A stretch of DNA of 57,487 bases, filler included, from Sphacelaria rigidula (Eukaryota), in the NCBI GenBank assembly GCA_964200075.2. It is 7 parts of 7 records of this genome, joined end to end, with 100 filler letters (N's around TTAATTAATTAA, not from the genome) between each part and the next. Parts side by side here need not be neighbours in the genome. Positions count along the whole stretch, not along the records: positions 1 to 8,128 come from CAXNAA020012198.1; 6 more parts are not named here. The stretch is one strand, 5' to 3'. Below are positions 1 to 57,487 of the stretch, one piece after another; the first letter of the stretch is position 1; each line of letters opens with the position of its first letter. A program made the position numbers and the translations under genes. The notes beneath the pieces are model-generated. The model had not been told where the DNA came from. It did no database searches and saw only the letters and a list, made by a program, of their open reading frames with translations.

Positions 1-29
1 AGAGCATGGCCCAGAGCACTTTGCTGAAT

Positions 30-628
30 TCGTTCTTGGTTTTCCCGCCCCTTTGAGCGATTCGGATGAAATCCTGCACCACTGCCTTGTTGATCGAGAA
101 GCGGTCGAACGATGCCGTCATCGCCGCTGCGAAGAAGATGTTGAACAGATCGGGGGAGAGTACACAACCTTGGCGGAGGCCCTGGTTTACGTTGAAATAC
201 TCAAATGTCTCGCCGCCGTCCAGGCGTACACTTGCCCGCATGCCGTCATGGAATTGGCGGACGATGGAAACTACCTTGGCGGGTATACCGTAGCGTGCAG
301 AACTTTCCAGAGAAGAGAGCGGTCCACTGAGTCGTACGCTTTTTGGAGGTCGATGGAGCACATATACAGGGGAATAATCTTCTCTCGGGCCAGTTCTTGG
401 AGTCTGCATACAACGAACATCATGTCGACTGTGGAACGGCCAGGTCGGAAACCACATTGTGCTTCTGGGAGGATCCCCTTCCACTCGCAGTAGGCACTGA
501 GTCGCAACGATTTTGAGCACCACCTTGCCCGCGTGGGACCCGAGAGAAATACCGCGGTAGTTGCCGCATTCGTACGGGTCCTGTTTCTTCAAGAGCACCT
601 TGATGATGGTGTCTTTCCACTCTTGCGG
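30..628 (-). mobile_element. Degenerate non-LTR retrotransposon reverse transcriptase fragment (RTE-like)
   Basis: Minus-strand translation across frameshifts gives PQEWKDTIIKVLLKK..GNYRGISL, ILPEAQCGFRPGRSTVDMMF, IDLQKAYDSVDRSLLW and QGLRQGCVLSPDLFNIFF, which are canonical LINE RT motifs. Ends are approximate. Confidence 0.9.
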
Positions 629-1159
629 TCGTCGTTACCAGCCAATTTCTATGTTCCTACGTCCGTCCAAGTCAGTCTCCATTTCTGAGCAAGTTCGTTT
701 GTCTAGCAGTAAATTATTTTTGTACTACGTACGTTTATCAGCAGTCAACTCAAGCATAAGTACTTTAGGCGTCCACCTCCGTCGTCAATAGCTACCAAAT
801 ACTGCGTTCAACATGCGTTTTGTCTACTATATCTCGTCACACTACCGTAAGTGCTTCACATTCAACGATTTTTCACTGTTCAGGGTCCACGAGCGTTCTT
901 GCATCCCAACGGTCAGCCTCACGAAACTGTATGATTCGTGTCTACCGTGACAGCTAACAACTCTTTCGTACTTTACCCGCGTGCTCTCTCACAACAAGAA
1001 ATCAAAATCTCCTTGCATGCCAAACTTCCACAGAAAGAACCCGATTTCGAGAAAAACAGGCGCTCACACACAAAACTCAAATCGCGCCTGGAAATGCCTC
1101 CGTTTCCGCATCCTTTGAAAACACATTACTCTCTTCGTCTGTTCTGTTCGCCGCAAGAA

Positions 1160-1717
1160 TCATGTACCAGCGAAACCCCGTACTGGCTTCACATGTCTTG
1201 CGTACTTGGGTAGTTTATACGGGATACCGACACCACCTCCGAGCCAGCGTCTTACACTGGTGCAAGGGGTATCGAACTCACGTCGGTCATGCACACCACT
1301 GACCCCGCTTCCAAGTCCATTCCCAACACCATAATCAACAGTGTACTCGTAGTCCAACAAACTTCTGGGACCCATGCCCCTTGATGTGTCGTGCGCAGCC
1401 CCCAATGCCGCGCCTTGCAGTCCTCTACTGCTGACCCCGTCCTGCTGTGGTGAAGCGTCTCGCCCTGCCGCAGCTGACGACCTATTTACAGCCCCCAACC
1501 CCCCTTGTGGGCAGCTGCTAACGACGGTGTCGCCCTCTCCCATACCGCCGGATTCCCCTGCCCCACCTGTGCTCAAGGTAGTCAACCTCTGGCTCATTTG
1601 TTCCAGAAGTTGTGTGATGACCGCCATCCCTTCCTCAAGGTTCACCACTCGGTCTTGTACGTCTCCTTCAGACCCCCTCTCTGACGCATGGCCAGAAAGA
1701 AGACTGTTGCAAGCCAC
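1160..1717 (-). other. ORF possibly representing a decayed LTR-retrotransposon gag N-terminus
   Basis: 185-aa ORF with a coiled-coil-like start (RVVNLEEGMAVITQLLEQMSQRLTTL) followed by a Gly/Ser-rich region. No diagnostic domain is visible. Confidence 0.2.
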
Positions 1718-3259
1718 CGCTTCGCGTCATCATCAGTCTTGACAGGTGAAGATTATACTAGTATGTTGGACGAATCAGACACTCGGTGACGGTTGGACAC
1801 TTGTTGTATTAACCGCAGAGCCTGTGGCGGTGGAGCCTTGGCCTAAACAAGCAGAGTGAGGGGCTGTGGCGACCTCCTCCCAGAAAAACAAGGTACCGCA
1901 TGAACTATACTCAGTAGTCATGAACCACAGTTCCGCCGCATGAAACCGCCACACTTGTAACGAACACGTCATGCAGTCGGGCCGCAACCGATACATCTGC
2001 TCACAGCAACAGAACCCCCGAAGAAACCAAGCAAACAGGCCTCGTTTATGGTCGCTACATATATGAGGGTTGGGAGGTGAACGTTTCCGCTCCAAAACGG
2101 TCGACAGTCGAAGGTTAAGCTCCTGTCGCGCGACCAGTGGGTTGCGCGACGGGCCCTTGCCGGCGTAGCTGGTACTGGGGGCGACAGCCCGGCACAGACA
2201 GTCCCACCTTCACCGGGACGACCGTGCAAACAGGCTGGCAGCCGAAGTGGGCGTCGCACTGATATTCTTCTAGCGTTATCAACTTAGATTTTCTCCGCAC
2301 ACGCTTTGCACGTGAATATTTCGGTGATTGCCTCACTTCCACTTTGGCCATGTGCTGTGGATTATTCCACGACCTCACCGCCTAATATATGTGGAAATGT
2401 ATAATAATACGCCCTGGATAAGAGCTTTCTACCGTCAGTATACCTTTGAAAGAATGTACTGTGCACAATACAGAAGATTTTGCGTACTGCAACGTGGGAA
2501 ATACTCCAAGTGCGCACTGCGCGCAGTATCGCTTCAAGACAGATCAGAAATCTCCACGGGATGAAACGTTACACCCGGCTTCCGCGCCATATTGGTTTTG
2601 TTAGCATGCAGCTCCTCTAAAGATACAGGCAGGCACTATGGCGGCAGAGGCAAATGCACACTCAGCTGCAACACCGACCGCTGCACAAGATGTGGCGGAG
2701 CGAGGGGTGGTACACCACGTACCACCCCTTGATACACACAGAGAGCAAGCAGTATCATACAAATATACTGTATACAAGTGTGATTTGAAATCCGTGCGCG
2801 CGGGGTGGGCCGGCATGCAGAGAACCCCGCACAACTTCGTCGTGTACTACCGGGACGGGATCTCGTTCCAGTAGCAATCGCTTTGCGATGTGTGCTGTGA
2901 CAGGTCTAGTGCGTGATGGTGCTTTCTCCACCTCCGCACACCGCCTGTGAAGCGAGCCCTTGATTCTGGAAATGCCCACCCCTCTTCCCGTAGTGATCTC
3001 CATTTTTTGTCTCAGACAATCGAAACTGCGGAATATGACAGTAGCTACTAAAAGGTACATATTCTCCCACACACACCGCCTCCATATTATGGAGAAGGAA
3101 AAACGCTGACCGGGATATCGGGAGCCGAGTTTGAGATACCGCTATTAGACCATCTTGTTTGGCAGTCACGAAGACGGATCTGTCGCGGATCGGGGGACCT
3201 CAGATTCGGAGACGCCTTGTATGATTAGGGCCCCGGATTCAGGAGAGATGCGGGAGTCT

Positions 3260-3443
3260 CCCGATCTGAGCAGAAAGGTGATGAACCAAAAGTCAGCGTC
3301 CAGAGAATCGGAGAATTGATCTGGTTCCCTCAGAGCTAGGCGAAACACATTGCCCAACGGACTGGGGTCCGAAAAATCAATCCACGGGAGGAAATCGGAT
3401 GTAAAGGGGCTGAATTCCTCATATTTGTACAAATACGGATTGG
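3260..3443. repeat. Single arm of the foldback element family seen at 18699-19119
   Basis: Shares cattgcccaacggactggg, atcaatccacgg and atttgtacaaatac with 18935-19119. Confidence 0.75.
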
Positions 3444-3936
3444 TTGTACAATCGTTGTCACTAGCCACTGTACTGTAAATTTCACAGGTGTTGCATAGGT
3501 GCGGAGGTGTGAGATTGAACCTTGCCGTCACCGGCAACGGGTGTGTTCGAGCGTATCCATCACCCATCACCCACAATACAAGAAACACATGACAACAGCG
3601 CCTACTTCACCTGCGCTTCAATGATTTGCTGGCGTTTTCCTTGCTCATCAGGTTTAACCGGTTTTCCAGTGAACCGGTTAAACCTGCTGAGCAAGGAAAA
3701 CGAATTAAACGTTTTTTTGTGTTTGATAATGACGCCTCTTATCCGGTAACTTTTTTATTATTGTTTTTGGTATCCGGTGCCCATCTCTTACACGTGAAGG
3801 AGAAACCGAGAAAAATCAGAGGACGTACGGAAGGGCGGACAGGCGGACTCTTTAACTCTTTTTTTTCTTTCATTATAATTGAGATTTCCGGTGCTGGAAC
3901 GTATTGGTTTCTAGCCCCCCCCCCCCTCCTGAAGAT

Positions 3937-3996
3937 CCGTCTCGAAAGGGATGCGTGGTCAATGGTCAAACGACTAAGGCAAGCAACAAATGAGTA
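3937..3996 (+). mobile_element. 5'-truncated LINE 3' end (family A) with a 22-bp target-site duplication
   Basis: ccgtctcgaaagggatgcg...caaatgagta is flanked by identical C12TCCTGAAGAT at 3915-3936 and 3997-4018. Confidence 0.9.
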
Positions 3997-4185
3997 CCCC
4001 CCCCCCCCTCCTGAAGATGAAAGAAGGGAAGTAAACCCTGTTTTTCTTCTCCGCTGGCAGGTCTGGACTACGAGCGTACCTAACCTGACTGGCTGGGAAC
4101 AGCGGCTGCTGCTCTTCCGCTTCCTTCTTTCGACGGCAGTGGTGCTGTCTTCTATCGAAGGGAACATTTCTTGGTCGTGTATTGT

Positions 4186-4411
4186 ATGATGAGTTTTACT
4201 CCGGCCGTAGCACTCTTGGCTGGACTAGGGTTCCTGTTGGGTGCGGATGGGGCACACCTCTCTGGGAGTATCAACGGTTCGAAGATTCTTGCGGCGGGGG
4301 AAGAATGCCCCTCCTGTGAAGTCATGTTCCAGAAGATCCAGGACCCGGCTAGACGCACGGAGAGCCGGTATGGAAAGACTCGTCGAACGGGCATGCATTC
4401 CTACGAAGTTC

Positions 4412-4413
<2 letters not shown>
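4186..4413 (+). CDS. Putative first coding exon of a secreted/ER-targeted protein
   Basis: ATG, signal-peptide-like MMSFTPAVALLAGLGFLLGADG, a CPSC motif, and a CAG|GT donor in phase 0. An upstream pyrimidine-rich acceptor ends at 4060. Confidence 0.6.
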
Positions 4414-4450
<37 letters not shown>

Positions 4451-4550
4451 CGCGCGTGTGTGCTTGATTCATCCTTGTGCGTGCTCTGTGTTCTGTGCTC
4501 TGTGTTCTGTGTTCTGTGTTCTGTGTTCTGTGTTCTGTGTTCTGTGTTCT
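4414..4550 (+). repeat. (GT)n/(CG)n microsatellite followed by a (TGTGTTC)n heptamer array
   Basis: Visible tandem repeats starting at the splice donor. Confidence 0.9.
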
Positions 4551-4824
4551 TTTCACGATACGATTGTGTACAAAAGTTTCGGGCCCTCTCGTGGTGGTAG
4601 AGCTTTGCTGCAACGAACTGAACTTCAAGGCGGTTTCGAGCTCATTAATATTATTAACATTAGTTAGGACCACGAGAAGGTCCTATTTTGTTTTCTTTTG
4701 CTTTTTCGTATCATGTTTTTTTTTCTTTGTCGGAGACACACACCCAGCAGCAAGAAGAACGAAAACGATGTTGACAAAAAGCAAGAAAATTTGCGTTTCA
4801 TGTTTTCCCCCCTCTTTTCTGCAG

Positions 4825-5064
4825 ACAATGACCTGTTTTGAGATTGAGCCGTCGCTGAAAATATCATATTTTGTGTCGAAATCTGCGCCAGCGTTTCGAT
4901 CCTTCGATGTTTCCCTTGTACTTAGTCGTGGTACTGACGGGTCTGAACAGGCGAACGCGAAAAGCATATATGTCGTACTTGACAACAGTATATATGTATT
5001 ATATGTCGGTGTATATTTTCGTTTTTTCGCCCACGAGAGAGTGACGAGTAACGAGCGTGGCTGA
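4825..5064 (+). CDS. Putative second exon of the 4186 gene (3' end uncertain)
   Basis: Strong acceptor ttttcccccctcttttctgcag. The phase-0 frame is open (TMTCFEIEPSLKISYF...) to the stop at 5064, but the exon could end at an earlier GT donor. Confidence 0.4.
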   Translation, partial: TMTCFEIEPSLKISYFVSKSAPAFRSFDVSLVLSRGTDGSEQANAKSIYVVLDNSIYVLYVGVYFRFFAHERVTSNERG

Positions 5065-5429
5065 GAATACATTCGTGTCTGTGTCCAGACCTACACTTTT
5101 TTTTTGAGTCACTCAGTCCAAGTCTTTATTATTGGACAGCAATAATAGTCATAGGCCGAGCAGGTGCAAGCAGGCACTGTAGCATAAGAAATGCAACCTA
5201 AAGGAGCGTTTTCAATTAAACAAGCCATCAGGGCCTCAGGGCCGAGGAAAACGACAGCAAAAACACCCGCAGAAGAAGCGCATTATAACCCTGACGCTAC
5301 AAGTAGCCCCCACTCGTTTTCTCCTCGGAAAGGCGGAGTAAATTGGATCCGAAAACATTATTTTTTCTCTTCATCTTTTGATGTATATATAGAGAGAGAG
5401 AGATAACTATTTTGAAGTATATATATGCA

Positions 5430-5663
5430 CGAGGTAGTGCTCTGTAAGGTATGCCGGCCGAAACTAGGGCATTTACAAAGTATAAGTAATGGCTATTTTC
5501 CCCGTAAATACCCTGCTGAACCGTACCGGTGTATTTCGAACGGTGCTCGATACCCTGCCGAATCATACCGGAATGTGCCCAAAACATTCCGGTATGCTTT
5601 AGTATGCCAACCAAAAGGTCCCCCACATCAGGGTATACCTTATCTAAACTGAAAACAACCTTG
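5430..5663. mobile_element. MITE, reverse-orientation relative of 12940-13166
   Basis: Degenerate TIRs (cgaggtagtgctctgtaaggtat / ataccttat..aacaaccttg-ta). Internal ctcgataccctgccga is the reverse complement of tcggcagggtatcgag in the other copy. Confidence 0.6.
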
Positions 5664-7110
5664 TATACATCATTGTGGTATGCTCAGGTGTTGGAACGTT
5701 TTAGGCCTCTGGATGACTGACAACAGCCAGTCTGCACCAATGAGGGGGGGGGGGGAACACTCGAGAGGGAGCGTTTCGTGTTTACAGCACGTTTTAATCG
5801 TTTGTTCAATCGTGTGTTTTGTCATGCATCTTGGCGGCTGGTGGTGTATCGGGGTATTGGCACGTTGGTTGGTTGTCTTTGTGCTTCTGTCGGCAAGTAC
5901 AATTTGCTGCACATACTCTTATCTTACTGTAGCAAAATAAAGATTGATCATGTTAACAGGTGGGCCCCATTGATGTGGTACATCTCGGGAGAATCCCTAC
6001 TCTTATGGCGAATATGGCGAATATTTTTGCGGTGTCATCATTGTGGTGGACTCGATGGGCAATGTTCACGTGGCGGTGTAATTCATGCCGCTCACCACCC
6101 CACCTAGAGATTTGATCGGTTGATCGAATGTCGCACGTTTATTTGCCAATTTTCGTGTCCCAGTAGCGGCGAACTGGTTGCGTGAGGTGAAAATTGCCGA
6201 ATGCCAGCAGAGAGTGTGGACGTTTTTGATGTTGGTGTTTGCTGTGCCCCGCCCTTTGCAAGGTTTGGCGAAAATGGCGATATTATGTCCATTTTTTCTC
6301 TCCCGTGTGTCGAGATCAAACGAACTGTACACAGCACAGTCAGCCAGCACACACGGAGCACACAAAAATACACGCAGATTGATTGGTGACGAGAAAATGA
6401 AGGAAAAAACTGGTCGGCGATGTACAACGTGTAGGTATATGTCATACTTCACCCGTTCCTTTGTCGAACGATGTAGGTGGACGGATTTTACTGTAGAGGT
6501 ACAAGAAGAGCACGCGAATTACCCAGGTCCCGAGTTTTTGCCCAATCGTGGTCGAGGGAGGGATGGATGGCGGTGTCAGGACACCACCTCTCCCCGACAG
6601 TCGCTGTTGTCCTCTTTGGCCCTCTGGATGGTTGAAAGAAATAACTGTTTCGTGTCTTTGGTTTGTAAGATGGTGGGTGCAGCGGTTGCTTCTGGAGAGG
6701 CTGTCATTGCATCGCGCTGTTTTTTTGGTCGCCCGTGCACCTAGATACAGGAAATGTCCGAAATGTTGGTTGATATATATATATATATATAAATGTGAGT
6801 GTGTGAGGGACGAGGCGTGACTTGACAGCCTCGTTGTCATGAGACACGCGCAGCTGATCGTGTGGCACGGCGGGTTTTTCCTTGTTTCCGTACACGTGCG
6901 TTATGCAGTTGATGAATATAGCTAGGTCGCACTAACACACAACGGGAAGTGTATGACGTACCCATCGGATTGCCGATGGTTGTGGGTGTATGTATTCGGG
7001 GTAAGGGTATAACGAATGTTGTGTTCTCGTTGGGCTGTAGAGTGCGGAGAGAGCCGTTCGGATTTATCTTGTTGATGTTGTATGTAATTGTGTAATTTCG
7101 TAAGTCACTG

Positions 7111-7152
7111 CGCAGATATCGGAACGGTTTTTAATGTGAAGACAAGGACAAC
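7111..7152 (+). mobile_element. Retroposon 3' terminus (CAA-tailed family)
   Basis: cgcagatatcggaacggtttttaatgtgaagacaa is identical to about 52706-52740, where it is followed by (CAA)n. Confidence 0.7.
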
Positions 7153-8128
7153 ATTAAAGGTCACTTGTGGACAAAAGGTTTGGAATGTTTTTTTGTAGTC
7201 ATGAGCGCTTTTTGGCGCTTGTGGACGCTCCCCTTCACTCCCTGTTAGTACGTGCTTTCGTATGTAGCGGGCGGGGGGATGGCTATAGACACTATAATAC
7301 TACCGTTGTTGTAGGTCGAGACACTAGGGGTAGATGCATTCGTGCAAAAGGATGACGGGCATGAAACAACATCTATTTTTATCTTTGTGGTGAGTTTTTT
7401 TTCCAAACGTTCGTGCAGTATTGAGCGTTTACGAGATGCTCTTGACACTGCGCTCCCATCACCAGGACTGTTATCTTGAAACAGGAACCCCGTGTGATGC
7501 GGTCCTCAACGTTCACGTCGAGTCTTTTGTACGGTAGGTCGATACGCGGAGCATGTCACCTGAAGGGACAGAAGAGTCAGCCTCAAGTCGGTTACTTCGT
7601 AGACTGCGACGGGGACGAGATCATGCCGCCGGGAGCTTTACCGTTAAAAAGAATCTCATGACAGGGTTAGGGGGATATCATAGATACGGCAGTACTAGAA
7701 TATCGCCAGGATCAATCTGCCTCATGGGGTAAAGGGAGTTGATGGTGAGTCGAAGTCGCTCATCGCTCGCGCTTTGAATGAATCCAATGGGGTAATTCGT
7801 CAGATTATTGAAAAGATCTCGTCGATATCACTATTTCGATAAACACATACATTTTTCGGGATCAATGACAGCATATTTTGTGGTGGCTCCCACACCGTTC
7901 CCCCTTTTCATGAGCGTCTTCTTTCGTTCTTCTGACGAGAAGAGGCTTGTAGGTGTTCCCTTTTTCGCCGGCTAGCGGTGAGGATAATACACTATTTTTC
8001 ACATATCTTTCACGTGTGTTGAGTTGTGAAGCCAAGAATGCCCGCAGAAGATTTCACACCTCGGATAACGTAGTACCTAGCAATTTGTGTTAGTTGCTCT
8101 CAAGTCAGACCCTAGCTATAACATGTGT

Positions 8129-8228
8129 NNNNNNNNNNNNNNNNNNNNNNNNNNNNNNNNNNNNNNNNNNNNTTAATTAATTAANNNNNNNNNNNNNNNN
8201 NNNNNNNNNNNNNNNNNNNNNNNNNNNN
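8129..8228. other. Artificial contig-join spacer
   Basis: N44-TTAATTAATTAA-N44 (stops in all six frames). Confidence 0.99.
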
Positions 8229-8499
8229 GATGAAAAGAATTTTGGGCGGGCAATGGGTTAGGGGGGGGATACTTTTCTCCACTCCCACCGCCCCCCCCCC
8301 CCCCCCCCCCCAAACTGAGTGCTGATTGCGTTTCCATTTTTCTAAGTCGTTCGTCGGCACGAAGGCTAGACATGGTCACGGCGGGAAGATGGATACGTGA
8401 AGACAAACTTGGTTGTATTGACTTCTGTACAGCAGATCAATACTGTCACCACAGAAAATCGCCTCGATCACGAAAGTTTTGATGTACTGTACTGTTGTA

Positions 8500-8725
8500 G
8501 TGGTCGACGAGGGGAAGGGGCCGCTAAACGCTTCTTGTGCGACAAAAGAGTGATGATGGTCGAGCACAGCAGAAGGGAGATGAAGGACTAAAACAAGAAG
8601 AAAAATAAAAATATAACTCCGGCGTTGACCTTCCTCCTGTGTGATGCCGGCTGATGATGCGCCGACATGGACCGAGCGGTGTAGACTGGCCATCAGGATC
8701 GATTGGATGGCAACACACACATGCA
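8500..8725 (+). mobile_element. SINE family 2, partial copy
   Basis: gtcgacgaggggaaggg...ccttcctcctgtgtga..ccggctg...gatggcaacacaca matches 10273-10628 (reverse) and 32045-32295. Confidence 0.75.
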
Positions 8726-10272
8726 CAATGGCTACAACAAATGGCGTTTGTGCTTTGTCGGTGGAGCACCCACACGCAACCAACTGTCTGTACTGTTGGC
8801 AGATGAAGTCCATGACAGCAAAAATGAAGGCTTCCTCTCCTCTCCCCTTCCACAAAATTGTTTTCTTCATATCTCCTGTCTTGCGGAGAAATTTCTGCAA
8901 AATTCTGAAAGATCCCCATTTTATTCCACTCCAGTCAGCACACGACAGATTGACCGATGATCGGTTGTGATACATGAACTGCAATACAAGTGTCATGCCC
9001 CAAGGCAATTTGTGCCTAATTTTTAGGAGGTGCTGGTTTGGCCACAGCACGTGCTGCTCACCCTACGCCCGCGCTAGGCCGGCACTTGGGACGGTGACCC
9101 CCATGAACATTCGACAATGACACTTCATACTGAAACCAAGTATATACTTGTATTCAACCGTCGCTTCATCGTGCCCGGCTGGGCTAAACAGTACTGTTGA
9201 CTACAGGCAAGTACAATATCAAGTGTACCGTCAGTACTGCTGACGGCATACTGTACTGGCTACAGACGGTACAAGAGCAGCGTGTACCCAGTCGGTACTG
9301 CTGACTGCAGACTGCAGACAGTACTCGTACTGACTGCTATTATCCGTGTGGTTTTTTCGGAGTTCGAGGTGATTTCACGCATCGGGTTTGCACGTTTGGT
9401 TTCCTCAGTTGCCTTCAGCGTCTTCCAGATCCATCTCCCAACATCGCCCCTGGTCAATTTTGCTTTCCGATCTGCCGTTCTTCAAACTTGGCCCAACAAA
9501 CCTGTTGATGGATGACCCGACCGATCCTGAGCGTTGTCGGGGGAATTAGTGGGTGGGATGAGCCTTGTGCAGTTTTTTTGGACACGCTGTATGTGTGTTC
9601 GAGTTTCTTTTTTGCCGAATAGGGGGCAGACCGTGTCTCGTCGAATTATGGTTCGATCGCAAAAGTGCGGCGGAAGCGTTTTTTTTTCCCCCAAGATTAT
9701 GTATCTGGTACGTCCAAGATATTTATGTTCTCAGATGGCTTCAAGTCATGTTTATAATTATTCGCGCACGATCGGCAGGGTGATGGAGAGGAAAAGCTTA
9801 GGCTGTGCCTTATTATCGAGACAGGGAAATAAAAAGAAGCGGGGAACGAAACATGCGTCCAGAAGCATGTTAATTGGTCACAGGTCGGGTCTATGGTTGC
9901 CGCGACTATGATCAATCCATGTGCTGCTTCTGAACGCTTGTTTCGTGTCTCGCTGCTTTGGGGGGTCTCGATAAGCACTGCTATTCCTTTTTGAAATCAT
10001 GAGGGTATTTTCCTGAAAATGTGAATCATCATCCACGGCATCAATTGGAGGCGGTCATGCTCCAAGGCCTAAAATATGCTGAGATGAGAGGGACAGACGC
10101 CCTTGGAAGAGAGGTCTCTACATCAGTACGGATACCCGGCGCTTTGGCTCAGACCAGCCATCGCGCATTTGGCAGCTGAATGGGAAAGGATGCATATCTC
10201 CGCGAAAGGGGGAATCGTTTGTTGCGCGGTATTGAAAATGTTCCTCAACAGTAGTCGCATGTATCGTGTACT

Positions 10273-10628
10273 GTGTTGTGTTGTCGTCCCAGTTATTCTG
10301 GGTGCCAGTCAACATCTTTCGGTATATGTGAGCGCACCAGCCGGGGTCACACAGGAGGAAGGTCAAGACAGGAGTTTTTCTTTTTGTTTGTCTTTAGTAC
10401 CCCACCTTCCTTCTGCGGTGCTTGCCTTTATTTTTTATCGCGAGAGGGATTCAGCAGTCCCTTTCCCTCGTCAACCGTAAAGTTGCACTTTGTGTACCCA
10501 CGACATGGTCGCTCTCCACTGTCGGGCATGTTGTGAGAAAAAATCCTAGATCGCCACAGGAATTAAACCTAACTACTCAACCGTCGGAAGCTTACGAGGT
10601 TACCAACTGAGCAACCGGGGCGACCGGC
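10273..10628 (-). mobile_element. tRNA-derived SINE family 2, near full length
   Basis: Minus strand starts gccggtcgccccggTTGCTCAGTTGG (A-box-like), has a degenerate B-box ggtttaattcc and ends in a CA/ACA tail. Two further copies occur in other contigs. Confidence 0.8.
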
Positions 10629-12370
10629 TTGTACTGACATCATAAGTATTCGACTTTGTGCTCGTGAATGGACGGAAACAGCCGACACAAAAGTGGGACA
10701 ACGCCAACCCGCAAGAGCTCTGTATTTAAATGAAGTGATCATGACCCGTCGGTCCAGGTGTTGGAACTTCTTGTTTTGGCGCTTGCGAAGCCGGGCCTCA
10801 CCCGATTCGGCCGCAAGTTTGATCTATCCTCGTTTATTCCGTAGCGTAGATGCGATTGCCAGGTTGCTCTTTTAGTACAACCCCAACCCCGTCTTGAATA
10901 CCCCCCGGATTGATAATCTAGAATGCAAGATTGTCATTTTCCAGTGAAATGAGGGTCGATACTGCAAAAAGCATCTCGTATTCGGCGTATCCACCAAATT
11001 CCCCCTCAGGAGTGTGTTTTTATTTCCCCAAATCAAGTCGCCATTGGCCCCGCAACACTTCCGCCTTGACCGTGGAAAAGTGCCCAGCTATAGTAGTTAC
11101 GGACCATATTTTTGGGGCATGAATGGTCACCCACGAACTCCGCTCTGCGGGGGCGAGATTGGAACATCACAACTGCGTTGGAAGAGGGAGAGAGAAATAT
11201 AGAGATCACACGAAGATGGAAAAGAGAGAAGGCAAAAGGAAGAAAAGGAACACAAAACCACCCAGAACAGATGTAAGAACACCGCTAGGAGCGTCGCTGA
11301 GGTTTGAAACCCCCGGGGGAAAAGTTCATGAGCAAATGCGGTAAACCGAGATTCATTTTACTACTCAGGAATTGGCAGACGATGAAGTTTTTGTCGTTCG
11401 AAAGCCCCGCAACCCGCTCTTTTAGTTGCTACAATTTTTCGACGGGCGGAGCATGACCCCACCAAAGAAAATAGACGAGGCTCCCCTCTCACTATAATGG
11501 GGATTTTGTGCCGTCCAACCGATAAATATGATGATTTTCCCACACTCATCACCCCCATCGCTCCTCAGGACAAGTCCGTGTTGTAAAAAGTTTTACCCAT
11601 CTCCCCGCATGTATCCCCTCCCGTATCTATCTCCATGTACTTGTATATTTAATACATTTGGGCGTTGGCAGGGAGGTGCTACTCATATTGCCGTATGTGT
11701 GTAGTGCACGTTGACAGAGCTCGAAGGCCGGAATGAGCTTCGTAGAGCTCGTGCGAGCGATCGGAGAGTGTAGACCCTTGAGAAAGGATCGGTGCGCGGT
11801 GATTGGTCAACTGCACAGAAGAAGAAAACAAGAATATCTCAAGCATGACATGTGTGTACATAAGTATTTTTATTCGTACTATGTACGTATGTACGTCGGA
11901 GCCGAATGGGAACGAACTCCTTCTGTCCTGCCGCCGTGACCACGGAGGCATTTTTATCGTGCTGAGAGATTGACGACAAACTCTGAGTCGAAGGAACCCA
12001 TTGGCGACAGCAGGGTTCGGGGGGGGGGATGACTTTATTGGCTGATCTCAGATTTGGGAAAGGGTGCGGCATGATGAACATCTCCTATCGCTTCCCCCCT
12101 CTTCATTGTTGGGCTGCTTTGGAGCGGTTAGAGAAGTTGCTGTGATCGCTCTACATTTCGTCTGTCCCATACGCCGGGGGTCTTTTGGTTTACAGGTAGC
12201 GTTTACGCCAACAAGGAGTGTGTCCGACACTACAGTTGGCATCGAAACTGTAAATAATGACTAATAATTTTACAAGGATCGGGCGAAACATCGCCGGTTC
12301 GAAACTCCGAATCTACGATTCCTGAAGCCTAATTGCTCTTGAGAGCGGGGAAAAGCTGGCTCCCAGTTAA

Positions 12371-12610
12371 CCCTTTCGGAACCGTTGATGGAAAATTGAC
12401 GATTTACGAACTCCCGTAGTATGTGAACTTTTGTCACCGGGACGACGTCACTTATGATTCGGTGCACGAATCTGTCATCGGTACACTTGAAGAGAGTAGT
12501 GCACCGTTTCGGTGGGCTGTACCATCAATACTTGCAGAAAAACACCCATGTCTTGCCCGCGGAAACGTCAACTGTAAACCGTCACTTTTCCATAAACGGT
12601 TCTAAAAGGG
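12371..12610. mobile_element. piggyBac-type MITE
   Basis: TTAA|CCCTTTCGGAACCGTTGATGGAAAA ... TTTTCCATAAACGGTTCTAAAAGGG|TTAA: ~35-bp TIRs, CCC termini and a TTAA duplication. Confidence 0.9.
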
Positions 12611-12939
12611 TTAACAGTCTGTACGCACATTATGCGCCATTCCATATGCCTGGGGTGCGCGCACCTGAAGTGTGCAGGGCTGAAAAAAAAATAAGGAATG
12701 AAAATGATTCGTACAGTAAGTAAGTAGTACGTATACGAAATCAACTGCGCGAACATAAAGCAATTCCAAGACGAATGATTACTATTCCGACTGTTGTTTA
12801 CAACAGGGGGAAATGGTACCCGTCATAGGTTACCTTTGTAGGGGAGATTTGACTCCCTGACGGTGGAATGGCTAAATTCAGAGACCGCGAGATATTTACG
12901 TCCGTGTGCCACGCCGCACACACACATCCCCGAAATTTA

Positions 12940-13166
12940 CAAGGTTGTGTTCTGTAGGGTATGCCCGGAAATGGGTGATTTTCAGTTGACATACTAAATT
13001 ATCGCGGAGTGTGTAACGCAAATTCAAGTTTGGCTCGGCAGGGTATCGAGCCCTGTTCCGAACACTCTGGTAAGGTTCTGAAGGGCATTTTCTGAGACAA
13101 AACCTCCTTGAGACTTCTGTGAATATCTGAATTTTGAGCAGGAATACCCTATAGAACATAACCTGG
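12940..13166. mobile_element. MITE (Tc1/mariner-like termini)
   Basis: TA|caaggttgtgttctgtagggtat ... ataccctatagaacataacctgg inverted repeats. Confidence 0.75.
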
Positions 13167-14419
13167 GAATTTCGTTACGTGAGTACGAGGTAGACTGAAC
13201 ACAACCCAATATGACGGGATCGGCAATTTCTTGCTAGTAAGACTGTGTTCGTTGGAAAGGTGAAACGTAGGGTAAGCCGATAGGAAAAGGAAGAGAGAAC
13301 GGCGCAAAACCCGCGTATTTTTTTGGTTCGAAAGTCGGGTTAAGTTATGATCAATTTTCGGGATTTGGGAGGGGGAACTTTTGCGGGGAAATGGGTGATC
13401 CCGAGTGTATTGTCGAGCAAAACGAAGCAAGGACGCGCGACGGGGCGGGAACGGTGCCAAGGAAGGTCGTCACACCTTCACTTTTTCAACGCCGGAACTC
13501 AGATGTACCTGCTCGGAATGATATCTTCTACCCCTCCTTGGATGGAATCTCCTAATCTTCTCCTTGCAAAATCTCCGACTCTGCCTCAACTTAAATCTCC
13601 TGCTCCGCTCTACCGGGAATCCCCTACAGTAGTGGGCTGTCTAACTAATCATTTTGTGACATTTTGCGATTTTTTCGTAACTGCCGATTTCCTCGGGCTC
13701 TTTTGCTTGCCACCGTTTGTAACATCGGGGATTCAAAGATATTAGTATACGCTCCACATTCCAAGATTTTTTTTCATCTGTGCTCAATATTGAGTAAGTT
13801 GCGGACTGGCCGGTCATCGGGGGTCCTGCCACATTTCAGCCCAGATTCTTACCCTTCCGTATTTTCGGTCCATCGAGCCTGTCCCGATCATATTTGTGAA
13901 GAAATATACAGTTTTGTTGTTGAGAAATTCTGCCTACCCATATCAGTAGGGCCGAAAAACTGTGTTTCATGATCAATAAAACCCTCCTGCTAAACGGGGC
14001 ATTTACTCGTTTCGCCCGATAACACCAACTGACACTGACTTGATCACTGTGTTTCGAGAACGATCTGTTTACTGTACCAAAACTACCGACGCTAGTAATT
14101 TCGAGTTCTATCGAAGAGTAGTACACGAGGAAATGCCCAAAACACCCCTAAATAGTTAGACCGCCCACTACTGTACACCTCTCCATCTGGAATCTTCGAC
14201 GCCGCCCCAACTTCAGTCTCCTGCTCCGCTCTAACTGAAATCCCCTAGCCCTCTCTATCTGGAATCTCCGATTCCGCCTCAACTGAAACCTCTTGCTTCC
14301 CCCTGACTGTAGTCTCCCACATCTCTCTAACTGGAATCTGCGGCTCCGCCGTTACCGGAACCTTCTACTCTGTAAGACCACCGGGAGGCGGCGGTATGCA
14401 AGAGATGTATCGTATTAAT

Positions 14420-14524
14420 ATGAGCCTGATCCGGCGAAAACCCAGCGTGCTCCGTCCCGGCTTTGTACTGTGGGGATGCGAGCTCAATGGCCTCATGACT
14501 ACGGCATGCAAGATTATGAGTACA
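14420..14524 (+). mobile_element. Retroposon 3' end (family B) followed by a C-rich tract
   Basis: gtgctccgtccc...gggatgcgagctcaatggcctcatgactacggcatgcaagattatgagtaca aligns with the family A 3' end. A second short copy sits at about 14565-14596. Confidence 0.75.
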
Positions 14525-16005
14525 CCCCCCCCCCCTCCCCTTCCCCTCCCCCTTCCCCTCCCCATCGTGACTACGGCATGCGGTCGTATGAGTTCACCCA
14601 CCCATCCCCCTCCCCTCTCGCCCGTTCTATGTTTTGGTTTGCATGTAGGTGGTCAAGTATTCGCAGGCAAGGGGGAAGCCGGAGGAAAGGACGATATGGA
14701 CGGATGTGGAGATCAACGAGTTTGTTCTCATGAACAACCTTAAGATAGTGGGGAAGAGGAAAGCCCACTCACTGGCGGAGCTGAGAACGGTGAGGGGCTT
14801 TAGGGTTGGGGTTTAGGTATGGGGGCGCTGTGGGGGGAAGGGGCAGGATTTGATTATAATGTCGTGGCGAACTATCGCAATGCTATCGGTCTTCGCGTCT
14901 CTCGGTGTTAGACGAGATACGTACAGAAGGTAGCATTACTGTACGACGTAGCCCAACCCTCTGACCGGCCGTGTGTGACGTCGATATCTGTGTAATCTCT
15001 GTCATGTTCCACTTGCAAACGTGGTTTGTGTGGATTCTCGGCAAGATTCTCGGGTGGTTCTTTCGTCCGGGTGATGAATTTGGGTCAATGTTGGAGTAAC
15101 ACGCATTATTCTGCCATGATCCATTCCAGGTAACGCTGGGCGTTCCCGCATCGGAGCTCTGGCGAGATGGAGGAGGCCCGCCCAACCCGGGAACTGTAGA
15201 GGTCACGACAAAGCGGCTGAGGGACCATGTGCCAGACCCCCACAACACTCTTCGTCTGAGGTTGGTGCCGACGCAGCATCCCCGTGTTTGTTACTTATTT
15301 ATTCGTCTTGTTTTGTGCGCGTGTGGGTTATGTTCGTTGATATATTTCATCTTTGGCTGTATTCTCGCGACTTTGGCCTTGATTGATGGTGTCTCTGCTG
15401 CCTTCATGCCGCTGCGCTGTAACTATTCCATAGCGATATTATGAACAAACAGTTGGATGTTTTTCGCACTCACAAATGCATAGCTTGTAGCTTCCTCCTG
15501 ACCCCCCCCCCTCCCCCTCTTGATTAATTGATCTTTCAGTGGTGCACTCTGTCGATCTGAGTACGCATGCCGTAATTATAACGAAAACTTGCACACGTCG
15601 GACAGCTCATGAGAGCTACCTTGATATTACCTCTTATTAGACTACCGATCCGGATCATGAGCTAAATTTAGCTCATTTGGTCACTGTTTTCGTATTATAA
15701 TAGTTCCCGACAGCGATGGACGCCGGGCACGCGGTGTAGCGGGGAGGTAACGCTTTTAGTTTCTCAGACACTGCTGTCACGCGTTCGGTGTTCTGGTTTG
15801 TCATTCCAGGTATTGATAGCTCGTGAGCTGTGTGAAAACTTGTGAGGAATTTTGTGTCATGGGGCGTGCACCTCTCCGCTTTTTTATTCGACTCATCAAA
15901 AGACGCTTGCTCCATGTCAGTGTTAAAAGGTCCCTGGCCTACCAGACGAAGCTTTTGCCCCCCCTCCCCTCGTCCCCCCGTTTTTTTCTTCTTGTCTCGG
16001 AGCAG

Positions 16006-16108
16006 GTTTGTTCATGCAACGGTGGACATCGCCGCTTACAAAGTGGTGGATACGCACGCGCTGTACGCCGTGCTGGACAAGTATGCTACAGCGGGAAACA
16101 CTTCTTGG
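16006..16108 (+). CDS. Orphan internal exon, product unknown
   Basis: Pyrimidine tract plus CAG acceptor, open frame FVHATVDIAAYKVVDTHALYAVLDKYATAGNTSW, and a TGG|GTACGT donor. Confidence 0.55.
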
Positions 16109-16355
16109 GTACGTTTCTTCATGTAATGAATATATTTTTTAATTCTCGATCTTTTTTTCTTTTGTTCGTTTTCTTTCTTCTGTCTTCTTTTCTACTTTGG
16201 ATTTTTTGTTTATTCCACCTTATTCTCTTATTCATTGCATATATTTTTTTTTCTTTTCTTCCGTCTTCGTTCTTCATTTTTGTTCGTTTTTTTTTTTCTG
16301 CTGGTTTCCAGTAGTGCAGTCCTACCCACTCCAAATCACTCACTTCTCTGTGTGT

Positions 16356-16455
16356 NNNNNNNNNNNNNNNNNNNNNNNNNNNNNNNNNNNNNNNNNNNNT
16401 TAATTAATTAANNNNNNNNNNNNNNNNNNNNNNNNNNNNNNNNNNNNNNNNNNNN
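16356..16455. other. Artificial contig-join spacer
   Basis: N44-TTAATTAATTAA-N44. Confidence 0.99.
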
Positions 16456-17210
16456 GCAGTTTTCATTTTGGCCAAATAATGATTTTTGTCCAAGAACGGT
16501 GAGAAACAGTTAAATCTAAAAAAAATCGCCACTTTTCTCTGACTTGACTGTTTTTGACCGTTCTCGGACAAGAATTCTTGTTTCGCCAAAATGAAAACTG
16601 CGGCCACCGGAAAACGGGAAGATGTCCTGGAACCGCCTCAACTAGTAGAGCAAGTCTTTCCAAGGTGTCAAACTCCGCCCAGCTCTCTTTTGGGTCGTAA
16701 AACGACGTACAAGCTCCAAAAAGGCACTTGTCCAGATTTTTATTTTCGTCTGTTATGAGGAGCGACCTCGGAGATTTACTTATGAACATCATATACTGAT
16801 GCAGCCCATATGTTTAACCCTTTGACAGCGAGCATAGGTCATCTGTTGAATCGGCTGTAACTTCTCTCGAACAAAGTATGGATAACCCACATGTACCGTC
16901 GCGGCCAAGGGTGAAGACCAACTATTATGGGGACGGCTCAAAAGTTCATTTTTGTGGAAACTTTCAAGGCCGTTTTTCGCCTACTACGTGAACGGAGACA
17001 AGAAGAAACGCTCTTTGAGGCCGCTTCATATGGCAAACAAAAATAATAATCTGAACGTGGAAAACTGCTCTTGGACCGTCTGCGTCACCCTGAAAGAGGG
17101 CTAGGCGCATCATTTTGATACCTTGGAATGCCTTGCTGTACTCGCTGAGACGGCTGCAGGACACTTGAGAGTTTTCCCGATGGTCACAGTTTTTTTCTTG
17201 GCCAAATTTG
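16456..17210. repeat. Compound inverted-repeat (foldback) region
   Basis: 16456-16601 is self-complementary (gcagttttcattttggc...gccaaaatgaaaactgc), and 16580-16775 is an inverted, diverged match to 17005-17210. Confidence 0.7.
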
Positions 17211-17397
17211 CATTTTTCTCGAGACCGCTCATTTTTCTCGACAGCAGTGGGGATTTGGGGGGCACTTTTTCGGGGGTGATATCGCAGCGACCAATCAGCG
17301 GCCGTTTTTATGCGGGAGGGGGGTTGAACAGGGGATAATCCCCTTCGATGAGAACCCGCTTGACAGGGACACAACAGCACAGCAGTTCACGCAATCT

Positions 17398-18360
17398 CCA
17401 GCGCAGATCAAACAATCTTCGCAGAGTTCAAACGCACCACACTACGGTGTCAGCTACAGCACAGGAATAGTGATGGTGGGTCTGGGCACGAAGCGCCTTG
17501 TTCGTTGCGAAGGACACGAACATCAAACAAGCACATGTGGCATTTTCAATTTTGATCATATGACGGCACTGCGTGCCGACTACAGTCATTTTTCATGGGG
17601 CGGAATACGATAGTAATACGGCAGCTGTCTGTCTCGCAGCGGTGCAATGTGTCGGCCAATCAAAGCTACTTTTCCACTCATATTCCACTCGTTTTTCTCA
17701 TCTGATTGAGGGAAGGTCGCCGCATTTTGGTGTATATCAAGACTCTGATTGGTCGGAAAACCTTTCCACTCAAAAATCTTGCCCCCATCTGTGTACCCGG
17801 TGCCCCAAAACGTGAGATCGCATGGCCAAATGTTATGCAGTAGGGCTCCTTCAAAAATGATTCTTGATTTTTTCAACACCATTTTTTCTTTTTTGCCTGC
17901 CGCGATTTTGAACGGGGACGACAAAAAAATGTCCGTCATGACACAAAATTGGAGTTGCACAGGCATGAAGTTGGCGTGACCTGGGAGTTGTCACCTGTAC
18001 AGCAGCATGCCGAGAAGAAGACGTAGCGCCTGCGCGACCATCACGTGATTTTTCCAACTTCGCGTCCGCAGCATATGTGCCGACCTCACTTCTGCACAGA
18101 CCGGTCCACAGCGGCAGTGCGGCAGCCCGGGCAATATCCAGCGCAGATCAAACCGTGTTGTTCGTAGTGTTCAAACGCACCACAGTATAGCGACTGCGGC
18201 ATAGAAATGATGGCTGCGCGCACGAAGGACGTTATTGGTGTTGAAGACGACACAACGCATCCAATACACCATGATGACCGCGCTTCCATGCCAGCTACAG
18301 CACAGGAACGATGGTCTGGGCACCTTCGATCACATGACAGCACTGCGTGCCGACTACAGT
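17398..18360 (+). repeat. Two diverged direct copies (17398-17586 and 18138-18360)
   Basis: Both share ccagcgcagatcaaac, gttcaaacgcaccaca, cagctacagcacaggaa and gcactgcgtgccgactacagt. Confidence 0.75.
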
Positions 18361-18698
18361 TGTTTTATACAGAGCTAAACACAATAGCAGTACGGCTGCT
18401 CAGGCAATTCCAGCAGAGACCAAACCGTTTTCGCTAAGTCTAAACACGCCACAGTAACGTGACAGCTGCAGCACATGAAAGAGGCGTGAGTGCGTGTGTG
18501 CTGTAGTACAGTAAAACATGTCAAGTCACATGTTTTAGTTTTTTGCCTAATTTTGAAAGGGCCGCAAGCGTTCAAAATTATCTCTCGATCTTGAGCGCCC
18601 AGCCAAACTTTAGTGCCCGTTCGAAATTTTGGGGGTCATGCTTTGTTCAAAATCGTTACGATTTGTTCCATGAGGCCGCTTCTCGAACCATTTTTCAC

Positions 18699-19119
18699 GG
18701 GGACCAATCTATGTTTGTACAAATCTGAGAATTTCAGCCCGTCTACGGACGATTTTCTCCCGAGGGTTGATCATTCGGGCCTCAGTCCATTGGGTAATTG
18801 TTCTCGGCTAGTTGTGAGAAAATCGTATCAGTTCTCGGGACGTTGACTTTTGGTATGTCACCCGGTCAAATCGGGACATTACCGAACCCATACAGATATG
18901 CGCCCCAAATCTGTTTGGATTCGGGATAGCCCCGATTTGAGCAGAATCATGACATTCCAAAATTTAACGTCTAGAGAGTAGAAGAAATGGTGTGGTTTTC
19001 TCACAGCTAGCGGGAAAACATTGCCCAACGGACTGGGTTCCACAATCATCAATCCACGGAGAAGATCGCCTGTAGACGAGCTGAAACCCTCAGATTTGTA
19101 CAAATACAGATTCGTCCCC
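18699..19119. mobile_element. ~420-bp foldback element/MITE with GGGG...CCCC termini
   Basis: The arms pair along almost their full length (tttgtacaaatctgag / ctcagatttgtacaaa; caaatcggg / cccgatttg) around a short centre near 18905. Confidence 0.8.
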
Positions 19120-19876
19120 ATTAAACATGACCCACAGTCTAGAAAAAATCACTGAATAAAGTTCCGACGGAGGACTCTTTACAGTGACTTTTTATGGGTT
19201 ATCCCGTTTTGAAAAACCCGCCTCAGCTCGTGAAAAATCCTGGGAGCTTGGACACCCAAGGTATGGGTCATTATCTAGCGTGCAGACGGTGGTGGTATTC
19301 ATGATTTGCATTTCGTGCTTGTGCTTCCTGAGGTAAACTGACGCGTACTCTCGTGCGGTACAGTAGCGCCTTTTTCTGGTATAAGAGGGGTCAAAACGAC
19401 AGGCGTATCAACCCTCACTTCAACCGACCGCTGCTTGGTACAGTTGTATAATAGTGTCGCTTCAGCTGAGCGGTGCAGCAGTACGGCTTGTGCCGTACCG
19501 TGCACAAGAAACTCACACAACGGCCAGTAGTAAGTGGCGGTCACTAAGAGCTTGCACGGAGTGCTGCAGCAGTTATGCTACTGCTACGGTACTGTGCATC
19601 CAGTAGTAGTACATACAACTTGCACAGCTACTGTTGTATTGGCTGTACAACACTTGTATGCGAGGAGTGTGCGATGGAGCGTCACTTTCCCGACAGTTTG
19701 ATCTCACTGAAAACTGACCATTTCTTCCGACAGATTTGGAAAATCTCGTTGTCTGAAAAAAGTTCGCAGTTGCCAGAGATTTTTTCAAAGAGTGGTTAGG
19801 CCGCTCCTTTGTCTGAAGGAAGTCTCTGACAAAAGTTCGGGCGGACGACTTTTCTCAGTGAAGTTTTCCAGGGAAG

Positions 19877-20293
19877 CCCGTTTTCAAAACCCCACCACCT
19901 TATACGTAACTCACCCAGCCAGGGTGTGCACCGCTGAGTTTTGTTGCAATCACTCACCCGATCAAAGCATGCATTCCTGAGTTATGTTACAAAAACTCAC
20001 CCGACCAAAATATGCGCCGCTGAGTTACGTTGCTGTAAGTCACAGGTGAGTTATGGGGATAAGAGGCAACTCGAGTTGACCCGGATTGAGTTGTGCGACA
20101 TGGGCAGTTTTTCAGAGGAGCCCGTTTTCAAAACCCCACCTTATACGTAACTCACCCGACCAGAGTGTGCACCGCGGAGTTATGTTGCTGTCACTCACCC
20201 ACATCAGAATATGCACCGCTGAGTTACGTTGCTATAACTCACAGGTGAGTTTTGGGGATAAGAGGTAACTCTAGTTAACCTGAGGTGAGTTGT
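19877..20293 (+). repeat. Higher-order tandem dimer built from ~43-bp subunits
   Basis: Two units start cccgttttcaaaaccccacc (19877, 20121). Each contains actcaccc...tgcaccgctgagtta.gttgc subrepeats. Confidence 0.85.
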
Positions 20294-23008
20294 CCCACGT
20301 GTGCAAATGTTCTTCGAACTTCTCCAAAACGCGTAAATTTAGGGTTTTATCGTTTGGATGCATTGTTTACCGGCTTCCGGGGGTCCCGACGGGAAGACGC
20401 CCGAAATATGGTGAATGGCGGAGAATCTTCGAGATATCTCTCAAATTACATTCCTACATTTGGAGCACCGATACCTACCGAACCGCCAAGTTTGAGGGTG
20501 GTCGGAGCTTTTCTACGACAGAAGACGTTCAAACCGCACATGACCGAAATACCACGGTTTGAGATATAATTCGATCCCATAGTAACCGATCTCATTTTTT
20601 CCCCCCGTTAGATTCCCGAGCTGAGGGTACTTACTGCGATTCGAAACGTTTGGAGATTGAGTAGAAATTGGGTTGGGAACTCGTATGTTCAATTTCGGAG
20701 TAGCTTAGCGGCGCTGATTGGTCGAGGTACCTCTTCGCCCTTACTAAAAAATTCGGCTATGTCACCCTCCTCAGTTGTCCATGAAGGTTAGTATGATCCC
20801 GTGTATGCGGCTATCGAGTACGTGTTACGAATGATATTTCCCAATGTTTTCGTGAAATTAAGTGTCTACCGTTGATGGAGAAGTGAGAGTTATTACTCGC
20901 TCTAACTTGACCATGCATTCATTTTGTGTGTGCTTTTTTTTGCCTGTAACACGGTCGTATGCTTACAGCTACACGTCGATATCCTATTCAGGAGTATCAA
21001 AGGCTTGAGTATCAAGCTACTATAATACAGAAAGCTTATCGGGCCTCATATAAGGCCCGGAGGGGCAGTTCGGGATTGAAGCTTTTTCATTTGTCAAATG
21101 GCTACTCCCCACTCTCAATCGTATCCTAGACTCTCCATCTCACGAAAACATTATTACTTGCTGATGGCGGATCGTGGGTCAAAACCGTGAACCAGCCTGT
21201 AGCGGTGGCTAGTGGTCCAACATCCCTGTGCTCGTGCAATAAAAGCCCGACAAAGAAGCACAGCAACTAGACACCGAACCCCGCCAAAACACGCACAGAC
21301 AGCCAACGCTCACGCGCATCAACTCCACCGCGAGCCCTTGCTCATCTTCGCACAGCAGTGCTTGTTTGACCGGAAATCCGATCATCAGCATTCGGAGGAA
21401 GGGCGGCCGCGAGCGTGTGAACTCCAACCGAAAAGTGCCACTCCTTCTGTTCGTCATGTGTGAATGTTTTTTTTTTTTTCACGACATGGTTGGACGAATG
21501 TTAAAATCATGAACTCGTCTACCGTATGTTCAGCTTGTTTTGCACGAATCAATCATACAAATTCGTATGTACAAGAGCCATGACTCCTTTACTTGTGTTA
21601 GACTCGTGGTTCGGGCCGCACCAGGTACATGAAGGCGTACACAATCCCGCTCGTCAGTCATGCGGTCGGTACACCCCCGCAGGTACATTTGTCCCAGCCA
21701 TCATTTCATGCGCCGGCACTTTTGTTTTTGTACATATTCCACAAATGGGGCCCCACCAACTTCAGACCAGGAGCCGCAGCCCCCCCGCTCCCCCCTTCCC
21801 TACACCTCCGCAGTCTGTCGAGAGTGAGGAAAACTGGGACAGGAACATTTCCCTTCCCTCTCCTCCAGTACATGCACTTGCAACAACGCCGTCACCATCG
21901 ACGGATCGATTGTACACGAGCAGCTCGAAACCGAGGACCGATGGTGTAATATTCTCTGTTCCGAGGGGGGATATAGACTCCGATAGTACTCTGGTTCGAG
22001 GTCGAAATTATCGCTCATCCACTTCACGCAGTACATTTTTTGTCTTATCACAACTATATAATATTGACCATATATTTGACATTGTCCAGGTTGTGAAATA
22101 TATATTTATATATGTATACATATCACACCTTGGACAATATATGGTCAATGGTTGCAATAGACAAGAAACGTACTGCACGAAGTATTGGCTTATTGCGACT
22201 ATTGTCGGCCGGCAATAGTTGCAATAGGCCTACCCTTTACGCAGTACACTTTCCGTCTATTCCATCTATTGTCCAGGGTGTGATATATATGTGTGTGTGT
22301 GTCCACCTCTCAAGCCCGTGGCTACGAGACTTCTGCGATCTTTACGGATGCATTCGTACGTCGACTTGAAGTTGGTGACAATCACCGTTGCACATGTGGG
22401 CCCACTCCATCATAACTCACTTCTGGGGCCGTCGAAGGGTTGGATGGCAGGGAGAACACTGTAATGATACCCGTTTCCTAGGATAGGGGGGCACGGGCAT
22501 GTGGGCCGCACTTCGTTGTTGATACAAGAAATGCACTGTAGAGCTACGTATGCACTTGGATATGACTCGATTCGGATTCTACACCTGCATGTCTGTTGTG
22601 CCTTACAGCACGGTATTGAGATGTGTGCACCATAAGGCATGTTTCGTGCGGTTGCAGTCTCTCGTCATTTTTTTTATCCGGAGTTGCGCGGCAGCCTTGC
22701 GATAGGACCCCGATTTTACGTGTGATCTCCTGACAAACTGAAGGAGCATGTGGAACATCATCTAGTCCGAGTAGATCAGAATCATGAACATCCCGCAAGT
22801 GCTTCAGCACTGCGCCGTGTTTCACTGATCATTTACCAGAGGTTTGATGTGCGTACTCTGCTATGGATGTTATTCGTTTCCGCACCGGAACAGAATGAAA
22901 TCGAATATTCCCAGCGTCAACAAGGAAAAAATACACCACGAGTCTTTCTGTGGCCGAATGACGTGTGCACGGGGGGCGAATTCCGCGCAGGATAATTCGC
23001 CTCAGCAC

Positions 23009-23053
<45 letters not shown>

Positions 23054-23170
23054 ATAGTAATAATATAATAAGCATAATCATAATCATGAGCATAAAAACC
23101 ACAATAATCATAATAATCATAATAAGGAATCATAAATCATGACTAATAAATCATGAATAATAAATAATAA
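23009..23170 (+). repeat. (GAT)n and (AAT/CAT)n microsatellite
   Basis: Visible simple repeats. Confidence 0.9.
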
Positions 23171-23562
23171 CCAAGGGATTGCCCCGCAGCTGGTTGTGGC
23201 TAACCAATCGTTTTCATTTCACCGTCACCCTTCCTGCCCGCAAAATTCCCCGCACTCTTTTTTCCTCCGGATTTCTTGCTGGCATTGTCGCATCGACACG
23301 TACTTTTTTCAACCGGAACCCGACCTTGTGCGCTGGTAGGCGTAACGAACGTCACGCCACACTCGGAGAGGATTATACCTCCTCCCGGAGTCGGTCGAGG
23401 GCGCCCATTCGCCAAACTTGGCTGCAGGAATTGCGAGGTACGCGTGCGGTGGCAGCTCTCACCCGATCGTGACGGCTGTCTCTGTAGGCGTTAGATTTTT
23501 TGTGCGTTCCTTCTTGTGCGCGTGCAGTAAGTCTCCGTCAATCAATCTTGCCATCTACAGCC

Positions 23563-23866
23563 GCCGCGCCCCGGTGGTGTAATGGTCCGACTGTAGCTTT
23601 TAAGGGGCAGAGAACAAGGGTTCGATTCCCGATGCGTTGGGTTTTTCCTTCGTGATATCTCTTCCATCGTGTGAAGTGTGAGAACGTGAGTATACAAAGT
23701 TGTCGACCGAGTTTGTTTGATGTGAGTGGACGCGGTGCGGGGGTGGTGATAGTCATGACCTAACCCGCGAGACCAAAATGCAAGGCGTGTACCGGGGGAG
23801 AGATGGATTGATCTCTTGAGACCACGGACTCGTCCCGAGGACGGGGAGGGGTTCAAAGTGCGACAA
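23563..23866 (+). mobile_element. tRNA-derived SINE family 1
   Basis: gccgcgccccggTGGTGTAATGG (A box) ... GGTTCGATTCCC (B box), ~300 bp, ending ttcaaagtgcgacaa. Four copies occur in three contigs. Confidence 0.9.
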
Positions 23867-24339
23867 CTACATAATCATAAAAGAACAGCGTTGCACATTT
23901 CCTATATGATTACTGCACAGTTCAGGTCCGCTCAATTGCCCAACGGGTACTGCAAGCGCAACACTACCTCCATGGCGTGAAACCCCCTTCCCCTCGTCCC
24001 CAAGGGTTGGCGTCGGTTGGCAACTACGCTGTCACACATGCCACTCACTGCGTAAGCTAGGCAACCAAGTTGCCGTTTTTCAAGACGCTTCGCGTTTTAT
24101 TTTTTTTGGCGAAAACCATGATGCTGGTCGAATTAATAGATCATATTGCGCAGGGTGGGAGATCCTCAACTCCGCCGCGCAAAGGGAATAATCGTACCCG
24201 CGTAGTGCTTGAATGGTGAGACACTCATGAGGCATTGTAACCCGTGGCTGTGTCTGCAAGTCTCGACAAGACCAAAAAGTGAAGTAACTCCGTCGAGGCT
24301 GCCATCCATGCGCAAGATGATTATTCAAGTACACTTAGG

Positions 24340-24475
24340 GCCAAATTCATCCCGGCGCTTCGCGCCTGGTGATTGACTGCGAGTCTGGTCGAGCGAAAAC
24401 CTGGCGTGCTCTGTCCTGACTTCGTACGGATGCGAGGCCATTGGTCCTATGACTATGGCATGCAAGATCTTGAGA
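24340..24475 (+). mobile_element. Retroposon family B 3' region, degenerate
   Basis: Aligns with the reverse complement of 37421-37570 and with 14420-14524. Confidence 0.65.
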
Positions 24476-24582
24476 TGAGATATGCAAATTTTTTGTGCAA
24501 TGTATCACAGGCACCGTAGGTAAGGTACCTTACCGAGCGTACCCCCCGGTATTTACCGGGGTATCCCATACCGTGGTATACG

Positions 24583-24682
24583 NNNNNNNNNNNNNNNNNN
24601 NNNNNNNNNNNNNNNNNNNNNNNNNNTTAATTAATTAANNNNNNNNNNNNNNNNNNNNNNNNNNNNNNNNNNNNNNNNNNNN
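24583..24682. other. Artificial contig-join spacer
   Basis: N44-TTAATTAATTAA-N44. Confidence 0.99.
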
Positions 24683-24749
24683 CGTACTCATTTGTTGCTT
24701 GCCTTAGTCGTTTGACCATTGACCACGCATCCCTTTCGAGACGGAGCAC
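24683..24749 (-). mobile_element. LINE family A 3' end, cut by the contig edge
   Basis: Reverse complement of gtgctccgtctcgaaagggatgcg...aaatgagtacg. A G14 tract (24755-24768) lies at its 5' flank. Confidence 0.85.
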
Positions 24750-25036
24750 TTTCCGGGGGGGGGGGGGGAGAAGGGTGAGGGCGGAGGGCGGGACGTGCTT
24801 CCCATCCTCTCCGTCCTCGGGAAGAGTCCATGGTATCAAATCACGACTCCATTTTTCCCTTGGTTGTTAGCTCATTTTTTTCGAGAAGCAAACACCAACA
24901 AGTACAGGGGAATTGATTGGCGCTTCCACTCACAAATTAAACTTCGAAAACTAGAAAAAGAATAGTGTTAGTGTTTGTGTCAGCGTCAGCGTCATTTTCT
25001 TTTTTCTTCTACTGCGCGTCTTCCCACCCTTCGCAC

Positions 25037-25240
25037 CTTCAGGTTCTGAGAAGCAACCGGGTAGCACGTGCGATCGGGGTAGGTGAAGGCGTTCAGGAAC
25101 GTGTTCAGGGATCCTTTCATTAGATCCACGAACGGCTCCTTCACTGGAAACTTGCGGCTACCGCAAAGCACCGAGTGCTCCAGGATGTGAGGGACACCCG
25201 TGCTGTCCTCGGGTGGAGTGCGGAATGTCACTCCGAAAAC
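25037..25240 (-). CDS. PREP: Presequence protease (pitrilysin family M16C) exon 2
   Basis: VFGVTFRTPPEDSTGVPHILEHSVLCGSRKFPVKEPFVDLMKGSLNTFLNAFTYPDRTCYPVASQNLK contains the inverted zinc motif HxxEH. AG/GT boundaries, phase 0 at both ends. Confidence 0.97.
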
Positions 25241-25599
25241 CTGAGTCGTAAGGGCGGGCGGATGCGCAGGGAACAGTGGATGATGAAAGGGGATTTTCAT
25301 GAGGCGTCGGTCAAAACCACTTCGCAGAAAGAACCGCGGAAATAAAAAAGAAGAGACGTACGTGAATAGGCCAGGGGTACGACCATGAAAGCAGGTTAGA
25401 TCGTTATTACGCCGGGAATGGGGTCACTCTCTGGCTGCGTTTCGCAGCATGATCGCAACTTTTCTTGCCGGGGTTTTCCAAGCCACGATATGACAGCACG
25501 GTGGCAAATCTTCTGCTAAACGGCACGCAACCGGCATACGAAAGATGCATATCGCAGGGGTCGTTGTGACTTTCATCCCAGGAGCTATACCCCCCCCGC

Positions 25600-26750
25600 C
25601 GCCGATCGCAGACCAGTATGCATACCTTGGCATACAGATACACGAAAACTGTTGTTGGGATGGACACAGTGGTGAAGCAGCAGGGAAGGGTGAGGAACAG
25701 ATGAACAAGACGGACGTGATGCTACGACTACGAGACTCGCAACTCGATATTAGGATTCAGAGATGTCTTCTGATGAGGGTGACTGTAACGAACCTGGATT
25801 ATGCCGAGGTGCGGTAATGGAAAGCGGAATTGGTGAAGCAGCTTGAAACATTACAGATGACAGCAGCTACAAGAATGGTTGGATGCTCAAAAACGACGAG
25901 TGATACAATGGTGAGAGAATAAATTGGGAAAATACCCACTTGAGCAAAACAGACACATGAGAAAGTTTGAGATGACAATATCAAATGGGGGAAAATGCCA
26001 AGAATGCAAGTGCCCGCCTTAGTTCATATGGCTGTAAGGAAAAAGTGACGAAAGGGCAGGCTGGAATAAGGTGAAATAGCGTAGTCGAGAAAGAATGAAA
26101 GGACATGGGAGGGAACCGAGACGAAATAAATCAGTGTCCATGGGTGAACGTGGGGGGTTCAAGACGAAAGCACGAGGAGTGATGAAAATAAAGGTAAATA
26201 CAGCGCTGAAAAAAAGTGGAGGAAGAGCACTTGACGGTGTACGTGGGGGTTGAGAGAAGGGATGGAGATGAAAACATCTCTGCAAAGCCCGACGGACTAA
26301 GCGTCAAATTAAAAACTACGATTTCGGGTGGGTAACCCGGACCCGTCATAGAGAAAAAAGGAGGTACACCAATATTCGGGCAAAGGAGAGAGTAGATGCA
26401 CTTGATTGCCCCCGTGGCAAAGCAAATCCCATATAGCGAGAGAATGCGAACTTTATAATGGAAACGGAACGTCTGAGAGGGGCAAATGTGGGAAGTACAC
26501 GAAGGTGGCATGAAATCGTTCGGTACATTGGACGAAAGCGAGAGAACGATGGCCATTCTAGGAGATGCATGGTGGCCACAGACGACGAAACAAGATGGGA
26601 TTAAGATGTGTAAAATATTCTTGTGTCATTTATGGAAGAAACGTAACAGGTGCCGGAATGTTGAAGGTGTCTCTACTAGGACTAAAGGAGGGGTTGTGTC
26701 TTGAGAGGGATGCGTGGTCACTGGCCTTGTGATGAGTACGCCTCCGACCC
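25600..26750 (+). mobile_element. Decayed LINE 3' half inside PreP intron 1 (antisense to the gene)
   Basis: Colinear with 48415-49261 (YLG, LETLQM, CPRGK zinc-knuckle remnant), continues through LWKKRN and ends gatgagtacg plus a C-rich tract. Confidence 0.85.
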
Positions 26751-27642
26751 CTGCCCCTCCCCGTTTGAGAGCAAACTGCAGGTTTGTCATGAAAATTTTT
26801 AAACCGTGGACAGTATATGGTGAATGGATTCAATATACCGAAAATGTACCAGAATAAGTATCGTCGATCGACGATGCGGATTTTCATAAACGTCTTCGAG
26901 CCGAACACGGATTCTTCACAGCGTAAGCGATGCGAAGGCATCAACTTTCCCCGGAAAATAACCTGACATGGCTGTGATGTGGTGCAGGATAACAGTGTCA
27001 TGCGTAGCAAGTCCCCCCAGTCATCAGGCCCACGAACAACCGTAATACGCACCGACACACCTTCATGGTATAGTGGAGGCACTGAGCCCTGCATGGCCGA
27101 TCCTAGGATTGAGTGCTCTTGAAAACATCCTCGGACAGACGAATGTGTTTGAAAATAAGCCCCTCCTATGAAGGCTGCTAAAGCAACCACTCCTCGGCCG
27201 TTGGCGTGAGAATCGAAACGCCTCTTGGCTCTCCCGCCAAAAAAATGCCGTGGTGCCTCATACCGAGCTCATACGAGTTGTCGATGCTTCGTTCGTGCTA
27301 ACTGGAAACAGGCGCTTCACGACGCTTCGAACACCATCCTCACGTGTACAGAAAAATGGGCATGTGACTCATGACGGATGCGAGTGTAATTAATTTCGAT
27401 CAGTGCACACTGGTGTGCGAATAGCCGTGTGTTGTGCGGATGAACATCGACCCTCAGTGTTTGGGTAACGAGCAAGAAGAACCAACTAGTTCACGTCGAG
27501 ACGTACCTTGCTGCAACACGAAACGCCTCGTCGAGTTGTGTTACACCCAGCCAGATTTCGCGCCAGTTTCACCTTCTACAGAGTTCACCCGGCATTTCTT
27601 GTTCGAGGAAGGGATTTCAGAACCACCCCCCCTGATTGGTCT

Positions 27643-27666
27643 ATAGCATATATGATTATGAGTACA
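27643..27666 (+). mobile_element. 24-nt family B 3'-end insertion with a 15-bp duplication
   Basis: atagcatatatgattatgagtaca is flanked by CCCCCTGATTGGTCT at 27628-27642 and 27667-27681. Confidence 0.75.
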
Positions 27667-28433
27667 CCCCCTGATTGGTCTCTACACCCCACTGGCTTTC
27701 GAGGAACCGCGCCGCATTTTGTGCGCCACGCGGGAACGGTCACAGCCCACTCTGACGCAGTGTCGTGATAATATGTCAAGTGTACGCTCCGTACATGGCG
27801 TCTCGCGAAGTCAGCCGCAATAACGTTCGTCAATCCCAACTAACTGCCCCGTGTGTAACAGGAACAGGTCCTCATCTGACTGCCCCGTGCGTATTTCGCT
27901 GAGGTGGCACGACTTGTACTGTACTGTCACCGCATCACTGTCTGATATTCTTGTCCACACTACTGTCTGTCGTGGCGAAAAGATCATACTGTGTGCGAGG
28001 GTATATTAGGTTAAGTTGTTTTCAAGTTTGTATAGCTGTTGATACGAGTATTATGAAAAGTGTGGAGTACCTATGATATCTGGTGTCTGCGATGGAACAG
28101 ATGTGTGCAGTACATTTAATACTCACTATAGGGACAAATGAAAGATTGAGTCAAGGGGTAAGAGCAGCCGTCACGACAAGACACATGATCGACACCAGGC
28201 ACCGAGAAGCACCACACAGCAGCATACAGAACTTGGCACGACCAGTGCACGCACAAAACTCCACGCGACTAATTGAACCAGAAGCACCGTGTTAGTGCGT
28301 TATCATTTTACCCCCTGCGAATACCTGCAGCTTTACCCCGCACAGCGTACACTATCAATTGCAGGGCGGACGAGGGGGACAACTTGCACTAGCCGCGAGA
28401 AACAATAGCCCGCATCTAGAGCACGTGACACAC

Positions 28434-28946
28434 CTTATTATCATCGTCGATCTGGACGCTGAGCACCTCCGCGCCCGACTTCAGATGCTTGTACAGCGTA
28501 GTGGTCGCCCCGTACTCCGACACAAAATCCTCCTCCACCACCTCGTAGGCGGGGTGTACAGGCGAGTCTTTCTTGCTCACGGACAAAGAGGGCGAACTCT
28601 GCGCCGCCGCAGCCGACATCATCACTGTACTGGCCCACCTGGAATTTCTAGCTGCCCCCGCAGCCGACGCCCTGGTTGCCGCAGCCCCGCCGTGGCTGGT
28701 GGCTAGAGAGGGGGCAGTGTTGCCGAGGAATGCTAACAGGCTGCGTCGCGAGCCGCTCGACCCCCCCACTGCTCGAGATGATGAGCCTACGCGTCTCAGT
28801 GCTGACGATATCATGGCGAAGCCGTCAGCTGAGTTGGTTGCTGGAAATAGGCTCGGCAACCACCGACCGCCGCCGCCGATACCTGGGATTTGTCCACCTC
28901 CGCCTAAGGACGCTACTAGCAGCAGCGACAGTTTACAGCTCGGCAT
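28434..28946 (-). CDS. PREP: Presequence protease exon 1 with N-terminal targeting extension
   Basis: Ends HPAYEVVEEDFVSEYGATTTLYKHLKSGAEVLSVQIDDDNK|GT, the typical PreP N-terminal region, and splices in phase 0 to VFGVTFRT. In-frame ATGs at 28946 and 28814. Confidence 0.93.
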
Positions 28947-29660
28947 AAGTACTCTTCGCCCTGCCAGATTATGTGCAGTCGTGTGTGACTTCCAGAAAAA
29001 ACGCCCGCTTATGGTGCGGACCGAACCCTCCCGGCTTGTATGTGAGGTACGGGCGGAACGGGGAACCACAGCGCGTGCTTCAATGGGGTGTGCCAACGCA
29101 GAGATTTTTTATGATATCATTGAGGTCATTTTCCATTTTCGAGCAGATACATTACAAAATCCTTGAAGTTAAAGCTTGACCATCAAACGTACGCACAATT
29201 CTGCGGTATAGTAGTAGATTTTTCCTAAATATATGGTAAGAATTTCACAGGGAGATTCTCTAATCCCTAGCATCTTGCTCGTTTCGCTTCTTTACAAGTA
29301 CTCGACTCAACAGAGTCAGTCCTGAGTACACCAGTATCCAGTATTCAGTATTCATCTTCCAATAAATAATAGCAACGTAGTTACGCGTGGCAGTTTTTCA
29401 TCGCCTGTTTACCCGCGCTGGAAGCAAACAGAAAAGAGGCAGTAGTTTCGAGACTTCGTCTGTCCGAGACAGGCGCTGCACTCTATCTCTGTGCGTCCGC
29501 CTTCGACTGGAAGGACCAATCGGGATTGGCTATTTCGATTCACTTGCTTGGTGCCGGTAGTTGTGGAGGCTTCCCAGCTTCTGCACTGAGTGTTGTACAA
29601 GGAGTGGCAGGGGGTGTCTGTTTCACGCGTTGTATTCGACGTTGACCCTCAATCTGCGTC

Positions 29661-29717
29661 ATGAGGCGGACGCTGACCCTGGCTGCTTTGGCGGCCGCTG
29701 GCTATCGTCTTGATGTG
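29661..29717 (+). CDS. Possible first exon of a gene divergent from PreP
   Basis: gtcATG, then MRRTLTLAALAAAGYRLDV (signal-like), followed by a GTGAG donor. No downstream exon identified. Confidence 0.4.
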
Positions 29718-30922
29718 GTGAGAGCCAAGCGTGTTAGACACCCAACGAGTTCATGACCTTTATCTCTTATCCACGGAAGGCAGCGCTATTTCGTGCGTAG
29801 TCCGCGCTTCAGCGAGCGTTTTCGCTACATGCACCCCAGAGTAGCGAAAACATGCACATTTGGGGTTTTCATGAGCGTGACACCTCGGTAAGATCAGGCT
29901 CCACCCTCAAACTCTACACTACTATACTAAATTTAGTAGCCGTTGCCTGTTCTGTGTCGGCATCTGTTTGGTGCTGCCGCGTTGTCACCGCGTTCTCCCA
30001 ATCCCAATGCTTGTGGTCATGTTTCGGTTTTTGATCGTGTGGAGTGCTTGGTGGTATCGCGACAGGCTGTAGAAGCTGGGGTGAATGAGAGTTATTCTGC
30101 GGCCATTAGGCGTGGTTTGTACAAGACATGCGCCTCTGACTTTTGGATCTACTCTCTCTCACATGCGGAGGTTCAACCTACAGATCAATCTTGGGTTCGC
30201 CTGCTGCCTGCCTGTGTGCGTGCGTGTACAACTTGAAAATGTCTTTGCTCATGATCGCACATGTTACCGAGTTCTCACATACATGATTTGCTCCTGAGAT
30301 TGAAACTTTGGCCAGTTCAGGGAAAAGTATATTGTAAGATTTGTGGCGCCTGGTTTTGAGCAGCTGAACAAATTCTATCATCGAAGGTCGGTGCAATTTT
30401 GTGATCCTCATCACCCCAACGCAGTAGTGATGAATGTGGGCCTTCCCTGCCCCTCCGATCTAGTCACACATGACCAGTCCTGGAAACGGTACTCGCAGTC
30501 GGTATACAAACACCATTTGTCCACAATACCAACGATGTGCCCACCAGTTGAAACGCATACAACAGTACATGTCAGCGCATCGGGAGGTGCGTTTCCATGA
30601 TACACTGCACCGCACAACCCCATGTCAGAAAGCATGAGTGTGGAAAGAGCAGGCGGCAGAAGCCACAAGCCCCCAACGTTTTAATTTGTAGCACCGGGTT
30701 CATGAAGTGTTGCTTTCCGTTCAACACATACACCTATGGATCACACCGATAGCATCCCCCAAAAGGCCGGGAGACCTTTCCACTACTCACTATTTCATGA
30801 CTTGAAGTTGTTGGGGGACGTTCACATTCGCCGACTGAGTTTGGCTAAAGTAGTCAGAATTCGTTGTTGTTGTATTTTTTTAGTTTTCTGGACTACAATT
30901 CTTCAATTCTTCACCACTACTT

Positions 30923-31430
30923 GAAAGTGCTAGCGCCAATAGATTTAGGGACAAAGCGTAGGCCGCGCTTGAACTGCAGTCCTTAAGTTGGTGTTTTCGG
31001 GGCGATACGGACTTGATACCCTGTTTATCAGGAGGGTGTTATTGACCTTTTAGGTCCAATATAAGCAGTTTTCCCGCTCTACAGCGACGAAACGGTGTAT
31101 ATTCAGATAAATAAAAACGTATAAAATTATTCACAATAACGATCGAAATCGTTTTTTCCTCCTACACTGCACAGACCTCAGCCTAGCATTTTCTGCGGAT
31201 GGCCTATTTTCGGGGGGTTTTCGCATAGAATATTTTCCATGAGCACTCGAAAGTGCTAGCATCGATAGTTTTGGCAAAAAAAGTAAAACGTGTTCAAATC
31301 ACAATCGCCTGAATTGGTGTTGTGGGTTCGATACCGGGTAAAGACCCCGTTTATCAGGAGGGTGTTATTGACCGTAAATGGTCCAAGAAACATAGTTGTC
31401 CCGCGTTAGCGCAGTGACTAGATGGAATTT
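30923..31430 (+). repeat. Diverged tandem duplication, period ~327 bp
   Basis: gaaagtgctagc and gtttatcaggagggtgttattgacc each occur twice, about 327 bp apart. Confidence 0.75.
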
Positions 31431-32044
31431 AAAAATAACAAACCTTTTTGATTCTTCACGCATGTAAATCCGGATCGAGTCGGTCCACCGAAAATACCGA
31501 AAAGGTAGAGCCTGCGGTCGTATTTTCGCAGGACTCCCGAAGATCGGTCAAGCCTGTAAGTCACTCATTATTGATCGCGGATAATTTTTCTTTCCACATT
31601 TGTCATAAGGATTGAAATATCTCCGGATACTCATTTTTTGGCATCCAACAGTAACTGTGATGAGCGNNNNNNNNNNAAAACAAATTTGGACAATCTTTGA
31701 GAAACTAAGAAATTACGGATTCTGCATACTTTTGATGCTGACTACTGTACCCCCGGATGCGCTGGCATGTACGAGCAACAAGCGGTCTGTTCAAATCAAG
31801 AGGGTAGACCGGTAAAGCGCTGTTCGAGCGGCGTTTATCATGATTTTGCTCTGCACTTTTCAAGAAGACCGTAGAGATGGGTTCGTAGATCATGGATCCC
31901 TCGCCACACAGAGCACGGCACGCAAAAACTGGTGGCATTGCTGGAGAGGCCCATGAGCTCACCTGCCTATCGCACCCTACTGTTGTAGATCTGCACTCTG
32001 AGATATTGAAAATGTCGAAGTGCACTTGGTAATCACGCCTTGTT

Positions 32045-32295
32045 CATCAGTGGAGAGGGACTATGTTTTGAGTGTACAAATTTCAACTTCACGGTCGACG
32101 AGGGGAAGGAATCGCTGAACTTCCTTTCTCGTGGAAGAAGAATGAGGCAACCACCGCAGAAGGAAAGGGGAGTACTAAAAAAGACAAACTCCTGTTGTTG
32201 GCCGTACTTTTGTGTGACCCCGGCTGATGCGCCCACATATGCCGAAAGGTGTAAACTGACGTCCGGAATATATGAGATGGCAACACACAACACAC
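32045..32295 (+). mobile_element. SINE family 2, 5'-truncated copy
   Basis: cagtggagag..acggtcgacgaggggaagg..tgtgtgaccccggctg..gatggcaacacacaacac. Confidence 0.8.
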
Positions 32296-32676
32296 GTAGT
32301 GGAAAGTGAGGTGTTCAAGCTAACACCAAAGCTTTCGCCGCGAGTTTTGAAAGTACTGCACAAAAGGATAGTCAATCCTTGTGCAGGCGAAGACTCCGAG
32401 CGTGGTGTCCAAAATGTGGGGAGCGTTGCCCGTCTTGCTCATGTTCTTTTTCATGTTCGCAAATCCCCTACTGAACAATCGATCCTCTGGAGTAACTTGG
32501 AAACGATGCGCGCGAAATTTGGTACACTGGATATTGTAAATAGATACACTGGATACCCCGTTGCAAGAGCACAGAGGAGCTGTCGTGCAGGTGTCGCCTG
32601 CCCGTCGTGGTCTAGAAAAGCCATACCTACGATTTCGTCAGTCTAATCGTGGAAACCCTCCCCCGCAGCAACAGCC

Positions 32677-32743
32677 ATGCTCCATGTCGAAAGGGATGGG
32701 TAGTCACCGGTCAAACGACTAAGGCAAGCAACAAATGAGTACA
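32677..32743 (+). mobile_element. LINE family A 3' end followed by a C-rich tract
   Basis: cgaaagggatg...ggtcaaacgactaaggcaagcaacaaatgagtaca, then C-runs. Confidence 0.8.
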
Positions 32744-32809
32744 CCCCCCCCCCTCCCCCCCCTCCCCCCCCTCCGGCGGTTGGAGGATTTTTTCTTTAGA
32801 TTAAGAAAC

Positions 32810-32909
32810 NNNNNNNNNNNNNNNNNNNNNNNNNNNNNNNNNNNNNNNNNNNNTTAATTAATTAANNNNNNNNNNNNNNNNNNNNNNNNNNNNNNNNNNN
32901 NNNNNNNNN
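32810..32909. other. Artificial contig-join spacer
   Basis: N44-TTAATTAATTAA-N44. Confidence 0.99.
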
Positions 32910-34485
32910 CCCCCCCATCATCCTACAGGGAAGGCCAAGATAGCGGCGAAATGTCTGCGAGGTGGCCCATTTCATGATCTCTTCGAAGTCCTCCCTGGTC
33001 ATCATTTTGCCGGATTTCACCTCTTCACGCCGCTCGTGCTGGCCGCAAAATCTTAACGAGATGAAGAGGAGTCGCTACCCGAGCGCGAGTGTGAGCCTAT
33101 GACGGCTTCGCGTTTGCTTGTGCTGACGGTGCTGCGGAAGATCGTGTCGATTCGCTCCGCTGAGGCGGGACGGAGAGGTATGCGGCAACCATCATTGTTA
33201 CACGAGTCATAAGACAGCCCGCAAAATGACGGGTCTATCGTCATGTATAACGGGTGGGTACGGTCAGTACTGTTATTCTCGCTTGATATCCATTTAGTTT
33301 TTTTTTTTACTGTGTTGGTAGATCTGGTCTGTTTGTTTCACCACACCCCGACCAACTCCGGGAGGGGGGGAGGGGGAGGGGGAACATTTTAAGTTGTTGT
33401 TTTTTTGTGTTGATTTGCTTCGTTTTCGGAGTCTCAGAAGAAGCCGCTCAAGGAGCGCTTCCATCTCATGTAAGGAATAGTAACGACGGTTCTGGAAAGG
33501 CGAGACTACGCCTGTGACGACGGGTCCGAGAGATTGGGTTAATGTGCAGGGATGAGAAGAAGAGGAAGAAGAAAGAGAGGAAGGAGAATACTGTGGGTCA
33601 AATGATGAGGGTTGATACGCACATCCACCTGTACAGATGAAACAGGTTTACCTTAGATTTCAAGTCTGACCCTCTTTACCGGATTTTTCTTACCTGTGTC
33701 ATCATTTGTTTCCGTGTTTTTCACATACGTACGTGCATGCAGTCGTAACACCATTGAAACATACATACATACGCACGCATACGCATGAGCGGTTATACGG
33801 TGGGGGTCCACATTTTTTTTCTGAGGCTCTGCACCGTCGGAGTCTCTGTATGACACACCTTGGCCTTAGAGTGCAGCCTGAGAAACCTTTTGGACTGAAA
33901 TGTGCACCCCTACCGTATAATTCGTCCCTCCCTCCCTCCCTCCCTCCCTCCCTCCCTCCCATACATACATACATACGCACATGCATACGTGCGCACATAC
34001 GTGAAAGCGCAGTGTACTTCATTTCGTGTGCACATGACACAAGATGGCGTGTCAGTTACAGACACATATGCACTGCACCGACACACACGGGCGCGGTTAC
34101 AAGAAGAGAAAGACCAAACACATGGTTGCGATATGAGCTTCCTGTTCATTAGTTGTCTATCTTGTGTATTTTCACAACCACTGTACAGTACAAACATATG
34201 TATGTGTATTATGCACTATGTTAACATGTAGCGCATGTTCTCACCTTCTTGAAGTTGTTTAAATGTTTCCTTGATCTTCTTCGCGCTGTCTGTCTAGCGC
34301 GTAAAGCTCAGCAGTGTCTGGTGACGCCCTCCCCGGCTGTGAGAGTAATATCTGACGGAGAGAGTCGTGCAACGGTAGGGAGGAGCAGCGTTGCATTCCC
34401 GTCAATCTTGAGAAAAACTTCAACGAGGGCAAAAATAATGTTGATGTCTATGTACTGTTGGTTCTTCATTGCACGGCTCATATTC

Positions 34486-34502
34486 GTGTTGTTGTTATTG
34501 TT

Positions 34503-34562
<60 letters not shown>

Positions 34563-34585
34563 ATTGTTGTTGTTGTTGTTGTTGT

Positions 34586-34625
<40 letters not shown>
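34486..34625 (+). repeat. (TTG)n/(ATG)n microsatellite
   Basis: Visible simple repeats. Confidence 0.95.
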
Positions 34626-34773
34626 CTCATCGTTGCGGTTTGCTTACGCGCGTTTTCTCTTCGAAAATTAGTGATGTTTTCGTCAATTAATTCACGGTTC
34701 GCACGAATCATACTTCATACGGGTTGACTTCCCTTGAATATTGAGTGCGAATCATGTACCAAAGCGTCATCCG

Positions 34774-35465
34774 GTATGAATCACGTATGGTAAAGTGGTA
34801 CGATTAAGGTCGTATCCCACGAACCACGAACTCGGAATGTGTGCACTTCACGTAGTGACACACGAGTAAAGAGTGCAAAATGTGTGCTACTCGCAGGTCC
34901 TGCATGAATCACTGGTGGGGAACATGTACACTGGAGTAATCTCACATGAATCACAGGTAGAGAACATGTACACCTGACCCATCTCATGTAAATGGAAGGT
35001 GGGGAACATGTACCTATGAATTATCACGCTGCATGATTGGAAATTGGGAAACATGTACGATTGGTTGATTCACCCCGTATGAATGGAAGGCGGAGAACAC
35101 ATACGGATGGTTCATGCTGCATGAACAGGAATTGCGTATCATGTACGCTCATTCACTCCTATGAATGGAAGGTGAGGAACATGTACCCATGATTCATGCT
35201 GCATGGATGGAAGGGGAGAGACATCTACCCATGATCTGCGTTGCATGAATGGGAGGAGACAAACATGTGCCTGCGATTCATACCACACGTATGGGAGGTG
35301 GGAAACGTGTACTTGCGATTCATACCATACGAATGGAAGGTAAGAAACGTGTAGCTTCCACGGTGTACCGCACGAATCACGAAGGGGGAGTATATACACT
35401 CCAAACAGTGTCGCATGAATCACGAGCCCAAAACATGTACGAAGTACAATTTGTGTACGATTCGT
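34774..35465 (+). repeat. Degenerate ~42-bp minisatellite, about 16-17 units
   Basis: Consensus approximately catgaatggaaggtggggaacatgtacccatgattcatgctg. Unit starts at 34904, 34946, 34988, 35033, 35079, 35121, 35161, 35203, 35245, 35287, 35329, 35372 and 35415. Confidence 0.85.
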
Positions 35466-36129
35466 ATGATTGATTAGTCCAAATGTTGCAATTGGGACGG
35501 ATAACTGGTTTTTTCGTCCGAACCTTGAATAAGTTTTATCGACCTCCTCGGGTAGAACGTCTACCTCGCGACCACGACTTGGACCGTAGGGGATCAGTTT
35601 GCTTGGGACCATCAATTTATGTGAGACAACTCTGTTTGTGGGACACGAATCTCGAAATGTGAGTCAGGTAATCAAGTAAAGAAAACCAATCGAATCACTC
35701 AGATCACCCAAAATCGACTAATTTTATCAAAACAATCGAATCAATCAAAACAGTTATAAACGCCATAACCCAAAGCGCTACACGTGTTTTTCACCTCTTC
35801 TATGGTGATGTTTTGCGCCTGCCAAACATCGAAAGAGCTTCTTGCTGGCAGCAGAGATATCGGATGGTGGTCCACAGGCCCGGCTGGCCAACGGGGCTCG
35901 CCGACCGGAGCCGCTTGACCTGATCATTTCGTGCGTCGTCGACTCAGTCGGTTAGCGTTTTATAATAGTTGGTTTGTTGGGCAGTTTGGTCGGCCCTTCG
36001 GTTCGTTAGCTACATATTGTAGACAAACCACGTTCATTGTGTGTATTTGCATGCGTGTGTTCACTTCAAATCATTTCTCGCCCGGAATCAATCGTTTAAG
36101 ACAACGAGAACCACCACCATCATCGTCAG

Positions 36130-36130
36130 T

Positions 36131-36212
<82 letters not shown>
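36130..36212 (+). repeat. (AAC)n(GAC)n microsatellite
   Basis: Visible simple repeat. Confidence 0.95.
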
Positions 36213-36213
<1 letters not shown>

Positions 36214-36419
36214 ATGAAAAGGCCGTAACGATAGCAATGGTGAACACCAACCTTTCGATTGACGTGTCGTGATTAGATCCGCGATCATTTTCTTTCAGGA
36301 TCACCTCGCAAGCGTTTGCCTACCTTGGTTTCCTCACTGCCTGCATGGAAAATTCATCCATTCACCATTCGTATCCAAGTATCTCACTACAATCACCATT
36401 ACTGCTATCAGTGGTGTAG

Positions 36420-36728
36420 GCCGCGCCCGGGTGGTGTAATTGTCCGACTGTCACCATTAGGATAGAGGAAATGAGTGTTCGATTCCCGACGTGTTGGGTT
36501 TTTTTTTCGAAGTATATGATTTCCACCGTGGAAAGCGTCAGTACGTGAGTGAACGAAAAAATAGGTGAGTGAGTTTATGTGACGAGAATTGACGCAGTGC
36601 GGGAGTGCTGACCCAACCCGCGAGACCTAATCCAAGGCGTGTACCGGAGAAGTGTGTTGATCCCTTTAGACCACGGACTCGTCCTGAGGAAGGGAAGGGG
36701 ATCAAAGTACGGCCATATAAATAATATA
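36420..36728 (+). mobile_element. tRNA-derived SINE family 1
   Basis: Colinear with 23563-23866, with A/B boxes and an AT-rich tail. Confidence 0.88.
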
Positions 36729-37420
36729 TCAAAATGTATCGGCCTACAGTTCCAACCCATATGCAAGGGGAAACGGACGTACACAGCTAGCTTATCTTGA
36801 GGTGGGGGCACAGCAAGTGCAAGCCCTCGATCGTTTCGGAGTCAGCTGGAACGGTGCCCAGGATCGTCAAGGAACTCGAAGCCAGGAAGAAATGAAGTGC
36901 TCAGAGCTGACTGCCTTTCTGGCAGTGATTATGGGTCTCTCTGTGACCAAGCGACTTACGCCCTATTTGCCCACGGTTGAGCGAAATCAAGCAATTTGAG
37001 GGGTCAAATCGATCACGGCTTAGCGCCGAGGCCCGAGTTCGAACTCGGAGAAAGAAGAAATTGAGTGCTCAGGGCTGTTCGCCCGCCTGGCAGTGAGTAT
37101 CGGTCTCTGTAACCTAGTGCTGATGCCTCTTAACTTGTACAGTGTTGAGAGAAAACAAGCGGTTTGATTACTCAAATATAGCCCAGAGCTCAGCGCTCAG
37201 ACCTGACCACGAAGCTGATATTAGCTGAAAAACGGTTCCCAACGTCTTTCCACACGTAAAGTCGTTCCATGAAGTAGACCACGCGTTCAATCGATTTACT
37301 TCAGAGAGTTTGTATTCGGTTCAGACACGACGCTTGACAAATAGCAAGCGGTAATATCAGGACTGCTAGCAGCATGGAGTGACACCTCGTTCAAACTGCC
37401 ACGGTCGAACAGAAGGGGGA

Positions 37421-37570
37421 GGGCGTGTACTCATGATTCTGCATGCCCGTAAGCACAAGGCCATTGACCTCGCATCGCTGCAAAGCCGGGGCGGAGAACG
37501 CCGGGTTTCCGCCGGACCAGGCTCGCACTCAATCATCAAGACAGCGAAGCGCCGTGATGAGTTCGGCGGA
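37421..37570 (-). mobile_element. Retroposon family B 3' region
   Basis: Minus strand reads ...gatgcgaggtcaatggccttgtgcttacgggcatgcagaatcatgagtacacgccctccccc. Confidence 0.7.
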
Positions 37571-38230
37571 CCGCATGGAGGGTGAGCTGCATCCTGCTGA
37601 GATTGTGTTGCCCGAGGCTTGCTATTATCTTTCATATAGATGACAGCCTCGAATGAACTGCTTTATTTTCTGGCCTCGCTAGTCCAAGTGACGGCCAAGG
37701 GTTACACATACTGACGAGTACCTCACATCATTTATACATAACGTAGTACGATCATCCCCTGCGCGCGGAGTTGAGGTTCTCAACTCCAGACAGTATGGTA
37801 TAACTCGAACGCCATCACGGTTGCCGCAAAAAAACGCAAGAGGAAAAACACCCCGGCAACCTGGTTGCTGCCTAGCCTACGCAGTGAGAGGCGTGTTTTA
37901 CAACATCGTTGCCAACCGACGCCAACTCTCAAAAGTGGTGCGAGTGGGGGGGGAGGGAATCAGCTTACCCCCTTTGTTCCACCGTTCTTTCTTTTTCGTT
38001 TCTTTTTCTAGTTGTTTCTTCAGCGAGTGGGCCCGTTTGTTTACCTCAGGACCTCCACCTTGTGGCCACAGCTGAATTCCCTCGGGGATCAGGTAATGTG
38101 CGAGTAACAACCTAGTCGACCAATCGATCAACACAACTCGAAGGCTTCTATCACTAGCATACCGTTATAGGAACATGTCTTGCAAGTAGCATATGATGGG
38201 GGGAAACAATTTATTATGGCTGATGTTGCC

Positions 38231-38547
38231 GCCGCGCCCCGGTGGTGTAAGGGTCCGACTGTTGCCATTAGGGTGGTGAGAACGAGGGTTCGGTTCCCGA
38301 TGTGTTGGGTTTTTTCCTCGTGGTATCTGTTTTTCACCGTGGAAAGCGTGAGAACGTGAGTAAACAAAGTAGTTGACTGAGTTTGTTTGACGTGAGTTGA
38401 CGCGGCGCGGAAGTGCTGACACAATCCGCGAGACCGAAGTGCAAGGCGTGTACCGGGGAGAGAGGGGTTGATCCCTTGAGACCACGAACTCGTCCCGAGG
38501 AAGGGGAAGGGTTCAAAGTGCGACAAATAAGTAAATAAATAAAATAT
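38231..38547 (+). mobile_element. tRNA-derived SINE family 1
   Basis: Colinear with the other copies, with an (AAAT)n tail followed by (GAA)n and (ATAATC)n. Confidence 0.9.
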
Positions 38548-38744
38548 AATATAAAGAAGAAGAAGAAGAAGAAGAAGAAGAAGAAGAAGAAGAAAAAGAA
38601 TCATGATAATCATAATAATCATAATCATAATCATCATAATCATAATAATCATAACCAGAATCAGAATGACACATGAGCGCGTTCTTCATCACAAATACCA
38701 TGTAAATAACAGCGAAATAAATATATCCAAAAAAGTCATTCAAC

Positions 38745-39181
38745 AGCCGATCATCGAAATTGAGGATGAAGCTTTTCATTGAGGATGAGAACCCGGAGTA
38801 TTAAAATCATCGTATCCACACCAAATATTCGAAATATGGTTCCCTTCCTTAACCCACTGGTAGCTATTGACAACTGCTACACGCCCTACAAATTTGGATT
38901 TCGATAACCGCGTTGTTGGGGTCCTCGATGAAGAAACAATTTTGGGAATTTAGGTGATCCGATCGGATCACCGACTTGTCCCGAAATTGGTTTTTCACCC
39001 AAGACCCAAACACCTCGGTTATCGAAATCCAAATTTGTAGGGCGTGTAGCAGTTGTCAATAGCCACCAGTAGGTGAAGGAATGGAACGATGTTTCGAATA
39101 TTTGGTGTGGATACGAAGATTTGAACCCTCCGGGTTCTCATCCTCAATGAAAAGTTCCATCCTCAATTTCGATGATCGGCT
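38745..39181. repeat. ~437-bp near-perfect palindrome (foldback)
   Basis: The arms include an exact inverted match ctattgacaactgctacacgccctacaaatttggatttcgataaccg / cggttatcgaaatccaaatttgtagggcgtgtagcagttgtcaatag. The centre is ggtgatccgatcggatcacc. Confidence 0.95.
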
Positions 39182-39295
39182 ATTACTAACGAAAAAATTG
39201 GATTGTATCACCAACACATCTCTAATAAGTTTATTATAGCGATGAATATTTTGCAACACAGTCCTTCGTCGCCACACATCGTATTTTCTATCCCA

Positions 39296-39735
39296 TCACT
39301 TATTATCCGCCGACTCTAGCGTGGCAGTGATACCTACGCTTTTAGCCGCAATATCTCCGTAGTACGCCTCAGTACCTTCAGATGCGATGTCGCCATCACC
39401 GTTCTTCTCGGTTGCTGCTGAAACGGTGACGGCCTCCGTTGCTATAGCCGTCGAAGCAAGCCTACTACTGAAAGTCCCGTGTTCGTCTGGCAACGGCATG
39501 GTGTGCCCGAAGAAGGCGTCGCCGTTGTTGTTGTGGTTGCAGTAGTTGCAGTAGTTGTTGGAGTTGCAGTAGTTGCAGTTGTTGTTGTTGCTGTTGTTGT
39601 TGTTGTTGATGTTGTTGTTGCTGTTGTTGCCGTTATCGTTGTTGTTGTTGCTGTTGCTGCTGCTGTACATGGTACCCGAAGCATAGCCAACGCCAGCAGG
39701 CGCCAGAGGATACTCGAGGGTACCGCACACGTGAT
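39296..39735 (-). CDS. Terminal exon of a low-complexity (N-rich) protein
   Basis: Acceptor ttcctccccgcag, phase 1, open frame to TGA. Phase matches the upstream exon. Confidence 0.7.
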
Positions 39736-40303
39736 CTGCGGGGAGGAAGCATCCGCGAGGGGGAAACGGAAAAGGGAGGAGCGGTTTGCCAATAATATTA
39801 ATTGGAGTAAACAGCACAATTCATCAGTCGTCCTTGCGCTTAACGTTTGCCCACTTATTTCAGACTCCAACAAGGCAGCGATCAAATGCATCTATGAACC
39901 ACAGAAACCATAGACTCCTCTCCGACGGGTGAAGTTTGCATCCATGTTTTGGGCTGGCAATTAAACGAGTTCGCACGGTCGTTTCTTTCCAACCCATTCT
40001 CACTTCCTTCTCGATTACATTTGGAGAAAGCCGGTGATAAGGGTGTGCGACTAAAGTCACACAAAAAGAATGATCCTAGACAAGGTATACACTACAAGGC
40101 CAAACTTAGCTCCTGAAGACCAGAAAAGGCCGAGCGCGTACGTAACCGTGCCGGCGCATCCGAGTGGTTTTCTACACAGGAGTTGGTTGTTCGTCACATT
40201 CAGCTCGGGGTTCTTCGACAATCAGGGGGGTGGACCCGCCATCCCTCACGTATATTGCAGGTCTCTCACGTATATGTCGGGTCTCACAAACAGATTATGT
40301 TAC

Positions 40304-40889
40304 CTGCTGCCAACCCGTTGCAACGCTGGGGCGGCTGGGCACCATCATCGAAAGGCGCGGGCAGAGGCAGACAATGCTGCAGGGAAAAGGTGCTGAAGTC
40401 CTCGACTTTGGCATGCCCACCGTGGGGAACGTTTTGTTGTTGATTGTGTGGGTGGTGTTGTTGCTGCTGCCGCTGTCGTTGTTGTTGTTGTTGCGGTTGT
40501 TCATGGCGGCCTTGCTGTTGGTGATGTTGCTGCTGGTGGTGGTGCGGACGTTGTTGCTGCTGCTGAAGATGTTGCTGCTGTTGCTGCAGACGTTGTCGTT
40601 GATGCTGGCCCTGCACCTGTTGCTGCTGACCCTGCACCGGCTGCTGCTGACCCTGCACCTGCTGCATCGATGGCGCTGAGTACGACTCTGTGTGTGCAGC
40701 ACTATCACCAGCATGTCGAAAATCAGCCTCAAGACGGTTACGGCCGTCGATGGCACCGTCGGCGGCAACGGGGCGATCAAACAACTGCCTGGGCTGAAAG
40801 GTACCACCACCTACTGCAGTGACAGCACTACTGCCATCTGGGAAGCGGGTTGCCTTCGTCACCCGCGAGTAGTCGTGCGCGGTCCGTGC
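40304..40889 (-). CDS. Penultimate exon of a Q/H-rich protein
   Basis: Open frame with a long mixed-codon polyQ region. Donor G|GTAAC in phase 1 joins 39735 to rebuild GAT (Asp). The acceptor at 40890 is plausible. Confidence 0.7.
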
Positions 40890-40994
40890 CTGTGCATATG
40901 TATGACATACGTCGAACGCACGGCATGCGGTATGGGTCGACCGGGAAGGAAGATAGAGAGAGAGGGGGGGGGCTCGACATTATCATTAATGTTA

Positions 40995-41025
<31 letters not shown>

Positions 41026-41035
41026 CATTATTATT

Positions 41036-41135
41036 NNNNNNNNNNNNNNNNNNNNNNNNNNNNNNNNNNNNNNNNNNNNTTAATTAATTAANNNNNNNNN
41101 NNNNNNNNNNNNNNNNNNNNNNNNNNNNNNNNNNN
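41036..41135. other. Artificial contig-join spacer
   Basis: N44-TTAATTAATTAA-N44. Confidence 0.99.
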
Positions 41136-41468
41136 GGTCTTCCGTGCAAGACAGATATGCCACTTCAACCCCATATTTTGTATGAACCCCAAAGTAAAAT
41201 CGGCTGTTAACAGGTGATTGCCGCCAGTACGCTCTACCCGCATTGTTCCGCGATGCACTGAGGTTTTAGCCAGCATGATGAGCAAGTATCTACAGTGTTC
41301 ATAGACTAGAAAATACACTCGCTGCTCAGCTGTCTCGCGTCGCACGTTATTTACGTACGCTGCCCGTGTAACCTAGGGCTGTCGGGTACGAAGTGCGGAT
41401 AACGCGCACCAGCCGCGAAGATGGCTCCATGAATCGACCCTTTCTTCATCGCACTGGCGATGTCCTTG

Positions 41469-41681
41469 GTGTAATGCGTGAGAGGACCGCGTGCTTAGAG
41501 GACCGCGCCTTAGTTCAGAACATTTCAGGAACGATGTTTTTCAAAACCAATCGGGCCAGTCCCTACAGGTACCACGCCCCTGACCGTAACCCCAACACTA
41601 ACCCTAACCCTAACCCTAACCATGGGGATGTTCGAATCCCGATGCGATCCTCTAAGCACGCGGTCCTCTCACGCATTACGC
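41469..41681. mobile_element. MITE with internal (CCCTAA)n
   Basis: TIRs gtaatgcgtgagaggaccgcgtgcttagagga / tcctctaagcacgcggtcctctcacgcattac, with internal ctaaccctaaccctaaccctaacc. Confidence 0.85.
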
Positions 41682-41814
41682 TTGGCACACAACTATTTTT
41701 CACGGCTGTAGGAGCTGCGAGGAAGAAGGCCACTACTCTATATCTAGTCCCAAAGGCTACAGCATCGTGATACTGCTCCCGCGTGCTTTAACTTTGCACC
41801 CCACCATGTCTTGA

Positions 41815-42670
41815 GCGGTGGCTACGGACTGTGTGAGTATTTTGCAGCTGCTGTGTGGTCGATATGAGGCACATGGAGCGAGCCCGGATAGGTATTGCAC
41901 TTGCTGGACTTGGACATACAGTAGCTTCTGACGTTCAACTCCAGTCGGGTGGCGATATTGTTTGACACTGTGTGTAGCAGGCGCGTTTCTTATCCCCTAT
42001 GACACCGTTTGCAGCACCGATAGCTTGAATGATGGCTACGGGCTGTGTGCGTGTATTGCAGCTGCTGTGGTGTCGATACAACTCATATGGGACGAGCCCA
42101 GACGGGCATTCCACTCGCTGGAGGTGGACATAACTTATGTCCAACTCGCGACTTGGACATAAAAGCTTATTATGTCCACCTCCAGTCGGGTGGCGGTATT
42201 TTTGGGTACAGTGAAGCAGGCGCGTTTTTCGTCTTGTACGAGGCCGTTTACGCCGTGCGATGGCTTGAATGGGGGCTACGGACTATGTGAGTGCATTGCA
42301 GCTGTTGTGGTGTTAATGCAAGGCACATGGGACGAGCACGGACAGGTATTACAATCGCTAGAGATGGACATAAGCCATATCCAACTCGCGATTTGGACAT
42401 GGTGTATGTCCACCTCTAATCGGTTGGCGGCAATGTTTTACCCTGTGCAGCGGGCGCGTTTCTCGTCCGTTACGACGCCGTTTGCACCGTGCGATGGCTT
42501 GAACGATGGCTATGGGCTATGTGAGTGTATTCCGGGTGTTGTGGTGTCGGTGCAAGACACATGAGACGAACGCGGGCGGCTGGTCAAATTTCCAGCTGGA
42601 GGTGGACATGAGTTATGTCCAAGTCGCGACTTGGACATGAGTTACGTTCAAGTCGCGACTTGGATATAGC
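41815..42670 (+). repeat. Satellite, about 3.7 units of 214-240 bp, with a palindromic core
   Basis: gctacggrct anchors at about 41821, 42035, 42275 and 42509. Core tatgtccaactcgcgacttggacata. Confidence 0.85.
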
Positions 42671-42734
42671 ATTACCCTAGATTTTATTGCACACGAATTA
42701 TTGTTCAGCGGCCACTCTCGAAACCTTACACGGT

Positions 42735-42985
42735 TAGGACGAATCATCACGGGTTCGAATCACCAAATCCACGATGTTTTCGGCCTGATTGCCCGAGAGG
42801 GGAAAGAAAGTTGACCGCTGGTCCCAGGAGTATTCACGCAACTTTTGCGCCATTCGTCGTGTCTGGGCTGCGTGTACCTGGGTTACAACGCTGAAAACAA
42901 AGCCTAGGGATTGATTCGTACGATTCGAATCAATCACACTAAAACCAAATAATTTCCAGTCGAATCATTGATTTGTCCGACCCCC
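42735..42985. repeat. Interspersed repeat, reverse copy of 55262-55530
   Basis: acctgggttacaacgctgaaaacaaagc matches the reverse complement of gctttgttttcagcgttgcaacccaggt. Confidence 0.8.
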
Positions 42986-43346
42986 CAAACTCTAGAGCCC
43001 AGTGAATCTGAAAAGTGGGCTAGGCCCCCTCTCTGGGGGGTGATCCAAAGTGTCCAAGACGTGTGCTGGCGACTTTCTCTGTTTGAGGGTCAAAACGTGG
43101 GTCGAATTTCCCAAACATGAACAATCCGTGGGCCCAGAGTCTGTGTGCCATGACATCCGACCTCGTGAGTATGTCTAATACGACCCAATACCCGTCATTC
43201 TTGTACGTCGGTGAAAGTAATGTTAATCCGGATTAGCACTTTTGTGATTTGTGAACAAGCGCGTTCGTACGATGTTCTTTGCTTGCAACAATGCCTGAAA
43301 GTGGCCTCTTCGCAGAAGGTCCAAAACGCCCGCCCTCCCTATCGTT

Positions 43347-43462
43347 CGTAATGAGCGCCAGAACGTTGGAGGTACCTCTATTAGAAGTAGGAACGGTGGT
43401 CCGTCTCAAAAGGGATGCGTGGTCAATGGTCGAACGACTAAGGTAAGCAACAAATGAGTACG
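43347..43462 (+). mobile_element. LINE family A 3' end (116 bp) with a degenerate duplication
   Basis: Encodes RNERQNVGGTSIRSRNGGPSQKGCVVNGRTTKVSNK*. Flanks are ccctccctatcgtt (43333-43346) and tcctccccatcgtt (43468-43481). Confidence 0.85.
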
Positions 43463-44064
43463 CCCCCTCCTCCCCATCGTTGGATGACTCCGAGGTGGCG
43501 CTTTCGGAAAAGAAGCAGCCTAAAACCCCCACCCCCTATCGATGGATGGAGTTCAAAAGAACCCCTTGGCAGAACAAGTGACCGAAAACACCCACGCACC
43601 CCAGGGGTGTATGAGTCCGTTTACTGTTTGCTCGCTACATAGATTGCGACGACCGCAGACGTACGCCACGCACGTTTCCCTCCTTGAGCTAGCTCCTGAC
43701 TGCGCATGCATGATGATGGTGTTTGCTGGTGTCCCTATCGTTGGATTACTCCAAATTGGACTGCTGCCGAGATAGCCCCCCCCCGAACCGGACAAAAAAG
43801 TGCACGGAGGCGATGATCATAAAGGCAGTTAAAGCTGGTTCCGTGCTGCACGACGCGACTTATTTGGGCGTAATAGCTAATTTCGAACTGCTCCACGCCT
43901 CTCATGTGGGCGAACTTGCTGGAAACGAGCCCAATGGTGGGATCGCAGCCGTTTTGTCGCGCCGTCTCACGTGCACTTTTTTGGGGGGGGCTATATCGGC
44001 ATGACTCATTGGCCCCTTAGTAGAAGTAGTGGCACAAAATACCCCCTCCCCCACTATCGTAAGA

Positions 44065-44606
44065 ACCTCACAAGAACATTTTACGTATCGTATAACAGTC
44101 CTGTTTCGCCATCTGTAGCCACCATATATATATATATCCTAGTATGGCCGCCGTTTCCTCCCTACTGTCTATCTGATGCATCAAGCGATTTCATGCCACA
44201 TTCCTAAATGTCCCGCATTTCCCCCTCTTGCGTGTCCCGTTCCTCCCCGCATAGTTCGCGTTCTGCCTCTATATAAGTTCCGCTCTCTACTGTTTTGCCA
44301 CAGGGGCAATCTTGTGCATCTAATTCCTCCTCATCTTTACTACTGGTATATCTCTTTCTCCTTTCTGGCAGGTCCAGGTCCTCCACCCGAAATTGCAGTT
44401 CCAATTTCTTCGCGTAGTCCTTCGGGCCATGCAGATATATTTTCATCCCTATCCCCTCCCTCAACCCCCCGCACATCTTCATATGCTCTTTCTCGTCTAC
44501 TTTGCGTATGGGCATTCCGTTCCCCCTTATTTCTGCCATGTCTCTTACTTTTGTCCTATACCCTCCACATTCACCTTTGGACAGTTCGTCATTGGTTCCT
44601 CCTATT
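44065..44606 (-). mobile_element. LINE ORF2 C-terminal fragment
   Basis: DLDLPERRKRYTSS..CPCGK, homologous to 48910-49261 and 26100-26630. Confidence 0.88.
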
Positions 44607-45080
44607 TGTGATAAGGCTCAGAAGCGTTGCGAGATATTCTCAGGATATGCGGGTCTGGTCGTAGACCGTGGGTTCCGTGACGCTTTGCACCGCGCTCATT
44701 GTTATCATGATGGCGAGATGATACACAATGTAGGCGAGCCGCGCCCCCCACCTTGGACACTTGTTGGCTTACCGTGCTCGCTTGCCTGGTTCCTCCTGCT
44801 ACTCTGGCACCATCACCATGATCTGCTCCTACGAGTATGGTTGCGCCACAGCTATACTGAGCTAGCTGCATTTAGGTAAAATATAAGCCATCAACATGTG
44901 AGTCTCTGTTCTCCCATGCAGGTACACATGATAAGTATTATTGCGTGATTGCATGATGGAGGAGCTGAGGTCTGTACGATGTGCCCACGTGGGAGCTTGG
45001 ATAGCTGTAACCATGGTATCCCCTGGTACTCGTAGTGAGAGACCCCAGCCAATGCATGAGCTTACTCCATCTTCATCACA
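44607..45080 (+). mobile_element. Probable LTR (474 bp) without a matching target-site duplication
   Basis: TGTGAT...ATCACA inverted termini. The first ~155 bp are nearly identical to the reverse complement of 46930-47084. Confidence 0.65.
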
Positions 45081-45206
45081 TTACCATGATGGTTGCGCTA
45101 TCTAGCTAGATACAGGGGAAAGGATACACCCAAGAGGAGGAGAGAAGGAGTAGTAGCCAACCTCTATGAAGTTTTTGAGGAATAACGCTGCTAAACACCG
45201 TAGGGA

Positions 45207-46136
45207 CAAGGGGCAGTGGAAAACAAAATTCGGGACACGTAGCCCCCCCCCCCCCCCCCCCCCCCGGAGAGCATTTTTTCGAAAATTGTCACGATTTTCG
45301 ATTTTTTTTGTCAAGTTTGCCACAAGGAATTGATCACTAAACACTGTTTTGATTATTTCTGTTGATTTTGTGACAAGAAATGTATCACTGAACGCTGACA
45401 ATAACCGAAAAGTCTGATGGGCTTTGTGGGGTTCGTAAATCTGCTTCTGCTCCTTGCCCATTCTGTCCCGATGACCTCAGATGCTGAAGGGCGTTTTTTC
45501 GACAATCAAAAGTATCCTGATTTTATTTTTTTCTCCTGTTAAATTTTTTGCAAGAAATTGATCAATGAACCTTGACAAAATCCGAAAAGTTTGGTGGGCT
45601 TTGCGGGGTGTATGTTTGCTTCTACTCCTTTACATATTTATATAATATATAATATAAGGATCGTATATATTTTAGCACATATGTTTTCATATAAAATACA
45701 TAATATAGTATATACTGCCCTTTGATGAATATTTATATATAAATATATTGTATATAATATAAACAATATAGTATATATTAAGGAGAAGAATACGTATAAT
45801 ATAGATCAATAATATACACACATATATATGAAATATAATGTTCGATATGTAATACATGAACTATAAATATGAAACATAATACTATGATATATAATATATG
45901 AAATAGAATATATGAAATAGAGTATGTCATATATAATGTATGATGTATAATATATCATAAACAATATATCACATATAATACAAAAGGATCTCTACTGTCT
46001 ACGGCAGCTGACCGCATCCGCCAACGCTTCGGCAAAAAACCAGGGGACACACGGCTTGGTGTCCCCCCCCCTGAAAAACTCGAATTTTCAATCTTGGGGC
46101 CTACGTTTCCCGATTTTTTTTCTCGACTGCCCCTTG
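45207..46136. mobile_element. Non-autonomous DNA transposon (P- or hAT-like), 930 bp
   Basis: CAAGGGGCAGT...ACTGCCCCTTG termini within ~38-bp imperfect TIRs, 7-bp flanking duplication gtaggga/ataggga, and an AT-rich interior. Confidence 0.8.
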
Positions 46137-46291
46137 ATAGGGAAAACATTCTGTGATATTCCGACCGAAAAAGGGGAGAAAAGGCTACGAGAGGAGAAAC
46201 AAAACAGCGAGGGGCAAGCAGGTTTAAGACAAAACCGTTGTTGCGTCGATCATGTGTACACATTAGGTGAGATCATTCAAGGTGGGGGGGG

Positions 46292-46332
46292 CGTACTCAT
46301 TTGTTGCTTGCCTTAGTCGTTTGACCATTGAG
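46292..46332 (-). mobile_element. LINE family A 3' end (41 bp) with a 10-bp duplication
   Basis: Flanked by aaggtggggg at 46279-46288 and 46333-46342 (CCCCCACCTT on the element strand). Confidence 0.85.
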
Positions 46333-46929
46333 AAGGTGGGGGAAAGATGCCGGGCTGACAACTTACTGTTTCTTTGTGGACATAAAAAGGCCTATGACAC
46401 AATATGGGGAAATGTGCCGCGTGAAAAAAGATGTGGGAAACTGGGATCAGAGGAAATTATTGGAAAACGATGAAGATGACAGAGTGTGCGAAAGGCGCTA
46501 TGATGCTCGACGGGGAAATAACGAAATATTTGTATATTTTAGAAGGAGGTGCACAGGGGTGCACGTTGTCACCTACTTCATTCACAGTATTTACTAATGG
46601 CCTGATAATAGTTATAGAAGCAGCGAAGCAAGGAGTTCATGTGGGGGAAGATATAGTATCAGGATTGACGTTCGCATATGATTACGTGCGGATTCAGAAC
46701 ACCAGCAGGATTGCAGAAGCAAACCGAGAAGGCGTTAGAATACACTAGGGAATGAAGAGTGACAGCAAACCTTAAAAAATGCGCGGTACTTGTCTAAAGC
46801 GAAGATAAGAAGAACCCGGTAGAGTTCAGATGTGGGGAGAAGAGTGACTGCCGATCGTAGACCAGTATGCATACCTTGGCGTAGAGATCTAGAAAGCTTT
46901 TCTTGAGATGCACACATGAACAAAGTAAT

Positions 46930-47097
46930 AGTGTCCAAGGTGGGGGGCGCGGCTCGCCTACATTGTGTATCATCTCGCCATCATGACAACAACGAGCGCG
47001 GTGCAACGCGTCACGGAACACAGGGTCCACGACCAGACCCGCATATCCTGAGAATATCTCGCAACGCTTCTGAGCCTCATCACACTAGCCCCCCCTA
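46930..47097 (-). mobile_element. Truncated LTR preceded by a polypurine-tract-like sequence
   Basis: Minus strand reads agggggggctag|TGTGATGAGG..., an inverted copy of 44607-44761. Confidence 0.65.
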
Positions 47098-47099
47098 GA

Positions 47100-49261
47100 T
47101 AAAGTACAGTAGGATGGGAGGAGTAACCTAAAGCTCGAAAGGAAGCAAAACATATTACACAGAAGAGAAGTGAAGAATTTTGGGAAGGTGTAGTAAGAAA
47201 AACAAATAAATAAACATTTCAATGGCGGGATGATACAAGTGTTGGTAAGGATAAAAGGGATCATGCGATAACAGGCAAGAAAGATAGACAAAGGCGTAGT
47301 CACACTACGGGCACAGAACGGTAAAATGGCCAGCAGTTCGAAGGGGAAGAGAGAAGTGATGGTCGAGCACGACCGTAAACTAGGAAAACCAAATACTAAC
47401 GCGAAGTTCGACAAGTATTCGGGAAAGAGATCAGAGAGTGGGCAGAAGAAAAATATAGAGACGTCAAAACGGGAGGCTAGTGGCTCGCAAGAATTGCTGA
47501 GAGAGTTTACCAGAGATGAAGTTAAGGAGTGCGTAGCTAAACTCTAGACCAAAAAGGCAGCAGGGGTAGACGGAATAGTGTTGGGGGGGAAGGAGTGATC
47601 ACCATGATGGTTATGCTGTATAACTGGATATGGGAAAACGATTACACACCCAAGAGGTGGAAAGAAGGAGTAGTAGTCAATATTTTTCAAAAGGAGACAA
47701 GACTGAATCAGGGAACTATAGAGGAATAACGCTACTGAGCACGATAGGGAAAACATTCTGTACGATTCTGAACGATAGAGTAGGAGCGATGCTAGAAAAG
47801 GACGAAAAAATCAGCGGGGGACCAGCAGGTTTCAGACCAAACCGTAGTTGCGTAGATCATGTGTACACACTAGGTAAGATCATTCAAGGTAGGAAATACG
47901 CCGGGTTGACAACGTACTGCTTCTTTCTGGACGTGTAAAGGGCTTACGACACAACAGTACGGAAAAATGGACTGTGGAAAGAGTTGTGGGAAACTGGGAT
48001 CAGAGGAAGGAGGCTGTGGAGAATGGTGAAAAAGATGACAGAATGTGCCAAAAGTGCCACGGTGCTAGACGAGGAAATATAACAATATTTCGATATCTTA
48101 CTTGGAGATGCACAAGAATGTACGGTATCACTGACTTTGTTCAAGGCATTTATCAATGACTTGATAATAGCAATAGAAGCAACAAATCAAGGAGTCAAAA
48201 TGGGTGAAGGTGTGATATCAAGTTTGATGTTCGCAGATGATTTTGTGGGGATATCAGGAACAGCAGAAGGATTGCAAAAACAGATAGACAAGGCGATAGA
48301 ATACACTACGAAATGGAGAGTGACAGCAAATGTTAACAAATGCGAGGTACTCGTCTGTGACGAAGATACGAAACATCCGGCAGAGTTCAAGTGGAAGTGG
48401 GGAGAAGATGAACTGCCGATCGCAGACAAGTAAACATACCTTGGCGTAGAGATCTCAAAAAACTGTTCTTGGGATGCACACATAAACAAAGTAATAGGAA
48501 GGGGTAAGGCACAGATGGGGAGGATGGACGCGATCCTCAGAGACTTGCACCTGGATACTAGGATTAAGATATGTATCCTGATGAACGTGATCGTACCAAA
48601 GCTGGAATATGCAGGAGAAGTATGGGAGGGGAACGTGAAATTGGTGAAGAAGTTAGAAACAGTACAGATGGCAGCAGCTAGGGAAATACTTGGATGCTCG
48701 AAAACAACGAGTAATACAGCACTGAGAGCAGAGTTGGGAATGCACTCACTTGAAACAAACAGAGACACGAAGAAACTGAGATGGCAGTATAGCGCAAAGA
48801 ACATGCAGATAAAGAGATTGCCAGCTACAGTTGATGAGGCTGTATGGAAGAAAAGTACGACAGGGCATGCTGGAATAAGGTGGGATAGAGAAGTCGAGAA
48901 AGTATGGGAGGAGATAGGAGGAAACCAGGAAAAAATACTGTCCATATATAAAGACGCGGGGTACAAGACAAAATTAAGAGATATGTCAGAAATAAGGGAA
49001 AAGGGAGCGCTCAGACGCAAGGTAGACGAGGAAGAACACCTGAAGATACACGGGGGATTGAGAGAGGGGGCGGAATGAGAATATATCTGCATGACCCCAT
49101 GGACGCGGCGAAAAAATTGAAACTGCGATGTCGGGTGGGGGACCTGGACCTGCCAGAAAGAAGAAAACGATATACCAGTAGTCGAAAGGACGAGGAAGTA
49201 GACAGACAGAACTGCCTCTGTGGCAAAGCAATAGAGACCAGAAGCCATATAGTGGCAGAAT
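47100..49261 (+). mobile_element. LINE ORF2 pseudogene (RT domain plus C-terminal zinc knuckle)
   Basis: GNYRGITLLS, GFRPNRSCVDHVYTL, FLDV*, FINDL, MFADD, YLGV and CLCGKAIETRSHIVAE motifs, with several stops and frameshifts. Confidence 0.95.
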
Positions 49262-49361
49262 NNNNNNNNNNNNNNNNNNNNNNNNNNNNNNNNNNNNNNN
49301 NNNNNTTAATTAATTAANNNNNNNNNNNNNNNNNNNNNNNNNNNNNNNNNNNNNNNNNNNN
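49262..49361. other. Artificial contig-join spacer
   Basis: N44-TTAATTAATTAA-N44. Confidence 0.99.
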
Positions 49362-51338
49362 ATTAAGATTTGGATAGGTTTGTGAAAAGGTGTTTCCTTG
49401 ATGTTTTTTTTTTCCTTTCTGTCCCTTTTTTTTTTCAGGGCGTGTTTCAGTTTTTTTTTTCTCGGGTAAGTCTATCATGAGACCCCGGCTGGATCATGAC
49501 TCCTGGGGGGATCAGTTAATGTGGGACAATCAATCAATAAAAAAATCTTGATGGACACTAGTGGGAAATTGTCCCTCCTATGCGATGGTCCGCACCCTCC
49601 CCTCCCCTCCCCCCTTCATGAACCTTTGGAGATTTTGTAGGAGTAAGATTCTACGCCAGCTAGCGGTTGGAATCTTGCCTTTTTATTCAAATATCTTCTA
49701 CGTGTGCTGGGTCGCCCAACCAACAATCGCCCCAGGAGATTTTGCGTGAGTTTTTCAACTTTGCTTCAGAGGGTATCCACCATTGTTTTCGGCGCCGACC
49801 AGTGTCGTGGGATCCGGGATTTGAACCCGGGACCTTCTGTTGGTGAAGCGTACGAGATATATCATGATGTCGCCAATGTGAAAAGGTTATTCCTCGACGG
49901 ATACTAGCAGGAGTTTGTCCCTTCCATGTGCTGGTTCCCACAGTTGTTCAGAATCTTCCGATCTCCGGTCTGACCAATAGACTAATCAGCCGGTGTCCCC
50001 TGACCCCAAGGCGATACCGCCGCTTTATGCTTTTGAGAGTCATAGGGCTGAGCGTACTTCAGACCGTCACCATTACCCCTGTGCGAGTACACCCTTCTGC
50101 TTGCAATTGCTACTTGCCCTTTGGTGAATATGAGAGGGAACAGCAGACGAGGGTTAATCAAGCTAGCTCTTTCTTTTAGCGTCAAACTTCAAACCTCTCC
50201 CATTCCTCGGAACGAGTCTACGGTCTCAAGAGCTTCCTGTCTCATCAATGGGATCGGATACCTCCCCCGCGAGACGTTGAAATATAAAGGAGCATCGACT
50301 GTGTTGAAATATACTCTCTACTGCCTACCAGAAAACGCAATGCCTGTTGGAAGGGTGCCGTCTCCATTATACTGCTGTGGTTCGAACCCCAAATCCTCCC
50401 GAAACTATTGTCCATGTATCAGCTCGACCACCGCGTGCGAGGCGAAAAACGCTTCCCCGCACAAGTTTGTTTATCATACTCCTTACTTAATTATTTGTGC
50501 ATTTTGTTCGCGTGCTCATTTTGTTCCACTCTCCTTCTATTCGAGTCCTTCTGGCGAGCATTTTTCTGCCCGTTCAACCTCGCTGCATCCATCATGCCGC
50601 ACACGGTTGGATGTGTGTGGTGCGGATCAAGTAAAAGGCGAGTCAACGCCCAACCAAAATAGCAACCATTGTACGCTAGGATTGGATTGAAATCTTCAAA
50701 AAAAAAACGCCCCAACATAACGTTGATATCTATATATCTCGATAACAGGGGGGCGGCGATAAATAACGCCGTTTGATATTGCGGTTGTCATCACGAGTAA
50801 TGGAGAGCGGTGAACGAGGTGACAACCGTTCGCGCCCGACTCTGACTCGTGAGACATCTGAGTGGTCCTGCCCCAGGTCTGCACAGCACATCATTAGGGA
50901 CGCGCCCGACGTACAGAAGCGCATAAAGTGACACGTCTCACGCAAGGCAAACGACCATGTGCGTAGATACGTGCTACGGAATGACGATTCGACCCTTCCC
51001 ACACCAGGCCACTACACTCTTCATCATGAGTGACGCGTTCGACTTGCAGCAAGACAAAGCATGACACACATACCATGCGAGGCGAACAAACAGGGACACA
51101 CGCGGGTGCATAGGTGCAGGTCAAACATGTGAGTACCCCGTACAAACCAACTCGTATTCTCATGCCTATTCCCGACGATTTCCTTCCGACCGTGATGTTT
51201 TGTAGATATTCAGGTCATGAGTGCTACATAGCACGTGCGGACGCCCGTCACTTCAATTCAAGAGAACATGGACACCCCTGGGGCAAGGCTTCCAAAACGG
51301 GATTGCAGTCAAGGCACAACAAAAGCCTCGTCGGTCAC

Positions 51339-51547
51339 CTTCATGGATTCCGCGCATGCAGCCACAGCCAACTGGGCCAAATCTTCGAATACGCCCATGT
51401 CCACCGCGCGGTACACTTTACTCAACACGAGCAGCGTGGATCGCAGTGGGGGATACCAGGTAGAGTAAGCCGACCCAGGCAGGGGACGTTCAACAGCCGT
51501 CCCCGTTTCCCCAGCAACAGCATCGGCAGCGGGAGAGCCGGTTAAAC
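51339..51547 (-). CDS. COG3: Conserved oligomeric Golgi complex subunit 3 (Sec34), internal exon
   Basis: TWYPPLRSTLLVLSKVYRAVDMGVFEDLAQLAVAAC resembles the conserved COG3 block WYPxxxxTLxxLSKLYRxxxxxVFxxLAQEA. CAG acceptor (phase 1) and AAG|GTGA donor. Confidence 0.88.
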
Positions 51548-52705
51548 CTGAGGGGTCGTGTCCGTCAACGGGGTACGGGCGGGGGGCGGGGGCGATTACT
51601 ACGACGGTGTAGTGTGCCTCGGGGGCCAAGGACCTTCAACGAAATGAGTATGTACCGCTGTGACATGGGTAGCAAATAAATCTGCATTTGTGTAGCTATA
51701 TAAAACAAATCGCTCGCTTCTTCGTGTAACGACAAAAACAAAAAACAAAAAACAAAGAACAAAAAACAAAAAAGTCGCATTCGGAGATCCCGATTGTCGA
51801 CGATCCAAGTCAGCTGCATGCACATCACGGTCAGTTTGACTTGAAAATGACTGAAAATGACGCCCATTGACAAACACAAAAAAAATCGTCAAAGGGGTTC
51901 TGGAAGGTTCCAATATTGGAAGAGGGTCGATCGGGCGCAGAAGCGTTTGGATAATGCTTGATGCTTAGGTTCATGATAAATGCACAACAGGGGAGAGACG
52001 GCTTGATTCCGTGATACCACGAAGAGCCCCGGAGAGGCAAAAACACGAAGCGGCACTGTTGTTCTTCGGAATAGCAAGAATATTTCCGAACAAGGAGAGT
52101 ATGATATGCCATATAACTTGTCCGCGGCGTTCCACAAAAAGGTACATCACAGCTCAGCAACACAGAAACGAAGGAATCATGTGTGCGCATTCCGCTGATG
52201 TATCATACTCGATATTCGGTGTTTACCTCGAGGGACATGCGACAGCTAATCTTTCCCGCTCGGTCGCAGGTCCGAGTACAACAAAAAGGGCTGTGTGGAC
52301 TCTTGAAATGTGGACATGCCTCCGCGGCATTGCATGACGGCACAGAGGAACAAAACGTGATGGTTCAGCAATATCTATCAACCTCATGCTGTTGGTAAAA
52401 CCTGGTCAAAACACCCCCCGATCAACAGTATGCTGCTGGTTAAACATGGTAGATTTCAGCAGGAGTCCCATTCAGTGCGGTACCCTTTGAGGATGCAGTC
52501 AAAATTGATTTGTCACGAGTACGACTGGATATACGTGATAATTGATGATTGGTTGACTGTCCCTATTTTTCAGCTAGCAATCATTCTACCGCTATGCTAT
52601 CATTGTTTCGTTTGGCTTTGTTTGATTTCTTATTACCTTATTATAGGTAGCTAGCCTGTGACCACGGAAGGCATCGGCATCAGATGCCCAGTACGAATGT
52701 ACCGC

Positions 52706-52735
52706 GCAGATATCGGAACGGTTTTTAATGTGAAG

Positions 52736-52772
<37 letters not shown>
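52706..52772 (+). mobile_element. Retroposon 3' terminus with a (CAA)n tail
   Basis: Same 35-mer as 7111-7145, followed by about 12 CAA units. Confidence 0.75.
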
Positions 52773-52890
52773 CTGCTATGCTAGAATACATCCAGGCAAG
52801 AAAAAACAAGAGCACATCACGAACTGGCTGCTGCTCCCTCCCTTTTTCAAGTATACGAAATAGAAACTGTCGTACAGTAGGTGATACTTT

Positions 52891-53319
52891 CGAGGGCAGG
52901 TCGAGTAGAGTATACTCAATTGCGGGGTACCGTCAAATTGTGCGAGTCATCGCACACCCCCTGGACCAAATTTCAGAGCTCGATTACTCCATGACGAAAG
53001 AGGATGCCAATACCAAACGACGCGTTTTCGGACAGCTATCGACGAGATCTTTCCAGGGTCACCCTTTTCAGAACTGATGCTCTTCTTGTTGGGGGAGTAA
53101 TCGACCTTTCAAATTCGGTCCAGGGGGTGTGCGATGAGTCGCACAATTACGGTATTTTGAAAGTCGTACCTAAAGCACAAAAATTGGGGTAGGGCTTCAG
53201 GGATCGCTTTTCAGCTACTTTTTGGCTACGGCTGCACATACTCCACCGTAATTTGAGTACCTCAAGTACGTCTTTCATAATACCCCGCGAATGAGTATAC
53301 TCTACTTGACCTGCCCTTG
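52891..53319. mobile_element. Mariner-like MITE (outer) containing a nested MITE
   Basis: cgagggcaggtcgagtagagtatactca..gcggggta / taccccgc..tgagtatactctacttgacctgcccttg inverted repeats. Confidence 0.85.
52930..53152. mobile_element. Inner MITE with a TA duplication
   Basis: TA|ccgt..aattgtgcgagtcatcgcacaccccctggacc ... ggtccagggggtgtgcgatgagtcgcacaattacgg|TA. Confidence 0.88.
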
Positions 53320-54455
53320 GATGCTCTCATGTCTCACATCATAATTAGGCTCATCCCACAAATTTGGAGCACAAAATGACCGCAAACGGAAGTAGGGTCG
53401 ATCAGGGAAAATATCTACGTTACACTAACATTTTCGAGTCAAATTGGTCGGCAACTGATGGATACGAGTTGCCTCCCTTTTCTCTGAGGATGAAGATCCA
53501 TCCAATAAACGCGTGCGGGAAATGAGGGCACCGATGCGCGAAATCGGCTCACATTTTTCTCTCGAGAGTCGGAGTTCTCCTCACAAAATATACAGAATCT
53601 GTCATTTCTCATCAAGTACTGAGACGCCGACAGAAAACGCATTATCGCGTGAGTTGACGAGGGGGGGGGGGGCAACAGTCGAACACATGGAATGTACTTG
53701 AAAAACACCCGAGGGTAGAACATAATGTTCTGGCGACAAGTTACATAGGTGCTTGATATCCATTTATACACGATGTCTACCACGCTTTGGAAACACTCTT
53801 CCCAGCCTTTGGGCGGGAAAATGGCTGTCCTTGTTAGCTTTACAATTCTCTCGGTCAGAATGAAACGCATGGACAAGCATTTTCACATCCACGAAGCTAC
53901 AACTCCGACTCCAGTTGCGTCCATCCCTCAGATAGTTCAGCACGCTGCTGCAGCAGCTGAAAGCCGAGACCATGTCGATTCCAAACGTTTCTTCCTCGCG
54001 AACGGCAAAGCATGGTAAACGACTGGAACCACCAAATTATGCACCTTACTTCGAGCTTTCCAACGGACGTGATTTCGCCCAATGATGTTTTAAACGTTGG
54101 ATTGTAAAATCAAATCCACAAGCCGTTTTTTTCGACTTACCACGAGTGGGGCACGTATTCACGAAATTTTCGAGCGGTACCTACTCGACTGGCAGCAATC
54201 TACGGCTTTCCACCGAGACCGGCCACGCCTGCACTGCTTACATGAGCACTTTCAAGTATGTCTTCAAACGTATTATTTTTTTCTTTAAACGCGACGCGAT
54301 CCTGAAAACACACACAGGATTTGAAGTTATTGTTCTCTCGTGCACTCTCACGTGTACATACCTCCGCAGCTCATGTTTGGGCGAAAAAGCAAGCGTGCAA
54401 GAATATGGCAGAGAGATGGATTGTATGCCGAGGCAAGGCAAGAGCACGAGCATAC

Positions 54456-54549
54456 CTGATACAGCAGTGAATGTTCCATCCTTAGCTCTCTGGAGAATCC
54501 CCGGGTAGTCTAAGTGCTCGGCTTCCGGAGAAAAGCCTTCGATGTCGTC
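54456..54549 (-). CDS. COG3: COG3 internal exon upstream of 51339-51547
   Basis: DDIEGFSPEAEHLDYPGILQ resembles the COG3 'dI..y.P..edLdYP..L' block. The donor G|GTATGC is phase 1 and matches the next exon. Confidence 0.8.
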
Positions 54550-54571
54550 CTGCGTCATTATCATGTTATCA

Positions 54572-54574
54572 GTC

Positions 54575-54606
<32 letters not shown>

Positions 54607-54800
54607 CATGTTGCCGTTGCAATTACTAGTAGTAGTAGTAGGAGTAGGAGTAGGAGCAGGAGTAGGAGTAGGAGCAGGAGTAGGAGTAGGAGTAAGAGTA
54701 GGACTAGGAGGAGGGGGAGAAGGAGTAGAAGGAGTAGGTGAAGGAGTAAAAGGAGGAGTAGCAGTAGTTAGTGGTAGTAGCAGTAGCAATAGCAGTAGGT
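54572..54800 (+). repeat. (CAT)n, (AGT)n and (AGGAGT)n simple repeats
   Basis: Visible simple repeats inside the COG3 intron. Confidence 0.9.
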
Positions 54801-55261
54801 TCGTCATCAATGCCGTTGGGATAGTAATACTACATCTCCTCAACCAGTTTGACGAGTAAAACATTCGCACAAGAGGATCTTTTCTTCTCAAAAACTTCCG
54901 TGTCGTACTTATACAGTCAATGGAGAGTAAATTCCAAGCTCGAGGACGCAATGTACCTACCCTGCACTGATGCATCCTACGAAACAAAGCCCCATTTTAA
55001 TTTCCCACCTGTAGGTAGGCATATACGGTAGGACGCCGAGGGAATGTTTTAACTCATCGAACGCTTCAGGGCATCAATCGCTGTCAGTGTGAAATCCGGG
55101 TGCAGGCATCTTCGCAGGAGGATGGGGATCGGATTCGCACACGACAGCACTACGTCGGGAAAATTTTGAGTTTCTTTCCCGCCAGATGTGTCTAACGTAT
55201 TTATTTTTATTTTATTTCATCACAAGTACGTATCTGATTCCCGTCGGTTTGAAAACGTGCA

Positions 55262-55530
55262 AGGGTCGGACGAATTAATGATTCGTCCGGAAATTTACTT
55301 GATTTTAGTGTGCTTGATTCGTACGGTACGTACAAATCAATCCTTACGCTTTGTTTTCAGCGTTGCAACCCAGGTAAGTACGCGAAGCCCAGACACATGG
55401 AATGGCGCAAAACATGATGCGTGGAGATCTTTTTGACCAGCGGTCGACGTTTTTTTTTCTTTCTTTCTTCCGATCAATCAGGCCTGAGAAATCGTGGATT
55501 TATTGGGTGATTCGAATCGGCGACGTGATG
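55262..55530. repeat. Interspersed repeat, reverse copy of 42735-42985
   Basis: Colinear inverted similarity across ~250 bp. Confidence 0.8.
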
Positions 55531-56943
55531 AGCTGCAAAAAATGTTCGATTCTGTGTTCGAAAATAATCGAGATTTTGTGCAAAAGCGGATAGGAATTGT
55601 CCGGATCTGGATTGCGGTTGAGGTATCGTGAAGTCATTTCGGAATAGATGTGATGTGATCGAGTGCGTGAGTCAGTTCAGGGCCTCGGCCTCAGTGTGTA
55701 GGAAGCAGCCGAGATACAAGGGCAAGTGCAAGCACGATTAAGCGACAGTGGTGGGGTGTGGAGTAATTAGCCTGAGGTGTGCGAGTTACGGGATACGGGC
55801 GTCGCGAGTATCAGCGAGCTACAACATTCCGAACCGCTGCCGTAGCTCGTGCGTACCGAGTGTTCCTGGAGTTTTTGTTTGTGAAACCGTGATAACGTGA
55901 GGACGTGACGAGCTGCAAAAAGAGCTTACTTGCCCCAGTTTTGTCGACGAGGGCGTACGCAGTGCGGGATCGCTGATTCAATCCGCGATACCCAGAGTGT
56001 AAGGAGGCGTGCATCTATCGGACGAGGGATAGGTTGATATCTTATGATCACGGGCTCGTCCAGAGGAAGGCGGGGGATTGGAAAAGTGAGACAAAACAAA
56101 TAAACGGAGATCTAACACACGTGATTTGTCTTAGTTGGACGGAAAACACAATCGTTGGAGTGGACGAGAGCGGTGCATTCGACGAACGTTATCCCGAGTG
56201 CAAACAGGAGACGCCGAAAAAAACGAAGGCACATCACAATTTGCCAATTTTTCATTTTTACTTGGTCCGAAAACAAAATTAAACAAACGACTGAATGTAT
56301 GTTGTTTTATCTGGGTGCCTTTACCACACCAACGTAAAGCGCCCCCATAAGTCAAATGAATGACCGTGGAGAAGCTTTCGCATTCCTCGTATTGATAGCA
56401 CCAAGGAACTTCTCTCGTCAGACAAAACTTGGGTTTGCGGTAAAACCATGCCGTGGTGTCGCCAATGTGACAGCGGTATTGCTATCCTCTACAGACCCTC
56501 GTGCCGATTGGATTCGCGCTATATGTATGTTGGCGTCGTCAGTATGAAAAGAGAGATCAGACGCTCTGCCTGCGCTTACCGTAATCTTGCCCATTTGTTT
56601 TGTTACGGTAATATCGCCCTACCCACCTGTAGCCACAACCATCGGAGAATGAAAAAAAAGCAGGGTCAAGAGGCAGCACGGCATGCCTATAAGCTGTTGA
56701 CTACCTTACAATCGAAGTGAATCCAACGTAAGGTCGAAAATGTTCCCGACTAATACCACGATAGCCCCCCCTCCCCCCCCCTCCAAATTCAGCCCCGTAA
56801 CTGCAACCAATAAAATGGCTATACAGCACACGATTTCAGACTGCATGAAGCGTCTCAAATTGGCGACACGGCGGAACCGATCCCACGCGTGAAAGTTCCC
56901 AGCTGCTCGATGTACTCTGTTTTTGCCATTTCGGTTGACTTTT

Positions 56944-57325
56944 GCCGCGCCCCGGTGGTGTAATAATGGCCCGCCGACTGTCGCAATGAGGGTGTAGAGA
57001 ACGAGGGTTCGATTCCCGACGCGTTGGGTTTTGTCTTCGTAGTATATGATTTCCACCTAGGAAAGCGTGAGAACGTGAGCGAACAAAGTAGATGACTCAG
57101 TTTGTTTGACGTGAGTTGACGCGGTGCGGGAGTGCTGATGATAGTCATGATCCAATCCGCGAGACCAAAATCCCAGGCGTGTGCTGTACCGGGGAGAGGT
57201 GGGTTGATCCCCTAAGACCACGGACTAGTCCCGAGGAAGGGGAGAGGTTCAAAGTGCGACAAATGACATTAAAAAAAAAATGTTGAAAAAATAAAAAATA
57301 AAAATGAAAATAAAAAATTAAATAA
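56944..57325 (+). mobile_element. tRNA-derived SINE family 1 with an A-rich tail
   Basis: A box tggtgtaat, B box ggttcgattccc, and a body colinear with the other three copies. Confidence 0.9.
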
Positions 57326-57487
57326 ATTTGTGTAGCATGCGCAGATCGTGCCTCCTCAAATTAGCCACTTTTCTGGGGGGAAGGGGGGCTATCGCGTCAC
57401 CCGTCCCCCACTCGAACGTGTCTTATCTTGTACAAGTCTGTTATTATTCATCGTTTTATTACTATTATTTCCACACATTAGTCCGAT

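Follow-up and report, generated by a model that had tools for sequence, protein, structure and literature searches.

The LINE 3' end at 3937-3996 raises the question of how a retrotransposon without a poly(A) tail comes to abut a run of cytosines, and whether this run belongs to the element, to the site that it entered, or to both. The window, that is the whole stretch of brown-algal DNA analysed here, is 57,487 bases long and consists of seven pieces of about 8.1 kb each, with N44-TTAATTAATTAA-N44 spacers between them and one additional N10 gap. Since it is a concatenation and not a single locus, spacing across the spacers carries no meaning:

8129-8228, 16356-16455, 24583-24682, 32810-32909, 41036-41135 and 49262-49361: spacers between pieces

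The gene context is that of short-exon eukaryotic DNA with an insulinase/M16 fragment at 24995-25423 (-), and includes a COG3 exon at 51312-51635 (-) with 91% identity to Ectocarpus siliculosus and 81% to Discosporangium. Sequencing runs that contain piece 1 bear the label 'algae metagenome' or a coded organism name, and the host is accordingly taken to be a brown alga. Long trinucleotide arrays (CAA/CAG/GTA-type) are found partly within open frames (34421-34668, 36103-36213, 39490-39707, 40405-40610 and 54568-54807), and a dispersed repeat family of about 300 bp, which is unrelated to the LINE, is present in four copies of 64-87% identity (23560-23901, 36417-36750, 38228-38561 and 56947-57297), of which the one in piece 7 (56947-57297) sits between inverted CGATAG + C-run ends. 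An RT fragment at 113-628 (-) shares just 28% identity with the ORF of the long element L010 described below and runs off its piece; like the RVT_1 matches at 2-634/274-588 it represents a different, distant LINE family and not the C-tailed LINE.

The original prediction placed one and the same LINE 3' end at six places. Five of these are exact copies of the motif CAACAAATGAGTAC, for which the shuffle mean is 0.36, and the remaining one at 26700 belongs to a diverged subfamily (D) that ends at 26741. Allowing up to two mismatches brings the total to six matches, a number reached by none of 100 shuffles; the sixth, at 31627 (-) with two mismatches, was judged not to be a LINE copy. A scan for TGAGTA[CT] combined with inspection of the flanks gathered ten 3' ends in the window, all reading ...ATGAGTAC(A/G) with the exception of GAGTTCA in one decayed case. 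The copies are spread over pieces 1, 2, 4, 5 and 6 of the seven joined pieces, and the earlier description of three independent contigs has to be replaced accordingly. The 3' ends and the longer LINE segments are as follows:

3984-3997 (+), 24684-24697 (-), 32729-32742 (+), 43448-43461 (+) and 46293-46306 (-): exact matches to CAACAAATGAGTAC
3937-3996 (+): c1, family A, a 60-bp 5'-truncated LINE 3' end with 96% identity to the L010 3' end
24683-24754 (-): c2, family A, a 72-bp LINE 3' end with 98.5% identity to L010, cut on its 3' side by the piece boundary
24755-24768 (-): C14 run adjoining c2 at its 5' end; the sequence upstream of the run (24769-24800) is older and C-rich
32681-32743 (+): c3, family A, 63 bp, ending GAGTACA at 32743, with a composite tail C10TC8TC8TC through 32773
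43347-43462 (+): c4, family A, 116 bp, between degenerate C-rich duplications
46292-46332 (-): c5, family A, 41 bp, inserted within an older LINE copy
14400-14622 (+): subfamily B 3' end, ending at 14524, with a 45-nt C-rich tail
14570-14596 (+): 27-bp copy inserted into the subfamily B tail, with a C-rich run of its own
27643-27666 (+): 24-bp B-like copy, with the end ...GATTATGAGTACA
37400-37550 (-): subfamily C 3' end, ending at 37426, with the end ...AATCATGAGTACA, then CGCCCTCCCCC
25602-26741 (+): subfamily D, a decayed LINE covering ORF residues ~1003-1374 (tblastn, and blastn against L010), with the end ...GATGAGTACG
47103-49260 (+): decayed LINE body with RT and C-terminal CCHC region, 72% amino acid identity to L010, running off the piece
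46137-46889 (+): older LINE RT fragment, host of c5 (tblastn against L010)
44071-44617 (-): LINE fragment of another subfamily (51% at the amino acid level), its 3' side reaching ...GCCGATATAG, then C8 at 43983-43990

A C-rich run (26742-26763) directly follows the end of subfamily D, the terminus of which is also written ...GTGATGAGTACG at 26741. In total, tblastn with the L010 ORF detects 12 LINE segments (HSPs) in the window, and a Pfam RVT_1 match lies within the window LINE body at 48083-48430.

The parent element was sought with the translated window RT, read through with its three stops as X. Two full-length relatives with APE and RT domains come from metagenome assemblies (71% and 67% identity), and the others, unnamed Ectocarpus products of 37-64% identity, are the closest among named proteins; precomputed Exo_endo_phos and Exo_endo_phos_2 domains are assigned to the proteins P0002 and P0003. 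Pattern scans for long external copies returned three metagenome loci (L001-L003) and one contaminant contig among prokaryote genomes (L004). No relatives emerged from two viral scans, one being without a match and the other giving seven pattern-matching stretches of which none was confirmed by tblastn, and the remainder of the metagenome-assembled genome G001 holds no further copy. The contig behind L004, here called L010, is 5259 bp long and has an intact ORF of 1382 amino acids, with Exo_endo_phos and Exo_endo_phos_2 matches at residues 193-437, a part that no window copy keeps, and an RVT_1 match at residues 763-1012 (E=6.7e-32). Its C-terminus, ...GAPSRKGCVVNGQMTKASNK, is the same peptide that ends P0002, P0003 and P0005, and the Ectocarpus proteins have a related ...VVNG... 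ending. The TGA stop of L010 lies inside AAATGAGTACG and is followed by C13, which leaves only about 5 nt between ORF and C-run and a 3' UTR of about 5 nt plus C13, and from the position of this stop the 60 bp of c1 comprise the final 18 codons of the ORF, its TGA stop and GTA.

The window copies are collinear with the L010 3' end and form a truncation series of 24, 27, 41, 60, 63, 72, 116 and >1100 bp with one common 3' end, so that their description as 5'-truncated LINE 3' ends holds. A SINE was considered and rejected, since the 60-72-bp units are collinear over their whole length with the final codons of the LINE ORF and have no extra head. The parent is an APE-type LINE of a brown alga: reverse transcriptase, APE endonuclease, a common 3' end, 5' truncation and variable duplications are all present. 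The best relatives of solved structure are L1 ORF2p and R2, and these matches do not discriminate between LINE clades. A poly(A) or A-rich/simple-repeat tail is common among LINEs, though not universal; this family, with one long ORF comprising endonuclease, reverse transcriptase and a CCHC motif, has oligo(C) where other LINEs have poly(A) or a microsatellite.

The constancy of the 3' end extends beyond family A. All subfamilies, which share only 34-78% amino acid identity with the L010 ORF, have the block GGGATGCG.GGTCAATGG with little or no variation, and an alignment of 11 sequences has 16 invariant columns in the last ~70 nt. This conserved block doubles as coding sequence (..VVNG..). RNAalifold predicts a hairpin, CGUCUC-GAAA-GGGAUG, at -4.7 kcal/mol with compensatory changes in 0 of 11 pairs, and Rfam has no family that matches the 3' end.

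What follows the terminus is equally uniform. Thirteen ends could be scored, nine in the window and four in the external long copies (c2 was left out, its flank lying beyond the piece boundary), and all 13 have at least five C among the next eight bases, a composition found at 3.5% of window positions. None of the 13 carries an A-run or poly(A), in agreement with what was originally claimed on both points, and no base besides C is constant after the terminus. The four external ORF-bearing copies, which lie on unrelated metagenome and MAG contigs, continue after their termini with C8, C10, CCTC7 and C13. At c3 and subfamily B the C-rich tails are composite and 30-45 nt long. The window has 64 C/G runs of at least six bases, whereas 200 shuffles gave 17.6 on average and never more than 29; this 3.6-fold excess suggests that the LINE family makes C-runs in addition to using them.

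Several further sequences are found next to C-runs. TAG directly precedes seven of the 64 runs of at least six, where about one is expected (3915, 43776, 43990(-), 45243, 47089, 56765 and 57388(-)), and four of these seven read (G/C)A(T/G)ATAG or CGATAG. The end of the fragment at 44071-44617 (-) may represent a second type of terminus that also has a C tail. Directly after C-runs, a motif (T)ATCG(T/A)(T/A)GGAT(G/T)(A/G).. is present at 43476, 43538 and 43737 and, on an unrelated metagenome contig, in L002 1-100 (-). Its resemblance to L010 at 4679 is weak, and it may mark where full-length elements inserted in C-tails begin. At c4, at 14564 and in a single joint of sequencing run X3, a short TATCG(TT) separates the C-run from the LINE segment. 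An inverted duplication at 43730-44010 has facing arms about 200 bp apart, each composed of ...GCCGA(G/T)ATAG, a C8-9 run and AAAAAAGTGCAC. The longest C-runs of the window, C21 (8291-8311) and C23 (45243-45265), have no recognisable LINE terminus upstream, and an internal part of L010 is matched at 88% by a 26-nt stretch whose end lies ~39 nt before 45243.

To call target-site duplications, each 3' flank was aligned locally, by an automated procedure, with the 420 nt that lie upstream, and the results were then checked by eye. Four of the nine copies have clear duplications of 10-22 bp, all of which begin with at least five C and directly abut the terminus, as had been proposed for three of the copies:

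3915-3936 and 3997-4018 (+): c1 duplication, C12TCCTGAAGAT, 22/22 identical, the upstream copy ending exactly at the 5' end of the insert
27626-27642 and 27667-27681 (+): duplication of the 24-bp copy, C7 versus C5, then TGATTGGTCT (C5TGATTGGTCT, 15/15 identical)
46333-46342 and 46279-46291 (-): c5 duplication, C5ACCTT versus C8ACCTT; CCCCCACCTT, 10/10 identical
43328-43346 and 43463-43481 (+): c4 duplication, degenerate, 19-20-nt C-rich, ending ATCGTT

At c1 the downstream C12 of the duplication (3997-4018) doubles as the C-run tail of the element. No duplication was detected within 420 nt at c3, B, C and D, which would be older copies or have their 5' ends further off, and at the 27-bp copy (14570) the C-rich repeat is indistinguishable from the host tail, leaving the duplication ambiguous. 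The L010 3' flank has no second copy in its 5.3-kb contig; if the 5' end is placed at 4679, a duplication without C's, GT[A/T]GGGGG, may be read, although this is a weak reading. On confinement of the insertions to one kind of repeat the observations point both ways: four of four clear duplications have the C-run first and c2 adjoins C14, whereas four of nine copies are without a callable duplication and the L010 target possibly lacked a C-run. Because every callable duplication starts with a C-run, the primer of the first strand would be a G-run on the other strand, and the priming from G-runs that was originally suggested fits the data in this respect. The bases beside the putative nicks follow no pattern in the four duplication cases.

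An approximation of an empty site is available for c5, which has a paralog at 47837-47960 without the insert and without one AAGGT copy. The empty site deduced from it, ...ATTCAAGGTGGGGGAAAG..., has a pre-existing run of five, as the original prediction would require, and the filled 3' junction has eight. Between the two copies of a duplication, the run lengths compare as 12/12, 7/5 and 5/8. Differences of this order are explicable by homopolymer instability or assembly error, so the extra C's of c5 are weak evidence for a templated tail. At c1 there is no LINE-end homology upstream of 3915, and no joint that skips 3937-4018 is present among the joints listed (15 of 137) for the contigs of four sequencing runs; the missing empty allele proves nothing, and the pre-insertion state at 3915 is deduced from the duplication only.

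These contigs, from four runs (X1-X4) of two studies, were placed on piece 1. Their summed word depth, which is not a copy number, is ~10-70 in unique flanks and 0.8-4.8 million in the c1 bin. Loose ends behind 3997-4011 continue as poly-C (99-653 contig ends per listed row), and their consensus has 13-20 further C's beyond the 12 of c1 with an agreement of only 0.34-0.53. Before 3936 there are 537-792 loose ends per run, some of them upstream LINE sequence (...AGTAGGAACGGTGC), others C-runs. Among the joints listed, those that return to 3936-3939 from 4005-4008 are supported by 1-31 contigs per row and run, and by 7-31 where they return to 3936; 2-7 letters such as TGC or GTGC are often interposed, and the joints represent head-to-tail arrays of unit, C-run and unit. 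It follows from the joints and loose ends at 3936-3939 that TCCGTCTCG, or a point a few bases ahead of it, is where many copies begin, c1, c2 and c3 among them. X2 contigs span both filled c1 junctions (3543-3962 and 3983-4404) and an X1 contig spans the right one (3982-4404). X1 differs from the window by six single bases from 3707 to 4726 (in 3700-4730) and X2-X4 are identical to it, which implies that the c1 insertion is common to two slightly different strains. Another highly repeated segment lies at 7047-7317 (summed contig depth ~4e4-1.4e5 compared with ~10-70 in the flanks), and some contigs join C-runs directly to 7107.

It is proposed that the oligo(C) run is probably both tail and target, a nicked G-run pairing with a C-run in the RNA and priming reverse transcription. 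The proposal is modelled on the poly(A)/T-run priming of L1 and on the positioning of R2 by downstream homology. The element RNA would include the C-run of the donor copy, and the target strand that bears a G-run would be nicked. The 3'-OH of this G-run would then pair with the C-run of the RNA and prime at ...GUAC(R), the G:C pairing setting the start point, and a second nick 0-10 nt past the run would yield a duplication that begins with the C-run. The specificity may lie in the endonuclease or only in the pairing of primer and template. The C-run would be inherited as the tail of the new copy and thus serve at the same time as target, as duplication and as tail of the next generation. New copies would favour the tails of earlier ones as landing sites, building head-to-tail arrays, and the family would enrich the genome in C/G homopolymers. 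Examples of the insertion into resident tails that the pairing model predicts are the copy at 14570, the cluster at 43328-43800 and the contig joints.

The run was originally regarded as largely target DNA beside a tail-less element with an endonuclease that nicks G-tracts. Taken strictly, this account has the RNA ending ...GAGUAC(R), the endonuclease nicking specifically beside G-tracts and all adjoining C-runs being duplicated target. That the run pre-exists as a target is clear from the duplications, which hold the whole C-run (exactly 12 C's in each c1 copy), and from the paralog standing in for the c5 empty site, and the constancy of C alone after the terminus agrees with it. As a complete account it is nevertheless unlikely, since it needs thousands of pre-existing long C-runs, and so very many copies cannot rely on independent runs of this kind unless the family itself makes them. 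The runs behind the four external long copies, the hundreds of contig ends in four sequencing runs that exceed the 12 C's of c1, the composite tails of c3 and B, the three C's that c5 has beyond its target and the excess of C/G runs all indicate that the C-run is more than target, and as donors always have a C-run a read-through RNA would include it in any case. A better label for the element is an oligo(C)-tailed, C-run-seeking LINE. The converse, that the run is purely an element tail, copied from RNA or produced by slippage, would make the true duplications the 5-10 bp after the run and the upstream runs older retro-copy tails at which insertions cluster. The part of the duplication without the run measures 10, 10 and 5 nt in three of the four cases (about 6 nt at c4) and resembles a fixed stagger; the TAG before the upstream C12 at 3915, as before other C-runs, could be the terminus of another element; and the possible L010 duplication has no C's. 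This reading is rather more doubtful still, given that the C-run lies exactly at the left edge of the repeat in four of four clear cases with a length that tracks the downstream run, that the c5 site is within LINE coding sequence where G5 is ordinary sequence and no old tail, and that the sequence upstream of 3915 is devoid of element homology.

The abundance of unit, C-run, unit joints, together with the fact that many copies begin at the same base (TCCGTCTCG at 3936/3937, with c2 and c3 starting at most 10 nt away), could also be produced by a satellite or minisatellite of the 60-72-bp unit plus C-run that spreads by recombination, or by a separate SINE-like RNA. Dispersed single copies with duplications in unique flanks, graded 5' ends from 24 to >1100 bp with one 3' end, and a unit that is collinear with the end of the LINE ORF and has no separate head make this very improbable. 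Hardly any weight attaches to sequencing or assembly artefacts such as poly-G calls: homopolymer lengths are error-prone and contigs often break at runs, but the C-runs are internal with unique sequence on either side, are reproduced without differences by X2 and X3 contigs, and are also present in four unrelated assemblies. Returning to the oligo(C) run as both tail and target, a broader interpretation can be put forward only tentatively, namely that a brown-algal LINE clade of at least five subfamilies, with termini ...GTACR and possibly ...ATAG and with short derivatives, may have swapped poly(A)/T-run for oligo(C)/G-run pairing. Polyadenylation would play no part in defining its RNA 3' end, and a 3' UTR would be all but absent; the system would target itself, as each tail turns into a target, and it may be the main source of the C/G-homopolymer excess of the genome.

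In target-primed reverse transcription by human L1 ORF2p, poly(A) RNA pairs with a T-rich nick, as outlined in parts of two papers (PMC11014359, PMC10830416). The brown-algal LINE resembles L1 in combining an APE endonuclease with an RT, in a primer homopolymer that would be complementary to a homopolymer at the RNA 3' end, and in its variable duplications, heavy 5' truncation and seeding of homopolymer tracts. It is unlike L1 in that the homopolymer is C and not A and the run cannot stem from polyadenylation, in that there is no 3' UTR and the ORF stops ~5 nt before the run, and in that its conserved 3'-terminal sequence suggests stringent and not relaxed template recognition. R2 possesses a restriction-like endonuclease and a single rDNA site, and downstream homology in its read-through transcript positions the start of the cDNA. 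RNA sequence downstream of the brown-algal element would likewise pair with the target and set the cDNA start, with the difference that an APE endonuclease and any G-run as site would replace the restriction-like endonuclease and the single rDNA site.

For UnaL2, tail formation is accounted for by a slippage model involving (TGTAA)n. Stringent-type LINEs of the zebrafish L2 family have a 3' stem-loop and a short-repeat tail, according to sections of one study (PMC4176376). The brown-algal LINE shares with them a 3'-terminal sequence that is conserved over diverged subfamilies and a short repetitive tail that would be regenerated at each insertion, and departs from them in that the tail is a homopolymer, the predicted hairpin is without covariation support and the conserved block is also coding. 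APE LINEs that target simple repeats include Waldo ((ACAY)n), Mino ((AC)n), Kibi ((TC)n), Koshi ((TTC)n) and Dong ((TAA)n), as given in excerpts of a 2013 review (PMC3812793). Like these elements of the R1/Tx1 group, the brown-algal element is APE-type and inserts into a simple repeat; their targets are di- to tetranucleotides in animals, with no homopolymer C/G tail or target in the excerpts of that review (PMC3812793), and the targets of the brown-algal LINE differ from them in including runs as short as C5. The full-text literature search returned no LINE with a C tail or C-tract target and nothing on brown-algal LINE termini, which is a weak negative as bracketed spellings of 'poly(C)' are unsearchable. 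A C/G homopolymer as tail and target is therefore best seen as an unusual variant of a well-known LINE insertion mechanism, and if Repbase or Dfam already lists brown-algal (C)n-tailed LINEs, the finding reduces to a well-documented example.

How much of target choice in L1-like elements is due to the endonuclease, and how much to pairing between the nicked end and the RNA tail, is debated. A LINE lineage that naturally works with C/G would put the pairing rule to an independent test and would demonstrate that one homopolymer can stand in for another. A further question is by what route an RNA 3' end is formed and recognised when its C-run is encoded and a 3' UTR is lacking, and tools for RT-based insertion could have a practical use for an orthogonal pair of tail and primer. 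A LINE of this kind could explain the origin of the many G/C tracts in this genome, tracts that tend to adopt G4 and i-motif structures and are difficult to replicate.
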